64,000 nt of DNA from Candidatus Binataceae bacterium (GTDB lineage Bacteria; Desulfobacterota; Binatia; Binatales; Binataceae). Shown one piece after another: positions 1 to 64,000 of the stretch (within the stretch, counting starts at the first letter, position 1; the number at the start of each line of letters is the position of its first letter). The stretch is taken from assembly GCA_963789715.1 (NCBI GenBank), contig CAWBLQ010000003.1, positions 523,916-587,915 on the forward strand. The letters run 5' to 3'. The notes under the pieces were generated by a model that saw only the letters and a list, made by a program, of their open reading frames with translations, made no database searches and had not been told where the DNA came from. Position numbers and translations under genes: made by a program.

Positions 1-1
1 A

Positions 2-172
2 ATGGACGCAATAAGGAAACTGTATGCCAGCGCTGATGTGTTCGCGCGCGGCCAGACGATGGCCGAGTATGCGCTGATTCTCGCGGCGGTCGCGGTCGTC
101 GTTTTTGCCGGCTACGAGACGATGGGTACGACGATTACATCGCTGCTAAGCAGCGTAGACACCAGCCTGTAG
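2..172 (+). CDS. Flp/Fap family type IVb pilin (56 aa), not in the ORF track because it is under 60 aa
   Basis: Translation is MDAIRKLYASADVFARGQTMAEYALILAAVAVVVFAGYETMGTTITSLLSSVDTSL. The prepilin leader ends ..FARG|QTMAEYAL, which matches the Flp G/xxxxEY processing motif and is followed by a hydrophobic helix. The start could lie upstream of the window. Confidence 0.6.
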   Translation: MDAIRKLYASADVFARGQTMAEYALILAAVAVVVFAGYETMGTTITSLLSSVDTSL

Positions 173-209
173 TTACGCGCCGACAGACTATAGCTCCATC
201 GTTAGATAT

Positions 210-249
210 CAGGTCAGGTTGCGGGCCTTAGCGGACGCAACCTGACCTG
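210..249 (+). other. Perfect 14-bp stem hairpin (caggtcaggttgcg / cgcaacctgacctg, 12-nt loop) 38 nt downstream of the flp stop
   Basis: The arms are exact reverse complements, read directly from the sequence. There is no U-tract after the stem. Confidence 0.4.
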
Positions 250-288
250 TGCATTCCCGCAACTATCGCCCCGTTCGCGCGCGCCGCG

Positions 289-2508
289 ATGCCGGCGCTT
301 CCAATTTCTTCTCTGCCTCTGCTATACGCGACAGGCGTGACTGACTCCGTCGTTTCATCGGTAATCTCCTCGGCTCGTTCCAGTGGGCGGTCGGTTCTCA
401 CCGAAATCGAGAGCAAGCGAATCCTGCATTCGCTCGGCCTGCCGGTCGAAGTGCCGGAGGCCGCGCTGACGGCTGACGACGCTGTGCGGGCGGCGACGCG
501 GATGGGATTTCCGGTCGTGCTTAAGGTGCTGTCGCCGCAGGTGAGTCACAAGAGCGACGTCGGCGGTGTCGAGTTGAATCTCGACAACGAGCCTGCCGTG
601 CGCGATGCGTTCGAGCGGATTCGCGCCAACCTCGCCGCACGCGCCCGCGACGCGCGCTTCGAAGGCGTGGCCGTGCAGCCGATGGCGAAGAAGGGTGTCG
701 AGCTGCTGGCCGGGACGTACCGCGACGATCGATTCGGTGCGATGGTGATGGTTGGGCTCGGCGGCATATTCGTCGAAGTGATGAAGGATACCGCGCTGGC
801 GCTGGCGCCGATTGGCGGGCGTGAGGCGTCGGCGATGACCGCGGGGCTGCGCGGCGCTCAGATGCTGCGCGGGGTCCGCGGTCAGCCCGGGGTTGATATC
901 GATGCGATCGTGTCGTTGCTCGAAACTATTTCGGGAATCGCCGCGACGCATCCGGAAATTGCCGAGATGGATCTCAATCCGGTGGCCGCGTACGAGGACG
1001 GCCTGGCAATCCTCGACGCGCGAATCGTGCTCGCCGACACCGGGACCGCGGCGGCGACGCCGGACCCGCATCGTGCGGCGCGGCTGAAAAATCTCGAGCG
1101 CGCGTTCAACCCGCGCGCGGTTGCGGTGATCGGCGACAAGCGAATGGGCGGGTACATGTGGCTGCGCGCGATGGCGCATCTCAAGGGCAAGCTCTACTCG
1201 GTCCAAATCGATCCCAACGAGATACCTGGAATCGAAGCGCTGGGCGTTGAGAACCGCAAGAGCCTGGCCGAAATCACCGAGCCAATCGATTACGCGGTCA
1301 GCGCCGTCCCGCGCCAGATTGCGCCGCGGATTTTGAAGGATTGCGTCGCCAACCACGTGGGCTCGATCGGATTTTTCACGTCGGGATTTTCGGAGACCTC
1401 GGAGGAGTTGGGCATCAGGCTCGAGGCCGAGCTGCGTGAGATTGCGATCAACTCGGAAATCGCGCTGGTCGGACCGAATTGCATGGGGCTGTACAGCGCC
1501 GGCGCCGGGCTGCGTAATTTCCCCGAAGAAAAAGTCGGCGAGGCCGGCGACGTCTGCTTCATCTCGCAAAGCGGCACCCACACGATCAACTTTTGCCTGC
1601 AAGCGCCGACCCACGGGATCAAGGTCAACAAGGCGGCGTCGATCGGCAACGTGCTGGTGCTCGAGGCGGCCGACTACCTCGACTTGATGTCCGCTGATCC
1701 GGCGACCCGCGTCGTCGGGATGTATATCGAAGGCGTGCGCGACGGGCGCCGCTTCTTCGACAGCGTCCGGCACGCGGCCGAGCGTCATCCGGTCGTTATC
1801 TGGAAGGGCGGGGTGACCGAGGCGGGCGCGCGTGCGACGTTCTCGCACACCGGCTCGCTCGCGACGGCCGAGGCGACGTGGCGCACTGTAGTGCGGCAGA
1901 GCGGCGCGGTCGAAGTATCGAGCCTGGACGCGATGCTCGACGCGGTCGAGTTGTTTGCGCGCGCCAAGCGTCTGGCGGGCAGGCGGATGGGCCTGGTTGC
2001 GATGACCGGCGGGCAATCGGTGGTAATCACCGACACGTTCGCGACGGCGGGGCTTGAAATTCCCGCGCTGTCGGAGTCGTCGTACGACGAGCTGAAGAGC
2101 TTCTTCAACATAATCGGCGGCAGCTACCGCAATCCGCTCGACGCTGGCGGAACGATCGGCGCCGGGCATCATCAGGGCAACCTCGATCGCATCCTTGAGA
2201 TTCTCGAGCGCGATCCGGCGATCGACGCAATCGTGCTGGAGGTTGGCACCGGGCTGCGTGCGGCGCGCTGGGCCGCGCACGAGGACGAAATCACAGGCCT
2301 GCTCGACAAGCTGGCGGATTTTGCCGGACGCTCGACGAAGCCATTTGCGGTCGTGATGCATCCTGCCCACGTCGAGGCGATCGTGACGCGCGGCAAGGAG
2401 CTTGCGCGCGCGCGGGGACTCGTCGTGTTCGACAGTTTCGAGTGCGCCGCGGCGGCATTTCGGACCGCGGCGGACTACTGGGGGAATCGCGCGCAGCTGG
2501 GCAGTTAG
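289..2508 (+). CDS. NDP-forming acyl-CoA synthetase / acetyl-CoA synthetase (ADP-forming)-like: ATP-grasp N-terminal half plus CoA-binding/succinyl-CoA-ligase-like C-terminal half
   Basis: LKVLSPQVSHKSDVGGVELNL is ATP-grasp-like. AVIGDKRMGGYMW...VGPNCMG...ISQSGT is the CoA-binding/ligase part. The true start is probably downstream of 289. Confidence 0.7.
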   Translation: MPALPISSLPLLYATGVTDSVVSSVISSARSSGRSVLTEIESKRILHSLGLPVEVPEAALTADDAVRAATRMGFPVVLKVLSPQVSHKSDVGGVELNLDNEPAVRDAFERIRANLAARARDARFEGVAVQPMAKKGVELLAGTYRDDRFGAMVMVGLGGIFVEVMKDTALALAPIGGREASAMTAGLRGAQMLRGVRGQPGVDIDAIVSLLETISGIAATHPEIAEMDLNPVAAYEDGLAILDARIVLADTGTAAATPDPHRAARLKNLERAFNPRAVAVIGDKRMGGYMWLRAMAHLKGKLYSVQIDPNEIPGIEALGVENRKSLAEITEPIDYAVSAVPRQIAPRILKDCVANHVGSIGFFTSGFSETSEELGIRLEAELREIAINSEIALVGPNCMGLYSAGAGLRNFPEEKVGEAGDVCFISQSGTHTINFCLQAPTHGIKVNKAASIGNVLVLEAADYLDLMSADPATRVVGMYIEGVRDGRRFFDSVRHAAERHPVVIWKGGVTEAGARATFSHTGSLATAEATWRTVVRQSGAVEVSSLDAMLDAVELFARAKRLAGRRMGLVAMTGGQSVVITDTFATAGLEIPALSESSYDELKSFFNIIGGSYRNPLDAGGTIGAGHHQGNLDRILEILERDPAIDAIVLEVGTGLRAARWAAHEDEITGLLDKLADFAGRSTKPFAVVMHPAHVEAIVTRGKELARARGLVVFDSFECAAAAFRTAADYWGNRAQLGS

Positions 2509-2513
2509 CGGCC

Positions 2514-3902
2514 CTATCGCGGCGGCGCGAGCACCGTCATCACCGTGCGCGTCGTCGCCTCGCCATCCAGAAACGCCAGCCATCGCCCCCTCAGCGACCA
2601 ACTCATCGTGACGGTGCCGCGCGCCGGACCTTCGGCCAACAGAAAGGCACTATCGTAGCGCAGCGAATAGGTGACGATTTTGCGCCACGGCACCGCCATG
2701 CTCGGCGCATAGATTTGCATCGCGGCTTCGTCCGCACCCTTCGAATAGGCCATCGTGCTCTGCGCGAGCATTTCCGGCCAGGTGTCAAAGCCGAGCGCTT
2801 TCACGTCAGTCCGGTCCTGTTCGGATTGCGCTATTGCGACTTGCGCGGGCACCGTCGCTTCGGGACGATCGATCGCCTGCTTGAATGAGAGCTCCCGATT
2901 GCCGAGCGTGACCGTGTCGCTGCCGGCCGCGAACGAGGCTGCGCCCGTCGATACGCCCATAAGGTGTTCTGCGCCAGTCGCGATGTTGTACTTGAATACG
3001 CCGATCGTGCGGCGCGAGGGGTCGGGCCCCACGTACAGGAATGAGCCTTCGTCGTCCGCGTCCCAATCGAGTACGTGAATCGGCTGGCGCACGTGAAACC
3101 TGGTGCAGGTGGAGTTGCGCCGATCGATAATTACCGGCGGAGCGCCCGCGTCGCCCTGGCCGACTGCGTAGACACCGTGCGCGCTCCAACTGAGCGCCGA
3201 CATCGGGCATGAGAGCTTCAGCGGCGCGACGGAACTGGCGCCGGTGATGACGATCAACTGCAAGCCGTCCGCCGGAGTCGGCGGCGGCTCGACGTCAGCC
3301 TGATCTGGATCGGATTTCGGAGTTTCGTTGACGGTGGAATCCCCGGGTGGTTCGGGATGCTGCCGCAGCGCGAGCGCGATCGTTGCGTTGTTCAGCCAGC
3401 TCATCGAGATGGAATCGTAGCGGCCGTTGAAGCTCTGAATCACGTTGCCGGGGCCGGTGGCGATCAGGTCGCGAACGATCACATCGACGCGATTGCCACC
3501 CGGCGCGATCATTGCGGTCGCGAGCGTCAGTCCGTTGGGGCTCGCGGCGAGATCCGCGATAGTTCCCTCCTCGGCTGCGCCCGGCCCCGCCTCCGCAGCG
3601 AGGATTCGCCCGGTCCGCCACCCGGTACCTCCGAGGCCGTACATAATCGTGTGCCCAGCCTGGGTTCCGACGACGCCAATCTCTTCGCCTTCCTCGAGCC
3701 AGATGGGGGGGCGCGTCGCAATCGGCGCGAAGCCATCGGGCATCTCGACGTTGGTCAGCACCTTGATGCCGTTGGTGACGTCGATGGTAGTCGAATGCGC
3801 GACGAACGGAGGCGGCCCGGGCTTGGGCGCGGTCGCGGTCGAGCATGACGCAACGCTCACGACACTGAACGCAAGAATCAAGATGAAGACAGACCTGGGC
3901 AT
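2514..3902 (-). CDS. Hypothetical lipoprotein (signal peptide followed by Cys)
   Basis: N-terminus MPRSVFILILAFSVVSVASCSTA has lipobox-like features. No recognisable catalytic motif. Confidence 0.5.
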   Translation of the reverse strand: MPRSVFILILAFSVVSVASCSTATAPKPGPPPFVAHSTTIDVTNGIKVLTNVEMPDGFAPIATRPPIWLEEGEEIGVVGTQAGHTIMYGLGGTGWRTGRILAAEAGPGAAEEGTIADLAASPNGLTLATAMIAPGGNRVDVIVRDLIATGPGNVIQSFNGRYDSISMSWLNNATIALALRQHPEPPGDSTVNETPKSDPDQADVEPPPTPADGLQLIVITGASSVAPLKLSCPMSALSWSAHGVYAVGQGDAGAPPVIIDRRNSTCTRFHVRQPIHVLDWDADDEGSFLYVGPDPSRRTIGVFKYNIATGAEHLMGVSTGAASFAAGSDTVTLGNRELSFKQAIDRPEATVPAQVAIAQSEQDRTDVKALGFDTWPEMLAQSTMAYSKGADEAAMQIYAPSMAVPWRKIVTYSLRYDSAFLLAEGPARGTVTMSWSLRGRWLAFLDGEATTRTVMTVLAPPR

Positions 3903-3963
3903 CGAAAAGCGGTAGTGTATGTAGTGTATTTGGAGCGGCCAAAAAAGGCGACCGATTCATCCG

Positions 3964-5781
3964 ATGAAGAACCCGTTTTTTGAACGATGGTGGATAAGCC
4001 GCGAGGCTCGGCTCGCGATCATTGTCGCGGTCTTGAGCGCGATTGGCGCGGTTGCGTGCGCGGCCGGCGACTGGAAGGCGGGAATCACCTGCCTCGGAGC
4101 CGCGGCGGCTATTGTCGCGGCGTTCTGGTTGGCGGTCGTCAGACCCGCGCGAATCCCGCATGGCGCCGTCGTGGTAGTTCGCCTGGCGGGTCCGATCGAA
4201 GAGGAGACGACTCGCTCGCCGCTCGATCAGCTCATGCGCCGCGGCGCGAATAGCCTCGACCATCTACGCTACGCGTTGGAGGCGGCCGCCGTTGACGCCG
4301 ACGTTCGTGCGATCGTGGTCGAGATCGCGAGCTTCGGCGCGGGCCTTGCCACCGCGCACGAAATCCACCGCCTGATGCGCGCCGCGCAGGCCGGCGGCAA
4401 GCGGGTGATCGCGCTGCTGCGAGGCGACGGCGCGGGCCTGCGCGAGTACCTGGTCGCGGCGGGAGCGGGAGAGATCGCCGCCAATCCCGACACGATGCTC
4501 ACGATGCTCGGCGTCGCGACCGGCGGCGTTTTTCTGAAGAACGCGCTCGACAAGCTGAAGATCCAGGCGCAAACGCTGCAATGGAAAGAGTACAAGGGCG
4601 CCGCCGAGACGCTCGGGCGCGACGCGATGTCGCCGGCGGTGCGCGAGAGCATGGAGGCGATCGTCGCGGACTGGGAGAAAATCCTGGTCGAGGCGATCGC
4701 GGCGGCGCGGAAGATGACGGCGGAGCGCGCGCGCGAGCTGATCGCGGCGGGATTCGTCAGTGCGAAGTTTGCCGTCGAAAATAAACTGATCGACCGCGAA
4801 GGCTACATCGAAGACATCCGTGCTGAGCTCGATCCCGAGGGCAGTCGCAAGGTGTTCGTCAGCCTGGCGCGATACCGGCGCCACGCAATCTTTACCCGCG
4901 AGCGCGGACGGCGCGCGCGGATCGCACTCGTGCACGCCAGCGGACCGGTAATTTCGGGCGAGGCGCCGGCCACCGGCGAATTTATCAGCGGCGTCGCGAC
5001 CGCGGCGCAAATCGAGCGCGCGTCGCGCGACGAACGAGTCAGCGCGATAGTGTTTCGCGTAAATTCGCCGGGCGGCTCGCCGGTCGGCTCCGACCTGGTG
5101 TGGCGGGCGGTGCGCGAGGCGCAGGGGCGCGGCAAGCCGGTCGTCGTCTCGATGGGCGATGTGGCGGGCTCGGGCGGCTACTATGTCGCGGCGGGCGCCG
5201 ACGCGATCGTAGCGGAAGCGGCGACGATCACCGGCTCCATCGGAGTCGTCTACGCGAAATTCAATCTCGGCAGTTTGCTCAACGAGCTCGGCGTCCATTT
5301 TGATTTCGTGAAAAGCGCGCCCATCAGCGACGCGATGTCGATTGCGCGGGCGATGACCGACGGCGAGCTCGCGCAGCTCAATGAAACGATCGGTCATCTC
5401 TATTCCGCGTTCACCGCCAAGGTCGCGCAAGGCCGCCGGCTCAGCGCCGAACAGGCGGAGGCGGTCGCCAAGGGGCGCGTCTGGAGCGGTCTGGCGGCGA
5501 AAGAGCGCGGACTGGTCGACGAAGTCGGCGGCCTGTCGACGGCGATCGCGATTGCGCGCAAGCGCGCGCATATCGCCGAGCATCAGCGCCACCAGCTGGT
5601 GACCTACCGCGCTGAGCGCAGATGGCTGGATTTTCGATTCGGCAGCGCGGACGCGTCGACGCCGTGGGCGATTCGCGCTGCCGCTGGCGCGCTCGGCATT
5701 CCAGGCCGCTGGGCGCCCGCGATGCTCGAGCTGCTCGTGCGCGGCGGCGTGATGCTGCTCTGTCCGTTTTTCGAGCTGTGA
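3964..5781 (+). CDS. sppA: Signal peptide peptidase SppA (protease IV, S49 family, 67K two-domain type)
   Basis: N-terminal TM segment and two ClpP/crotonase-like halves: VVVVRLAGPIEE... and VNSPGGSPVGSD...VVVSMGDVAGSGGYYVA. Confidence 0.85.
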   Translation: MKNPFFERWWISREARLAIIVAVLSAIGAVACAAGDWKAGITCLGAAAAIVAAFWLAVVRPARIPHGAVVVVRLAGPIEEETTRSPLDQLMRRGANSLDHLRYALEAAAVDADVRAIVVEIASFGAGLATAHEIHRLMRAAQAGGKRVIALLRGDGAGLREYLVAAGAGEIAANPDTMLTMLGVATGGVFLKNALDKLKIQAQTLQWKEYKGAAETLGRDAMSPAVRESMEAIVADWEKILVEAIAAARKMTAERARELIAAGFVSAKFAVENKLIDREGYIEDIRAELDPEGSRKVFVSLARYRRHAIFTRERGRRARIALVHASGPVISGEAPATGEFISGVATAAQIERASRDERVSAIVFRVNSPGGSPVGSDLVWRAVREAQGRGKPVVVSMGDVAGSGGYYVAAGADAIVAEAATITGSIGVVYAKFNLGSLLNELGVHFDFVKSAPISDAMSIARAMTDGELAQLNETIGHLYSAFTAKVAQGRRLSAEQAEAVAKGRVWSGLAAKERGLVDEVGGLSTAIAIARKRAHIAEHQRHQLVTYRAERRWLDFRFGSADASTPWAIRAAAGALGIPGRWAPAMLELLVRGGVMLLCPFFEL

Positions 5782-5790
5782 GCCGGGCCG

Positions 5791-6714
5791 CTACAGCGGC
5801 GACCGTTCCAGCTCTTCGCGTATCGAGTACATCTTCTGGCGCGCCTCGGTGATATAGCCGTCGAGGTTGCGGCGATGATTCGCGAACAGTCCATCCGGCG
5901 CGCCGTTCATGATGATCAGCGGTTTCATGACGGCGGCCTTGCCGAGCGCGTCGATCGAATCGTCGAACAGCGTCTTCAGGACCGGGTCGTCCTTGATCTG
6001 CCCCGCGTATTCGCGCTCGAGCGCCTGCATCATGTGATACATCACGTGCGCGTAACCCTGCGAGTGATAGAAGTAATGGTCGCAGTCCCAGCTGTGAACC
6101 GGGCTGCCGTCGTCCTTGGTGGAGCGATACAGGTTCGCATGCGCGTCGCCGAGCAGATCGGTCCAGGTCTGGACCAGGCGGACCAGCTCTACGGCGCGGG
6201 TGTTGAGTTCCCGCGACGACGGCGGCGTGCTATGCAGCCCGGCGACGTACATTCGCAGATGGTCGACGCCGTCGTCGTACTTGCTTTCGGCTGATGGCAG
6301 TATCCATTTCTCGGCGTCGTTTCGAAAATCGGTGTCGGCGATCACAAGGTTCGGATCGTACTGATTCGAGGAAACCTTGGTCAGGTGATCCTTGAAGACA
6401 CGCGTGGTTTCGCGCACGGCCTGGATGATCCCGAGCTGGCGATCGGAGTTGTTGTCGGCCGCGACTTTCGGGCCCCACAGAAAGAAATCGTTGGGCCGCC
6501 AGCCGAAGCCCGTGTGCAGCTCATGGTCCATGATCGCGGCCAGCGTTGACGCGTAGATCTCGCCCGGCACCGTCGGTTTGTCGGGTGGAAAAAGCTGGTC
6601 GATATTGTAGTCGAGCCGATCGTGATACTTCTGACCAAAATGCAGCGCTAGGTTGCCGCCGATCCAAACGAGAAGTAGGGCCGCAGCCCCATACAGAAGT
6701 CGGTGCCGGTTCAT
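5791..6714 (-). CDS. Hypothetical membrane-anchored protein (possibly DUF2333-like)
   Basis: N-terminal TM segment (LLYGAAALLLVWIGG) followed by a soluble domain. No motif recognised. Confidence 0.45.
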   Translation of the reverse strand: MNRHRLLYGAAALLLVWIGGNLALHFGQKYHDRLDYNIDQLFPPDKPTVPGEIYASTLAAIMDHELHTGFGWRPNDFFLWGPKVAADNNSDRQLGIIQAVRETTRVFKDHLTKVSSNQYDPNLVIADTDFRNDAEKWILPSAESKYDDGVDHLRMYVAGLHSTPPSSRELNTRAVELVRLVQTWTDLLGDAHANLYRSTKDDGSPVHSWDCDHYFYHSQGYAHVMYHMMQALEREYAGQIKDDPVLKTLFDDSIDALGKAAVMKPLIIMNGAPDGLFANHRRNLDGYITEARQKMYSIREELERSPL

Positions 6715-6770
6715 CGCTACGGAGTTGGCGTCAAGCGGCGATTTCGCCGGGTCGAACTATATCACGATTG

Positions 6771-7649
6771 CTACGATGCCGCGCGCAGTAGAAGTGCTGC
6801 GGCGGTGGCGCTCTTGAGTTCGTCGCGGCTGGTGCCCAACTGCTTGAGCATCGGAAGCACAGCGCGCGTGAGAAACAGGCGGGCGCTGATGCCGCCGCCG
6901 CCGATGCGAAGGTTCGCGTGATAATTCGGAATCAGGCCGTCACCCGGCATCTTGAAATTCGCGATCACGTACGCGAGATCCGCCAGCGTGCCGATTCGGT
7001 CGTCGTCCATCTCGATCGCAATCATCTCGCGGTAGAAGCCGGCGTGGGCCGCCTCGTCGCGGCTGACGAGGAAGAAAATTGCCTCGAGCGTCGGATCGTT
7101 TTCGACTTCCGCGCGATCCTTCTGCGCGCGATAGGCGAGATAGGTCGCTGATTCCTGCAGCGCGCCGTAGCAACTCATCTGTCGCCGCGTCGCGAACGGC
7201 ACCTGCCACGAGCGCGAGAACACGTCGGTCTCGAACCTGTCGAATTGCGCCTGCGTGCGCAGCCCGGAGCGGATCAGATACTCGCGGAACACCAGTCCGT
7301 GGCGCGATTCCTCGTAGCTCCAGGCGTTCTGAAACCAGGCCAGCCCGAACACCCCGCGCAGCAACTCGTTGCCGGCCGCGGTGTAGTCCGGCAGGTACAT
7401 CTCCTCGGCGCAGTAGGTCTCGATGCGAATGGCGCGCTCCTCGGTGTTGGAGTCCGACGAAAGCTTGTCCCACGGCACATCGTCGAAAAGATTCCAGCGG
7501 CGCTTGCGCTCCGCAATCTCGAAAAAATCCATGTAGGCGCGATAGAACTTGTCTTTTGCGGTCATCAAGAGAGGTACGTCGGCAACGCAGGCAAGGTTAC
7601 CATCTACGAACCTCCGAAAACTAGTCAGGATGGTTCCCTGGAGCACCAT
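6771..7649 (-). CDS. Acyl-ACP desaturase-like ferritin-fold di-iron protein
   Basis: WSYEESRHG...ATYLAYRAQKD...SRDEAAHAGFYREM resembles the EENRHG / DExxH di-iron motifs of soluble acyl-ACP desaturases (DesA type). Start probably at MTAKDKF (about 7565). Confidence 0.6.
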   Translation of the reverse strand: MVLQGTILTSFRRFVDGNLACVADVPLLMTAKDKFYRAYMDFFEIAERKRRWNLFDDVPWDKLSSDSNTEERAIRIETYCAEEMYLPDYTAAGNELLRGVFGLAWFQNAWSYEESRHGLVFREYLIRSGLRTQAQFDRFETDVFSRSWQVPFATRRQMSCYGALQESATYLAYRAQKDRAEVENDPTLEAIFFLVSRDEAAHAGFYREMIAIEMDDDRIGTLADLAYVIANFKMPGDGLIPNYHANLRIGGGGISARLFLTRAVLPMLKQLGTSRDELKSATAAALLLRAAS

Positions 7650-7664
7650 TCGCGCGCGGCGGAG

Positions 7665-8939
7665 TCAGAATATCCCCAAAAGCCGTTTAGTTAGCGAGGC
7701 TTTCCTGGCGATGTCGGACGGTGCGAGCAATGCGATCGTGGTGACCGGCTTGCCGCCCGCGGTCACGTTGGCGGTGCCGATCTGCTGGCCCGCCTTGAGC
7801 GGCGCCTCGATCGACGGCGGCAGGTTGTAATCGACCTTGATCGCGTTGCTTGCGTCGCCACATTTGACGAAAACGCCTGCGTCGTCGCCCCAGACCGGCT
7901 TGAGGCTGGTGATTTCGGCGTCGGTCACCGCGACGGATTGCGCGATCGGCGCTCCCTTCTTCGCGACCGGATGCATCTCGTAGTTGAGGAACCCCTGCGA
8001 GAGCATCTCGGACGCATCCTTGAAATTGGTCAGCTTGTGCTGACTGCCGAGCACCACCGCGACGAGTCTCAGGTCGCCGCGTTTTGCGGTCGCGACCACG
8101 TTGAACCCCGCCTTGTCATAGAATCCGGTCTTGAGACCGTCGCATCCGGGAAACGTCCGCACCAGGTGATTGGTGTTGCGCAGGATGAAGGTCCCGGCGC
8201 GAAACGGCGCGGTGTCGATCGACGACCAGCGGGTCACGTCGGGATATTTCAGCAGCTCGCGCGCGAGAATTGCCTGGTCGTAGGCGCTGGCTACATCGGC
8301 CGATTGTCCCTGCGTGGGCGGCAGGCCGTGCACCGAGTAGTAGTGCGAGTCCTTCATCCCGAGCGCGGCGGCTTGCTGGTTCATCATCACCACGAAAGCT
8401 TCCGTCGAGCCCGCGATATACTCCGCTACCGCCACTGACGCGTCGTTGGCCGAGTGCACGACCACCGCCTTCATCATGTCGTCGAGGGAAAAGGTCTCGC
8501 CCTCCTTGAGATAGACTTGCGAACCGCCCATCGCGGCCGCTTTGCGCGAGGTGGTTATACTGTCGCTGAGCTTGAGCGAGCCGTCGTGGATTTTTTCGGC
8601 GACGATCAGCATCAGCATCATCTTGGCCAGCGACGCGGTTGGCCACGGCGTGTGGTCGTTGGCCTCGAAGATGACGGTGCCGCTGACGGGCTCCAGCACG
8701 CAGGCGGCGGTGTAAGGACCTAGGCTGGTGTTTGACGCGCTGGCGGCACTTTCTTCTTCGGCGGGCGCTGCACTCGCGGCGCCATGATGGCGGCGCGCGG
8801 CGAAGGCAGTAGCCGACGACAACATCAGCGCGGCGAGCGCGACCGTCAACGCGATAAATCCAGACTTTCGACTTACAGGAATTCCGGCGAGCGATTCACC
8901 GGATGTAACAGCTTTCATCACGCACCACCTCCGCAACAC
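7665..8939 (-). CDS. dacC: D-alanyl-D-alanine carboxypeptidase (PBP5/6, S11 family)
   Basis: Signal peptide, SxxK (ASLAK), SxN (SAND) and a C-terminal PBP5 domain. Confidence 0.85.
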   Translation of the reverse strand: MLRRWCVMKAVTSGESLAGIPVSRKSGFIALTVALAALMLSSATAFAARRHHGAASAAPAEEESAASASNTSLGPYTAACVLEPVSGTVIFEANDHTPWPTASLAKMMLMLIVAEKIHDGSLKLSDSITTSRKAAAMGGSQVYLKEGETFSLDDMMKAVVVHSANDASVAVAEYIAGSTEAFVVMMNQQAAALGMKDSHYYSVHGLPPTQGQSADVASAYDQAILARELLKYPDVTRWSSIDTAPFRAGTFILRNTNHLVRTFPGCDGLKTGFYDKAGFNVVATAKRGDLRLVAVVLGSQHKLTNFKDASEMLSQGFLNYEMHPVAKKGAPIAQSVAVTDAEITSLKPVWGDDAGVFVKCGDASNAIKVDYNLPPSIEAPLKAGQQIGTANVTAGGKPVTTIALLAPSDIARKASLTKRLLGIF

Positions 8940-9001
8940 ATCGACCCACTTGGAAAATACTAACCAACAACTCGCGTCGCGGCGAGCGTACGAGACAATG
9001 A

Positions 9002-10072
9002 TTAGAAGCGGTCGGCGGTCCAGAACACCGATCGCGAATCGGCGAAGATTTCGAATGCGCGCGCCGAGGCGGCTTCCGGAGCCATCGCGAACCGATGCGC
9101 GAGTTTATCGGGCGCGAGAACTAGCCACATGTAATTGTTGTCGATGTGATGCGCGACGGGGCAGCCTGCGTCGGCCAGCGCTTTTTCGAGTCCGGGATCG
9201 TGCGCGCTGTGCGTGACGAGAACCGGCGGCGCGGCGGGCGTGGCGGCGCTCTGCAGCAGCGCGGTGCGCCGATGGTCTCCGACGCGCCGTACGGCGATCG
9301 GCGCGCCGGCCGCCGCCTGGCCGAGGTACTTGAACGTCGCGAGCATCGCGTCTGTCCCGGCCGCGCCGGCTACGTAGCCGTATTCCATCACCATCGAGAC
9401 GCCGTGGAAGCGCATGACCCGCGCGTACGCCGCGATTCGCGCGCCGTCGCGGCATAGCACGAAATACTCCTCGGAGCCTTCGCCGGGATCGAGCGGCTGA
9501 TTGCCGGCGAACTTGAGGTTCGCGTGCCAGGCGGCGTCGTCGCGGACCGCGGTGACGTTGAAACGGCCGCTGTAGCCGCGATGAATCGCGGCGATCTCGC
9601 CGAGGTCGCGCACGCTGTCGAAACTGTCGATCACGAAACGATCGGGCGCGGTGAGTCCGGCCGCGCCCGCCAGCACGCTGAACTTGCGCTCGACCTCGCG
9701 CCATCCGAACTGGTTGTAGAAGGTAAGGCGCTCCGCGAACAGCAAGGATACCTCGAAGCCCTCGCTCACCATCGTCTCGACCGCGAGACGCATCAGCGCC
9801 GAGGCGACGCCCTTGTGCCGGTAGTCGTCGAGCGTGAAGACGGAGCCGATGCCGCCCATCGGGACTGAAACGCCATCGAGATTGATCGCGCGATCGAAAA
9901 TCTGGACGGTCGAAACGAGCCGTCCACCGTCGCGCGCCACGAGGCAGAGCGCATCGCGAAAGCGCGGGTCGTTATGGTTGTAGCGGGCGAAAAATTCGCG
10001 GTCGTCGTACCATCGCGCGAGCAGGTCGAGCACCTCGTCACGCTCGCGGTAATGCGCAGCCCGGACTTCCAT
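9002..10072 (-). CDS. GNAT family N-acetyltransferase (Eis-like, with an extra C-terminal domain)
   Basis: GNAT motif ..HKGVASALMRLAVETMVSEGFEVSLLF.. in the N-terminal half. Confidence 0.55.
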   Translation of the reverse strand: MEVRAAHYRERDEVLDLLARWYDDREFFARYNHNDPRFRDALCLVARDGGRLVSTVQIFDRAINLDGVSVPMGGIGSVFTLDDYRHKGVASALMRLAVETMVSEGFEVSLLFAERLTFYNQFGWREVERKFSVLAGAAGLTAPDRFVIDSFDSVRDLGEIAAIHRGYSGRFNVTAVRDDAAWHANLKFAGNQPLDPGEGSEEYFVLCRDGARIAAYARVMRFHGVSMVMEYGYVAGAAGTDAMLATFKYLGQAAAGAPIAVRRVGDHRRTALLQSAATPAAPPVLVTHSAHDPGLEKALADAGCPVAHHIDNNYMWLVLAPDKLAHRFAMAPEAASARAFEIFADSRSVFWTADRF

Positions 10073-10169
10073 AGCCTCAGATTTTGTAACTCACATCAGC
10101 GAACGCCGCTACAGAGCCGCTGGCCTTCCAGACAATTCAGTGCTGATGTGCTAATGATAGCCTGAAAGC

Positions 10170-11498
10170 GTGGAGTCCATGGAAGCTCCAACCAAGTACG
10201 CCAAGAGTGGCGATGTTCACATCGCTTACCGCATCTTCGGCGACGGCCCGCGCGACATCTTGCTGGTGCCGGGCACGCTTTCGCATGTCGAACTCTACTG
10301 GGAACTGCCGGCCAACGAGTACATCCTGAAGCGACTCACCTCTTTCGCTCGCGTAATCGTCTTCGACAAGCGCGGCCAGGGGCTCTCCGACCGCGTTGCC
10401 GAGCAGAGCCTCGAAGAGCGAATCGGCGATGTGCGGGCGGTCTTGGATGCGGCCGGCTCGAAGAGCGTGGCCATCTTTGGGTGGTCGGAAGGCGGCCCGA
10501 TGTCTTTGATGTTCGCCGCCACCTACCCCGAGCGAACCTCGGCTCTAGCGCTGTTCGGCTGCTTTGCTTCGATGAAAGCCGAACCCTGGGCCTTGAGCCA
10601 GGAGCGATTCGACCAATTCCTGGCCGTAGTGGACGCGCACTGGGGCGAGGGCGTCCTCGTCCCCATCAATGCGCCGAGCAGGCGTGGGGACAAAGCCTTC
10701 GTCCAGTGGTTTGGACGGCTGGAGCGCGCCGCATCGAGTCCGGGGGGTATCCTCGCACTGTTTCGAGCTGACTACGAAAATGATGCCCGCCACCTCCTGT
10801 CTTCGATCCAGGTGCCGACCCTGATTCTCCATCGCAAAGATGATTCGACGATCCCCGCCGCATGCGGGCACGACATGACTCAGAAGATTCCTGGGGCGAA
10901 GTATGTCGAGCTCCCCGGTGAGGATCATCTGCTCCAGGCCCTGGAACCAGATTTGCTGGATCGTCTTTTCGACGAGGTCGAGGAGTTCATCACCGGCACA
11001 CGCCATCGCCCGGAACCGGACCGGGTGCTCGCCACCGTGATGTTCACCGACATAGTGCGCTCGACCGAGCGCGCTGCCGAGATGGGCGACTCGAGATGGC
11101 GCGCGCTGCTTACTGACTACTATGCGGCGGTACGAAAAGAGCTGAGCGTTTTCCGCGGCCGCGAGGTAAACACCGCCGGCGACGGCCTGCTCGCCACCTT
11201 CGACGGGCCGAATCGGGCAATACGATGCGCCTGCGCGATGCGCGAAAGACTGCGTCCATTGGGATTGCAGGTTCGCAGCGGGCTCCACACCGGCGAGTGC
11301 GAGTTAATCGGCGATGATGTCGGCGGTATCGCCGTGCACATTGCGGCGCGCGTCGCGTCAACTGCCGAACCCGATGAAGTGCTGGTCTCCAGCACCGTGC
11401 GAGACATCGTCGCCGGCTCGGGCCTGCGCTTCGCCGACCGCGGCATGCATGGCCTCAAGGGCGTGCCCGGCCAGTGGCGTCTGTTCCTCGTTCAGTAA
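10170..11498 (+). CDS. Alpha/beta hydrolase fused to a class III adenylate/guanylate cyclase domain (LipJ-like architecture)
   Basis: N-terminus has GWSEGG (GxSxG) plus HRKDD. C-terminus has VLATVMFTDIVRSTE...NTAGDGLLATFDG...GLHTGECE, a cyclase homology domain. Confidence 0.8.
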   Translation: MESMEAPTKYAKSGDVHIAYRIFGDGPRDILLVPGTLSHVELYWELPANEYILKRLTSFARVIVFDKRGQGLSDRVAEQSLEERIGDVRAVLDAAGSKSVAIFGWSEGGPMSLMFAATYPERTSALALFGCFASMKAEPWALSQERFDQFLAVVDAHWGEGVLVPINAPSRRGDKAFVQWFGRLERAASSPGGILALFRADYENDARHLLSSIQVPTLILHRKDDSTIPAACGHDMTQKIPGAKYVELPGEDHLLQALEPDLLDRLFDEVEEFITGTRHRPEPDRVLATVMFTDIVRSTERAAEMGDSRWRALLTDYYAAVRKELSVFRGREVNTAGDGLLATFDGPNRAIRCACAMRERLRPLGLQVRSGLHTGECELIGDDVGGIAVHIAARVASTAEPDEVLVSSTVRDIVAGSGLRFADRGMHGLKGVPGQWRLFLVQ

Positions 11499-12510
11499 GC
11501 ACTTCCGCCCGCAGTTGCGGGAACACTTTCGAGACCTTGTTCAGCAGGTAGTCGCCGTAGGTCCCGCTGACCGCGGCCAGGTCCGCGCCATCCCATCGAC
11601 GCGCGCCTCTGCGCCGACCGGCGGCCGACGGGTCTGGCGTGAGCGCTGTGATTGGCGACAGCACTGCGTCGAAGCTTGGGTCAAGAAAGAGCGGCATCGA
11701 GATGCGCTCCTGAGTCGAGAAGTTTCGCACGCGATGCAATGCCGACACGTACCGCCCTGCGGTCAACCGCTCGAGCATGTCGCCGACATTGCAGACGAAA
11801 GAGTCGTGCACCGGCGGCGCCGCCACCCATCGGTCCCGGTGCCAAACCTCGAGGCCTCCGATTTTGTCCTGGCGCAGGAGGGTCAGCAGTCCGTAGTCGG
11901 TGTGCTCACCCACGCCCAGCGCTGTTTCGCTTTCATCGGCGCCTGCCGTCGCGGGCGGATAGTTGAAGATGCGGAAGAGCACGGTCGGGTCGCGTGTGTA
12001 GCGATCGAGAAAGTAGTCCGGCCCAAGCCCGAGACCGGCGGCAATTCCGCCCAGCACCAGCTGGCCTACTGCCGTGACTTCATCCATGTACGTCAGCAGC
12101 GCGTCGCGGAATCCGGGCAGCGCGGGATAGAGGTTCATGCCACGCAGCGGCACGCCGGTCCGAACCCGCGCATCGTCCGGCCCCAACTCGGTACCGAAGT
12201 AAATCCCTTCCTTGCGATCGGGCCGGCCCGAGGTCAACTCGCCCTCCACTGGGAAGTAGCCGCGCCACGCCCGCCCGCCGTGCGCCATTGCGATCGCGAG
12301 CTTCTCTTCCAGCGGGAGGGCGAAGAACTCGACCGCGAGCGTCATCAGCCGCGCCGGCAGCGCCGGGTCGATTCCATGACCCGTCACATAGAAGAACCCG
12401 AACTCGCAGCACGCGCGGTCGAGAGCCGCGCCCACGCGGGGCATGTCGCCAGAGCCGCCGCGAAGCGACGCGATGTCCACGACCGGGAGGCTTTCGTTCG
12501 AGCTAGTCAC
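11455..12510 (-). CDS. 2-oxoglutarate/Fe(II)-dependent oxygenase (isopenicillin-N-synthase-like)
   Basis: LPVVDIASL..., HTDYGLLTLL (HxD), HRV (distal His) and the typical DIOX_N plus 2OG-FeII_Oxy layout. Confidence 0.8.
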   Translation of the reverse strand: MTSSNESLPVVDIASLRGGSGDMPRVGAALDRACCEFGFFYVTGHGIDPALPARLMTLAVEFFALPLEEKLAIAMAHGGRAWRGYFPVEGELTSGRPDRKEGIYFGTELGPDDARVRTGVPLRGMNLYPALPGFRDALLTYMDEVTAVGQLVLGGIAAGLGLGPDYFLDRYTRDPTVLFRIFNYPPATAGADESETALGVGEHTDYGLLTLLRQDKIGGLEVWHRDRWVAAPPVHDSFVCNVGDMLERLTAGRYVSALHRVRNFSTQERISMPLFLDPSFDAVLSPITALTPDPSAAGRRRGARRWDGADLAAVSGTYGDYLLNKVSKVFPQLRAEVLTERGTDATGRARP

Positions 12511-13132
12511 AGGACTCGACGCGTTTTGGCTGGCGGCGGAAAGTCCAGAAGCGGACGCCGCTGGCGCCGGCCTCTTCGCCGTTCACGATCATCTCGAAGC
12601 CCTGTTTCAGATAGAACGCGACGTTGCGCTGGTTCTCGGTCTCGAGGTAGCACGCGACCTGCTCGACGCGGGCGCGCTCGAGCACCGGACGCATCATCGC
12701 GCCGCCGAGGCCGCGACGCTGACTGCTCGGCTCGACGCCCAGCAGAAACAGATACCAGCAGGCGCCGGTCATGTCGCGCTCGCGCGCCTGCCACTCGCGC
12801 CCGACGACTTCGCGATAGCGCTGGTACGCGTCGTCGCCGATGAGGCTCGACATCTGATGCATCCCCGACGCTTCGATATTCTCGCGCGTCCATTTCGCGT
12901 TCGGCGGGAGCCACAGCGCGACGCCGTCTAGCGCGCCCGCCGTCACATAGACTTCGCCCGCGAGAGTGCCGAAGCGGACCATCCGCGCGTACACCTCGGG
13001 CAGCAGCCGCGCGCGCTCGGCCGGGTCGGGAATGGCGTAGAGCATCAGCGGATCGTCGTGAAACGCGCGCGCGAGCGTGGCCGCCGCCGCGGGTATCTGC
13101 GCGTCGTTGAGCCTTACAAGATTCGCACTCAC
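12503..13132 (-). CDS. GNAT family N-acetyltransferase
   Basis: RRGLGGAMMRPVLERA...AFYLKQGFE acetyl-CoA-binding motif. GTG start at 13132. Confidence 0.75.
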   Translation of the reverse strand: MSANLVRLNDAQIPAAAATLARAFHDDPLMLYAIPDPAERARLLPEVYARMVRFGTLAGEVYVTAGALDGVALWLPPNAKWTRENIEASGMHQMSSLIGDDAYQRYREVVGREWQARERDMTGACWYLFLLGVEPSSQRRGLGGAMMRPVLERARVEQVACYLETENQRNVAFYLKQGFEMIVNGEEAGASGVRFWTFRRQPKRVESCD

Positions 13133-13147
13133 GCGTGCATCCTCGTC
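13121..13147. promoter_or_regulatory. Copy 1 of the duplicated motif ..ttcgcactCACGCGTGcatcctcg.. (8-bp perfect palindrome), overlapping the GNAT start
   Basis: About 25 nt identical to 13774-13800, read directly from the sequence. Confidence 0.35.
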
Positions 13148-13167
13148 CGCTCACTCACCGGCGCTGT

Positions 13168-13692
13168 TCACTCCCGATTGCCGCGCTGACGGATGTAGCC
13201 GCCCACGTGGCTCATATAGTCGCGCTTGCCGATCTCGACGCCGCTGTGGCGTAGGATGTCGTATGCAGTGACGACGTGGAAGTAGAAATGAGGCATTGCC
13301 CAATCCCTCAGAAACTGAACGCCGTTCATCTCGAACTCCATGTCGTTGGCGGGGATCGGAATCGTGATGACGCGATCGTCCGCGCCCTCGAACGCGGTCG
13401 CGCGCACCTTCTGCAGATAGTCGATCGTCCGCGCGATTCGAGCCTTCAGCTCGTCGAGGGTCTGCTCGTTGTTCTCGAAGCGTGGCGCTTCCTGGCCGAT
13501 CAGGCGCGCGGTTGAGTCCTTGGCGTGATCGCATGCCAGCTGCACCTGCTGCGCGAGCGTGTACATGTCGGGCGCCAGCCGTGCCTTCACCAGAGCGGCG
13601 GAATCGAGCGACTTGGCCTTCGCGTGCTCGGCGCCTTTGTCGAGAATATTGGACAGCGAGCGCAGCATGGGCGCGAACGTTTCGATCGCCAT
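13168..13692 (-). CDS. DUF1993 family protein
   Basis: MAIETFAPMLRSLSNILDKG...LRDWAMPHFYFHVVTAYDILRHSG is characteristic of DUF1993. Start taken at MAIETF; the track ORF extends to the GTG at 13800. Confidence 0.6.
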   Translation of the reverse strand: MAIETFAPMLRSLSNILDKGAEHAKAKSLDSAALVKARLAPDMYTLAQQVQLACDHAKDSTARLIGQEAPRFENNEQTLDELKARIARTIDYLQKVRATAFEGADDRVITIPIPANDMEFEMNGVQFLRDWAMPHFYFHVVTAYDILRHSGVEIGKRDYMSHVGGYIRQRGNRE

Positions 13693-13773
13693 GGCGTAAA
13701 GCGAAATCTTCACGATGACTTTCTCCTGTTGTTTACAGAGACGGGTATTTGCCGGTCGGTGAGCAAGGCAATT

Positions 13774-13800
13774 TTCGCACTCACGCGTGCATCCTCGCAC
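13774..13800. promoter_or_regulatory. Copy 2 of the CACGCGTG-containing motif, in the divergent DUF1993/ArsR intergenic region
   Basis: Same 23-25 nt as at 13121-13147. It sits about 85 nt upstream of the DUF1993 start and about 95 nt upstream of the ArsR start. Confidence 0.35.
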
Positions 13801-13892
13801 ACCGCGCGCGCGGGAGCCACCGCTCGCGCGGCCCTCGGCGCTTGACCGGCGTCATTGATAACCGTATAGTTCTAGAACTGACAGGTTATGCA

Positions 13893-14264
13893 ATGAAAGC
13901 GTCCGATCGCCTCGATGCAACCTTCGCCGCCCTCGCCGATCCCACCCGGCGCGCGATCCTCGCGCGCCTCACCAATGGCCAGCTGTCGGTGAGCGGGCTG
14001 TGCAAGCCGTTCGCGATGAGTCAGCCGGCTGTCTCCAAGCACCTGCGCGTGCTGGAGCGGGCCGGCTTGATTTCGCGCGGCCGCGACGCGCAGCGGCGGC
14101 CGCGCCGGCTGGTGGGCCAGCCGCTGGCCGAGGCCACCGGCTGGCTCGAGGGTTACCGTCGGTTCTGGGAGGGCGGCTTCCGGCGCCTCGACGCCCTGCT
14201 CGATGAAATGAAGACTCAGCACAAAAAAGGCGGTGCGCCACGCGCCAGGAGAAAACCCCGATGA
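13893..14264 (+). CDS. ArsR/SmtB family transcriptional regulator
   Basis: LADPTRRAILARLTNGQLSVSGLCKPFAMSQPAVSKHLRVLERAGLI is the winged-HTH signature. Confidence 0.8.
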   Translation: MKASDRLDATFAALADPTRRAILARLTNGQLSVSGLCKPFAMSQPAVSKHLRVLERAGLISRGRDAQRRPRRLVGQPLAEATGWLEGYRRFWEGGFRRLDALLDEMKTQHKKGGAPRARRKPR

Positions 14265-14749
14265 AGAACACGCTGCGGCTGTCAACCCCCACCGACCGGG
14301 AGGTCGTGATCGCGCGCGTCTTCGACGCGCCGCGCCGGCTTGTCTGGGATGCCATGTGCATGCCCGAGTTGCTCAAGCGCTGGCTGCCAGGACCGCCCGG
14401 CTGGTCGATGGTGCTCTGTGAGCAGGATTGGCGCGTGGGCGGCGCGTTTCGCTACGCGTGGCGCGGCCCCGACGGAACTGAAATGGCGATGCACGGAGTC
14501 TATCGCGAGGTCGTCCCGCCCGAGCGGGTAGTCCGCGTGGAGTCGTTCGTGTTCGGAGGCCAGGCCCGAGGCGAGCAATTGGCGACAATGGTCCTCGCCG
14601 AGCAGGGCGGCCGGACGACGCTCACGCTTACCGTGCTGTTCCCGTCAAAGGAGGCCCGCGACGCGAGCCTTGCCGCCGGCATGGAGCATGGCTTGGCCGA
14701 GGGCTACGACCGGCTTGACCAGGTATTCGCGTCGTCAGCGCGGGCTTGA
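14261..14749 (+). CDS. SRPBCC / AHSA1 (activator of Hsp90 ATPase-like) domain protein
   Basis: REVVIARVFDAPRRLVWDAMCMPELLKRW is the typical N-terminus. Overlaps the arsR stop by 4 nt (operon). Confidence 0.8.
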   Translation: MKNTLRLSTPTDREVVIARVFDAPRRLVWDAMCMPELLKRWLPGPPGWSMVLCEQDWRVGGAFRYAWRGPDGTEMAMHGVYREVVPPERVVRVESFVFGGQARGEQLATMVLAEQGGRTTLTLTVLFPSKEARDASLAAGMEHGLAEGYDRLDQVFASSARA

Positions 14750-14819
14750 GAGATTCATAGACGATGAAACTATACGACGGCTCAACAGCGAAAGCGTCCT
14801 TTTCCAGGGGGAGCGGCTG

Positions 14820-15830
14820 TCAGCGGAGGTCGAGATGAACGGTGGTTGGCTGGCCGCCGCGACTGACTATGAGATCGATTGCGGAGGCGGTTTTCATCGC
14901 TTGCATCAGGCCCATCGCCTGCATCGGATTGGTCACGGGCTGTCCGTCGATCGAGGTCAGCAAGTCGCCGTTCTGCAGGCCGATTTGGTCGAAGACGGAG
15001 CCCGGCACGACCTGGGAGATCGAGAAGCCGTCGGTCTTGCCGTCGACGAAATGGGGCATGGCGCGCATCTGCGAGAAAAACTGGCTCGGATTTTCCATCG
15101 TCTGCTGAACTTCGGCGCGGCTCACCGCGAACTTTCCGGGGCCAAGTTTCTCGAGCTCGAGCTTGCTGTTGTTGTTGTCGTCGCTGCTGCCGTTGTCGTT
15201 GTTGTCGCCGTTGCTGTTGTCGGTGTCATCGCTGGCCGCCGGCACAGGGCGACCATGACGACCACGATCACGAAGCAGGCGCAGTTGTCTCTCGCGTAGA
15301 ATGGCAGGGCTAAGGCCTCTGAACCTGCCCAAAGCCAGAGACGGTGCCGCCGCCGCTTCGGGCATGTCGGAAGACGGAATCTCTATCGCGACGCGATGGC
15401 CGCCGCGGTCGATGATCGCTCGGTTGGTTTCGACGCTTACCAGCCGGCCCGCATCCGGGATGTTTTCTCCCACCTGGTACAGCGATTCGTTGCCGGATGG
15501 ATCTTCGATTATCGCGTATGGCTTCGACCTGCTCAGCAGAGAAGTGCCGATCAGCTTGATGTTCAGATTCTCTTCCACCACCGGCGCGGGCGCAGTCACC
15601 TGCGGGGCCTCGTTAAAGATGTCACGCTTGACGATCGCGTTGTAGAAGGCGCGCGACCGTAACCCACTGCTGGCCTTGCGCAAGGCCGGCGACTCGGCCG
15701 GAGCGTCGGGTTCATTTGAAACGGATCGGGTAATGATGTCGCGCACGCACATCGCCGAAACGATCGCCAGGGCCGCAACCAGCACGAAGTTTAAAATCGT
15801 GACGTGAATCTGTGAGAACCTGAGCTGCAT
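14820..15830 (-). CDS. GspC-like protein: N-terminal TM, HR/PilP-like domain, poly-Asn/Asp linker, C-terminal PDZ
   Basis: RDIFNE...LNIKLIGT...YAIIED..GNESLYQVGENIPDAGRLVSVETNRAIIDRGGHRVAIE is the GspC HR domain pattern. The C-terminal ..GLQNGDLLTSIDGQPV.. region is a PDZ domain. Confidence 0.5.
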   Translation of the reverse strand: MQLRFSQIHVTILNFVLVAALAIVSAMCVRDIITRSVSNEPDAPAESPALRKASSGLRSRAFYNAIVKRDIFNEAPQVTAPAPVVEENLNIKLIGTSLLSRSKPYAIIEDPSGNESLYQVGENIPDAGRLVSVETNRAIIDRGGHRVAIEIPSSDMPEAAAAPSLALGRFRGLSPAILRERQLRLLRDRGRHGRPVPAASDDTDNSNGDNNDNGSSDDNNNSKLELEKLGPGKFAVSRAEVQQTMENPSQFFSQMRAMPHFVDGKTDGFSISQVVPGSVFDQIGLQNGDLLTSIDGQPVTNPMQAMGLMQAMKTASAIDLIVSRGGQPTTVHLDLR

Positions 15831-17195
15831 TTACAGGATCGATTCAGCCTCGTAAGCGCATCCTCTGACTAGACGGCCAACGTCGTAGTTCCATTCACCC
15901 TTCCAGCGGCTGATCGCGAGGCTCGCCTGGCTGTGCCCGCCGCGGACTAGGTCCATCAGCCGCAACAGGTAGATGCTCTCATCCTGACCGAGATTGTTCA
16001 ACGCCCGCTGGCGCTCGAGTCCCTTGGCCGCTATCCGCATCAATTCGTAGCCCAGCTCCTGCAGCTTGATTTTTCCCGCGCGCGCGTCGAGCCCGTTTTT
16101 GTGCGCGGCGTCGGCGATCTTAAGCCGCTCGCGATAGCTCCAGCCCTTGACCAGGTCCCACGCCGCCGCGATGCAATCGTCGGTGTAAAGGATGCCCTTC
16201 AGCAGCGCGGGCAACGCGAGCATCAAGTGCGGCGGCTGGCTGTCTGCCGTGCGCACCTCGACGTATCGCTTGAGCCGGACCTCGGTAAAAATCGTGGTCA
16301 GGTGATTGGTCCAGTCGTCAACCGTGGCGCGCTCGCGGCCGTAACCGCGCGCGAGATACTGGCGAAACGTCAGACCCGGCGGCTGGGTCAGATCGATATA
16401 CTCGTGGTTGCGAATCAGGAAGTACATCGGCACGTCGAGCGCGAACTCGGCGTAATCCTCGAACGAACAATCGTCGCGAAACACGAACTCCGGAACGCCG
16501 CTGCGCTGGTTGTCGGTGTCGGTCCAGATGTGTCCGCGGAAGCTGTTATAGCCGTTGAGGCCGCCGTCGCTCAGCGGCGAGTTGGCGAAGATCGCGTACA
16601 ACAGAGGCACGATACCCATGCTGACCCGCAGCTTGCGAATCGCGTCCGCCTCGTCGCTGTAGTCCAGGTTGGCCTGCACGCCCGCGGTCTGCTTCATCAT
16701 GCGCTGGCCGAGCGTACCCATCCGCGCCATGTACGGGTACATGATCCGATAGCGTGCCTTCGGCAGCAGCTCGATCTGCTCGATGCGGCTGACGGGCTGC
16801 ATCCCGAGGCCCAGCACCGTCGCGCCGATCTGGCTGGTGACGTCGATCAGTTGTTGTACGTGGGTGCCGAACTCCGCATGAGCGCAGTGGATCGTCTCGC
16901 ACTGCTCGCCGGACAACTCGATCTGGCCGCCGGGCTCGAGCGTGATCGCGGCGCGCTCGCCTTTGAGCGCGAGGACGTGGCCGTGCTCGTCTTCGGGCTC
17001 GAAGCCGTAGTTGGCCGCCATCCGGCGCAGCAGATCCTCGACGCCGCCGGCGCCGGAGTAGGGGATAGCAGTCGCATCGGCGGATCGGACGACGACCTTC
17101 TCGTACTCGGTGCCGATACGCCAATCCGCGCGCGGCTTGCCACCCTCCTCGAAGTAGCGAATCAGGTCGTCTTTCTTTTCAAGCAACTCACTCAT
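15831..17195 (-). CDS. gshA: Glutamate--cysteine ligase, plant/GCS2 type (GshA/EgtA family)
   Basis: RIGTEYEKVVV matches the GTEHEKFGF motif, and length and layout fit plant-type gamma-glutamylcysteine synthetase. Confidence 0.75.
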   Translation of the reverse strand: MSELLEKKDDLIRYFEEGGKPRADWRIGTEYEKVVVRSADATAIPYSGAGGVEDLLRRMAANYGFEPEDEHGHVLALKGERAAITLEPGGQIELSGEQCETIHCAHAEFGTHVQQLIDVTSQIGATVLGLGMQPVSRIEQIELLPKARYRIMYPYMARMGTLGQRMMKQTAGVQANLDYSDEADAIRKLRVSMGIVPLLYAIFANSPLSDGGLNGYNSFRGHIWTDTDNQRSGVPEFVFRDDCSFEDYAEFALDVPMYFLIRNHEYIDLTQPPGLTFRQYLARGYGRERATVDDWTNHLTTIFTEVRLKRYVEVRTADSQPPHLMLALPALLKGILYTDDCIAAAWDLVKGWSYRERLKIADAAHKNGLDARAGKIKLQELGYELMRIAAKGLERQRALNNLGQDESIYLLRLMDLVRGGHSQASLAISRWKGEWNYDVGRLVRGCAYEAESIL

Positions 17196-17573
17196 GAATC
17201 AAATCCAAAGGCGACTCCCCGAAAAACCCCTACGCGCAAGCGGCCATATAATGGCCCCGCCAAATCCACGAGGCAAGCACGACCAGGACAGGCCAAAGTC
17301 CCCGCCACCCGAGGTCCTTGCGTAATTCTGTTTCCTCGCCCTGTTAGGGCGAGGATGAAGGTGAGGGTCCTTGTGCAGCCCGCTATTCTGCGCGCGATTC
17401 AGGATTCCGCCTCCGCTCCAAACGCCGCGCGCAGAGCCTGCCCAGAGCTATACGCAATCCGGTCCCCCTTCCACCGTAGTTGCCCCGCACCCAAAATCCC
17501 GTGCAGCGCACATTCGATCACGCTAAGATGCTACGTTTCACCAATTGAGAAACACTCAACCAGGAGCAATCCA

Positions 17574-18134
17574 ATGCCTTCGAACTCGCTGACGCTGCGT
17601 GCCATGGCCTACAACAATGCCTGGGCGAATCATCGCCTTCTATCGGCCTGTGCCGCGTTGTCGCAAGCGGAATTCGAAGCACCTCGAACGAGTTTTTTTC
17701 CGTCGATCCAGGCAACTCTCAATCACATTCTCGTCATTGATCGCTTCTGCGTTGATGCGCTCGAAGGTGGGGAACTGGGACCCGCGGCGTGGGCCAACCC
17801 GGTGCCGTGCCCAACGGTGGCGGAATTGCGCCCTGCGCAGACGGCTGTTGACCGGCGGCTGATTGCATGGTGCATCTCGATGGGCGAGAACGGAGCGAAT
17901 CAGACGATCCGCGTAAAGCGTGAGACGCGCGTGCAGACCGAGCGCGCCGACAGACTGCTGCTGCATCTGTTCCAGCACCAGATTCATCATCGTGGCCAGG
18001 CCCACGCGATGCTTTCCGGCACCACGATTCCACCGCCGCAGCTCGACGAGTTCTTCCCTCTCGCCGAGGCTCCGCTCCGCGCAACCGAGTTAAAAGAGCT
18101 AGGCTGGACCGAAGCCGAGATTTGGAGGGATTGA
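17574..18134 (+). CDS. DinB/YfiT-like metal-dependent hydrolase or thiol-transferase family protein
   Basis: AYNNAWANHRLL...LNHILVIDRF...LFQHQIHHRGQ is the DinB_2 four-helix His-triad pattern. Start set by in-frame residue counting back from the stop. Confidence 0.75.
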   Translation: MPSNSLTLRAMAYNNAWANHRLLSACAALSQAEFEAPRTSFFPSIQATLNHILVIDRFCVDALEGGELGPAAWANPVPCPTVAELRPAQTAVDRRLIAWCISMGENGANQTIRVKRETRVQTERADRLLLHLFQHQIHHRGQAHAMLSGTTIPPPQLDEFFPLAEAPLRATELKELGWTEAEIWRD

Positions 18135-18654
18135 CCCGGCGACATAGAGGCGAGCACGAGCTTAGCCAAACCCGCCTCTTGTCGCTCGCAAAAAATCTTT
18201 TCGCTGCGCTCAAGATGAGGCAAAAGCGCGAGCGCCTTCAGGTGTCGTTCTGAGCGAAAGCTGCTGTAGCGAAGAACCTCGACGGACGCTCCGGCGTTCG
18301 GCGTCAATTACGCAAACCTCTCCCTGATATTGATAGAATGGACGACTTCCTGCCTGACAACCGTTGTCATCACGCTCTGCAATAATACAAAGCATGACTT
18401 CCTCAACCGCTCCCTCCGGCCCACTCAGAATACGATCAAACCAATCCAACCCATCTAAGCTCATCTCTGCCGCCAACTTCCCCCATGCGATCTTTCGATC
18501 GCATCGCTCTGCCAGCGCGCTCCCTCAATCGCACGACCCCACCGGACGGAAGAGATCGAGGAAAAAGTGAAAACTCACCGATCGGCCATTTTCTCGATTT
18601 TAGAACAATGTTACTTTGCCTTCGCGCTTCTTCATCGAGCATAAGTTAATCGCG

Positions 18655-20157
18655 ATGCCTCAGCTGATACTTGCCATCGACCAGGGAACCACTGGCACCA
18701 CCGTCTTCGTCGTCGATGCGCGCGGTCGTATCCGCGGCCGCGCCTACGCCGAGATCCGGCAGTTCTATCCGAAGCCCGGATGGGTCGAGCATGATCCGGA
18801 GGAAATCTACCGCTCGGTCGTCGCGCTCTCGAAGAAAGCGATCGCCGCCGCGAAGGTGACGCCGGCCGCGCTCGCGGGAATCGGCATCACCAATCAGCGC
18901 GAGACGTTCGTCGTGTGGGATCGGCGTAGCGGCCGCCCAGTCTATCGCGCAATCGTATGGCAATGCCGGCGCAGCGCCGCTATCTGCGACGCGCTGCGTG
19001 AGCGCGAACCGGAGGTCGTGCAGCGCACCGGATTGCTCGTCGATCCTTACTTCTCCGGCACCAAGCTCAAGTGGCTGCTCGACCACAAGCCCGATCTGCG
19101 CGCGCGCGGCGCGCGCGGCGATCTGTGCTTCGGCACCATCGACACCTGGCTGGTGCATAAGCTGTCGCGCGGCGCGGCGTTCGTCACCGACTACACCAAC
19201 GCCTCGCGCACGATGATGTTCAACCTGGCGCGCCGCGAATGGGACGACGAGATGCTCGCGATGCTGGGAGTTCCGCGCGAGATGTTGCCCACAGCCGTGA
19301 GCTCGCGAGGTCCGCTGGCCGAGACGGCGCCCGGAACGATCGCGCCGCGCGCGATTCCGATAGCCGCCGTGATCGGCGATCAGCAGTCTGCCCTGTACGG
19401 GCAGGGCGCGGTCGAACCCGGCCACTCGAAGGCTACTTACGGGACGGGAGCGTTCCTGCTGATGAACACCGGCGATAAAATCGTGCCGTCGAGGAATCGG
19501 CTGCTCGCGACCGCCGCGCTCGGTCCCGCCGGCCAGCCCGCCTACGCGCTGGAAGGCTCGGTGTTTATCGCGGGCGCGGCCGTGCAATGGCTGCGCGATG
19601 GCCTTAAGCTGGTGCGCACGGCCGCGGATACGGAGCGCGAGGCGCGCGCCAGTCTCGCGAAAAATAAAGATCGGTCGCAGCCCTACGTGGTGCCGGCTTT
19701 CGTCGGACTCGGCGCGCCGCATTGGGACGCGGCCGCCCGCGGCGCTATCATTGGAATCACGCGCGGCACGACCCGCGCCGATATAGTGCGCGCGACGCTC
19801 GACAGTATCGCCTACCAGGTGCGCGACGTCATCCTTGCGATGGAATCCGACACCGGCACTCCGATGAGCGAGCTGCGCGCCGACGGCGGCGCCACCGCGA
19901 ATCGCTACCTCATGCAGTTCCAGGCGGATATCCTAGGCAGGCCGGTGCGGCGCGCGAAGATCGCCGAGACCACGGCGATGGGCGCGGCGATGCTCGCGGG
20001 ACTAGCCACGGGAGTGTGGAAGTCGCCACGGGAATTGGACGCGCTCGTCGGAGAACCGGATGTCTTCAAGCCGAAGATGCAGACTGCTGAGCGCGAACAT
20101 TTGCTCGCCGGATGGCGCGACGCGGTCTCGCGCGTAGTCACCAAGCTGTCGAACTGA
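18655..20157 (+). CDS. glpK: Glycerol kinase
   Basis: LILAIDQGTTGTTVFVVD...FYPKPGWVEHDPEEI..., FGGY N- and C-terminal domains, about 500 aa. Confidence 0.9.
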   Translation: MPQLILAIDQGTTGTTVFVVDARGRIRGRAYAEIRQFYPKPGWVEHDPEEIYRSVVALSKKAIAAAKVTPAALAGIGITNQRETFVVWDRRSGRPVYRAIVWQCRRSAAICDALREREPEVVQRTGLLVDPYFSGTKLKWLLDHKPDLRARGARGDLCFGTIDTWLVHKLSRGAAFVTDYTNASRTMMFNLARREWDDEMLAMLGVPREMLPTAVSSRGPLAETAPGTIAPRAIPIAAVIGDQQSALYGQGAVEPGHSKATYGTGAFLLMNTGDKIVPSRNRLLATAALGPAGQPAYALEGSVFIAGAAVQWLRDGLKLVRTAADTEREARASLAKNKDRSQPYVVPAFVGLGAPHWDAAARGAIIGITRGTTRADIVRATLDSIAYQVRDVILAMESDTGTPMSELRADGGATANRYLMQFQADILGRPVRRAKIAETTAMGAAMLAGLATGVWKSPRELDALVGEPDVFKPKMQTAEREHLLAGWRDAVSRVVTKLSN

Positions 20158-20175
20158 ATCGAGGTTTCATCACCA

Positions 20176-20814
20176 ATGCCTGACAATGGAAAACCGTACG
20201 TTACCGCCCTTTACCCCGAACAGCACGACCAGGCTGCGGACTCGCTCGGCCGCGCGTTCATCAACGACCCGACCTTCAAGGCGATAATTCCGGATATCAC
20301 CGACCCGGGCGAGCGCGCCACGCATCTGGCGGACCTGTTCCGCGGGATGCTGGCGATAGAGCGCCGCACAGGACAGCCGGTGTTCGGCGTGATCGACGAC
20401 AATGGACGCGTCGTCGCCGCCGCGATGACCGAAGGCATCGGACATCCAGGCGCGCTCGGCTTAATCGGCACCGGGCTTGGACAGATGCCACGGCTCATCC
20501 GGGCGATCGGAATGGGCGGCCTCTGGCGCGGGCTGAATCTGGTAAGCGTGCTGGCAGACAACCATCCCAAGGAGCCGCATCTGTACCTGCAAGTGCTAGG
20601 ATGCGATCCGCCGTTTCAGGGGAAGGGCTATGGCAAGGCTTTGGTCGATCGGCTCGCGCTCGAGGCGAAAGCGCGGCCGGAGATAGCCGGCGTTTACCTG
20701 GAGACCATGACCGAGGCCAACGTCGCGTTCTACAGTTCCAGGGGCTACGAAATCCTGGGCGAGTTGTACCCGTTAGGCGTCAGGACGTGGCGGATGTACC
20801 AGCGCAAGCGCTAG
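20176..20814 (+). CDS. GNAT family N-acetyltransferase
   Basis: QGKGYGKALVDRLALEA...AFYSSRGYE motif. Confidence 0.7.
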   Translation: MPDNGKPYVTALYPEQHDQAADSLGRAFINDPTFKAIIPDITDPGERATHLADLFRGMLAIERRTGQPVFGVIDDNGRVVAAAMTEGIGHPGALGLIGTGLGQMPRLIRAIGMGGLWRGLNLVSVLADNHPKEPHLYLQVLGCDPPFQGKGYGKALVDRLALEAKARPEIAGVYLETMTEANVAFYSSRGYEILGELYPLGVRTWRMYQRKR

Positions 20815-21105
20815 TCATGCAGCGGCGGTGCGCGGATGGATAGTTGTGACGCGAAGTCCCTTGGAGGTCCACCCAACGTCGAAGCCGACGATGTCGCCTT
20901 CGCGAATCAGGTCGATACCCGGCATCGTGCCGCCAATTCGCGCGCCGACGACGGTCACGAATGGAAACTCAAAGAAGATCTCCTTGCCGCTATGCGAGCG
21001 CACCACGCCGCGTCCGCGCGCGCGGTCGAGCTTGAGGATCATCCCCTGGTAAAAATTTCCGGGAAAGCGTTCGCTGTCGTATTCGTCTTCGTTATCGTTG
21101 GCCAC
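20815..21105 (-). CDS. Cold-shock-domain-like small protein with an acidic N-terminal extension
   Basis: GMILKLDRARGRGVVRS..GKEIFFEFPFV...LIREGDIVGFDVGWTSKGLRVTTI follows the CspA pattern G.I..f...GFGFI...g.diFfH..a....l.eG..V.F.v..g.kG..A.nV. Confidence 0.45.
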   Translation of the reverse strand: MANDNEDEYDSERFPGNFYQGMILKLDRARGRGVVRSHSGKEIFFEFPFVTVVGARIGGTMPGIDLIREGDIVGFDVGWTSKGLRVTTIHPRTAAA

Positions 21106-21164
21106 TATCCCAGTGAAGTAGCATCCCAGGGCGGCGCGGGAAAGCGATTTGGGTAGGAGAATGA

Positions 21165-21812
21165 TCAGGTGCCCAGCTTGTAATCGATCACCTTGGTCAC
21201 TGATTCGACCAGCAGCTTTCCATTCCAGGTCTTCCTGGTTTCTTCCTTGACCAGGCCGCCGGGGACGTCATCCGACAACCAGTCTTTCGAGGTCGATAGC
21301 TCCGGGCCGGTCTTGACCGAGGTCTCGACCCAATGAGTCTTGATCTTGTTGCCCATCACCGTCACCTCCTCGTCGCCTTCAGTCTGCTTCACGACTTCCT
21401 GCTTCGGAGGCTTTTCCATCAGCGACTCGCTGGCGTTGCTGATTTCGCCGTTGGCAAAGAGCGTCACCTTGTCAGGCGGCATCTCGGTTTCGCTACCCTC
21501 GCCGAGATCGACCCTGGTTTCCTCGAGCACGGCCTTGTCCTGGTTGAAATCGACCAGCTTGGTGTTGATGCGCATGACCGCGGCGCCGGGCGGATGCGCC
21601 ATGGCTTCCACCACGCCGACATTGTTCTCGCGATGTTCAAAAACTTTTCGCTCGAGGGTGACATAGGTGCCGGGTTTGAAGTGAGACCATTGCTGGTATT
21701 CCGGGTTGGCCGGCTGCGGAGGATGCGAATCGTCAGCGGCCATAAGGAAGAGACTTGCGCCCAGCAGACTGGAACCCACGATTGCCGCGTAAAGTGTCGG
21801 GCGCAAGTTCAT
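21165..21812 (-). CDS. Secreted hypothetical protein (signal peptide)
   Basis: MNLRPTLYAAIVGSSLLGASLFLMAADD is an N-terminal signal peptide. No recognised motif. Confidence 0.5.
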   Translation of the reverse strand: MNLRPTLYAAIVGSSLLGASLFLMAADDSHPPQPANPEYQQWSHFKPGTYVTLERKVFEHRENNVGVVEAMAHPPGAAVMRINTKLVDFNQDKAVLEETRVDLGEGSETEMPPDKVTLFANGEISNASESLMEKPPKQEVVKQTEGDEEVTVMGNKIKTHWVETSVKTGPELSTSKDWLSDDVPGGLVKEETRKTWNGKLLVESVTKVIDYKLGT

Positions 21813-22044
21813 GGTGTAGGACCTCCCGAGTGAAGTAGGTGGAAGCAGGAAAGAGCTATACTCAAACTACGCCGAGATCCTACTGAAAGAAAATTGTCGA
21901 TGTCAACCGTAACCTACAGGATTCGGGCGCGTAGTCTAAGGTAGGTGCCGCGCTCGGTTGACAATGGAGTTTAGGAATCGTTAGATCGGAATACTTGACT
22001 GAAGGATTTCGACGACTAACCGATACAACCGGGAGTGAGTTCCC

Positions 22045-22383
22045 TTGCAGGAGGAACCGGTGGAATCCGACAAGCCCGCCATCCGGAACAAGCTTAAGGA
22101 ACGGCTTCGCGCGATCGTCGGCACGAGCGCCGGCACTATCGTGCTCGCGACCACGATACTGAGTGCGATTCCCGCCGACGCCAACGTTGCGGACAGCAAT
22201 CCGGCGGAGACTCTCCGCCAGCGCGTCGAGAAAGTCCGCCCGCAGGCCGAGGACGCGAACGCAAATCTGCAGCAGGGTGATTCGAAAATCCAGTTGGCGT
22301 GGTGGCGCAATTGGCGCAACGGCGGATGGCGCGGATGGGGTTGGCCGAACTGGCACAACTGGCGCAACTGGCGTAATTGGTAA
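22045..22383 (+). CDS. Candidate RiPP precursor or exported peptide. The C-terminal 28 residues, AWWRNWRNGGWRGWGWPNWHNWRNWRNW, carry a Trp at every third position
   Basis: The track start is TTG at 22045. An in-frame GTG at 22060 has AGGAGG 5 nt upstream and is the likelier start. After a KERLR n-region there is a hydrophobic stretch AIVGTSAGTIVLATTILSAIP and then ADA|NVA, which looks like a Sec signal peptidase site. The radical-SAM gene follows 61 bp downstream on the same strand. Confidence 0.55.
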   Translation: MQEEPVESDKPAIRNKLKERLRAIVGTSAGTIVLATTILSAIPADANVADSNPAETLRQRVEKVRPQAEDANANLQQGDSKIQLAWWRNWRNGGWRGWGWPNWHNWRNWRNW

Positions 22384-22444
22384 AATCTCAGGGGCGCGAT
22401 TCGCTGTGAGCCGGCGTGCGGCGCGGCCTCGAGCAATATTCAAG

Positions 22445-23608
22445 ATGGCTGCGGGCTATAGATGGCGAATCGCCGGGCCGCTCGAGCTTCTCGTCCTGCA
22501 GGCTACTCCGTTCTGCAATCTCGACTGCGCGTATTGCTATCTTCCGGACCGCGACTCGAAGCGCAGGATGTCCGACGCGACTCTGAATCGTGTCTTTCAA
22601 TTCGTCTTTTCAAGCGGAATCGTGGAGCGGGGCTTCACCGTGGTATGGCACGCGGGCGAGCCGATGGTCCTGCCGGTGGCCTATTACGAACGCGCGATTG
22701 AAATTGCGGCCGCGCATAACCCGGGGGGCGTGCAGGTTGGTCATTCGTTCCAGACCAACGGCGTGCTCATCGACGACGCCTGGTGCGATTTTTTCAAGCG
22801 CCGTCGCGTCAACGTCGGCGTGAGCGTTGACGGGCCGGCGTTTCTTCACGATCGCAATCGGAAAACGCGCAAGGGCGCCGCGACTCATCATCGAGTCATG
22901 CAAGGGATCCGAAAGCTGCAAAGCCGCAACGTGCCGTTTCACGTGATCTCCGTGCTCACCGCAGAGTCGCTCGACTACGCCGACGAACTGTACGATTTCT
23001 ACGTCGAGAACGAGCTCCGGGAGGTCGCGTTCAATATCGAGGAGATCGAAGGACCGCACGCCGCGTCGACGCTCGACGACGCGAGCATCGAGGATCGCTT
23101 TCGGCGCTTCATCGGCAGATTTTTCGACCTCGTCGCGCGCGACGAGTCGGCTATAAGTGTGCGCGAGTTCGACTCGATGGTGCCGATGATTCCTGGCAGC
23201 GACCGCGACGACATTGCGCTGATCCAGGAAAATGCGCCCGGCGCGATAGTCAGTATCGACTGCGAAGGCAACTTCACTTCATACTCGCCGGAACTGCTCG
23301 GCCTCAAGAGTAGTCATTACGGTGATTTTGCTATAGGCAATGTGAATACCGACACGCTCGCTTCGGCGATCAACGGCGAAAAGTTTCGCCGTATGAGTAG
23401 TGATATCGCGCACGGATTGAGTAAATGTCGCGCGACGTGTGAGTATTATAGTTTGTGCGGAGGCGGCGCGCCGGTGAATAAGTACTTTGAGAATGGCTCT
23501 TTCGATTCGACCGAGACCATGTTCTGCCGATTGAATCGCAAGGCGATCATCGATGTGATTGTCGCGAAGCTGCAACACCCGATGGGCGCGCCGACATCCG
23601 TCGCCTGA
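22445..23608 (+). CDS. Radical SAM / SPASM-domain peptide-modifying enzyme (anSME-like fold)
   Basis: QATPFCNLDCAYCYLP is the CxxxCxxC radical-SAM cluster. GEPMV matches the GGEP motif. The C-terminal CRATCEYYSLCGGGAP...FC is an SPASM auxiliary-cluster motif. Start at the ATG at 22445 (MAAGYRW). Confidence 0.85.
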   Translation: MAAGYRWRIAGPLELLVLQATPFCNLDCAYCYLPDRDSKRRMSDATLNRVFQFVFSSGIVERGFTVVWHAGEPMVLPVAYYERAIEIAAAHNPGGVQVGHSFQTNGVLIDDAWCDFFKRRRVNVGVSVDGPAFLHDRNRKTRKGAATHHRVMQGIRKLQSRNVPFHVISVLTAESLDYADELYDFYVENELREVAFNIEEIEGPHAASTLDDASIEDRFRRFIGRFFDLVARDESAISVREFDSMVPMIPGSDRDDIALIQENAPGAIVSIDCEGNFTSYSPELLGLKSSHYGDFAIGNVNTDTLASAINGEKFRRMSSDIAHGLSKCRATCEYYSLCGGGAPVNKYFENGSFDSTETMFCRLNRKAIIDVIVAKLQHPMGAPTSVA

Positions 23609-23629
23609 CGCCGCGCGCAAACAAATTCA

Positions 23630-24235
23630 GTGAAGACATCGCCGGGTTGCCGAGTTTGCCACGCGGCGCGGTACCGCAGCCAGCTGACGATGGCTGATCG
23701 AGTGCAGGTGCTCGACTCGACCGGATGGCGGCGCGCCAGCGCGGACGAGATGGCGGCGGCATGCATCGACGAGCAAGGGCGGACGGCTGGCGATGTGTCG
23801 GTGATCGCGATACCCAAGCATTTGTTGAGGCGATGGTGGAGTCTGGCTGAGTCGGGCGACGGTGATCCGATCCATATAAAGCCGGGGTTTGAGAGCTACG
23901 CGCGCGAGATTGCCGAATATTTCAATTACAAGAGCTGGCCGTTGCCGACTGATGCCCTGATGGAGGTCGCGGTCTCCGACGATGCAACCGCGGCGCCGCA
24001 ACCTAGTCGCGCGACGCGGTTCAGCCGCGGAATCGGCACGCTGCTCGCGGTTATCAACCTCGGCGATGAGAACCTTAGGATCGTTCTGGGCGCGGAGTCC
24101 GCGCAGGTTCGCGTCATCCTCGAACCAGGCGAGGGCGTGATGCTGCCAGCTTGCGGCGTCCTCTGGAATCTTGCGACTCTTCGCGGATCAGATCTCGCGG
24201 TAACGATGCTGATTGGGCGGCTTTCGACTGACTAG
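23630..24235 (+). CDS. Hypothetical protein co-directional with and 22 nt downstream of the rSAM gene (possible cupin-like beta-barrel C-terminus)
   Basis: The C-terminal ..LGDENLRIVLGAESAQVRVILEPGEGVMLPACGVLWNL.. loosely resembles the cupin G(x)5PxG motif but has no His ligands. Start may be MADRVQ near 23690. Confidence 0.4.
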   Translation: MKTSPGCRVCHAARYRSQLTMADRVQVLDSTGWRRASADEMAAACIDEQGRTAGDVSVIAIPKHLLRRWWSLAESGDGDPIHIKPGFESYAREIAEYFNYKSWPLPTDALMEVAVSDDATAAPQPSRATRFSRGIGTLLAVINLGDENLRIVLGAESAQVRVILEPGEGVMLPACGVLWNLATLRGSDLAVTMLIGRLSTD

Positions 24236-24242
24236 TCAATCG

Positions 24243-24554
24243 CTACGGCATCGACATGCAGATTTGCAATTCGTTGACCGCGTTGTCGATGTATCCGATC
24301 GCGTTGGCCTTGTGCCCGTGATAGTCACTCGCGGCTTCGGCCTTCAGCACGTAGCGTGCGTGCTGTAGCTCGTTCAGCGCTTGTGAGATTGCAGGATGGC
24401 TGCCGGGCGGAGGTCCGGGAGGAGGACCGTAATAGCCAGTGCCTTCGGGCGGACCGTAAGGACCGCTGCTGTACGCCGGCCCCTGCGAGCACGCGGCGCA
24501 GGCTAGGAAAACCCCGAAGATAACGCCGCTGGCGAAACACAGTACTTTGACCAT
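24243..24554 (-). CDS. Small Gly/Pro/Tyr-rich lipoprotein
   Basis: MVKVLCFASGVIFGVFLACAAC is a signal peptide with lipobox. It is followed by GPYGPPEGTGYYGPPPGPPPG. Confidence 0.5.
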   Translation of the reverse strand: MVKVLCFASGVIFGVFLACAACSQGPAYSSGPYGPPEGTGYYGPPPGPPPGSHPAISQALNELQHARYVLKAEAASDYHGHKANAIGYIDNAVNELQICMSMP

Positions 24555-24567
24555 CGCAGTACTCCTG

Positions 24568-24981
24568 TCAGGGGAAATGGCGATCGATGTAAGTAATCGC
24601 GGACTCGAGGTCAGGCAGTATCTTGGTGCAGAAACGGACCATCCACGGCGAGCACTCCGCGAAGCTGAACGGGCTGAAGGCGATCACGAACTTGCCGAGG
24701 TCGTGCCCCGCGTAAAACACTTCCATCGCGGTGCCGAGCGAGGGCTTGCAGTAGTTGACGAGCAGCAGGTCGGCCTCGCGAACGTCCTGCAGATCGAACT
24801 CGACGATTTCATTGGCGGAATCGATCTCGCGGTCGCGAAAATTGCGCCGCATCGGATCGAGCAAAATGAATCTTCCGGCCAGCCGTTCCTTTGCGCGCGT
24901 GCGCCAGTCTTTGGCCGAGCGCTCGGACTCCGCATCCATGATTGGACCGCAGAGATAAATCTTTCGGACCCCGTCAGCCAT
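24568..24981 (-). CDS. Nucleoside 2-deoxyribosyltransferase-like (YtoQ/LOG-like Rossmann) protein
   Basis: KIYLCGPIMDAESE...LLDP... resembles the N-terminal YLAGPxF motif of the family. The opposite-strand ORF 24547-25083 reads as low-complexity junk. Confidence 0.45.
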   Translation of the reverse strand: MADGVRKIYLCGPIMDAESERSAKDWRTRAKERLAGRFILLDPMRRNFRDREIDSANEIVEFDLQDVREADLLLVNYCKPSLGTAMEVFYAGHDLGKFVIAFSPFSFAECSPWMVRFCTKILPDLESAITYIDRHFP

Positions 24982-25097
24982 CGCGCCGCAATTTACCACA
25001 GCCGCCTCTGGAGCGCATCGACAACAAGGGCGGAGCGTTCCAAATCCCGGTCAAAGCCGATAAGTTCTAAGACGGCTGCCTGAGCGGCACTTCGAGC

Positions 25098-25886
25098 ATG
25101 TCCAAAGTTGAAAGCATTAATCCCGGGGAGCTCAACGGTGCGGCCGACAACGCCGAATCACTGGAACTCCGCGGCGAAGGCTTGGTTAAGGTTTACGGCG
25201 GGCGCGCGGTCGTCGACAACGTCAACGTGCTCGTCAAGCCGGGCGAGGTGGTGGGCTTCCTCGGTCCCAACGGCGCGGGCAAGACGACGACCTTCTACAT
25301 GCTGGTGGGACTGCTGAAGCCCGACCAGGGACGAATCATGTTCAGCGGCGAGGACATCACGACGCTGCCGCTGTACCAGCGCGCGCGCCGCGGGATTTCC
25401 TACCTGCCGCAAGAGCCGAGCGTCTTTCGCAAGCTGACGGTCGAGCAGAATCTGCTGGCGGTGCTCGAAACGCTGCCGCTCACCGAAGAGGAGCGCTACG
25501 CGCGCCTGCAATCGCTGCTCGACGAGCTCGGAATCGCGAAGCTGGCGAAGTCCAAGGCAGGGGTGCTGTCAGGCGGCGAGCGCCGGCGCGTGGAAATCAC
25601 GCGGGCGCTGGTGCTCGATCCGGTGTACCTGTGCCTTGACGAGCCGTTTGCGGGAATCGACCCGATCACCGTCGTCGAGATTCAGCGCGTCGTGTCGTAT
25701 CTCAAGGAGCGCGGCATCGGGGTGCTGATGTCGGATCACAACGTGCACGCGACGCTGTCGATCATCGATCGCGCCTATATCATTCACTCGGGCAAGATTT
25801 TGTTCGAAGGCAAACCGCGCGACATCGTCGCCAGCGAGGCAGTGCGCCAGGTGTTCCTGGGCGAGCGCTTCAAGCTGGCGAGATAG
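25098..25886 (+). CDS. lptB: LPS export ABC transporter ATP-binding protein LptB
   Basis: GPNGAGKTTTFYM (Walker A), LSGGERRRVEITRAL (signature), ...CLDEPFAGIDP (Walker B) and an LptB-typical C-terminus, about 240 aa. Confidence 0.85.
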   Translation: MSKVESINPGELNGAADNAESLELRGEGLVKVYGGRAVVDNVNVLVKPGEVVGFLGPNGAGKTTTFYMLVGLLKPDQGRIMFSGEDITTLPLYQRARRGISYLPQEPSVFRKLTVEQNLLAVLETLPLTEEERYARLQSLLDELGIAKLAKSKAGVLSGGERRRVEITRALVLDPVYLCLDEPFAGIDPITVVEIQRVVSYLKERGIGVLMSDHNVHATLSIIDRAYIIHSGKILFEGKPRDIVASEAVRQVFLGERFKLAR

Positions 25887-25898
25887 GGCGCGGTTCGA

Positions 25899-26699
25899 TC
25901 AGTAAGGCAATCCGGGCGACGAGCCATACGGAGCACTGGGCATCGGCGACGGATAGGACGGATAGCCGTAACTGGGATAGGTCGGCGCGTAGCCGGAACT
26001 GAATCCACCCGAACTGAATCCGCCCATGCCTCCGCCGAAGCCGCCGCCACCGCCGCCGACCGTCATGCCGCCGCCGAGCAGCAGTGGAAGGATAGTCGTC
26101 AGCATGCTTGGCGGTGCGCTGTTGTACTGCTGATATTGCTGATACTGCCCCTGCGCCTGGTAAGCCTGCGCCCCGGGCGGCTCGTTGTTCTGGTAGTCCT
26201 GGATCGAACCGGACGACGCGTACGGATCGGAGCCATCGGACGGCATCGCATTGGCGGACGGGACGCCGTTGACGGTCGATCCCGGGATGCCACCGCTGCC
26301 AGCCAGTTCAGGGCTGATCTTGATCCGGTTGTCCACCACCAGCGACGGATCCTTAAGATAGTGGCGAGCCTTCTGCTCGGCGTCGGTCTTGCCAAAATCG
26401 CTCGCCACGAAGCCGAACAGGATCACCTGCTTGCCGCCGCTGGGACTGGTGACGACTTGCGCACCAACCAGCGGCAGAGAGTGATGCTTCAAGTAATCGG
26501 AGAGGCCCTGGCTTTGCGGCGAATCGATCGTGCCGCCGGCGACAGTGCCTGCGCTCGAGGGCGGCGGCAAGCTGGTTCCAAGCGGCGCAGCTTTGGTCGC
26601 ACCCGTTCCAAACGGATTCTGCACGGGCTCGCATGAGGCCAATCCCGCCAGAGCCAGCGCCAGCCCGAAAGCTGCCACGGCATTTACAATGCGACTCAT
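25899..26699 (-). CDS. BON-domain lipoprotein with a Gln/Tyr/Gly/Ser-rich low-complexity C-terminal tail
   Basis: MSRIVNAVAAFGLALALAGLASC is a lipobox. DYLKHH..VGAQVVTSPSGGKQVILFGFV...VVDNRIKISPE is a BON domain. The tail reads QAQGQYQQYQQYN...GGGGGGFGGGMGGFSSGGFSSGYAPTYPSYGYPSYPSP. Confidence 0.6.
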   Translation of the reverse strand: MSRIVNAVAAFGLALALAGLASCEPVQNPFGTGATKAAPLGTSLPPPSSAGTVAGGTIDSPQSQGLSDYLKHHSLPLVGAQVVTSPSGGKQVILFGFVASDFGKTDAEQKARHYLKDPSLVVDNRIKISPELAGSGGIPGSTVNGVPSANAMPSDGSDPYASSGSIQDYQNNEPPGAQAYQAQGQYQQYQQYNSAPPSMLTTILPLLLGGGMTVGGGGGGFGGGMGGFSSGGFSSGYAPTYPSYGYPSYPSPMPSAPYGSSPGLPY

Positions 26700-26883
26700 A
26701 TAGATCGGATTATAGTCCTGCACCAGCCACCTAACAAATCGACGAATTTTGAGCAGTTTCGTTTCATTTTGCGATGACTCTTCGCGTTGCGAGAATGCGT
26801 TACTCATTGTGCGAGAGGGGCTTGCGCCTAATCTGTGCTTTTCGATGGCACGCTCGATGCACAGCTAGCTGGCAGGTTGAGGA

Positions 26884-27405
26884 ATGGCGATGCAAGTCGA
26901 TAAGTCGAATCGCGATCCGGTTGAGAAGCATGTAAGCGCGGCACAGGTCGAAGCCACGCTCGAGCGGTTGAGCCGTGAAGATTCAAAACTGGGCGCGCGA
27001 GTGCTCGACGCGGCGGTTGCGGGTGCGGTGGTGGCGCGGCAACCGGCGGACACCATTCTGCGGGCTGAAGCGGCGGAAGCGTGGAACTCGATCAGGCTGG
27101 TGATCGCGCATCACCTTGCCAGCGAAGAGGATATCGTTCTTCCGTGGCTGAAGTCGCGGGGGAATTTCCCGCCTGACCTGATCTTGCGCGCCTGCGAGCA
27201 GCGTCGGCGGCTGCGTGCGCTGTCACGAACGGTCGACGCCGTATCGTTCATCACGGGGTCGGATGAGGAAGTCGCGCAAGCGGGGACCGCGCTGACGGCG
27301 TTCGCGGTCTGTCTCGACGACGTGATCGACGGCGAAGAGCGCGACTTGTTTCCGATGATCCAGCGGAGCCTGTTCGCGCAATCCAGCAGTTCGGTAGCGG
27401 CCTGA
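26884..27405 (+). CDS. Hypothetical protein, possibly with a hemerythrin-like HHE cation-binding domain
   Basis: IAHHLASEEDIVLPWL and GEERDLFPMI resemble HxxxEE...LFP hemerythrin-like motifs. Confidence 0.4.
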   Translation: MAMQVDKSNRDPVEKHVSAAQVEATLERLSREDSKLGARVLDAAVAGAVVARQPADTILRAEAAEAWNSIRLVIAHHLASEEDIVLPWLKSRGNFPPDLILRACEQRRRLRALSRTVDAVSFITGSDEEVAQAGTALTAFAVCLDDVIDGEERDLFPMIQRSLFAQSSSSVAA

Positions 27406-27423
27406 GGTCAACGCGCCGGCCGG

Positions 27424-28290
27424 CTATTTCGCGTATCCGATCTCGAGCATGAAATCGCGCACCAACTGATTGAAGACGGCGGCGTTCTCGAAATAGATCG
27501 AATGGCCGCAGCCGGGCACCGTGCGCAGCCGTGAATTTGGCAGCGCTGACGCGAGCGCCTTGACGACGTCGGGCGTGATCAGCGTGTCCTGCTCGCCCAC
27601 CATGCACAGGACGGGCATCGTCAAGCGCCGCTTCACGGCGGCGAGATCGTAGCGCAGTCCGATTATCCGTGCGCCCGCGTCGGCGGGAGGCCGCGCGCCG
27701 TGAATCCGGATTTCATCGTACAGAAAAGCCAGCTCGGGCCGCCGCGAAAAATAATCGGCGGCATAGGTCGGCAGCGAGCCGATCGGCGGAGTCGCGTCGA
27801 CCGGCAGCGGCGCCCGACTCGGCGCGAACTTCATCTCGGGCGTGAAGATTCCGCCCGGCGTATCCGCCATCACCATCGCGGCGACGCGTTCGGGATGCTC
27901 GAGTGCACAGCCGACGATCGTCCAGCCGCCCATCGATTGCCCCACCAGCACGGCCTGGTCGATCTTCAGATGGTCGAGCAGGGCGCCGAGATCGCTTGCG
28001 TGCGCGCGATTGAACAGGCCGTCGGGGTCGGGCGAGAGGCCGAAGCCGCGCTGGTCAACCGTGACGCACTCGAACGATCGCATGAAGTAGGGGACCTGCT
28101 GCCACCATGAGAGATGGTTGCCGCCGAGGCCGTGGAGGAAGACTATCGGCGCGCCGCCGCCGACACGTTCGTAGTAGAGCGAGAACTTGCCGATTTCCAA
28201 TCTGCCGGGCGTGATTCGATATTCCATCGCGATTCCCCTGCGGCCGGACGTGCAACTGGTAGTCGTAGCCGGGCGAGAAGGGGAGTGCAA
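27424..28290 (-). CDS. Alpha/beta hydrolase
   Basis: IVFLHGLGGN..., VLVGQSMGGW (GxSxG) and a C-terminal catalytic His region. Confidence 0.8.
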   Translation of the reverse strand: MHSPSRPATTTSCTSGRRGIAMEYRITPGRLEIGKFSLYYERVGGGAPIVFLHGLGGNHLSWWQQVPYFMRSFECVTVDQRGFGLSPDPDGLFNRAHASDLGALLDHLKIDQAVLVGQSMGGWTIVGCALEHPERVAAMVMADTPGGIFTPEMKFAPSRAPLPVDATPPIGSLPTYAADYFSRRPELAFLYDEIRIHGARPPADAGARIIGLRYDLAAVKRRLTMPVLCMVGEQDTLITPDVVKALASALPNSRLRTVPGCGHSIYFENAAVFNQLVRDFMLEIGYAK

Positions 28291-28294
28291 ACCG

Positions 28295-30523
28295 TTATGG
28301 CAGACAGACGGCGTGCGCAGGCTTTTGCTTGAGGCAGGCGACCAGCGGAGTCAGGACCGGGCGCGCCGCGCCGACGATCTCGGCCACGGTGTAGGCATTC
28401 GCCACCCAGACGTTGCCGGCAGCGTCGATTGCTACGCCGTCGGGGAAGTTGAAGGCTCCGATCGGAGCGAAATTGCCGGCCAGGCCGCCGCTGGAAGTCA
28501 GCTCCGTCACGCTGTCTTCGGAGTTCGTCACCCAGGCGTTGCCCTCGGCGTCGATTGCCACGAAGCCCGGACTGTCGAACCCAGCGCCAGCGGGAGCGAA
28601 ATTGCCGGCGAGGTCGCCGCTGGAGGTCACCTCTGTCACCGTGTTGCCGCCTTCGTTCGCCACCCAGGCATTCCCTCCCGCATCGATGGCCACGCCGCCC
28701 GGCCCGTCTAAGTCCGTGGAGAAAGGTTCGCCTACGATGCCGCCGCTGGAGCTCAAAATGGTCAGGCTGTTGGCGAGGATGTCCGTCACCCAGACGTTGC
28801 CGAAGGCGTCGATTGCCACGAACTGCGGCGCCTGGAAGTTGCCGGGAACGAAATTGCCGGCCAGGCTTCCGCTGGAGGTCAACTCGGTTACGCTTCTGCC
28901 GCCCAGGTTCGTCACCCAGGCGTTGTTGGCGGCGTCGATTGCCACCTGGATCGGGGACTCGAAGTTGGCGCCGCTCGGAGCGAAGTTGCCAACCAGACCG
29001 CCGCTGGAGTTCAACTCGGTCACGGTATCGCCGGAGTAGTTGGTCACCCAAACGTTGCCGTCGGCGTCGATCGCCACGCCGTTGGGTCCGCTGAAGTTGG
29101 CGCCGCTGGGAGCGAAGTTGCCGACCAGGCCGCCGCTGGAGTTCAACTCGGTCACGGTATCGCCGTGGTAGTTGGTCACCCAAACGTTGCCGGCGGCGTC
29201 GATTGCCAGGAAGCTCAACCCGTTGAAGTTGGCGCCGCTGGGATCGAAATTGAGCGCTATCTCCCAGCCGTCGGGCGCTTTGCTCAGATTGGGCGTGTAC
29301 GGCGGAGAAACGCCTTGAAGGGCAAACAGCGTAGCGACATTCGCGACGGGCTCGGTCGCCATTGCGTGTGCCGCCCCAAGCGTGGTGGCGCTGCCGCCGG
29401 TGTTGCTCAGCAGCGTGGTGCACGCGCTCGACGACGGTCCCGAACTCTCCACGCAGGCCGCCAGGATGTTGGCAATCGTATCCAGCCGCTCCAGGCCGTC
29501 GCAGTTGACCGGCGGTGAAAGGCCGGTGCAGCTCGCCTCGGTTGCGCCCTGATTGCTCCAGAAGCTCGCTGGCGCGCCGCTCACGGTGTCAACCAGATTC
29601 ACCTCCGCCTGGTTGAACGCATTGGCAAGGCCGGTCGCGTTGCTCGCGGGCGCACCGATGACCTGGCCGGTCGAGTCGGTGAACTGGGCCAGCGCCCACT
29701 CGCCCGCAACTGTCGTCTGCTCGTTGACGATGGTGCTCGTGACAATGGTGAAGATACTGCTGCATTTGCCTACCGTCGCCATCATCATCAGGCTGCTGTT
29801 GCTGCCCTGGCCGGCGTTGCCGCCCTGAGCGGTCAGATAAACCTCGTCCTGGGAGCTCTGTGCAGGACAGACCGCTTGGATAGTGAAGCGGCCGTCATCA
29901 GCGCTGGTCGTCGCGCCCAACTGGATCGCACCCGTTCCATAGCCCGTGCCTGCCAACCACATCGCCACGCTGGAGTTGGATACGGGATTGCCGCCGCTTG
30001 TTACCTGCCCGGAGAGCAACGCTTTGGGCGTTGGTGTTACGGTCGGCGTAGCGGTCGCAGTCGCCGTCGGGGTCGGGTTCTTCTGCGTGGCGCTCCCTTT
30101 TAGACCGACGGTAGCCGAGCTCGCACCGCTGGTCGCGTTACTGGTGATGCCGATGGTCCCGTCTTCGTTCTTGCCGGGTCCCTGAGGGATGAACTCAACG
30201 TTAACCTGCTGGCTCATCGAGCCCGCAATCGTGAGCGTGCCGCCCGCGGGAGAAATCGCGGGCGGGGATAGGATCACGTAGTTTTTGGCGTCGGTGGGTG
30301 CGCCGACGGTTACCTCCAACGGCAGCGTGCCTTTGTTACTGATACTGAAATGCTGGGTCTCGTTGAATTTTCCCTTGTCGATATCGACGCTGTAGCTCAA
30401 CGACTTGGGCGAGACAGAAAGTTTGCTTACTGCTGGCTTGCTGTCGGACGACGCAGCTTGAACCGACGCCGGGCGCACAAACGGGCCCAGGAAAAACAGC
30501 ACGGAGAAACTCAGAGCAGCCAT
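28295..30523 (-). CDS. Secreted NHL-repeat beta-propeller protein, paralog A (short TPTATATATPTVTPTP linker)
   Basis: Signal peptide MAALSFSVLFFLGPFVRPASVQA. Ig-like N-domain (KLSVSPKSLSYSVDIDKG...), Cys-rich middle domain, then about 9 NHL-like repeats (..AIDAAGNVWVTNY.GDTVTELNSSGGLVGNF..). Conserved C-terminal tail ..ACLKQKPAHAVCLP. Confidence 0.8.
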   Translation of the reverse strand: MAALSFSVLFFLGPFVRPASVQAASSDSKPAVSKLSVSPKSLSYSVDIDKGKFNETQHFSISNKGTLPLEVTVGAPTDAKNYVILSPPAISPAGGTLTIAGSMSQQVNVEFIPQGPGKNEDGTIGITSNATSGASSATVGLKGSATQKNPTPTATATATPTVTPTPKALLSGQVTSGGNPVSNSSVAMWLAGTGYGTGAIQLGATTSADDGRFTIQAVCPAQSSQDEVYLTAQGGNAGQGSNSSLMMMATVGKCSSIFTIVTSTIVNEQTTVAGEWALAQFTDSTGQVIGAPASNATGLANAFNQAEVNLVDTVSGAPASFWSNQGATEASCTGLSPPVNCDGLERLDTIANILAACVESSGPSSSACTTLLSNTGGSATTLGAAHAMATEPVANVATLFALQGVSPPYTPNLSKAPDGWEIALNFDPSGANFNGLSFLAIDAAGNVWVTNYHGDTVTELNSSGGLVGNFAPSGANFSGPNGVAIDADGNVWVTNYSGDTVTELNSSGGLVGNFAPSGANFESPIQVAIDAANNAWVTNLGGRSVTELTSSGSLAGNFVPGNFQAPQFVAIDAFGNVWVTDILANSLTILSSSGGIVGEPFSTDLDGPGGVAIDAGGNAWVANEGGNTVTEVTSSGDLAGNFAPAGAGFDSPGFVAIDAEGNAWVTNSEDSVTELTSSGGLAGNFAPIGAFNFPDGVAIDAAGNVWVANAYTVAEIVGAARPVLTPLVACLKQKPAHAVCLP

Positions 30524-30594
30524 TGACCTCCATTTTGAATCCGGGTTCACACTCGCATCCAATCTGCCGACGCGGTTCGATATTCCATCACGAT

Positions 30595-33045
30595 CTAGGG
30601 CAGACAGACCGCGTGCGGCGGCTTTTGTTTGAGGCATGCCATCAGCGGTGTCAGGACCGGGCGCGCCGCGCCGACGATCTCGGCCAAGCTGCTGCCGTTT
30701 CCGTTCGTCACCCAGACGTCGCCGGCGGCGTCGATTGCCACGCCTTGCGGGCCGTCGAAGGTGGCGCTGGTAGAGACGGCGTCGTCGGCAGCGAAGTTGG
30801 CGGCCAGGGCGCCGCTGGAGGTCAACTCGGTCACAGTGCCTGTACTGCCAGGACCGCCTTCGTGATTCGCCACCCAGACGTTGCCGGCGGAATCGATTGC
30901 GAGGCTGTACGGGCCGTCGAAGTTGGCGCCAATGGGAGTGAAGTTGCTGGCCGAGGCGCCGCCGGAGGTCAACTCGGTCACGCCGTCGCTAAGATTCGTC
31001 ACCCAGGCGTTGCCGGTGGCGTCGATTGCCACTCCGTCTGGGCGGTCGAAGTTGGCGCCGCTGATCGAGTTGTTGAAGTTACCCGCAAAGGCGCCGCTGG
31101 AGGTCAACTCGGTCACGCTCTTGCCGCCAAAGTTCGGCACCCAGACGTTCCCGGCAGCGTCGATTGCTACGCCTTGCGGGCCGTCGAAGTTGGCGCTTCC
31201 GGGAGCGAAGTTACCGGCAAGCGTGCCGGCGGAGGTCAACTCGGTCACGCTATTGCTGCCAAAGTTCGGCACCCAGACGTCGCCGGCGGCGTCGATTGCC
31301 ACGCTGGACGGCTCATCGATCGAACTGGTGAAGTTACCGGCCAGGGAGCCGCTGGAGGTCAATTCGGTGACGCTGGTACCGTTAGAGTTCGCCACCCAGG
31401 CGTTGCCGTCGGCGTCGATGGCCACAATTATCGGAGCGTCGAAGTTGCCGCCTCCGATGAAGTTACCCACCAAGGCGCCGCTGGAGGTCAACTCGGTCAC
31501 GCTATTGCCGGCAATGTTCGCCACCCAGGCGTTGCCGGCGGCGTCGATTGCCACGCCGAAGGGTGAGTTGAAGCTGGCGCCCATCTGATTGAAATTGAGC
31601 ACGATCTCAAAACCGTCGGGCTGAAGGCCCAGATCGGGGGTGAAAGGAGAACCGCTGTTAAGCGCAAATAGCGCAGTTACATGCGCGACGGGCTTGGTCG
31701 CCATTGCGTGCGCCGCCGCCAGCGTGGTGCTGCCGCCCGTGTTGCTCAGCAGCGTGCTACACGCGTTCGACGACGGTCCCGAACTCTCCACGCACGCGGC
31801 CAGGATGTCGGCGATCGTGTCGAGCCGGTCCAGGCCGTCGCAGTTCACCGGCCCTAGACTGCCAGTGCAGGTCGCCGCAGTCGCGCCCTCGCTACTCCAG
31901 AAGTTCGCCGGCCCGCCGCTCACGATGTCTGCCAGATTGGCCTGCGCCTGCGCGGCCGCATTGCCAATGCCGGTCGCGTTGCTCACCGGCGCACCGATGA
32001 ACTGGCCCGTCGAGTCGGTGAACTGTGCCAGCGCCCACTCGGCGGCCACTGTGGTCAACTCGTTGATCGTCACCGACGCGGGAATGGCGTTGGACATCCC
32101 GGCGACACCCATCAGACCGATTGCCGTGTTGCTCCCGGACCCGCCGTTCCCGCCAAGCGCGACGAGGTAGAGGACGGTGGGCGTAGCCGGCGGGTCGAAG
32201 CCTATCGTAAAGTTGCCACTGGAATTGGTGGTTGTGCTCGCCAGAGCTCCGGCACCGGCGCCATAAGCTGTTCCTGCTTCATAGATCGTCACCGCTGCGC
32301 CCGAGACTGGGCCGAGCCCTCCTTGCACTGTCCCCGAAAGAAAGTTGGTAGGGCTGCCGGTGGCCGTCGGCGTCGGAGTGATGCTTGGCGTAGGCGTCGC
32401 GGTTGCAGTCGCTGTGGCAGTCGCGGTCGCCGTGGCATTCGTGGTCGCCGTGGCAGTCGCGGTCGCCGTGGCAGTCGTCGTCGGCGTGGCCGTGGCACCC
32501 GTCGTCGGCGTCGCCGTGACAGTCGCTGTCGGCGTGGCAGTCAGGGTGGGGGTCGGCTTCTTCTGCGTGGCGCTGCCATGCAGATTGACGGTTGCCGAGC
32601 TCTTCCCGCTGGTCGCGTCGCTGGTGATGGATATGGTCCCGTCTACGTTCTTGCCGGGTCCGTGGGGGGTGAACACAACGTCCACGATGAGGATGTTGTT
32701 GCTGCCCTTGGCTTTGCCAGAAATCGCGGTCTCGCCGCCGCCCGACGTGATGACGTAGTCGGAGTTTGAGGGCGAATTGACGGTTACGTCCAGCGCTAAC
32801 GTCCCAGCGTTCGTGATGGTGAAATGCTTGCTCTCGGAGAATATGCCCTTGTCGATATCGACGCTGTAGCTCAGCGTCGTGGGTGAAACGGAAAGTTTGC
32901 TTACGGCCGTCTTGATGTCGGGCGACGCGTCGTCACCCGATTGCGCCAACGCCGGAAGCGCAAATGCGGTCAACAGGAACAGGAGCGAGAAACTAAGCGT
33001 GCCGATCGGCCGCGCGAACAACTTAATGCGCATCATAACCCTCAC
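30595..33045 (-). CDS. Secreted NHL-repeat beta-propeller protein, paralog B (about 70-aa Thr/Ala/Pro linker)
   Basis: Same layout as 28295-30523. Linker is TLTATPTATVTATPTTGATATPTTTATATATATATTNATATATATATATATPTPSITPTPTATGSP. Tail is ..EIVGAARPVLTPLMACLKQKPPHAVCLP. Confidence 0.8.
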   Translation of the reverse strand: MRVMMRIKLFARPIGTLSFSLLFLLTAFALPALAQSGDDASPDIKTAVSKLSVSPTTLSYSVDIDKGIFSESKHFTITNAGTLALDVTVNSPSNSDYVITSGGGETAISGKAKGSNNILIVDVVFTPHGPGKNVDGTISITSDATSGKSSATVNLHGSATQKKPTPTLTATPTATVTATPTTGATATPTTTATATATATATTNATATATATATATATPTPSITPTPTATGSPTNFLSGTVQGGLGPVSGAAVTIYEAGTAYGAGAGALASTTTNSSGNFTIGFDPPATPTVLYLVALGGNGGSGSNTAIGLMGVAGMSNAIPASVTINELTTVAAEWALAQFTDSTGQFIGAPVSNATGIGNAAAQAQANLADIVSGGPANFWSSEGATAATCTGSLGPVNCDGLDRLDTIADILAACVESSGPSSNACSTLLSNTGGSTTLAAAHAMATKPVAHVTALFALNSGSPFTPDLGLQPDGFEIVLNFNQMGASFNSPFGVAIDAAGNAWVANIAGNSVTELTSSGALVGNFIGGGNFDAPIIVAIDADGNAWVANSNGTSVTELTSSGSLAGNFTSSIDEPSSVAIDAAGDVWVPNFGSNSVTELTSAGTLAGNFAPGSANFDGPQGVAIDAAGNVWVPNFGGKSVTELTSSGAFAGNFNNSISGANFDRPDGVAIDATGNAWVTNLSDGVTELTSGGASASNFTPIGANFDGPYSLAIDSAGNVWVANHEGGPGSTGTVTELTSSGALAANFAADDAVSTSATFDGPQGVAIDAAGDVWVTNGNGSSLAEIVGAARPVLTPLMACLKQKPPHAVCLP

Positions 33046-33204
33046 TCAGCCGACGACGTTAATTCTCGCAGACCCGAGCCTAATTAGCTCAAATCAGTCT
33101 TTTCGCGCAAGTCCGACCGAGCTGTGCTTCCCCGAGTAGCATCCCAAACTGATGAGAGTACTGCTGCAGGAATTCTGGCGCTGCGTATCCGCGCGAAGTG
33201 GAGC

Positions 33205-33786
33205 CTAGCTGCAGGAGGGGCCGACGAATCGCCAATTCGCGACGTGTGCGCCGTTCACCCCCTTCATCATGCCGGACAATTCGCGGCCGTCGTCGGAGAG
33301 GATCAAGTCGGCTTCGGGGGAAGCCGGATTCGCGGAGTTCATTCGCAGCGCAATGACCCTTCCTTTGGCGGTTCCGGTTCCAACGGCCCTCAGCCGGCCA
33401 GTCGCCGCTGCGTAGGTGGTGACGGTCAGCTCGTGGCCGGTCTGTTTTATCAGATGGCAATTCGACAAGTGGTCGCGCCACGCGCCGGTTAAATTCCTGG
33501 GCCCTGGCACGGCGGCGACGACGATGGCGCGAGCATCCCCGCCGCTCGCCGGCAGGTCCGCGGCGGCACGAGTATCTATCGCCGCCAGTTGGCCGGTCTC
33601 GTCACGCAGACGCATCGGGGCGCGAGCTCTTGCTTCGATGCCCGCTCTCAGGCGCGAGTGGTTTCCGAGATACCCCGTCTCGTGGAGCACGCCGATCAAG
33701 CCTGCGGCGGCGGTGAGCGCGGTCGCCAGCCCGCTGAACAGGGTCGGCATCATGTGCCGGAGTCCGACTTTGTCGTTATCCCCCAT
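33205..33786 (-). CDS. Hypothetical membrane-anchored protein
   Basis: N-terminal TM (PTLFSGLATALTAAAGLIGVL). No motif recognised. Lies downstream of 33901-34548 on the same strand. Confidence 0.4.
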   Translation of the reverse strand: MGDNDKVGLRHMMPTLFSGLATALTAAAGLIGVLHETGYLGNHSRLRAGIEARARAPMRLRDETGQLAAIDTRAAADLPASGGDARAIVVAAVPGPRNLTGAWRDHLSNCHLIKQTGHELTVTTYAAATGRLRAVGTGTAKGRVIALRMNSANPASPEADLILSDDGRELSGMMKGVNGAHVANWRFVGPSCS

Positions 33787-33900
33787 CCGGCCCGTCCTTG
33801 CCTCAAGATAAGTACGACGGACGAATCTTAAGGTAACGGACGGGAGCGCATCAAGCGCGCGGCACGATTGAGTTGAGCAGCCGCAGCGGAGGCGGACGGC

Positions 33901-34548
33901 TTAGCGCACGCGTCGCGCCGGTCTGACTTTGAGGTGGCGGGTGCTTCTGCGGGACTTGACGTACATGACAACTGCTACGAATCCGATGAACAGAATTTCC
34001 CACCAGAGCAGCACATTGGCCTGGTCGAGATGGCTGTACCACGTATTCGCGGGAGGCGCCTGTGCGGCAGGCGAGCCGATGGTGCTCATGAAGTTGTCAC
34101 GCCATCGGGACATCGCGATCACACCATTCCAGATCAGGCCCGCGACCAGCACCATCGACCAGAACAGAATACCGAACTGCTCGGGCATGCGGCGGCGCAC
34201 GATGCCCTCAAGCGAAGCCGGTTCGGTCACAATCGCGGGTGCGATAGGAGCCGCGACGCGGCGGAAATCCGGGGTCGGGGCTTCCGAGTGATCGGCGGGA
34301 GGCGCGGCCGGCCGAGGGACGCGGGGCGCATGACCGGGGTCGCCAGCCTCGCGAATCTGGCGCAGGATGAAAAGCATATCCTGCTTGCAAGTCAGGGTTC
34401 CCAACAGCGCGCATTTCGACAGCGCCTCGAGTTCCTTAGGGGTAATCCTGAGACGCTCGATCAGTTCGCGATCGTTTCGAATCTGATCGAGGATCGCTTG
34501 TTCTTCCCGCGGGGCGGGGATCGAATGGCCCTGGAGTTCGCCTTTCAT
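33901..34548 (-). CDS. Hypothetical membrane protein (cytoplasmic N-domain plus two C-terminal TM helices)
   Basis: Two hydrophobic helices (FGILFWSMVLVAGLIWNGVIAM, LLWWEILFIGFVAVVMYV) and a basic C-terminus. Confidence 0.45.
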   Translation of the reverse strand: MKGELQGHSIPAPREEQAILDQIRNDRELIERLRITPKELEALSKCALLGTLTCKQDMLFILRQIREAGDPGHAPRVPRPAAPPADHSEAPTPDFRRVAAPIAPAIVTEPASLEGIVRRRMPEQFGILFWSMVLVAGLIWNGVIAMSRWRDNFMSTIGSPAAQAPPANTWYSHLDQANVLLWWEILFIGFVAVVMYVKSRRSTRHLKVRPARRVR

Positions 34549-34812
34549 GGGGTCGAATTTTTACGCTGGAGCACCGCATAAAGCAAGACTAAAGGAGACA
34601 TGAGATATATAGGATATTAGAACATCTATAAGAGACGAGAAAAGAAGCAATAGATAAAGCAAACAGTACGACTTATCTACCTACTGTATGTTTCAGCGGG
34701 CGAAACAGTAACGAAACTCTACTTTTCGTATGGCATGGAGTGGGCGCGGCCGGCATCGCGGCTCCATCGGTGAACTCTACCGCAGCGATCGGCGCTTACA
34801 GATGATATGGAC

Positions 34813-35847
34813 TTAAACGGCAGCCAGGCGTTTCAGGCTGTCGGATTCGCCAATCGCGACGAGCAAGTCGTCGGGCTCAATCCGCGTTTCGGGAGCAGGA
34901 ATCATTTCGAGCTTTTCGTCGTTGCGCTTCATCGCCACGATCCGAAGCCGCGGATTCTCGCGTTCCACTGCCGCGATTGTCTTGCCGGCCGCTGGGCTTT
35001 CCGGCGAGATCCTGATTTCCTCCAGATCGACCTCAGACTCACGGCCTGGTACCGACAGTTGCAGAAAATCGACGACCGACGGACGCAGGATGCTCGCCGC
35101 GATTCTCATCCCGGCCCATTGATAGGCCGCGACTACCTGGTCCGCTCCCGCTAACTTCAACCGCCGCAACCCCGCATCTGAGTCGCCACGGGCATAGATT
35201 AGAATCTTCGGATTTTTCTCGCGCGCTGAAAGCGTGATGTACACGTTGTCCGCATCAGATCCGGTGGCGACGATTATCGCGCGGGCGGAATTGGTCCCGG
35301 CGTCCTCGAGCACTGAATCCGCCAGCGCCGATCCAATAATGTGCAACGCGCCGACGCTGTCCAGGTCGGCTTGCTTGGCGGGATCCGCCTCGATCACCAC
35401 CATCGGCACCGTGTTGCGAGCAAGCTCTTCGACAACCGCGCGGCCGAAACGGCCGAAGCCGCACACGATGACATGCCCCTGGAGATTGTGAATTTTGCGA
35501 TTCATTGCGCTCTTCCCGAGAAACTCTCTAAGGCGCCCCTCAACCACCAGTTCCCCGATTACCGAAAACAGGTAAATCGCGCTGCCTACACCTGTGACTA
35601 TCAGCCCGATTGTGAAAAGACGACCGGCCGGGCTGAGCGGTTTTACCTCACCAAAACCGACCGTCGAGATGGTGATGACGGACATGTAGAAGGCGTCGAG
35701 AACTGACCAGTGCTCGATCAGCATGTAGCCGGCGGCGCCTATCACGGTCATCAGGGCGACCAAAAAGACCGCGAGCGCGAATCTGCGAGTTGGGGTCATC
35801 CCGATGGAGGCAGCAGCTTTCCCTTGAAGGTTTCGGCGACTCTGCAC
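34813..35847 (-). CDS. Two-TM K+ channel with cytoplasmic RCK (TrkA-N plus TrkA-C) domains (MthK/Kch-like)
   Basis: Selectivity filter TISTVGFGE between two TM helices. HVIVCGFGRFGRAVVEEL is the Rossmann GxGxxG of RCK_N. The C-terminus is a TrkA-C domain. Confidence 0.8.
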   Translation of the reverse strand: MQSRRNLQGKAAASIGMTPTRRFALAVFLVALMTVIGAAGYMLIEHWSVLDAFYMSVITISTVGFGEVKPLSPAGRLFTIGLIVTGVGSAIYLFSVIGELVVEGRLREFLGKSAMNRKIHNLQGHVIVCGFGRFGRAVVEELARNTVPMVVIEADPAKQADLDSVGALHIIGSALADSVLEDAGTNSARAIIVATGSDADNVYITLSAREKNPKILIYARGDSDAGLRRLKLAGADQVVAAYQWAGMRIAASILRPSVVDFLQLSVPGRESEVDLEEIRISPESPAAGKTIAAVERENPRLRIVAMKRNDEKLEMIPAPETRIEPDDLLVAIGESDSLKRLAAV

Positions 35848-36038
35848 TCTACATCATAATCTGCATAGTCTGCTGCCTTGACGGTTGTCCTTCGGGGCGC
35901 CCTCGCCGTGGCGCCTGCGCTCATTGTGCTTCCGCATATCGAATGGCGCGACCGGATACACAATCACCACTGGATGCTGGATATCGCCTGTAGCCCCGGC
36001 ACGTTTGGCCGGCGGATTCCCTCACCGTCGCGGAGCCC

Positions 36039-36455
36039 TTAGGGGTTCATGATCTGGCTGGCGTCGGCGACGACGATTAAAAATGCTCTGAGCAGATCGG
36101 TTGTAGTGACGATGCCGACCAGCTTTCCGTCGGCGACGATCGGCAGTCCGCCGATCTTGTGTTTCAGCATCAGGCGCGCCGCGTCTTCCGCCGTATCATG
36201 CGGCGTGACGGTGACAAGCGCTGTGCGCATAGCCGCGTTCACGCGCGTCGATTCCAGAAAGCCCGAGTATTTGTGCAGGTCGCGTTCAGTCAGGATGCCG
36301 ACGAGTCGCCCGTCCTCGACCACCGGCACACGCCTGAAGTGACCGGCGTCCATGATGCTTTTTGCCCTCGACAAATTATCGTGCGGATGGATCGTTACCG
36401 GGTCCGAAGTCATAAAATTAACAATCTGCATGGTTTTGTTCTCCGTGGCGGTCAA
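36039..36455 (-). CDS. CBS-domain pair protein
   Basis: Two CBS motifs (MTSDPVTIHPHDNLSRAKSIMDAGHFRRVPVVEDGRLVGILTERDL... and ...LMLKHKIGGLPIVADGKLVGIVTTTDLLRA). Confidence 0.8.
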   Translation of the reverse strand: MTATENKTMQIVNFMTSDPVTIHPHDNLSRAKSIMDAGHFRRVPVVEDGRLVGILTERDLHKYSGFLESTRVNAAMRTALVTVTPHDTAEDAARLMLKHKIGGLPIVADGKLVGIVTTTDLLRAFLIVVADASQIMNP

Positions 36456-36648
36456 CTTGATCAGACTGCAATTCGCTTGCCATCAGGCTGACGCGTTTAT
36501 CGTGCCCGTTAGCCTGCATTCAAAATTTGCTCGCTGGTGCGATCGGATACAGATCCGCCTGGCAGCTCTCGAAAACCTTTACCCGGCCAGTGGCACGGCA
36601 TTCGTCATTCGAATCAAGCTGCGCGTGAGTGGCGCACCTTTAAACAAT

Positions 36649-36688
36649 GCCCCGGCCGGGAGTCGAACCCGGACTTGAAATTCCGGAG
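36649..36688 (-). repeat. Direct repeat of the 3' 40 nt of tRNA-Arg(CCG), the distal att site of the integrated island
   Basis: Reverse complement CTCCGGAATTTCAAGTCCGGGTTCGACTCCCGGCCGGGGCA matches tRNA positions 32-72 (CTCCGGAACCTCAAGTCCGGGTTCGATTCCCGGCCGGGGCA) at 38 of 41. There is no 5' half and no CCA, so it is a fragment and not a tRNA gene. Confidence 0.6.
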
Positions 36689-37024
36689 TGCTGCACGACT
36701 GGATCACCAAAAGCCGTTATCGGCCTTTCATAAAGGCTTTTCCGCCGCCGCAGGTTACGATAGTGGCGATCTTCGGCCCCTGTCCACACCAGTTCGGGCA
36801 CGGTCGGGGCACGGTTTCTTACTCACGGAATATTTTTTCTAACAGATAGTCTCCATCGGGCGTAACGCTAAAGGCTCGGCGACCCGCCCCGTGTCGCGCC
36901 CGACGCACCCCGCATCGAGCCCTGAAAGCGGCGCACGCGGCGCGACGCGCGGGTTGTCGGCGCGTTTGCGGGCGACGGGCCGGCGCCCACCACAGGGGCG
37001 TTTTGCGCTACAGGGCTGGTTGGA

Positions 37025-37291
37025 ATGAAAACCAAGAAGGATGAACGACAGGAGCGGCTCGATTCGCAGGGCCAGCTGACCCGCATCGAGGATATGCCGA
37101 AGCTGTCGCCGCGCGACGCGGCTTTTTTCCGCAAGCTTGGCCAGTATATTGACAGTTGCCGCGTGCTCGGCAAGGACGATGGGTTGCTTGATCCGGATAC
37201 CGCCGATATGCTGCGCGAGTCCGGCGTGCTTGTGCTCGACGAAGAGATCGCGCCGCGGCCGCCGGTAGCAGTCCATCGGAGGAAGAAGTAG
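37025..37291 (+). CDS. Small hypothetical protein (88 aa, charged)
   Basis: Protein-like composition (MKTKKDERQERLDSQGQLTRIEDMPKLSPRDAAFFRKLGQYIDS...). Competes with a minus-strand ORF at 36839-37339. Weak call. Confidence 0.25.
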   Translation: MKTKKDERQERLDSQGQLTRIEDMPKLSPRDAAFFRKLGQYIDSCRVLGKDDGLLDPDTADMLRESGVLVLDEEIAPRPPVAVHRRKK

Positions 37292-37816
37292 GGCAGGCGA
37301 GATGAACTCGTGCCCGGCCAGTTCATCTTTAATCCTCAATGTCGAGCCTAGTTAAAACCCGATCCGCTTGTGTGGGCTAACTGCTACTCGCTCAGCTCGT
37401 CGAGCAGCGCCTTGGCGTCTTTTCAGGTCGGGGTGCCTTCGATGAACCAGTTGTGGATTTACGTGAGCATCGCGCCGCGGTTCGTCGGATTGCCCCTGTT
37501 TCGCCGGCATCCGTGCGAGGTTGGTGCTAGCACGTTGGACTCTGAACTCAAACTGTGTGCTTGCAAACCGCCTGGTGCCGCGTCCGGCGCCACAGTTGCG
37601 CAATAGCATCGCGGGTCAGCTTAGAAGCTTCGCGCATCGCGGGAAAGGCGACCCGCCGCTTGAGGGCGACGACCGGCACCTGTCGCTTTTCTATCAGCTG
37701 GAAAGTGCGAGATGATAGGCGGAGTACCAAGTCGGTCTCGTGGGAACCGGTTTGGACTTGCGGAAGAAAATGGATATACGCTACTTGCTTAGTAATCGCG
37801 GAGTTAAGGTCGGCAA

Positions 37817-40800
37817 TTGCGACGTTGGATGCGTTTCAAGTCGTTCGCGCGGTTCATAGCCATCCTGAGCTTGTTGCTCTCGTTTGTGTTGGCCGCGTCT
37901 ACGCGTCCCGCGCTGTCGCAGTCGAACGACGATTCGTCAGCTCATAACAAGACGGCCGTAAGTAAACTTTCTGTCTCGCCCAAAACGCTGACCTACAACG
38001 TCAATATCGACAAGGGTCAATTCAGCGAGACCCAGCATTTCACTATCAAGAACAACGGGACGCTGCCGTTGCTCGTAACCGTCGGCGCGCCCAGCGACGC
38101 TGAAAATTACGTGATTATATTCCCGTCCGCGATTTCACCCGTGGGCGGAACGCTCACGATTCCGGGTTCGAAAAGCCAGCAGGTGGAGGTTGAGTTCATC
38201 CCCCACGGACCCGGCAAGAACGTAGACGGGACTATCGCCGTCGGCAGTAACGCTACGAGCGGGCCAAACTCGGCGACCGTCAATTTGCACGGGAACGCCA
38301 CGCAGAAGAAGCCGACCCCGACTGCAACGGCGACGGCAACTGCGACCGCGACGACAACCGCAACCGCGACGCCTGCTACAGCGACTTCGACTGCCACAGC
38401 GACGGCCACTGCGACGGCGACAGCCACCGCGACGGTTACTCAGACGGCGACCGCAACGGCGACCGCGACGACAACCGCAACCGCGACGACAACCGCTACA
38501 GCGACTTCGACTGCCACAGCGACGGCCACTGCGACGGCGACAGCCACCGCGACGGCTACTCAGACGGCGACCGCAACCGCCACAGCAACATCGACTGCCA
38601 CGGCGACATCGACAGCCACGGCGACATCGACAGCCACGGCGACCACGACTGCCACGGCGACCGCGACGACAACCGCAACCGCGACGCCGACTGCTACAGC
38701 GACTTCGACTGCCACAGCGACAGCCACCGCGACGGCTACTCAGACGGCGACCGCAACCGCCACAGCAACATCGACTGCCACGGCGACATCGACAGCCACG
38801 GCGACCACGACTGCCACGGCGACCGCGACGACAACCGCAACCGCGACGCCGACTGCCACAGCGACGGCCACTGCGACGGCGACAGCCACCGCGACGGCTA
38901 CTCAGACGGCGACCGCAACCGCCACAGCAACATCGACTGCCACGGCGACATCGACAGCCACGGCGACATCGACAGCCACGGCGACCACGACTGCCACGGC
39001 GACATCGACAGCCACGGCGACCGCGACTGCCACGGCGACCGCGACTGCCACGGCGACCGCGACAGCCACCGCGACCGCAACCGCGACGCCTACTCCAACC
39101 CTCACTCCGACGCCGACGGCCACCGGCAGCCCTACGAACTTTCTTTCGGGGACGGTGCAAAGCGGGCCCGGCACAGGCATCCCGGTCTCGGGCGCAGCGG
39201 TGACGATCTATGAGGCAGGAACAGCTTACGGCGCCGGTGCCGGAGCTCTGGCAAGCACAACCACCAATTCCAGTGGCAACTTTACGATAGGCTTCGATCC
39301 GCCGGCTACACCCACGGTCCTCTACCTCGTCGCGCTCGGCGGGAATGCCGGGTCCGGGAGCAACACGGCGATCGGGCTGATCGGCGTAGCGGGAAAGTCC
39401 AACGCCATTCCCGCGTCGGTCACGATCAACGAGCTGACGACGGTGGCAGCCGAGTGGGGGCTGGCGCAGTTCACCGACTCGACGGGCCAGTTTATCGGTG
39501 CGCCCTCGAGCAACGCCACCGGCATTCGCAATGCGGCCGCGCAGGCGCAGGCAAATCTGGCTGACATCGTGAGCGGCGGGCCGGCGAGCTTCTGGAGTAG
39601 CGAGGGCGCGACTGCGGCAAGCTGCATTGGCAGTACAGGGCCGATCAACTGCGACGGCCTGGACCGGCTCGACACGATCGCCAACATCCTGGCCGCGTGC
39701 GTGGAGAGTTCGGGAGCGTCGTCGAACGCATGCAGCACGCTGCTGAGCAACACGGGCGGCAGCACCACGCTCGCGGCGGCGCACGTAATGGCGACCAAGC
39801 CGGTCGCGCATGTAGCTACGCTGTTCGGCCTTCTAAGCGGTTCTCCGTTCACCCCCGTTCTGGGCCTTCAGCCCGACGGCTGGGAGATCGTGCTCAATTT
39901 CGCACCGAGCGGCGCCAGCTTCAATTCTCCCTTCGGCGTGGCAATCGACGCCGGCGGCAACGCCTGGGTGGCGAACCTTGCCGGCAATAGCGTGACCGAG
40001 TTGACCTCCAGCGGCGCCTTGGTGGGTAACTTCCTCGGAGGCGCCAACTTCAACTCTCCGGTAGTTGTGGCAATCGACGCCTTGGGCGACGCTTGGGTGG
40101 CGAACGAAGGCGGTACCAGCGTCACCGAGTTGACCTCCAGCGGCGCTCTGGCCGGTAACTTCAACAACTCGATCAGCGAGCCGTCCAGCGTGGCAATCGA
40201 TTCCGCCGGCGACGTCTGGGTGCCGAACCTTGGCAGCAATAGCGTGACTGAGTTGACCTCCGGCGGCGGGTTGGCCGGTAACTTCACCAACTCGATCAGC
40301 GGAGCCAACTTCGACGGCCCGCAAGGCGTAGCAATCGACGCTGCCGGCGACGTCTGGGTGCCGAACTTTGACGGCAACAGCGTGACCGAGTTGACCTCCG
40401 GCGGTGCCCTGGCCGGTAACTTCGCTCCCAAAGGCGCCAACTTCGACCGCCCGGACGGCGTGGCAATCGACGCCGCCGGCAATGCCTGGGTGACGAATCT
40501 TAGCAACAGCGTGACCGAGTTGACCTCCAGCGGCGCCTTGGCCGGTAATTTCAACAACTCGATCAAAGGTGCCAACTTCGACGGCCCGTACGGCGTGGCA
40601 ATCGATTCCGCCGGCAACGCCTGGGTGCCGAACTTTCAAGGCAATAGCGTGACCGAGTTGACCTCCAGCGGCGCCCTGGCCGGCAACTTCGCTGCCGACG
40701 ACGCCGTCTCTACCAGCGCCACCTTCGACGGCCCGCAAGGCTTGGCAATCGACGCCGCGGGCGACGTCTGGGTAACGAACGGAGACGGCGCCGGCAGTGT

Positions 40801-40891
40801 GGCCGAGATCGTAGGCGCGGCGCGCCCGGTCCTGACGCCGCTGATGGCCTGCCTCAACCAAAAGCCGCCGCACGCAGTCTGTCTGCCGTAG
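37817..40891 (+). CDS. Secreted NHL-repeat beta-propeller protein, paralog C (island-borne, about 260-aa Thr/Ala/Ser/Pro linker)
   Basis: Signal peptide MRRWMRFKSFARFIAILSLLLSFVLAASTRPALSQS. Ig-like domain, (TA)n linker from about residue 175 to 435, Cys-rich domain, about 11 NHL-like repeats. Tail is ..EIVGAARPVLTPLMACLNQKPPHAVCLP. Confidence 0.8.
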   Translation: MRRWMRFKSFARFIAILSLLLSFVLAASTRPALSQSNDDSSAHNKTAVSKLSVSPKTLTYNVNIDKGQFSETQHFTIKNNGTLPLLVTVGAPSDAENYVIIFPSAISPVGGTLTIPGSKSQQVEVEFIPHGPGKNVDGTIAVGSNATSGPNSATVNLHGNATQKKPTPTATATATATATTTATATPATATSTATATATATATATATVTQTATATATATTTATATTTATATSTATATATATATATATATQTATATATATSTATATSTATATSTATATTTATATATTTATATPTATATSTATATATATATQTATATATATSTATATSTATATTTATATATTTATATPTATATATATATATATATQTATATATATSTATATSTATATSTATATTTATATSTATATATATATATATATATATATATATPTPTLTPTPTATGSPTNFLSGTVQSGPGTGIPVSGAAVTIYEAGTAYGAGAGALASTTTNSSGNFTIGFDPPATPTVLYLVALGGNAGSGSNTAIGLIGVAGKSNAIPASVTINELTTVAAEWGLAQFTDSTGQFIGAPSSNATGIRNAAAQAQANLADIVSGGPASFWSSEGATAASCIGSTGPINCDGLDRLDTIANILAACVESSGASSNACSTLLSNTGGSTTLAAAHVMATKPVAHVATLFGLLSGSPFTPVLGLQPDGWEIVLNFAPSGASFNSPFGVAIDAGGNAWVANLAGNSVTELTSSGALVGNFLGGANFNSPVVVAIDALGDAWVANEGGTSVTELTSSGALAGNFNNSISEPSSVAIDSAGDVWVPNLGSNSVTELTSGGGLAGNFTNSISGANFDGPQGVAIDAAGDVWVPNFDGNSVTELTSGGALAGNFAPKGANFDRPDGVAIDAAGNAWVTNLSNSVTELTSSGALAGNFNNSIKGANFDGPYGVAIDSAGNAWVPNFQGNSVTELTSSGALAGNFAADDAVSTSATFDGPQGLAIDAAGDVWVTNGDGAGSVAEIVGAARPVLTPLMACLNQKPPHAVCLP
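38320..39115 (+). repeat. About 800-bp coding tandem-repeat array (6-nt ACx-GCx units nested inside higher-order ~160-190-nt units) encoding the Thr/Ala linker of paralog C
   Basis: Blocks such as ..gcgacggctactcagacggcgaccgcaaccgccacagcaacatcgactgccacggcgacatcgacagccacggcg.. recur at least three times. The protein shows ..ATATQTATATATATSTATATSTATATSTATATTTATAT.. repeated. Confidence 0.8.
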
Positions 40892-41310
40892 ATCGCCGCC
40901 TCGGGGATCATGCCGCGAAGCCCTGCGTCGCCACCTCAACCGCACCGGATTACACATCCTGTGTACCGCGCAAAGCGCCCGATTTCGTTACGAAACCACC
41001 CCTCTGTGCCTGTTTTGTGTCTCTTCATTTAAAGGGTACAAGGACGGCGCGAGCCTGATGGGGTTTTATGTGCCCACAGGCCGCGCCACCCCGCCCAAGG
41101 CGCTAACACCCCCGCACCCGGCCGAATGCGCGGCGCGGCGCGACGCGCGCGAGTCTCGGCCGGTTTGCGGGCTCGAACTCTGCATTTGCAGAGACTCGCT
41201 GTCGGTGCTAGTCCGATTTAGGATTGAAAAAGGAAATTCCGGTTCAAAGAACTGCGCTAATCTGCCATCGGTGGGCAGGCTAGCCACCTCGCCTCGCCAC
41301 GGGGGACGCT

Positions 41311-42630
41311 ATGGACTACTTTGCTAAGGGCCTGTTCCGTCTCGCGTTGTTCGCATTTTCCATCCTGTTCTGTCTGGGAAGTCACGTCCGAACTGCGGAT
41401 GCTGCGAGTTGTACAGTTCCTCCTGGTACAGTCGTTACTCAAACCGACATTCTCGGAAACTCTTGTTCCGCAACTCAAACAACCGCGAGTACGGCTACGG
41501 CAAGCGCGGGTGGCCTTGACAATACAGCGACGTCAACCGCGACTACCGACAGCACTGCTACCTCCGAAGCGGCTGGCTCGGATAATAACGCTGCGTCAAC
41601 CGCGACTACCGACAGCACTGCTACGGCAAACGCGACTGGCACCGGAAACGCGGCGACGTCGGCCGCGACTACCGACAGCACTGCTACGTCCACCGCGTCT
41701 GGCGGGGGCAATACGGCGACGTCGACCGCGACTACTGATGGCTCGGCCACTTCGTCAGCCACCGGTATTGACAGCACGGCAACCGCCACGGCCACCGACA
41801 GCACCGCTATCGCTACCGCCGCCGACGCAGGCACCGCAACGTCGACCGATAGCACCCCAGGTACGACTGTCTGTACATTTGCCGGCGACGCCTCATCGAC
41901 CGCAACCGGCAGCGACGTGAACGCCCCCAGTTGCGTAGGCGATGACGCTGTAGTCGTTAGTCCCGCGGGCATCTGCGGCCCGGTTGCTACAAGCCCCTGC
42001 GCCTCGTTTTTGCCCCCGGCAAGCGGGGCCGGCATCGAGCTGCAGGATTATTTCAGCAACGCCAACACTACCGGAGGCCAGGGCTTCGTCAATATCACTT
42101 CTCCCTTCGAGGGCAATCAAACGGCCACCAACCCCGTGGTTCAAGAGGGTGAGATGTGCGCGATGATTTACGTGTTGAACACCGACCAGGCTGTGGAGGC
42201 CTGCTGCGGATGTCCGATCACCGCCGACGGTCTGCTGACCCTGAGCATCAGCGGCAATTTGGCGCCGAACCCGGTGGCTTCAGGCAGGATTCTCCATGAC
42301 GGCTCGATCCGTATCCTCTCGACCGCTATCAATTCCGCTATCACCGGGCTGACGCTGCCCAGGGGCGTGAATTGCGACGCGGTCACCGGCGCGTGCTGCG
42401 ATCCTACCGCGGAGGGCGGCGCCAAACCGCTGGTTCCCCAGCTTGAGCTGGCCGCATGGGCAAACCACGTGCAAAATACCCAGATCACCGAAGCGGTGTT
42501 CCAGACCACTCCCACTCCCGAGGCCGCCGGCGACCTCACTAGTTTGCCGTCCGCGTGCGCTTTCGCCGTAGAGACGGGCAGCGGCCAGGGAGTGTGTACC
42601 TGCGGCACCGGCGGATTCGGCATCGAGTAA
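41311..42630 (+). CDS. Secreted protein with a 13-aa periodic Ser/Thr/Ala repeat region and a Cys-rich C-terminal domain (island cargo)
   Basis: Signal peptide MDYFAKGLFRLALFAFSILFCLGSHVRTADA. At least 8 repeats of ~(N/G)xA(A/T)STATTDSTATS. The C-terminal ~200 aa contain CTFAGD, CVGDD, CGP..SPC, EACCGCP, CDAVTGACCDP, CAFA, CTCGTGG (about 16 Cys). Confidence 0.65.
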   Translation: MDYFAKGLFRLALFAFSILFCLGSHVRTADAASCTVPPGTVVTQTDILGNSCSATQTTASTATASAGGLDNTATSTATTDSTATSEAAGSDNNAASTATTDSTATANATGTGNAATSAATTDSTATSTASGGGNTATSTATTDGSATSSATGIDSTATATATDSTAIATAADAGTATSTDSTPGTTVCTFAGDASSTATGSDVNAPSCVGDDAVVVSPAGICGPVATSPCASFLPPASGAGIELQDYFSNANTTGGQGFVNITSPFEGNQTATNPVVQEGEMCAMIYVLNTDQAVEACCGCPITADGLLTLSISGNLAPNPVASGRILHDGSIRILSTAINSAITGLTLPRGVNCDAVTGACCDPTAEGGAKPLVPQLELAAWANHVQNTQITEAVFQTTPTPEAAGDLTSLPSACAFAVETGSGQGVCTCGTGGFGIE

Positions 42631-42788
42631 CCGGCATCAAGTGCGTCATCCAGAGTAGATGGCGCTCTGTCGGCGGCGGCGATTGCCGTATGCTGGTCCA
42701 AAGTAGCAATCGCAATTAGTAGGACCGCAGATAGGGTTCCCCAGCGGGCCGCCTCCTCGCGCTTGCTACCGAGCACCCAAGAGCGCAA

Positions 42789-43607
42789 CTAGTTGCGCTC
42801 TCGGACCTCGTTAAACGCCGCGATCATAGCTTTGCGGTAGCCCATGAGCTTTGCCGCGTCGCTCTTCTCCTGCCGCACCTCGCGGTTGAAGGCCTTGATG
42901 TTGAGCACGCTGTCCATCGCATCGCGCACCAGTTTTTGCAAATTCTCGGGCGCCAGCGCCTCTACCTCATAGACCGTCTGGTCTGGGCCATGGATCTTTT
43001 TGAAGCGCTTGGCCTTTGTGTCATCTTTGCCGGGTTTAGTAAAAGATTTTGGCAGACGCAGGGAGCGAATCTGCTCCTGCGTAATCGCGACCTTGATTGG
43101 CACCAACCTCTCTGACCCGATCTCGAAGTCATCGCGCATCGAGCGCGCAAAACTCTCTGCAATATCCTCGCCGCTAGGATCGAAGTCGCTTACGATCAGC
43201 AGGACCAATTTTTCCTTGCCGCTTTCGATAAAACGCTGATGCATCTTGTACCTGGGTGGCAGCGATGAGTAGCCGCGGCCTGACCTCATCGGCACACAAA
43301 AATCCGCGGCCACCTGCTTGAGGATCTTCCAAACAAACTCCGGACGTGTGTCGTCGGCGATCGCATCCATCGGGATGATCCCTTGAATCCTAGCCGTGGT
43401 GGCGACCTTTGAAAGTTCCCGATAACTTTGGATCTTGTTGGCGTATCGTGTGGCGGGTCTCGATGCATGCCTGAGCGGTGGATCGTTCAGCAGGTTGTAG
43501 TGAATCTGCCGTAGCGAGACCGGCCAGTAATCGTTGAGAACCCCGTCTAGTATCTTGATGATGGCGTCCAACAGGGGCCGCTTGGCGTCGGTGATCCGGG
43601 CGCCCAT
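42789..43607 (-). CDS. Hypothetical island protein with a possible Toprim-like DxDxxG motif
   Basis: ..KLVLLIVSDFDPSGEDIAESF.. is a hydrophobic strand followed by D-x-D-x-x-G, as in Toprim domains. No other catalytic motif recognised. Weak call. Confidence 0.35.
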   Translation of the reverse strand: MGARITDAKRPLLDAIIKILDGVLNDYWPVSLRQIHYNLLNDPPLRHASRPATRYANKIQSYRELSKVATTARIQGIIPMDAIADDTRPEFVWKILKQVAADFCVPMRSGRGYSSLPPRYKMHQRFIESGKEKLVLLIVSDFDPSGEDIAESFARSMRDDFEIGSERLVPIKVAITQEQIRSLRLPKSFTKPGKDDTKAKRFKKIHGPDQTVYEVEALAPENLQKLVRDAMDSVLNIKAFNREVRQEKSDAAKLMGYRKAMIAAFNEVRERN

Positions 43608-44158
43608 GGAAGGTTATTACAGACTAGACTAAGTTTTAGTGCGCCACGTACGCGGATTAGGTGACCGATTTTGGCGTAAGCAGTGGTGAGCCTGGGGACC
43701 AGGCCGTGGGCCCGCTAGGTTGTTGTCGCGACGACCGGGCCCCCCGATCCGCTGACGAATCGTGTTCCCCGCGGCGTTAGTAAAGCGCGCCGATTGCGCG
43801 GCGATTCGAAAGGTTGCCGGCCACGAGTGTTCGATTCCGTTTCAGCGCTTCGGCGCGCGACCTGAAGCGGCGAACCGGCGGCGGCCTGATCGCTTGACGG
43901 TCCGCTGATTCGCGGACAAGCGGTTTGCTCGATGGAGCGGGCCCGAACGTGACTTGAAAAATCAGGTCATGTGCGGGTCCGTTTTTTTATTTTCTGGAAC
44001 GACGGAGGTGGCTTCGATGGCGATGAACGCGATGAAGGAATCCGGGCCGGCCGATTTAGCGACGCTTGTTTAGCGAACGGGCGGCGGCGCGGATTTTGTG
44101 TGACTACTCAGGTAGGCAAATTGTCGTCGAGCATACACAGATTGTCGAGGAGCATTAA

Positions 44159-44926
44159 ATGAAAGATCAAAAGAATCAGCAATCAGCGATCGAAACCCGC
44201 AAACCGGATAACCTGCTCGCCACCACGGCGCACGCGATCGATGCGGCCCGCGATAGCGGCGACGCGAACAGCAACGACGCGCTCCAGCCTTGCGAAGAAA
44301 ACCTCGCCGCCGACCGGCCTCTCGCTGCTGCGACGCGCGAGGCACTTAGTCGCCTGGATCGAATCAGGCTGACCGGCGAGGGACGCGACCGGCTACTCCA
44401 CTTCGTCGCCCGCAATCACCGCGAGGCGCGCGGCTGCGACGCCGCCGAGCAGCGAATCGCCAGCGATCTCTTCGATCAGAACGTCGCGAAGGTTTGCCAG
44501 GCTCTCAAAGTCTTTAGCGTGGCGATCGTGCCCAGTCGCGAAGACGAGGCGATGACCGCGCTGCGGAAGTTCATGACCGACGCCCTCTCGCTGCTGGAGG
44601 CCGCCGACTTCGAAGGGCTTGGGCGAAAACTGACTGCCTTCAGTTATCGTCGGTATGCGCTCTCGCAGCCTGTCCCGCCGCCGTCGCCGGAGGCCGAGGC
44701 GCGCCGGACCCACGCCGCCGGGTGGAATGGACTTGAGCAAGAGGCTCTGGCGGCGCAGCTGAAGGTCGGCGAGACGCTCGCCAGCTTCGATGCCTGGCGG
44801 GCAATCACTAGCACCGGGCGGATCATCGACCGCCAGGAGCTGCGCGAAAAGTACCGGCCCGACTCCTGGACGCGGATCGACGACTGGCCGGCGCAGTTTC
44901 CGCCGATTCCAGACGAGCCGAAATAA
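44159..44926 (+). CDS. Hypothetical protein (island cargo)
   Basis: ORF with protein-like composition and an AT-rich RBS region (gaggagcattaaATG). No motif recognised. Confidence 0.45.
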   Translation: MKDQKNQQSAIETRKPDNLLATTAHAIDAARDSGDANSNDALQPCEENLAADRPLAAATREALSRLDRIRLTGEGRDRLLHFVARNHREARGCDAAEQRIASDLFDQNVAKVCQALKVFSVAIVPSREDEAMTALRKFMTDALSLLEAADFEGLGRKLTAFSYRRYALSQPVPPPSPEAEARRTHAAGWNGLEQEALAAQLKVGETLASFDAWRAITSTGRIIDRQELREKYRPDSWTRIDDWPAQFPPIPDEPK

Positions 44927-45306
44927 TGGACCAACTCGCACTCAACGTGATCTTGATTCAGATTTTCGCAAAAGAAGGAGAGACAAACATGAACCAGTCT
45001 GATGAACAGATCCGCAGAGCGTTCGGCCTCCGCCGCGACGATTTTCGTCGCGCTAGGATCGCACGGATGCAGCAGGAAAGCGGCGGCGATGCTGCCACCT
45101 GCGAGCAGCAGCTGGAGACAATAGTTGGCGATCTGTCTGCTGCGTTGCGCGATCTGAGGCGAGACAACGACCTCAACGTGCTCGCCGGGTCGCTCGAGCA
45201 GGCATCCGACAACCTCGACCGGCTGCTCGCGCAGGCGAGCGCCGACAACGGTAGCGAGGATCACGAGGCGACGATGGTCGCGCGCCACATGCGCATGCCT
45301 CGTTAG
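44926..45306 (+). CDS. Hypothetical protein (island cargo)
   Basis: Start overlaps the previous stop (ATGA), which suggests an operon with the preceding gene. RBS-like aaggagag lies upstream of an internal Met. No motif recognised. Confidence 0.4.
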   Translation: MDQLALNVILIQIFAKEGETNMNQSDEQIRRAFGLRRDDFRRARIARMQQESGGDAATCEQQLETIVGDLSAALRDLRRDNDLNVLAGSLEQASDNLDRLLAQASADNGSEDHEATMVARHMRMPR

Positions 45307-45318
45307 TACGGAGAAGAT

Positions 45319-46384
45319 ATGGCCTTCCACCAGCAGCTCCCTGAGGCGCCCACGCCTGAAAGGATCGGGCAGGCAGGAATCGGCAAGCCGGTGACCGCAG
45401 CGATTCGCCGCATTACGCTCGACGACTTGATCGAGCTGGTGTCTACCGACTACGTAGACAATCAATTCGACACGCTCGCGCGCCAAGAGGACGCCTTCAC
45501 CCATTTGCGGGAATTCTTCGGCGGCGATTGCCTCGCGGACGATATCGCCCCGAGAATTCCGGACTATAAAGTTTGGCGCCGGCAGCAGCCCGACCGCCGA
45601 TCGTTAAAACGCAAAGACGGACACCCGTACAAACTTCCACCGCGAATCGGCTACCGTCGCGACCGTCAACCGGGAACTAGCGTCGCTGCGGCATGCGTTC
45701 GTCTTGGCGACTCACCAAACCCCGCCGATGGCTGTTGCGGTGCCGTATATCAAGTTGAGCAAGGAGCGGAATCGGCGGACTGGATTTTTCGAGTGGGATC
45801 AGTTCGTCAAGGTCCGAAAACATCTACCCGACTACTTAAAGCCCGTCATGACGGTCGCGTTCTATACGGGTTGGCGCGCCCCGTCGGAAATTTGCACACT
45901 GCAGTCGAAGCACATTATCGACGGAATGCTGGTGCTTGAAGCCGGTGAAAGCAAAAACGAGCAGCCCCGAAAGTTTCCGCTCGACATAATTCCCGAATTG
46001 CGCGAGACCATCGAGGCACAACTCGCGGCGACGCGGAAGATCGAGGTTGAGAGCGGGCGCGTGATTCCGTGGCTGTTCCCCGGCCGTTACGGCAATCAGA
46101 TAGTCGATTATCAGCCCGCGTGGCGTGCGGCGTGTAAGGCGGCCGGGTGCGCTGGTCGAATCCCGCACGATTTCCGGAGAACCGCTGCCCGCAACTTGAT
46201 CAACGCCGGAGTCGATCCATTGACCACGATGCAGCTGGTCGGTTGGGAAGATATCGGCATGCTCAAGCGCTACGCGATCATCGATGATGAAACCCTAAAA
46301 CGAGGCGTCGCGAAACTCGCCCCGCATGTGGCTGAACAAAGGGCAGTGCGCGCGGCAAAAAAAGTGGTCGCCATCGGTGGATAA
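45319..46384 (+). pseudogene. Tyrosine-type phage integrase, interrupted by a frameshift near 45550-45700
   Basis: Frame 1 (45319-45939) encodes the N-terminal SAM-like or arm-binding domain (..ITLDDLIELVSTDYVDN..FTHLREFFGGDCLADDI..). Frame 2 (open from about 45600 to 46384) encodes ..NRELASLRHAF.. and the catalytic domain with R...HDFRRT...GWEDIGMLKRY (R-H-R-Y). The frames overlap but do not join. Confidence 0.6.
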
Positions 46385-46479
46385 GCGCCAACCCAAACAA
46401 AAAGGGGCACGGTCGGGGCACGGTTTCGGCCTTTTGCCGGCGTGCCCCGAAAAATTATCCGCATGTTGTCGACAGTTTT

Positions 46480-46554
46480 TGGTGCCCCGGCCGGGAATCG
46501 AACCCGGACTTGAGGTTCCGGAGACCTCCGTGATGTCCTTTTCACTACCGGGGC
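46480..46554 (-). tRNA. tRNA-Arg (anticodon CCG), 72 nt plus encoded CCA
   Basis: Reverse complement GCCCCGG-TA-GTGA-AAAGGACA-TCAC-G-GAGGT-CTCCGGA-ACCTC-AAGT-CCGGG-TTCGATT-CCCGG-CCGGGGC-A-CCA folds into a canonical cloverleaf by eye. The anticodon loop is CT-CCG-GA. Confidence 0.8.
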
Positions 46555-46620
46555 GAAACCATTCGGCAAAGGACAGAATTATATCAGCGATGCGTGGCGG
46601 ACAAGCCGAGCGAGAGTTGA

Positions 46621-47454
46621 TTGCCGCGCCGGGCCGGCGGCAACATAGTCCCGATGGCGACGAACACCGGTATCGATTCCGCGCAGGTCCTGCGCGAGCA
46701 ATACAAGGACGGCTCCAAGCTGTCGTCGCGCATCCGGCTTCATCAGCGCTTCAGCACCAATCGCTACGGGCAGACGCGCTGGATGCTCGATCGGATCCAG
46801 GTTCCTGAAGACGCGCGCGTGCTCGAGCTGGGCTGCGGCACCGGCTTGTTGTGGCGCGGCTCGACGCAGGTTCCACGCGGATGGCGCGTGATTCTAACCG
46901 ACATGTCGGACGGGATGATCCGCGAGACGCGCGCCAGTCTCGTTCGTCTCGGCCGTTCGTTCAGCTACTCGCAGGCCGACGCGCAGGCGATCCCGTTTTG
47001 CGACGCATCGTTCGACGCGGTGATCGCCAATCACATGCTCTATCACGTGCCCGACATTCCGCGCGCGCTCGGCGAGGTTCGGCGCGTGCTCAAGCCCGCG
47101 GGTTCCTGCTACGCGGCCACGATGGGCCTCGCTAACATGCGGGAGCTGGACCAACTTGCGGCGCGCTTTTTTTCGATTCCGCGAATGACGGAGTCGACCG
47201 CCCGCTTTGGCCTCGAGAGCGGCGAGGCTTACATGCGCCGGGCCTTCAGCGACGTGAAGCTCGAACGCTACCCAGACTCGCTGTTGGTGACCGAAGCTGC
47301 GCCGCTGATGGACTATATCTGCTCGATGCGCGTGCGCAGCAGAATCAGCGACGAACAGATCGCGGCGCTAAGGCGGCATCTCGACGACGAAATCGCGGCG
47401 CACGGCGAAATTCGAATCACCAAGGACTCAGGCTTGTTCATCGCGCGGCGCTAG
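46621..47454 (+). CDS. Class I SAM-dependent methyltransferase
   Basis: VLELGCGTG is motif I. ..LKPAGSCYAATMG.. is the post-II region, typical of a Methyltransf_11/12 fold. Confidence 0.8.
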   Translation: MPRRAGGNIVPMATNTGIDSAQVLREQYKDGSKLSSRIRLHQRFSTNRYGQTRWMLDRIQVPEDARVLELGCGTGLLWRGSTQVPRGWRVILTDMSDGMIRETRASLVRLGRSFSYSQADAQAIPFCDASFDAVIANHMLYHVPDIPRALGEVRRVLKPAGSCYAATMGLANMRELDQLAARFFSIPRMTESTARFGLESGEAYMRRAFSDVKLERYPDSLLVTEAAPLMDYICSMRVRSRISDEQIAALRRHLDDEIAAHGEIRITKDSGLFIARR

Positions 47455-48312
47455 TCAGAACAGGATCGACGGAATGAATCGGAATCGCGGTTCGTTGTAG
47501 AGGCCGACGGTCATCAGCGTCATCTGCTGGAACAGGCGCAGTCCCCTGCTGTAGCACCACCTGAGCAGTTCGCCATTGCGCGACGGCACCAGCGGGCCCA
47601 CGCCGAGAAAGGCCGGCGCCGCGGAAATCAGGGCCTTGAGCTCCTCGTTCGATTCACCGACGGCGTGGCCCGCGTATCCGATCGCGGTCGCGTAGCCGGT
47701 GATGCGCCCGAGATGCTCGACGACCGCGGCCGTGCCGCTCTTGATCGCGTCGCGCAGTTCGCCGCCGCGATCGTGTCCATGGACGAGGGCGCACAGCCGG
47801 TTGCAAGCGGCGAGGTCGGCGTCGGTGGCGGCACGAACCGGGTAGCCGGGGACTGACTCTTTGATCGGCGATCCCACCATCGCGGACAGCGGCTCGCGGA
47901 TCTCGAAGCCGAGCTTGGCATACAAGCTGAACGAGCGATTGTGATAGGCGGTCTGCACCAGCCGGACGCCGGGCAATCGATTGGCCGCGACGCGATCGAG
48001 CATGTGTTGCATCATCGCGCGGCCGGCGCCGCTGTTCTGCATGTCGGGATCGACGCTGATAGGACCGATTCCGCCCATCGGCGCGCGCTCGTCCATGAAG
48101 TTGCTGCCGGCGATTCGTCCGTTCAGCTCGGCGACGATTCCGTAAAAGCCGGGATTCGAAATCATGCCGCGGATTGTACCGACGGCGTTGTCGAGCGACG
48201 GAAACTCGTGCGGAAAGTTGTGCTGGTCGGCGATTCCGCAGAACGCGCGGTAACAGATCTCGCCGCAAACCTCGATGTCCTCGCGGGTCGCGCGTCTAAT
48301 CTGCGCGTTCAT
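47455..48312 (-). CDS. GNAT family N-acetyltransferase (two-domain)
   Basis: ..NSGAGRAMMQHMLDRVAAN...FSLYAKLGFE.. is the acetyl-CoA-binding motif. Confidence 0.65.
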   Translation of the reverse strand: MNAQIRRATREDIEVCGEICYRAFCGIADQHNFPHEFPSLDNAVGTIRGMISNPGFYGIVAELNGRIAGSNFMDERAPMGGIGPISVDPDMQNSGAGRAMMQHMLDRVAANRLPGVRLVQTAYHNRSFSLYAKLGFEIREPLSAMVGSPIKESVPGYPVRAATDADLAACNRLCALVHGHDRGGELRDAIKSGTAAVVEHLGRITGYATAIGYAGHAVGESNEELKALISAAPAFLGVGPLVPSRNGELLRWCYSRGLRLFQQMTLMTVGLYNEPRFRFIPSILF

Positions 48313-48342
48313 CTGCGGCGTCCTCCAAAAATCGACAACTGC

Positions 48343-49251
48343 TTATGCCGAAGCCTTGGTCTCGCGCAGCATCTCGGCGTGGCGCCGATCCGCCTCGGGC
48401 CGCGTCTGCGCAATCGTCTCGATCAGCGCATCGTGCAGCCGCCCGTTGGTCGCCACGATGTTCGCGCCGCCAAGGTCGAGCTCGGAGCCGTCCATGTTGG
48501 TCACGCGCCCGCGCGCTTCCTCGACCAGGATCGCGCCTGCCGCCACGTCCCATGGCCGCAGCCCGAATTCCCAGAAGCCGTCGGTACGCCCCGCGGCGAC
48601 GTAGGCGAGATCGAGCGCGGCCGAGCCGGTGCGGCGCACGCCCTGCGTGCGCGTCATGAATTCCTCCCAGAAGCACAGATAGAAGCGCCGGCGCTCGCGC
48701 CGATCGTACGCGAACCCCGTGCAGAGCAGGGCGGCGCCGAGGTTGGGCGTGGTGCTGACGCGAATCGGCTTGCCGTTGAGCCGCGCGCCCTGTCCGCGAT
48801 GCGCGATGAAGCATTCTTTCTTCAGCGCGTCGAAGACCACGCCGAACTGCACGCGCCCGCGCCGCTGGTACGCGATCGACACGCAGAACTGCGGATAGCC
48901 GTGCGCGAAGTTGGTGGTGCCGTCGAGCGGATCGATGATCCATCGATGGTCGCTTTGATGCGCGCTGGCGCCGCTTTCTTCTGCGAGGATCGCATGGGTG
49001 GGAAAGGCGCGATGGATAACTTCGATGATCGCCGCCTCCGACTCGCGATCGGCTTCGGTGACGAGATCGATCGAGTTGGACTTGCGGCTGATTGTTATTC
49101 TGCTGAGCCGTTTGAGGTGGATTCGGCCGGCGGCACGCGCAGCGCGGAGCGCAACCTGTTCGATTTCATTTGTCACGGTAAAGCAAAGTATTACTCGCCG
49201 CGAGAAGCGTCCAGCGCCGCGCGTCAGATCAATCGACAAGTCGCACGACAA
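48343..49251 (-). CDS. suhB: Inositol monophosphatase family protein (SuhB-like)
   Basis: ..IIDPLDGTTNFAHG.. and ..WDVAAGAILVEEARG.. are the signature motifs. The real start is probably a GTG near 49150 (..EIEQVALRAARAAG..). Confidence 0.8.
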   Translation of the reverse strand: MSCDLSIDLTRGAGRFSRRVILCFTVTNEIEQVALRAARAAGRIHLKRLSRITISRKSNSIDLVTEADRESEAAIIEVIHRAFPTHAILAEESGASAHQSDHRWIIDPLDGTTNFAHGYPQFCVSIAYQRRGRVQFGVVFDALKKECFIAHRGQGARLNGKPIRVSTTPNLGAALLCTGFAYDRRERRRFYLCFWEEFMTRTQGVRRTGSAALDLAYVAAGRTDGFWEFGLRPWDVAAGAILVEEARGRVTNMDGSELDLGGANIVATNGRLHDALIETIAQTRPEADRRHAEMLRETKASA

Positions 49252-49276
49252 ATCGACGCGCGATGCGAATCCGCAT

Positions 49277-50455
49277 CTACCAGCGCGGCGTCTCCGCCAG
49301 GCCCACGCCGAGCGCGACCTTGCCGAGCAGCTCGCGGGCGCGCGCGTTGGACAGCGGATGGTTCGTACCGGCGCGAACGTCGCGGTAGTAGCGCTCCATC
49401 GGGAATTTCTTCAGCATCCCGTGCGCGCCGACGACCTCCATGCAGTAGTCGACCGCGCGGATCGCGTTGTTGGTCGCGACATACTTCGGCATCACGACCC
49501 GCGCCAGTCCCGGCTCGCCCTTGAACGACTCGCGCTCGCCGATGTAGTCGCGGGCGACGCCGAGGTAGAGCGCGCGCGACTGCGCGATCAGCGCTTCGGC
49601 CTCGGCGATAGCGAACTGGATGCCGGGCAGGTATTTGATCGTGCGCGGCTGCGTCAGCGGCTTGAGGCGGCCGGCAAACTCCTTGGCGAACTTCAGCGCC
49701 GCAATCGCCACGCCGGTATAAGTCGCGGCGACCGAGATGCCGAACCACGCGAACAGCGAAATCGCCTGGTCGTTGACGGGGCCGATGGGCCGCGATTCCG
49801 CCATCGCGATCGCGGGCACCCGAACGTCCTTGATTACCAGGTCGTGGCTGGCCGTCGCCCGCATCCCCATCGCGTCCCAGGTTTCGACCAGCTCGAAGCC
49901 GGGCGTGCCGCGCGGCACGACGAAAGTGGCCGACGCCGGCGGACTCGAATCCTCGATCGTCGCCATCACCATGAACAGATCGATCACGGGCGAGAGGCTG
50001 GTGAAGGTTTTGCGTCCGTTGAGGACGTAAGTCTCGCCGTCGCGGCGCGCCCGCGTCGCGAAGTAGCCCCAATCGCCGCCGGTCTCGGGCTCGCTGATGC
50101 CGCCGCCGAGGATTTGATGCCCGCGCCCGACAACGTCGAAGAACAATTTCTCCTGCGGGCGCCCGGTGGCGCGCTCGACCATGCTGCCGATGCCGAACAG
50201 ATGCATGTTGATGGCGATGGTCGTCGCGGCGCAGCCTTGCGCGAGCTGCTCCTGGCAGAGCGCAAAATCCTCGAGGTCGGCGCCCAGTCCGCCGAATTTT
50301 TCGGGAATGACCAGCGCGGTGTAACCGGCCGCTTTCATCTTGTCGACGTTTTCGACCGGGAATGAATTGGCGCGATCGTGCTCCGCGGCGCGAGTGGCAA
50401 AGTCGGCCGCCAGCTCGGCGGCGAGCGGCACAAGTTGATTGCGTCGATCAGACAT
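49277..50455 (-). CDS. Acyl-CoA dehydrogenase family protein
   Basis: N-terminal all-alpha domain, middle beta domain and C-terminal alpha domain pattern (..YTGVAIAALKFAKEFAG.., ..RAVDYCMEVVGAHGM..). Confidence 0.8.
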   Translation of the reverse strand: MSDRRNQLVPLAAELAADFATRAAEHDRANSFPVENVDKMKAAGYTALVIPEKFGGLGADLEDFALCQEQLAQGCAATTIAINMHLFGIGSMVERATGRPQEKLFFDVVGRGHQILGGGISEPETGGDWGYFATRARRDGETYVLNGRKTFTSLSPVIDLFMVMATIEDSSPPASATFVVPRGTPGFELVETWDAMGMRATASHDLVIKDVRVPAIAMAESRPIGPVNDQAISLFAWFGISVAATYTGVAIAALKFAKEFAGRLKPLTQPRTIKYLPGIQFAIAEAEALIAQSRALYLGVARDYIGERESFKGEPGLARVVMPKYVATNNAIRAVDYCMEVVGAHGMLKKFPMERYYRDVRAGTNHPLSNARARELLGKVALGVGLAETPRW

Positions 50456-50562
50456 CGGTTGGACTCCGCATCGTCAAAGTGGCGCCGTCAACCGGCGACA
50501 TCCGCGAAACAAAAAATCGCACCGGGAAACACTGCCACGAAAGGGCGCGCGACGAAACCGGC

Positions 50563-51996
50563 CTACTTGCCCGCCGGAGTGTCTGCCGCAGCGATAGCCG
50601 ACGCATCAGGTGACGCGGGCGTCGGCAGCGCTGTCATCAGGCGCTGCGCGTACGGCATGATGGTCGTGAACAGATCGACTTGCGAGTCCAGCGTTTTGCC
50701 GAGTCCGCTCAGCAGACCCATCATGCGGCCGACCAGCAATACGTCGGCGGGGACTTCGACCACCGGATTGGCGCGTATCGCGCGCGGCAGCTCTTCGGAG
50801 AACTGCTCGATCAGGTCCTTGTCCGCGTACGCCTTCTTCGACTTGATGGTGCTGCCGAGAAACAAGTCGGCAAACGCCAGCAGCGTATCGGGATTGCCCG
50901 AGCGGGTGCGAAAGCCGAGCTCCTGGAAGGCCGCGATCACGCCCTCGCGATTCGCGGTCAGGATCGAAAACGTCAGCCGCACGATGCCGTCGCGAAACGC
51001 CGGCGGGAAATCCTTGGCCAGGCCGAAATCGAGCAGCACGATTTTGGGGCCCGGCTGAACCAGGATGTTACCCGGGTGCGGATCGGCGTGGAAAAAGCCG
51101 TCGCGCAGGACCTGGTCGCAGAAAATCTCGATCAGCTTCTGCGCGACCAGGTGCTTGTCGATCCCCGCACGCTCGAGCCCGTCGACATCGGTAACCTTGA
51201 CCCCTTCGAGCAGTTCCATCGTCAGCACGCGCCGCGTGGTGAAATCGCGGTAGACCTCGGGAACGATCACGCTCGAGTCCGCGGCGAAGTTGCGGCGCAT
51301 CGTCGCGGAGTTGTCGGCCTCGTGGATGAAGTCCAGCTCCATCGGGATGTACTTGAGCGCCTCGCGCATCAGGACCCGATAGTCGAAGTCGCGCTCGAGC
51401 TTCGCCAGCCAGCTCAGCACCAGCGTCATGTTGCGAAGGTCGGCGCGGACGATGCCGTCGATGCCGGGATACTGCACCTTGACCGCGCATCGGCGGCCGT
51501 CGTGGAGCCGCGCCCGATGCACCTGCGCGAGCGAGGCGGACGCCAGCGGCGCCGGATCGAACTCGGCGTAAACGGCCGCGAGCGGCCGGCGGAGTTCACG
51601 CTCGATCTGCTCGCGGATCATCGCAAACGGCCGCGGCGGTACGCGGTCGTGCAATCCGGAGAGCGTTGAGACCCATTCGTCGGGCAGCACGTCGGCCCGC
51701 GTCGCGATGAACTGGCATGCCTTGATGAGCAAGCCCTCCAGCCGGAGCGCGGTGCGGTTGAGAGCTTGCGCGGCGCGCAGATCCTGGCGGCGGTAGAGTT
51801 CGCGCTTGTTGCGATCGCTGATAAAGCGGGTCCAGAGCTGGGCGCCTTTGTAGCCCACGTACACGTACGCCGCGAGCCACACCACGTTGGAAAAACGCCA
51901 CGCGCGCGTCGCCAGTCCCGGCTCCGGCACGTCGGCGGGAAAATCGAAGCTGCGGTCGAGGCTCGAGTTGGTCATGCGCGGAGTCTTAACCATCAA
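50563..51996 (-). CDS. ubiB: ABC1/UbiB family atypical kinase
   Basis: ..PLASASLAQVHRARL..CAVKVQYPGI.., ..FFHADPHPGNILV.. and ..LLDFGL.. are the ABC1 kinase motifs. Confidence 0.85.
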   Translation of the reverse strand: MMVKTPRMTNSSLDRSFDFPADVPEPGLATRAWRFSNVVWLAAYVYVGYKGAQLWTRFISDRNKRELYRRQDLRAAQALNRTALRLEGLLIKACQFIATRADVLPDEWVSTLSGLHDRVPPRPFAMIREQIERELRRPLAAVYAEFDPAPLASASLAQVHRARLHDGRRCAVKVQYPGIDGIVRADLRNMTLVLSWLAKLERDFDYRVLMREALKYIPMELDFIHEADNSATMRRNFAADSSVIVPEVYRDFTTRRVLTMELLEGVKVTDVDGLERAGIDKHLVAQKLIEIFCDQVLRDGFFHADPHPGNILVQPGPKIVLLDFGLAKDFPPAFRDGIVRLTFSILTANREGVIAAFQELGFRTRSGNPDTLLAFADLFLGSTIKSKKAYADKDLIEQFSEELPRAIRANPVVEVPADVLLVGRMMGLLSGLGKTLDSQVDLFTTIMPYAQRLMTALPTPASPDASAIAAADTPAGK

Positions 51997-52358
51997 ATGC
52001 TACGTGATGCGTGCGCGTCAGGACAGACGGCAAGAGTGCACGTCATTCTAATGTGAAACCCGCGGTGGGTTTCACACTTCCTTCGGCAGGGGTGACCCCT
52101 GCACCCACCGATAAGAAAAGCTGCGGGCGGAGTTTACCCTGAGCGAAGCCGAAGGGTCCCTGTTAGAAGGGCTGTGGGGGAAATCACCTCGCCCCTCGGG
52201 AGAGGTCGGGCGGCGACACTAGTGCGGGCGGCTTGACTGAATATCATCTATTCGACTACATTATTCCGCCATGAAGCCGAGTGGTGATGTACGTCGAGTC
52301 CCCAATTCAATGAGGGTCCTCCTGAATTGAGACGGACATCGATATTTGGCTCAAAAAA

Positions 52359-52395
52359 GCCCCGGGCGCTTGCGAGCCCCGGGGCTTTTTCTTTT
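52359..52395. terminator. Rho-independent-type hairpin (GCCCCGGG-cgcttgcga-CCCGGGGC) flanked by A6 upstream and TTTTTCTTTT downstream, immediately before the MFS start codon
   Basis: Perfect 8-bp GC stem with U-tract, read directly. It is bidirectional in form. It ends about 30 nt upstream of the ATG at 52425. Confidence 0.5.
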
Positions 52396-52424
52396 GGCGC
52401 GTCAGACCGGGTGGGGAACTTTCC

Positions 52425-53678
52425 GTGGAAATCGCACGACCGCATGCTCCGACAATTCGCGATATCACTCGCCGCTACTACACGGTATGGGGTCTGTACT
52501 CGTTTGCCGGCGGATTTCTGTTCGGCGTTTATCCGATCTTCCTGCACTCGCGCGGACTCAACCAGTTCCAGATAAACAGCGTGCTGGCGACGTACTTCGT
52601 CGTCCTCTTTCTGACCGACGTGCCCACCGGCGCCTTCGCCGACCTGCTCGGCAGGCGCCGCTCCTACGTGCTCGGCGCGTCGCTGCGGGTCTGCGCCTTC
52701 CTCCTGTATTTCGTGGCGCATCATTACTATGTGTTCCTGATCGCCGAGAGTATCGACGGTATCGGCACGACCTTCGGCAACGGCGCGATTGATGCCTGGG
52801 GCGTCGACGCGCTCGACGACGCCGGCTACGACGGCCTCAAGGACCGGCTGTTCTCCCGCATCTCGCAACTGACGACGCTTGGCTTCATGGGTTCGGCGAT
52901 GATCGGCGCGTACGTGGCCGACATCAATATCGCGTGGCCGTGGCTGCTCGGCGCGGGCGGCTACCTTGTCAGCGGAGTGGTGGGCGCATTGCTGATGCAC
53001 GACGAGCGGCCGCGCAGCACGACCGTCAGGATTGCGGCGATCCCGCGGCGAGTCGCCACCGAGGTCGGCGGCGGCATCCGCGCCGGACTCGGCGCGAACA
53101 CCGTCCTCATGCTGAGCGTCGCGAGCGCAATCACAGTGGCCGCGTGGGTGCCGTACTGGATCTCGTGGCCGCTGATGTTCAACGAGCGCTTCGCGGTGGG
53201 CGTGTGGATCATCGGCTGGATCTATTGCGGGCTGTCGGCCGCGCGCCTGCTCGGCGCGGAGGTAAGCGCGCGCGTGGCGGCGGACGAAGCGCAGCGCGCG
53301 GCGCGGGTCAGCATGCTGGTTGTCGGCGCGAGCGCGATGCTGTTCCTGGCTGGCCTGTTCGGCGGGCGGCCGGTGGTTGCGCTCGTGATGCTGTTCATCA
53401 TGAACTTGTTCACGGGCGCGATGATGCCGCTGGTGCAGAGCTGGTTCAACGAGCAGCTCGAATCGGTCAATCGCGCGACGTTGCTGTCGTTCCGCACCAC
53501 GTTCGAGACGATGGGCGGCTCGATAGGCCTGCTGTTTGCCGGGCGAATTGCCGACGCGGAGGGCATTCCGTTCGAATGGCAGATCGCGGCGCTGATCTCG
53601 ATTTGCGCGGCGCCGGTGTATTGGGCGATGCGCCGGCGCGAGGACGCCGAGGTCGCGCTGGCAAGCCCGGCGAAGTGA
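52425..53678 (+). CDS. MFS transporter
   Basis: 12 predicted TM segments, the ..FADLLGRRRSYVLG.. MFS loop 2-3 motif, and a repeat of the 6-TM unit. Confidence 0.8.
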   Translation: MEIARPHAPTIRDITRRYYTVWGLYSFAGGFLFGVYPIFLHSRGLNQFQINSVLATYFVVLFLTDVPTGAFADLLGRRRSYVLGASLRVCAFLLYFVAHHYYVFLIAESIDGIGTTFGNGAIDAWGVDALDDAGYDGLKDRLFSRISQLTTLGFMGSAMIGAYVADINIAWPWLLGAGGYLVSGVVGALLMHDERPRSTTVRIAAIPRRVATEVGGGIRAGLGANTVLMLSVASAITVAAWVPYWISWPLMFNERFAVGVWIIGWIYCGLSAARLLGAEVSARVAADEAQRAARVSMLVVGASAMLFLAGLFGGRPVVALVMLFIMNLFTGAMMPLVQSWFNEQLESVNRATLLSFRTTFETMGGSIGLLFAGRIADAEGIPFEWQIAALISICAAPVYWAMRRREDAEVALASPAK

Positions 53679-53709
53679 TCGAAGGTCGGGGAGAGATGGA
53701 AGAAACCGG

Positions 53710-54477
53710 ATGAAAATTGTCCGATATGGCGCCGACGGCGGCGAGCGATACGGTGCGCTCGAAGGCGACCGGATTGCGCCGCTGGAAGGTGCGCTCGACG
53801 CGCTGAAGAGAACGCCGCGGGCCAAATCGATTCCGCTCGACACGGTCCGCCTGCGCGCGCCCGTTGCACCGAGCAAGATTGTCGCTGCCGGATTGAACTA
53901 CGGCGAATTCGTGCGAGACCTGAAAATCGAGCCGCCCAGAGAACCGCTGCTGTTCATCAAACCGTCAACCGCGGTGATTGGACCCGATGACGCGATCGTC
54001 TATCCGCCGCAGACGCAGGAGCTGTATTACGAAGGCGAACTGGCAATCGTGATCGCGCGCAGAGCGTGGCAGGTTCCGCTGTCCGAAGCACGACGATACG
54101 TGCTCGGTTACACCTGCATGAATGACGTCACCGCGGCCGACCTGCAAAATCGCGATCGCGAATTCACCCGCAGCAAGAGTTTCGACACGTTCGCGCCGCT
54201 GGGTCCGGTCATCGAGACCGCGATCGAGAATCCCGACGACCTTGCGCTCATGACGAGGCACAACGGAAAGCTTCGTCAGAATACCCGCACGTCGGATCTG
54301 ATTTTTAAGTCCGATTTCCTGGTCAGCTTCATTTCGCACATCATGACGCTGCTGCCCGGTGACGTCATTTCGACCGGCACGCCGCCGGGAGTCGGTCAAA
54401 TCAAGCCCGGCGATGTAATCGAAATCGAGATCGAACAAATCGGCGTGCTGACCAACACGGTCGCTGCGATGGAGTAA
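53710..54477 (+). CDS. Fumarylacetoacetate hydrolase (FAH) family protein
   Basis: ..YEGELAIVIAR.. , ..GYTCMNDVTAADLQ.. and ..SKSFDTFAPLGP.. are the FAH-fold metal-binding motifs (E, E, D). Confidence 0.8.
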   Translation: MKIVRYGADGGERYGALEGDRIAPLEGALDALKRTPRAKSIPLDTVRLRAPVAPSKIVAAGLNYGEFVRDLKIEPPREPLLFIKPSTAVIGPDDAIVYPPQTQELYYEGELAIVIARRAWQVPLSEARRYVLGYTCMNDVTAADLQNRDREFTRSKSFDTFAPLGPVIETAIENPDDLALMTRHNGKLRQNTRTSDLIFKSDFLVSFISHIMTLLPGDVISTGTPPGVGQIKPGDVIEIEIEQIGVLTNTVAAME

Positions 54478-54550
54478 GCCGCCGTGGAATACCGATACGC
54501 GCTTTCCGAGTCTGTTCCCTTGCGGGCGGTGTACACCTGCGCGCGGGCAA

Positions 54551-55546
54551 CTAGCGCGCCGCGCCGCTCGGGCGATCTTGCGGTTCGCGCGGGCTTGCAT
54601 CGCGCGAACCTGCTTCGCCGCCCGCGAGGGGGCGCATGGCCATCGCCAGGAGTCCGTCGAAAGCGCGATCTGGAAGCAGCCAGTGAAAGAACGCCATCAG
54701 CTTTGCGTCGGTGCCCACCAGGTACCGTGTGCGCGGCCGCCGCGCCGTAAGCGCGTGTTCAATGACCGCGGCCACGCGCTCGGCAGGTATCGCAGAGCGA
54801 TCCTGCATCGCGATCAGATTGCGAGTCATATCAATCTGCTGCCCGTAGTACCGAATGGCGTCGGCAGGGAGCCCGCGCGAGAGTTCGTCAACGTAGTCCT
54901 GGGCCTTCTCGAACATTTGCGTCTTGATTGAGCCGGGTTCGACAATCGAAACGTCGATACCGAACGGCTTGAGTTCCGCGCGCAGGCTGTCCGAGAGCGC
55001 CTCCAGCGCGAACTTCGAAGCAGCGTAGGGGCCCAGCAGTGGAGAGGCGACCTTGCCGCCGATCGACGAGACATTCACGATCCGCCCGCGGCTTCGGCGG
55101 AGCATCGGCATGAACGCCTGGATCACCGCCAAAGGTCCCACCAGGTTTATTTCCATTTGTCGGCGAAGCTCGGACGGCGCAAGAAACTCGATCGGGCCGC
55201 CGACCCCGACGCCAGCGTTGTTGACGAGCCCGATCAGCGGAAGTTCTCCCAAAGCCCGCTCCACCTGCGCGGCAGCGTCGGAGACGGCCTTTGCGTCAGT
55301 CACGTCCAATATCACGGGGCTCAGGCGCGACGACGCTGCCTTGGTCAGCGCCTCACCGTCGGACACTTTGCGCACGCCGGCGAAGACCCGGTAGCCGCGT
55401 TGGTCTAGATATAGCGCACATGCTTTGCCGATGCCGCTGGAAGCGCCGGTGATTACGACTCCGCCACCCGTGAGCCCGGGCACTTGCGCATCATTGGCCA
55501 GGCTTGTTCTCCTCGCGAGCCGACGCTGGACTAACGCAACCCGCAT
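54551..55546 (-). CDS. SDR family short-chain dehydrogenase/reductase
   Basis: VVITGASSGIGKA is TGxxxGxG. NNAG, S...YAASK is the catalytic triad. The start is probably a downstream alternative codon. Confidence 0.8.
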   Translation of the reverse strand: MRVALVQRRLARRTSLANDAQVPGLTGGGVVITGASSGIGKACALYLDQRGYRVFAGVRKVSDGEALTKAASSRLSPVILDVTDAKAVSDAAAQVERALGELPLIGLVNNAGVGVGGPIEFLAPSELRRQMEINLVGPLAVIQAFMPMLRRSRGRIVNVSSIGGKVASPLLGPYAASKFALEALSDSLRAELKPFGIDVSIVEPGSIKTQMFEKAQDYVDELSRGLPADAIRYYGQQIDMTRNLIAMQDRSAIPAERVAAVIEHALTARRPRTRYLVGTDAKLMAFFHWLLPDRAFDGLLAMAMRPLAGGEAGSRDASPREPQDRPSGAAR

Positions 55547-55717
55547 CTCCCGCTATCAAAATGTCGCGCGAGAGTTTGTCATCCTGACCGTAGCGAGCGA
55601 CGCAAGCGGAGGGAAGGATGACAGAATAACGCCTACTAGCGGCGTCGGCGGGGGTCCGTTAAAACTTATAGCTCGCGATTTTGGCGCACGCATCCAATCG
55701 CCAACCGCCAGAGCAAA

Positions 55718-56926
55718 ATGGATTTTCCACGAATCAAACGGCTGCCGCCCTACGTCTTCAACGCGATCGGAGAATTGTGTCTGAAGGCGCGGCGCGCCGG
55801 CGAGGACATAATCGACTTCGGGATGGGAAATCCCGACGAAGCGACCCCGCCGCACATCGTCGCGAAGCTTATAGAGGCGGCCTCCAAGAACGCCAACCAT
55901 CGCTACTCGGTCTCGCGCGGCGTGTACAAGCTGCGGCTTGCGATCTGCGACTGGTACAAGCGGCGCTACGGCGTCGAGCTGGATCCTGATTCGGAAGCGA
56001 TCGTTACTATTGGATCGAAGGAAGGCATCGCACACCTGGCGCTGGCGATTCTCGACCAGGGCGACGTGGTGCTCGCGCCGACGCCGACCTATCCGATCCA
56101 TCAGTACGGATGCATCATAGCGGGCGCGCAGGTGCAGGGCGTGCCTATTCGCCGCGGCGAGGAATTTTTCGACGAGTTGATGGCGACGGTGAATCGATGC
56201 TGGCCGCGGCCCAAGTTCCTCATCATGAACTTCCCGCATAACCCGACCACCGCGACCGTAGATTTGCACTTCATGAATCGGGTGGTCGAGTTCGCGCGCG
56301 AGAACGACATCATGGTCGCACAGGACTTCGCGTACGCGGACCTGTGCTTCGACGGCTACAAGGCGCCGTCGATGATGCAGGTGGCGGGCGCGAAGGACAT
56401 CGGCGTCGAGTTCTTCACGCTGTCGAAGAGTTACAACATGCCGGGCTGGCGGGTCGGCTTCGCGGTCGGCAACCGCGAGATGATCGCGGCGCTGGCGCGG
56501 CTGAAGTCGTACTTCGACTACGGGATGTTCGCGCCGGTGCAGGTCGCGGCGATCGCGGCGTTGAACGGACCGCAGGAGTGCGTCGCCGAGATCAACGCGA
56601 CGTACAAGCGGCGGCGCGACGTGCTGGTCGAAGGACTCAACCGGGCAGGGTGGCCGGTGGAGAAGCCCAAGGCGACCATGTTTGTATGGGCGCCGATTCC
56701 CGAGCCGTTCCGCCCGATGGGCTCGCTGGAGTTCGCCAAGTTTCTGCTCGCCGAGGCCAAGGTCGCGGTCTCGCCCGGGATCGGTTTCGGCCAGGACGGC
56801 GACGGCTTCGTGCGCTTCGCGCTGATCGAGAACGAGCATCGAACGCGCCAGGCGCTCCGCGGAATTCGTCACGCGCTGCGCGCCGGCCAGCCCCCGATTC
56901 CGATTCGCGCCGCCAGCGCCTCGTAG
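55718..56926 (+). CDS. PLP-dependent aminotransferase, class I (AlaA/AspC-like)
   Basis: ..IDFGMGNPD.., ..[14 protein letters not shown].. (PLP Lys) and about 400 aa. Confidence 0.85.
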
Positions 56927-56952
56927 TAAAACCGCGAAGTATAGGGGATAGG

Positions 56953-57741
56953 TTGAACTCTTTAGCGCGGGGTCATCGAGGGCTCGGCCTGATTTGTGCG
57001 CTGTTGTTGGCGTGTCTCATCGCATTGCCAATTATAACGGGGGCGGCAGGCTCCGATGAGGATTTGACTAAAGCAGACTGGTCGGTGAACGCGCCCCACG
57101 ATCTCGCGCACAACCCGCCATCAGAGGGAGCCGTGAGGAGCTTTATGCGAAACCTGGCGAATTCTGTCGGAAGCATTACGAATCAAGTGTGCGATGTTCA
57201 GTTTGCCGATTTGAAGCATGACGGCACGTTATCACTGGTGTTGGGTGACGACGGTGGTGGTACCGCCGATTGCAATTACACCGAGATCTTTGACAAAAAC
57301 GCTGGGAAAACTGATGAGTACTTCCTTGACGCGTATATCGGTACTCCTGGTGTAGAAGACATCAATGGTGACGGACACTTCGAAGTGGTCGTGGATGAGA
57401 TAGCGGGCGTCGAATACGAAGGATCCGAGAACAGGAGCGGAACGTACTCGACTTGCTCAGCTTGTGTTGCATGCTACGAGTATTGGCCGCGGGTATATGG
57501 TTGGACGGGAAGCGGATATACCGACGTAAGTTCTCAATATCCCAAATATTACGAGCGCGAGCTTGCATCTCTGAAAAAGCAGATGGCAGTGGCGTCGGGT
57601 CCAAGAGATCTGGATTGTTTGAAAGCAGAAGCTGTGAAGATCGAGCACTTTCTGGATATCTCGAAGAACGCCGGGATGAGCGACGCGATAAGATGGGCGA
57701 ACAGCACCAATCCTGGACCGTCCGCTTTTGAACACTTTTGA
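56953..57741 (+). CDS. Secreted hypothetical protein with a Ca-binding-like DxNGDG motif (TTG start inferred)
   Basis: (M)NSLARGHRGLGLICALLLACLIALPIITGAAG is a signal peptide. ..DLKHDGTLSLVLGDDGGGTADC.. and ..EDINGDGHFEVVVDE.. are FG-GAP/EF-hand-like. The start is inferred from the signal peptide in frame with the track ORF 56344-57741. Confidence 0.4.
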   Translation: MNSLARGHRGLGLICALLLACLIALPIITGAAGSDEDLTKADWSVNAPHDLAHNPPSEGAVRSFMRNLANSVGSITNQVCDVQFADLKHDGTLSLVLGDDGGGTADCNYTEIFDKNAGKTDEYFLDAYIGTPGVEDINGDGHFEVVVDEIAGVEYEGSENRSGTYSTCSACVACYEYWPRVYGWTGSGYTDVSSQYPKYYERELASLKKQMAVASGPRDLDCLKAEAVKIEHFLDISKNAGMSDAIRWANSTNPGPSAFEHF

Positions 57742-57820
57742 ACGGTCGCCATAGGTTGATGAGTTGCGCCGACTTCCGCGAGCAAGCAGTGAAGCTGTCT
57801 AAAGCCGGGGGCATTTCTCG

Positions 57821-59128
57821 GTGAAACCGGTACGGATTGCGCTGCTCGGATGCGGTACCGTGGGCGGCGGCGTGGTGAAGCTGCTGCTGCGCAATCCCGG
57901 CAAATACGAGCGCATCCTGGGCGCGCCGCTGGAGCTGGCGGCGGTGGCGGATCGAAGCCTCAAGCCCGACGACGTGCCCGGCTTGCCGGCCATGCTGATC
58001 ACTCGCGACGCCGCGGCGCTTGTCACGCGTCCCGATATCGATATTGTCGTCGAGCTGTTTGGCGGTCACGAGCCGGCGCGCGCGCTGATCATGAAGGCGC
58101 TGGCGGCGGGCAAGGACGTCGTGACCGGCAACAAGGCTCTGCTCGCGGAGCATGGCGGCGAGATTTTTCGCCTGGCGGGCAAGCACGGCCTGGCGGTCGG
58201 CTTCGAGGCGAGCGTCGGCGGCGGCGTCCCGATCATCCGCACGCTGCGCGAGGCGCTGGCAGGCGATCGCCAGCGCGCCGTTTATGGAATCGTCAACGGC
58301 ACCTGCAATTCCATCCTCACTACGATGACGGAGAACGGCGTCGAGTTCGGCTCCGCGCTCGCCGACGCGCAGGCGAAGGGCCTGGCCGAGGCGAATCCCG
58401 CGGTCGATGTCGAGGGGCATGACTCAGCCCACAAACTTTGCCTGCTGGTGACGCTGGCGTTTGGCGTGTTGGTGAAGCCGGCGCAGATTTACACGGAAGG
58501 GATCACGCAAATCACGCAGGCGGATATCGGGTATGCGCGCGAGCTCGGCTACGCGATCAAACTGCTCGCGATAGGCAAGGATGACGACGGCGCAATCGAG
58601 GCGCGGGTGCATCCGACGATGATTCCGGTTCGCCATCTGCTGGCGGGCGTCGGCGGCGCGTTCAACGCGATCTATATCCACGGCGACGCGCTTGGCGCGA
58701 CAATGTATTCGGGACTCGGCGCGGGCGAGATGCCGTCGGCGACGGCGGTGATGGCCGATATACTTGAAATTGCGCGGCACCGGTTGGCCGAGGGTTCGGC
58801 GCGAACTCACGCGTTTGGGTTTCCGATCCAGCTGATGAAAGGCGCCAGTGTCAAGCCGATGGACGACGTGGTATGCGAGTATTACCTGCGGTTCACGGCG
58901 CGGGATATACCCGGGGTGCTCGGCGCAATCGCGTCGGTGCTCGGCAAGCACGGGCTGTCGATCGCGTCGGTAATCCAGAAGGAGCGCGCGGCGGCGCGGA
59001 CGGTGCCGGTCATCATGCGGACGCATGACGCGCCCGAGCGCAGCTTGAAACGCGCGCTGGCAGAGATTCGAAGGAAGAAAATCGTGCAGTCGAACCCCGC
59101 GTTTATCCGAATCGAGGAGAGACTTTAA
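57821..59128 (+). CDS. hom: Homoserine dehydrogenase
   Basis: VRIALLGCGTVGGGV (NAD-binding), the catalytic domain and a C-terminal ACT domain. Confidence 0.9.
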   Translation: MKPVRIALLGCGTVGGGVVKLLLRNPGKYERILGAPLELAAVADRSLKPDDVPGLPAMLITRDAAALVTRPDIDIVVELFGGHEPARALIMKALAAGKDVVTGNKALLAEHGGEIFRLAGKHGLAVGFEASVGGGVPIIRTLREALAGDRQRAVYGIVNGTCNSILTTMTENGVEFGSALADAQAKGLAEANPAVDVEGHDSAHKLCLLVTLAFGVLVKPAQIYTEGITQITQADIGYARELGYAIKLLAIGKDDDGAIEARVHPTMIPVRHLLAGVGGAFNAIYIHGDALGATMYSGLGAGEMPSATAVMADILEIARHRLAEGSARTHAFGFPIQLMKGASVKPMDDVVCEYYLRFTARDIPGVLGAIASVLGKHGLSIASVIQKERAAARTVPVIMRTHDAPERSLKRALAEIRRKKIVQSNPAFIRIEERL

Positions 59129-59131
59129 GCG

Positions 59132-60235
59132 ATGGCGTCGGAGGCGAAGAGCGGATCGAAAAATCGGCGGCTGTTTCACTGGCCAGGCCTTATCGAGCAC
59201 TACCGGCGCTTCCTGCCGGTGACCGATTCGACGCCGATCGTCACCCTGAACGAGGGCAACACGCCGCTTATCGAGGCGCCCGCGATCGCTGAACGGCTCG
59301 GGATAAATATCAAGGTCTACTTTAAGTTCGAGGGCGCCAATCCCACGGGGTCGTTCAAGGACCGGGGCATGACGCTGGCGATTTCCAAAGCGCTGGGCGA
59401 GGGCGCTCGCGCCGTAATCTGCGCCTCGACCGGCAACACGGCGGCGTCCGCGGCGGCCTACGCGGGCCGCGCCGGGCTGAAGGCGTACGTGCTGATTCCC
59501 AAGGGCGCGGTGGCGCTTGGCAAGCTGTCGCAAAGCGTGATGCATGGCGCGCGCGTGCTCGAGGTGATCGGCAACTTCGACATCTGCCTGAAAGTCGTGC
59601 GCGACCTGGCGGAGCGCGATCCGGTCAAGATTCGGCTGGTCAACAGCATCAATCCCGATCGAATTGCTGGGCAGAAGACGGCGGCGTTCGAGATTTGCGA
59701 TCAACTGGGCGACGCGCCGACCCATCATTTTCTGCCGGTCGGGAACGCCGGGAACATTACCGCCTACTGGGCGGGTTACCAGGAATACAAGTCGGTCGGA
59801 CTCAGCCAGCGAGTCCCGAAGATGATGGGCTATCAGGCGGCCGAGTCGGCGCCAATTGTCGTCGGCCATCCGATCGACGATCCGCATACGGTTGCGACGG
59901 CGATCAAAATCGGCAATCCCGCGAGCTGGAAGGGCGCGACCAGCGCGCGTGACGAGTCGGGCGGGATCATCGACATGGTGACCGATTCGGAGATCCTGGC
60001 GGCGTATCGGCTGATCGCGAGCGGCGGCGTATTCGCGGAGCCGGCGTCGGCCGCGTCGGTGGCGGGACTGCTCAAGTACGCGGGCGCGGGACTGCTCAAG
60101 CCGGGCTCAGTCGTCGTGTGCACGCTCACCGGCCACGGCCTGAAGGATCCGGACACGGCGCTGAAAAACTTAAGTAACACGATCGTGGTCGAACCCGACA
60201 TCGCGAAAGTGCTGAAAATCCTGGAGCGCGAGTAG
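59132..60235 (+). CDS. thrC: Threonine synthase
   Basis: ..[15 protein letters not shown].. (PLP Lys) and ..CASTGNT.., about 360 aa. Confidence 0.9.
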
Positions 60236-60243
60236 GCGGCGCT

Positions 60244-61161
60244 ATGAACATGGAACGAACCGAAGAACTCGCGATGTTCCGGACCGCGCTCGAAATCGCC
60301 GATCTTCATCCTGCCGCGGTCAGGTTGCCGGACGACCACCAGTTGATCATCGGCGCGATGCGCTTTCACTACCTCGATTGGGGCGGCTCGGGCACGCCGA
60401 TACTTTTCCTGCACGGCGGCGGCATCAACGCGCACACCTGGGATTGCGTGGCGGTAATGCTCGGCGAACGCCATCGATGTATCGCGCTCGATCAGCGCGG
60501 CCACGGCGACAGCGAATGGTCACCGGTGGTCGATTACCGGATCGCGGCGCATGTTGGGGATATCGAGGGGTTTATTGAGACGACTGGGCTGCAACGCCCG
60601 ATAGTGGTCGGGCAATCGATGGGCGGTCTCAATTCGATCGCGTATGCGACGCGCCACAGCGATCAAATGCGCGCGATGGTGATTGTCGATGTGGCGCCGG
60701 AGATCAGCGCGTCGGGCGCGGAGCGCATTCGCGAATTCTCCTCGATTCCCGAGCTCGATTCGCCACAGGCATTCCTCGAACGCGCGGTCAGATTCAATCC
60801 AATTCGCGATCCCGCTGTGTTGCGCCGCAGCCTTCACTACAACCTCCGCCAAACGCCGGCAGGCAAATGGACTTTCAAGCACGACCAGCGGCGCCGGTCC
60901 GATGATGCAACGCGCTCCTTCGCTGAGGAACGCGCGCGGCTAGTGTCGGACCTTTCCAGGATCAGATGCCCAACGCTGGTAGTGCGCGGAGCGTTGAGCG
61001 ATGTGCTCACCGACGCTGCCGCCGAGAAATTCGCGCGCTCGCTGCCCGATGGCCGATGGGTACGGGTCGAGAAGTCGGGCCACAACGTGCAGGGCGATAA
61101 TCCGCGCGCTCTCCTTGATGCGATGCTCGCGTTTTTCCGCGAAGCGAGAATTTCCGGATGA
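60244..61161 (+). CDS. Alpha/beta hydrolase
   Basis: ILFLHGGGINAHTW and VVGQSMGG (GxSxG). Confidence 0.8.
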   Translation: MNMERTEELAMFRTALEIADLHPAAVRLPDDHQLIIGAMRFHYLDWGGSGTPILFLHGGGINAHTWDCVAVMLGERHRCIALDQRGHGDSEWSPVVDYRIAAHVGDIEGFIETTGLQRPIVVGQSMGGLNSIAYATRHSDQMRAMVIVDVAPEISASGAERIREFSSIPELDSPQAFLERAVRFNPIRDPAVLRRSLHYNLRQTPAGKWTFKHDQRRRSDDATRSFAEERARLVSDLSRIRCPTLVVRGALSDVLTDAAAEKFARSLPDGRWVRVEKSGHNVQGDNPRALLDAMLAFFREARISG

Positions 61162-62384
61162 AGTACATTATCATACACGGCGACGGGATGGCTGATTGGG
61201 CGTGCGAGGAGCTCGGCGGGAAGACGCCGCTTGGGGCCGCGCACAAGCCCAACATGGACCTGCTCGCGACGCGCGGGACGCTTGGCATGGTCGCGACGAT
61301 TCCCAAGGGCATGCCGTCGGGGAGCGACGTCGGCACAATGACGATGCTCGGCTATGACCCGGCGCGGTATCACACCGGGCGCGCGCCGATCGAAGCGGCG
61401 AGCCAGGGAATCGAGATGGGGCCGCGCGACGTGGTGTTTCGAATGAATCTTGTGTCGTTGAAGCCGAGCGACGGCGCGATGATCATGAACGATTTTACGT
61501 CGGGCCATATTACCAGCGAAGAAGCCGCGCAGATCGTCGCCGACCTGCGGGCGGAACTGGCCGGCGGCGGAATCGAGTTCTTCAACGGCGTCAGCTACCG
61601 GCATCTGATGATGTGGCGCGGCGGAGTCGCGACGACGCACCTCACACCCCCGCACGACATCACGGGCAAGCCCGTCGAACCGCATCTGCCCAAGGGCGCG
61701 GGTGCGGACTTGCTGCGCGACCTCACGCGGCGTTCGGCGGAGATTTTACGCGAGCATCCGGTGAACAAGGCGCGCCGCGCCGCCGGCAAGGCCGAGGCAA
61801 CCTCGGTGTGGTTCTGGGGGCAGGGCACGCGGCCCTCAGTGCCGACATTGAAGGAGCGCTTCGGCGTCGAGGGCTCGGTGATATCGGCAGTCGATCTGGT
61901 CAACGGGCTGGGCCGGCTGGCCGGACTGAACTTGATCAAGGTTCCGGGCGCCACGGGATTTCTCGACACCGATTACGCAGCGAAGGCGCGTTACGGCCTC
62001 GAATCGCTCAAGTCGCGCGACTTCCTGCTGCTGCATATCGAGGCGCCCGACGAGGCCGGCCACATGGGCCGCGCCGATCTGAAGAAGGAAGCGATCGAGC
62101 GGATCGACGAGTTGATCATCGGGCCGATGCTGGCGGAGCTGGGCACGTTGGGTGATTTTGCGATCCTGCTGATGCCGGATCATGCGACGCCGAGCCAGCT
62201 CAAGACTCATTCGCCGGAACCCGTGCCGTTCGCGTTGATGACCTCGGCGCAGTTCAAGTCGGGCAGCGGCGTGCCGCGCCGCTATACCGAAGTGGACGGG
62301 ACCGCGACGGGACTGCTCGTCGGCGACGGTTATCACCTGATAGAGTCGTTGTTCGGACGGCCGTTGAATACCGCGTCGAACTGA
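61158..62384 (+). CDS. apgM: Cofactor-independent phosphoglycerate mutase, archaeal-type (ApgM / alkaline-phosphatase superfamily)
   Basis: MKYIIIHGDGMADW...HKPNMD...ATIPKGMPSGSDVGTM matches the ApgM N-terminus. Overlaps the preceding stop. Confidence 0.7.
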   Translation: MKYIIIHGDGMADWACEELGGKTPLGAAHKPNMDLLATRGTLGMVATIPKGMPSGSDVGTMTMLGYDPARYHTGRAPIEAASQGIEMGPRDVVFRMNLVSLKPSDGAMIMNDFTSGHITSEEAAQIVADLRAELAGGGIEFFNGVSYRHLMMWRGGVATTHLTPPHDITGKPVEPHLPKGAGADLLRDLTRRSAEILREHPVNKARRAAGKAEATSVWFWGQGTRPSVPTLKERFGVEGSVISAVDLVNGLGRLAGLNLIKVPGATGFLDTDYAAKARYGLESLKSRDFLLLHIEAPDEAGHMGRADLKKEAIERIDELIIGPMLAELGTLGDFAILLMPDHATPSQLKTHSPEPVPFALMTSAQFKSGSGVPRRYTEVDGTATGLLVGDGYHLIESLFGRPLNTASN

Positions 62385-62396
62385 CCCGGGAGGCCC

Positions 62397-63353
62397 TTGA
62401 TGGAGCGGAATCTTGCCCTCGAAGTGGTGCGCGCGACAGAAGCCGCGGCGCTCGCGGCGGCGCGTTTCATCGGCAAGGGCGACGAGCGGATGGCGGATCG
62501 GGCGGCGTGCGACGCGATGCGCAAGACGCTGAACTCGGTCGCGATGGACGGCAAAATAGTGATCGGCGAGGGCAAAGAGGGCGACGCCGAGTTTCTTTAC
62601 GAGGGCGAAATAGTCGGCACCGGCGCGGGCACTGAAATCGACGTCGCGCTCGACGCGATCGAAGGTTCTCTCATCTGCGCGACCGGCGGCCCCAACGCCC
62701 TGTCGTGCGTCGCGCTGGCCGAGCGCGGGCGAATTCTGCGCTGCCCCGATACCTACATGGACAAGGTCGCGTGCGGCCCGGCGGGGCGCGGCGTGATCGA
62801 CATCGACCGGTCGCCGACCGACAATCTCAAGGCGCTGGCCGAAGCCAAGAAAGTCTACGTCGAGGACTTGCGGGTCGCGATCCTCGATCGCCCGCGGCAC
62901 GAAAAGCTCATCAACGAAGTCCGCCGCGCCGGCGCCGGGATCAAGATGATCTCGGCCGGTGACTTGTCCGCCGCGATCGCCACCACTCGCCCGGAGAGCG
63001 AAATCGACATGCTGATCGGAATCGGCGGAGCGCATCAGGGCGTGCTGGCTGGCGCGGCGATTCGCTCCGCCGGCGGCGAGATGCAATGCCGGTTCGTGCC
63101 GCGCAACGGAGAGGAAGCCGAGGCATGCCTGGCGATGGGGATCATGGATTTGAAGCATCGCTACACGCTGGGGGAGCTGGCGGGAGAGAACGTGATGTTC
63201 GCGGCGACGGGTATAACCACCGGCGACTACCTCCGCGGCGTGCGGTTTTTCTCCGGCGGCGCGAACACCAACAGCGTTGTGATGCGCTCGAAGACGCGCA
63301 CCGTCCGCTTCATCGAGGCGATTCATCATTTCGACTTCAAGCCCGAGTATTGA
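62397..63353 (+). CDS. glpX: Fructose-1,6-bisphosphatase class II
   Basis: ..LALEVVRATEAAALAAARFIGKGD.. and ..IDVALDAIEG.. are the GlpX signature, about 320 aa. Confidence 0.85.
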   Translation: MMERNLALEVVRATEAAALAAARFIGKGDERMADRAACDAMRKTLNSVAMDGKIVIGEGKEGDAEFLYEGEIVGTGAGTEIDVALDAIEGSLICATGGPNALSCVALAERGRILRCPDTYMDKVACGPAGRGVIDIDRSPTDNLKALAEAKKVYVEDLRVAILDRPRHEKLINEVRRAGAGIKMISAGDLSAAIATTRPESEIDMLIGIGGAHQGVLAGAAIRSAGGEMQCRFVPRNGEEAEACLAMGIMDLKHRYTLGELAGENVMFAATGITTGDYLRGVRFFSGGANTNSVVMRSKTRTVRFIEAIHHFDFKPEY

Positions 63354-63356
63354 GCA

Positions 63357-63548
63357 ATGTGGCTGCGCGTGACGATGGATAACAAGCCGGTGATGATCAA
63401 CGGCGACCGGGTGGTGAAAATCGTGGAGATCCCGGACGGCAAGGGGCGCCGCGGATGCCACGTATATCTCTCGCTCACCGAGTACCTGGTCGTCGATCAG
63501 TCGCTGCGCGAGATGATGATTTCGCTCGGCTTCGAAGATCGGCAGTAG
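63357..63548 (+). CDS. Small hypothetical protein (weak FlbD-like pattern)
   Basis: LRVTMDNKPVMINGDRVVKIVE loosely resembles the FlbD N-terminus VTRLNGKPFVLNAELIKYVE. Weak call. Confidence 0.3.
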   Translation: MWLRVTMDNKPVMINGDRVVKIVEIPDGKGRRGCHVYLSLTEYLVVDQSLREMMISLGFEDRQ

Positions 63549-63575
63549 TCCGTGCCAGGCTCGCAATCGGGGCCG

Positions 63576-64000
63576 ATGGAAGGTGACGTAGTCGTTCGCC
63601 GCAGCGGGCGCATCGACGGACTGTTCGGCGCGATGGCGCCGGGCAGTGTGCTCGATATCCCGGCAGGCGGAGCGATCCAGTCGCGCGCGCTGTCGGAGCT
63701 GGGCTACCGCGTCGTGTCGGTCGACCTTTTTGCGCCGGCGCAGCGGCATCCGGCGGGCGCATGGATCTGCGCGGATGCCAACGACGTGCTGCCGTTTCGC
63801 GACGCGGCGTTTGACTACGTGCTGTCGCGCGAAGGGATCGAGCATCTCGAAGATCAGATGGGCTTTCTCCGCGACTGTGCGCGCGTGATCCGGCCGGGCG
63901 GGAAGATCGTGCTGACCACGCCCAACCTGATGCATCTGTCGGCGCGGGCAAGCGGCTTTCTGACCGGGCAGCGCAATCTGCGGCGCGGCTTGATCAACGA
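63576..64000 (+). CDS. Class I SAM-dependent methyltransferase (5' partial; continues past the window end)
   Basis: Open frame from the ATG at 63576 to the window end. It is not in the track because no stop is reached. ..VLDIPAGGA.. and ..IRPGGKIVLTTPN.. are Methyltransf_11-like. Confidence 0.55.
   Translation, partial: MEGDVVVRRSGRIDGLFGAMAPGSVLDIPAGGAIQSRALSELGYRVVSVDLFAPAQRHPAGAWICADANDVLPFRDAAFDYVLSREGIEHLEDQMGFLRDCARVIRPGGKIVLTTPNLMHLSARASGFLTGQRNLRRGLIN

Follow-up and report, generated by a model that had tools for sequence, protein, structure and literature searches.

The window analysed here, a 64,000-nt stretch from the genome of Candidatus Binatus, an uncultured soil bacterium, contains a single tRNA gene. 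ARAGORN places this functional tRNA-Arg(CCG) on the minus strand at 46480-46554 and Rfam reports one tRNA at its gathering score (46483-46554, 63.2 bits), in agreement with the complete gene proposed in an earlier interpretation made from the letters alone, referred to below as the sequence-only reading. A 41-nt fragment located at 36648-36688, also on the minus strand, is identical at 38 positions to the 3' part of the gene (46483-46523). It corresponds to the tRNA from the anticodon loop through the discriminator base (positions 32-72) and is devoid of a 5' half. This partial copy had been properly recognized in the sequence-only reading except for its start, which is 36648 and not 36649. 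The chance expectation of such a repeat is 0 (100 shuffles). The fragment obtains 17.4 bits with the Rfam tRNA model, below the gathering score of 29, and was therefore rejected as a second tRNA; neither program calls a tRNA around 36649, as had been anticipated. The carriers L086, L119 and L171 possess the fragment in another decayed version, and the differences observed between carriers, at 7 of the 41 positions, are not explained by simple decay. The 45 nt on its left display a marginal resemblance (p about 0.05) to the native tRNA flank of the relative L173. The segments 46483-46523 and 36648-36688 are designated below as the attL and attR cores, the latter being a displaced, non-functional tRNA copy.

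The 3' end of the tRNA gene faces a tyrosine integrase pseudogene on the plus strand (45319-46384), a geometry already pointed out in the sequence-only reading and found again at four homologous loci. The broken reading frame reported there was confirmed. The N-terminal part is encoded in the frame of the ATG at 45319, preceded 7 nt upstream by a Shine-Dalgarno-like GGAG, and ..ATVNRELASLRHAF.., the catalytic residues and the stop codon at 46384 are found in the +1 frame. This second part matches PF00589 (E = 1e-17) and has kept the catalytic R-K-H-R-W-Y residues. Two nucleotides are deleted at 45651/45652 (GGC--TACCGTC in the window vs GGCTGTGCCGTC in an intact allele from a metagenome contig of 98.7% DNA identity), within a conserved RIGC motif. 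Since the identical deletion is present in L171, an independent assembly whose chromosomal flank is 3.2% diverged, a sequencing error is unlikely. L176 and L177 instead lack 1 nt at 45814 and have Leu in place of Pro beside the catalytic His, Trp replaces an invariant Cys in L172, and His is changed to Asp at an invariant position in L001. The integrase evolves neutrally, with a pN/pS of about 1 vs 0.1-0.2 in the flanking genes. Its N-terminal 55 aa, present in all homologs of 385-406 aa, are missing from every allele of the window's integrase clade, and no remnant of them was found by tblastn. In the structure model of the homolog P0008 (pLDDT 88), for which full-length lambda Int chains are the top hits in the PDB, this domain is predicted as a lambda-Int-like beta-sheet plus helix, which the window copy lacks. 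The integrase is dead several times over, beyond what the sequence-only reading had estimated.

Two exact copies of a 23-nt motif, without any other match in the window, are located just inside each end of the island, on the plus strand. The copy at 36796-36818 lies 107 nt inside the attR core, and the copy at 46405-46427 comes 20 nt after the stop codon of the integrase, at 55 nt from the attL core. Each is composed of two GGGGCACGGT-like units 11 nt apart; when one mismatch to the GGGGCACGGT 10-mer is allowed, four plus-strand sites are found in the 64 kb, all of them within these two motifs. An identical pair, GGGCACGGTCGGGGCACGGT, follows the integrase stop codon of the related element L005, and analogous tandem pairs of other sequences are observed at the same place in L002 and L003. 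By position and analogy, the repeat looks like putative arm-type integrase sites.

The genes carried between the two cores were broadly well described in the sequence-only reading, with two reservations concerning NHL3 and the presumed Toprim protein. An 88-aa ORF (37025-37291, plus strand) is located within 36839-37339. It does not match any family, and its protein is 98.9% identical in L086, L119 and L171 although the DNA has diverged by as much as 2.6%. Its GC content by codon position is gene-like and its pN is lower than its pS; pN exceeds pS in the antisense 166-aa ORF. Judged by these features, the 88-aa ORF is probably the real gene of 36839-37339. NHL3 (37817-40891, plus strand; Pfam NHL and SGL) is a secreted beta-propeller protein of NHL repeats, in which a linker of about 270 aa consists of T/A repeats. 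It had been listed as cargo of the island, but it is 84% identical over 595 aa to NHL2, encoded outside the island (30595-33045, minus strand), and its N-terminal domain is nearer to that of NHL1. By sequence comparison, NHL3 is better described as a paralog within a host family than as cargo that is clearly imported. As NHL3 is such a close paralog of the chromosomal NHL2, recombination later than the integration may have brought in some of the cargo. The S/T/A-repeat protein (41311-42630, plus strand) possesses a signal-peptide-like start, 63-nt repeat units of the families D5 and D7 and a Cys-rich C-terminal domain; DUF6764 is the only family that it matches, and weakly, and it is kept in L166, L171 and L172. 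Both NHL3 and the S/T/A-repeat protein, the remaining intact genes, would belong to host-type secreted-protein families.

The presumed Toprim protein (42789-43607, minus strand) is a truncated ParB_N and Spo11/TopoVI-A-like (Toprim) remnant matching PHROG 6247, 'DNA topoisomerase' (E = 1.4e-23). Its homologs are 450-476 aa long and include a ParB_N domain. According to the alignment, about 165 N-terminal residues are missing, as well as about 43 internal aa that include the EKNT motif of Toprim. Neither the ParB domain nor the Toprim Glu motif is left, and the RQIHY and SDFDPxGE motifs are retained. A full-length homolog adjoins genes for DnaB, a small terminase and a prohead protease. Relatives of the gene are located in phage replication modules, which supports a phage origin, as do the TerL and DnaB genes carried by the related element L003. 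A hypothetical protein of 255 aa (44159-44926, plus strand) is kept in the carriers, broken in L172 by an indel at 44246, and gave no match in Pfam, PHROGs, NCBIfam or PADLOC. The 126-aa ORF directly upstream of the integrase (44926-45306, plus strand) has no credible family match, and the corresponding region of L001 contains a 4-nt deletion and no called gene; its status as a real gene is uncertain. In agreement with the sequence-only reading, searches of the island revealed neither phage structural nor conjugation genes, nor did they reveal any excisionase candidate.

Relatives devoid of the element were found in Binatus. L173, L174 and L175 display abhydrolase, g33901m-like, tRNA-Arg, methyltransferase, GNAT and inositol-phosphatase genes without an integrase, that is, the same tRNA and right flank with the empty site that had been suggested for comparison. 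Homology of these relatives, L173 among them, to the window begins exactly at 46483, the tRNA discriminator base, and the encoded CCA and all the DNA downstream of tRNA-Arg(CCG) are island DNA. On the left, synteny with the island-free relatives is interrupted at about 34750 and not at the fragment. The size of about 9.8 kb given in the sequence-only reading consequently holds from the fragment to the tRNA, and the DNA absent from the relatives amounts to 11.7 kb (about 34750-46482) because a K-channel/CBS block is also present between the fragment and the conserved chromosome. With this block intervening, the left junction at the fragment is putative. The fragment together with the 23-nt motif was found beside CBS at none of about 60 CBS loci. 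Neither an excised circle nor attP nor an empty site in the same species was observed, and the close relatives (at least 97% identical in the methyltransferase) all carry the element.

This family of integrases is specific to tRNA-Arg(CCG): at four other loci the homologous integrase points towards this gene. The homologs P0008, P0011 and P0012 and the near-identical P0001 all have this arrangement. The sister elements L002, L003/L004 and L005, from Binatia and related metagenome genomes, encode integrases that are 63-71% identical and share with the window the tRNA-Arg(CCG) target, the orientation and the tandem 11-nt-spaced motif past the integrase stop codon. Unlike the window, their integrases are full-length (385-397 aa) and they carry phage- or satellite-type genes (AlpA/HTH_17 and DnaB, with TerL in L003); the window cargo has no homology to theirs.

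Three other explanations were considered. The 41-nt copy could be the leftover of a tRNA duplication or of an unrelated rearrangement, the integrase being located beside the tRNA by coincidence. The region is indeed heavily rearranged, with two lineage-specific insertions close to the fragment, the K-channel/CBS block and the NHL1-NHL2 pair, and with NHL paralogs on either side, and no relative shows CBS adjoining tRNA-Arg. However, the copy is bounded exactly by the anticodon loop and the discriminator base, in direct orientation, like integrase-made tRNA repeats. In addition, the only other copy of the motif past the integrase stop codon lies 107 nt inward of the fragment, and the integrase family is always found at tRNA-Arg(CCG), so that a coincidence is extremely improbable. 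It is also very improbable that the frameshift is an assembly or sequencing error masking an open 355-aa frame. An intact allele of 98% protein identity is known, but the identical GGCTACCGTC lesion occurs in the separate L171 assembly, it combines the loss of 2 nt with a substitution, in sequence that is not homopolymeric, and other strains have different, independent lesions. The missing N-terminal domain and the neutral evolution stand regardless of the frameshift.

An element still able to excise and integrate in the strains with an uninterrupted 355-aa integrase (L001 and L172) would explain the low divergence of the island. Substitutions in its right part amount to 0.08% (L171), 0.56% (L172) and 0.33% (L001), vs 3.2%, 1.5% and 2.8%, respectively, in the flank, and synonymous divergence is 5-10 times lower than in the flank. 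The open frames retain all catalytic residues, the Shine-Dalgarno-like GGAG precedes the ATG at 45319, and the two quite different versions of the attR fragment could be produced by separate integration events. Nevertheless, the arm-binding domain is missing in all alleles while the arm motifs are kept, and neutral evolution with changes at invariant positions affects even the seemingly intact alleles. The least-diverged pair, the window and L171, is frameshifted in both members; the copy therefore spread after the integrase broke, which points to homologous recombination. Furthermore, the left part of the island, with 2-4% divergence from L171, resembles the chromosome in this respect, and the low-divergence tract is therefore not bounded by the att sites. 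Together with the lack of an excisionase candidate, these observations make residual mobility unlikely.

We are thus highly confident that the segment 36648-46523 represents a decayed integrative element and probably what is left of a prophage; the prophage origin is deduced indirectly, from gene content. The element, of about 9.8 kb, appears to have inserted in tRNA-Arg(CCG) and to have since lost its mobility. A lambda-type tyrosine integrase would have recombined the 3' part of the tRNA gene with an attP in which tandem GGGGCACGGT arm-type sites stood on both sides of a core matching tRNA positions 32-72 exactly. The tRNA would have stayed intact at attL (46483-46523) because the incoming DNA replaced its 3' end, CCA included, and the original 3' end would have been pushed away to become the attR fragment. 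The integrase lost its N-terminal arm-binding domain in an ancestor shared by all the observed carriers and has since acquired, strain by strain, independent frameshifts and substitutions at conserved positions; phage-type genes have been lost or truncated. Excision by the element's own means no longer seems possible, and the element would be passed on with the chromosome and exchanged among strains by homologous recombination. The att interpretation of the sequence-only reading is supported by the tRNA-specific integrase family, the 23-nt motif at both ends and the integrase-free relatives, and its proposal of a disabled integrase and an island fixed in place is supported by the domain loss, the independent frameshifts and the neutral evolution.

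The element is of an ordinary, textbook kind. Prophages and islands of the P4, P22, HP1 and L5 types employ lambda-type (arm-binding) tyrosine integrases to integrate into the 3' part of tRNA genes. As in these systems, the integrase gene lies beside the tRNA 3' end, a tRNA copy from the anticodon loop to the 3' end regenerates the gene and leaves a direct repeat at the far end, and short repeated motifs occupy the arm-type position on either side of the core. Full-length members of the family are also modelled as three-domain proteins, with lambda Int chains as best matches. Unlike these systems, the window integrase is frameshifted and devoid of the arm-binding domain, no excisionase or phage structural or replication gene survives, motif binding and the crossover point are putative, and the host is an uncultured member of the Binatia with tRNA-Arg(CCG) as target. 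Defective (cryptic) prophages located at tRNA genes of enterobacteria, among them CP4-6, DLP12 and KplE1/CPS-53 of E. coli K-12, are similar short remnants (about 10 kb here) between tRNA-derived att repeats, with phage genes mostly deleted, survivors pseudogenised, non-phage genes embedded and vertical inheritance. Several of the E. coli remnants retain a working integrase and are still able to excise, whereas every integrase allele seen here is damaged or unconstrained, and the cargo that survives here is made up of secreted proteins, of the NHL-repeat and S/T/A-repeat kinds, with paralogs in the adjacent chromosome.

A single tRNA gene was detected in the window by ARAGORN, namely tRNA-Arg(CCG) on the minus strand at 46480-46554, and Rfam concurs (63.2 bits). 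Part of this gene (46483-46523) recurs in the same orientation as a 41-nt direct copy at 36648-36688, 38 of the 41 positions being identical, and shuffled sequences place the number of such repeats expected by chance at 0. The copy begins with the first base of the anticodon loop and ends with the discriminator base (tRNA positions 32-72). All three of its mismatches to the live tRNA are transitions; the T loop holds one of them and the 3' strand of the anticodon stem the other two. This fragment reaches 17.4 bits against the Rfam tRNA model, under the threshold of 29, and is therefore not a second tRNA. The intact tRNA is found at the integrase end of the island and the direct repeat of its 3' part at the distal end. 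The sequence-only reading had proposed one complete tRNA, with none at 36649, and a same-orientation att copy of positions 32-72 with 38/41 identity; all of this holds, except that the copy starts one base further left, at 36648. The minus strand of 36649-36714, comprising the fragment and adjacent island DNA, scored 30.7 bits against the Rfam model mascRNA-menRNA, short of its threshold of 42.5; this resemblance is almost certainly due merely to a tRNA-like T arm. The tRNA of the island carriers displays a genomically encoded CCA (46480-46482) supplied by island DNA; among the island-free tRNA-Arg genes, CCA is encoded in L174 and is not encoded in L173 and L175.

The integrase belongs to a family that appears to be specific for tRNA-Arg(CCG). 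Four homologous integrases (63-71% identical), together with near-identical copies, display the same geometry and point at the 3' end of this tRNA, which lies directly downstream of the integrase both in carriers of the island (L001, L171 and L172) and in the sister elements L002, L003 and L005. The family thus occupies this target in other genomes as well. A 23-nt motif, GGGCACGGTCGGGGCACGGTTTC, which consists of two GGGGCACGGT units spaced 11 nt, is located at 46405-46427, where 20 nt separate it from the preceding integrase stop codon and 55 nt from the core. A second exact copy is present in the same orientation at 36796-36818, 107 nt inside the fragment, and no other exact copy occurs in the window. 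The same GGGGCACGGT pair follows the integrase stop codon in L005, and analogous tandem pairs of different sequence are seen in L002 and L003. This layout is the one expected for arm-type sites on both attP arms, and the motifs are regarded as candidate sites presumably bound by the integrase. An older tandem element further left had been suggested by an arm-like GTGGCACGG lying outside the fragment at 36590-36598; it was rejected because, in the island-free loci L090, L091 and L107, this sequence is part of the conserved region upstream of CBS. No ORF in 36689-45318 matched an HTH_17/AlpA/Xis-type excisionase; the sister elements do carry HTH_17/AlpA ORFs. No cargo common to the island and the sister elements was found.

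Three island-free Candidatus Binatus genomes (L173, L174 and L175) were reached via homologs of the methyltransferase gene on the right flank (80-84% identical). Their gene order is abhydrolase, g33901m-like gene, tRNA-Arg(CCG), methyltransferase, GNAT and inositol-phosphatase, with no integrase, and the empty tRNA-Arg site anticipated in related genomes is thereby documented. DNA similarity between the window and L173 begins exactly at 46483, and the synteny break on this side falls at the 3' end of the tRNA. On the other side, the left flank of L173 matches window 22613-28227, followed by g33901m (33928-34548) and its upstream region to ~34746. The left break is therefore placed at ~34750 rather than at 36648, because a block containing a K-channel and a CBS-pair gene intervenes. 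As compared with L173-L175, the extra DNA before the tRNA amounts to ~11.7 kb and comprises the K-channel gene, the CBS-pair gene, the fragment and the island; a second lineage-specific insert in the window carries NHL1-NHL2 (28295-33900). Homology to the CBS loci of island-free relatives extends no further than 36602, leaving 45 nt before the fragment. Comparison of these 45 nt (36603-36647) with the native downstream flank of the tRNA in L173 showed no more than a marginal resemblance (p ~0.05), where even L173 versus L175 gives only p ~0.04. In the simplest reading, the K-channel/CBS block would have been put beside the tRNA by a separate event. No second tRNA fragment was found near 34750, and no tRNA-Arg was found near the K-channel gene in the species genomes (~27 loci) or near the CBS gene in metagenomes (~40 loci); these scans are uninformative for empty sites because the block itself was probably relocated in the window's lineage. 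Neither attP nor a same-species empty-site contig was seen among the fetched loci.

The integrase, the direct repeat of the 3' tRNA, the site specificity of the integrase family and the empty sites in relatives identify the island as a tRNA-integrated element. Three independent results, namely the integrase geometry, the paired 23-nt motif and the island-free relatives, make 36648-36688 and 46483-46523 an att pair, corresponding to the attR and attL cores, respectively.

The K-channel (TrkA_N/Ion_trans_2) and CBS-pair genes form a 1.9-kb block (34747-36602); L173-L175 do not have this block between g33901m and tRNA-Arg. Across ~27 other Binatus genomes, the surroundings of the K-channel gene vary, the CBS ortholog being either 2-8 kb away or missing. 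At the same spot, L174 carries a different 2.7-kb insert with luciferase-like, MAPEG and HxlR genes and no integrase. Given the lineage-specific block and the different insert of L174, the 3' flank of tRNA-Arg in Candidatus Binatus is a hot spot of gene-content change.

The tyrosine integrase gene starts at 45319 and its initial frame runs to ..KLPPRIG, the remainder (..ATVNRELASLRHAF.. to the stop at 46384) being in the +1 frame, where PF00589 is matched with E = 1e-17. Residues R187, K213, H284, R287, W310 and Y319 are invariant in the homolog alignment and are all kept in the downstream frame of the window. A tyrosine recombinase with the catalytic R-K-H-R-H/W-Y set is thus located beside its target tRNA, with 96 nt between the integrase end and the tRNA 3' end, though its reading frame is broken. 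Homologs were searched with the repaired, frame-restored sequence. P0001, a 355-aa protein 98% identical to the window integrase, is encoded on L001, a JGI metagenome contig that is 98.7% identical to window 44379-47671. Relative to this allele, the window displays a 2-nt deletion at 45651/45652, within the conserved RIGC motif. L171, a 340-kb contig of another assembly with a chromosomal flank 3.2% apart from that of the window, has the same deletion, which is therefore a genuine allele rather than an artefact of assembly, in agreement with the frame disruption noted from the sequence. Other lesions are observed in other strains: L176 and L177 are devoid of the 2-nt deletion, 1 nt is instead deleted at 45814 and Pro is changed to Leu beside the catalytic His; the frame is open in L172, yet Trp replaces an invariant Cys.

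In addition, measured against the 385-406-aa homologs, the start of every allele reaching the 5' end lies ~55 residues further downstream; the alleles of the window, L001, L171 and L172 start after the N-terminal domain. No remnants of the missing part were detected in other frames by tblastn. The structure of P0008, a full-length homolog, was predicted from a 66-sequence alignment (mean pLDDT 88). In this model the missing part forms a small domain made of a beta-sheet and a helix (pLDDT ~92), and the top PDB matches are full-length lambda integrase chains, with more columns aligned than for lambda Int 75-356. The ~55 missing residues match what an arm-binding N-terminal domain would give, and the window integrase has no such N-terminal arm-type DNA-binding domain. 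The pN/pS ratio of the integrase between strains is ~1, as compared with 0.1-0.2 for the methyltransferase, GNAT and K-channel genes. From the lesions in the various strains, the missing N-terminal part and this ratio, it follows that the integrase gene is a pseudogene across the clade; the earlier view of a disabled integrase is thus supported and extended beyond the window.

The gene at 42789-43607 had been described as a possible Toprim-motif protein. It matches PHROG 6247 'DNA topoisomerase', the match covering the C-terminal part alone, and corresponds to the C-terminal 272 aa of a ~470-aa family combining ParB_N with a Spo11/TopoVI-A-like part. The RQIHY and DxD (SDFDPSGE) motifs are kept, and both the ParB domain and an internal segment of ~43 aa holding the Toprim Glu motif ((E/G)EKNT in homologs) are missing. 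Only one of the two Toprim signatures (conserved Glu and DxD) is consequently present: the motif noticed is genuine, and the protein is a truncated remnant. No ParB_N remnants were found in other frames. In L172, the remnant is split further by an indel and a 255-aa ORF is broken too. Annotations should label the integrase, like the ParB-Toprim gene, as a pseudogene or remnant. The complete family (RxIHY, Toprim E, DxD) is widespread and provides ~500 homologs of 42789-43607, mostly from Planctomycetota metagenome genomes, and its C-terminal 270 aa have no Pfam model. P0126 (L170, 2823-4232) is one member; in one case, the gene is part of a phage replication module and DnaB follows it directly.

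A full-length homolog of the remnant adjoins DnaB, small terminase and prohead protease genes, and the sister integrase element L003 carries TerL and DnaB. On account of this gene set and of the sister element, the element is indirectly suggested to be phage-derived. PHROGs, Pfam and NCBIfam searches revealed no phage structural, packaging or lysis genes in the island, whose sole tie to phage replication modules is the ParB-Toprim remnant, and no island ORF matched relaxase, coupling protein or type IV secretion genes in Pfam or NCBIfam, in line with the initial impression that phage structural and conjugation genes were absent. The remaining island ORFs gave no family matches, and comparison of the hypothetical proteins with PADLOC, NCBIfam, Pfam at loose thresholds and PDB sequences returned nothing useful. 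An 88-aa ORF (37025-37291) shows signs of purifying selection and appears to be under such constraint.

The NHL-repeat gene of the island, NHL3, had been listed as cargo with an expanded linker. It is indeed a third paralog with a linker of ~270 aa, but it belongs to a host family and is not clearly imported. Over 595 aa, NHL3 shares 84% identity with NHL2, and its N-terminal domain is nearer to that of NHL1; in L119, another carrier, an extra NHL1-like gene follows NHL3, mirroring the NHL2-NHL1 tandem. The NHL genes are host-family paralogs that recombine. An inversion between NHL2 and NHL3, hinted at by the first BLAST of L119, was rejected since the L119 gene is an NHL3 ortholog throughout, merely trailed by the extra NHL1-like gene. 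The paralogs (28295-33045, minus strand; 37817-40891, plus strand) are arranged in inverted fashion around g33901m, the K-channel and CBS genes and the fragment. They are mosaics, none being at a syntenic place in L173-L175, and the length of their T/A linker varies widely, from ~20 aa (NHL1) through 60 aa (NHL2) to 270 aa (NHL3). The S/T/A-repeat gene carries 63-nt (21-aa) tandem units within 41479-41830; L171 differs by exactly one unit (63-nt indel, 41506-41568), and strains thus differ in the number of repeats.

The right part of the island is far less diverged between carriers than the adjoining chromosome. Between the window and L171, 4 substitutions were counted in 4974 nt of island (41506-46479, 0.08%) versus 291 in 9047 nt of chromosome (46555-55601, 3.2%), and the switch falls at the tRNA. 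The corresponding values are 0.56% versus 1.47% for L172 and 0.33% versus 2.8% for L001. Synonymous divergence is 5-10 times lower in the right part, and the left part is 2-4% diverged, like the chromosome. The attR fragment differs at 7/41 positions between the window and L086, L119 and L171, the 150 nt just inside being identical. The versions of the fragment depart from the live tRNA at different positions each; the 48 nt to its left show 4/48 differences between carriers, both stretches (36600-36688) being hypervariable in surroundings diverged by 0-2.6%.

If the arm-less 355-aa integrase still worked in some strains, perhaps helped by a related resident element, this would account for a divergence up to 40-fold lower in island DNA than in the chromosome beside it, as well as for the two different attR fragment versions. 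The element would then be an active shuttle by which genes for secreted NHL-repeat and S/T/A-repeat surface proteins pass between strains of Candidatus Binatus. We consider such residual mobility very improbable. The window and L171 share the frameshift, which implies that the low-divergence segment spread after the integrase was broken. It most likely did so by homologous recombination, one end of the exchange lying at the conserved tRNA, and the right part of the island has the appearance of a segment that already bore the frameshift when it was recently imported by recombination.

The reading of a tRNA-integrated and disabled element is supported, with the corrections indicated. A literature search on Binatia prophages or islands returned nothing specific, and the mobile elements of this uncultured soil phylum are, to our knowledge, hardly described. 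The element of Candidatus Binatus provides a clean, well-bounded case of a tRNA-targeted integrative element and of its decay in Binatia; it is of a known type in a little-studied phylum and brings no new principle beyond that. The integrase family, together with the candidate arm-site motif (two GGGGCACGGT units), could help to annotate islands in Binatia MAGs. In agreement with the PDB matches of P0008, the element would function like the classic lambda-type tRNA-targeting integrases, and it resembles the cryptic prophage remnants of enterobacteria. It differs from an active lambda-type system by the lack of an arm-binding domain and of an excisionase, from an intact prophage by the lack of structural, packaging and lysis genes, and from a conjugative element by the lack of relaxase, coupling and type IV secretion genes.
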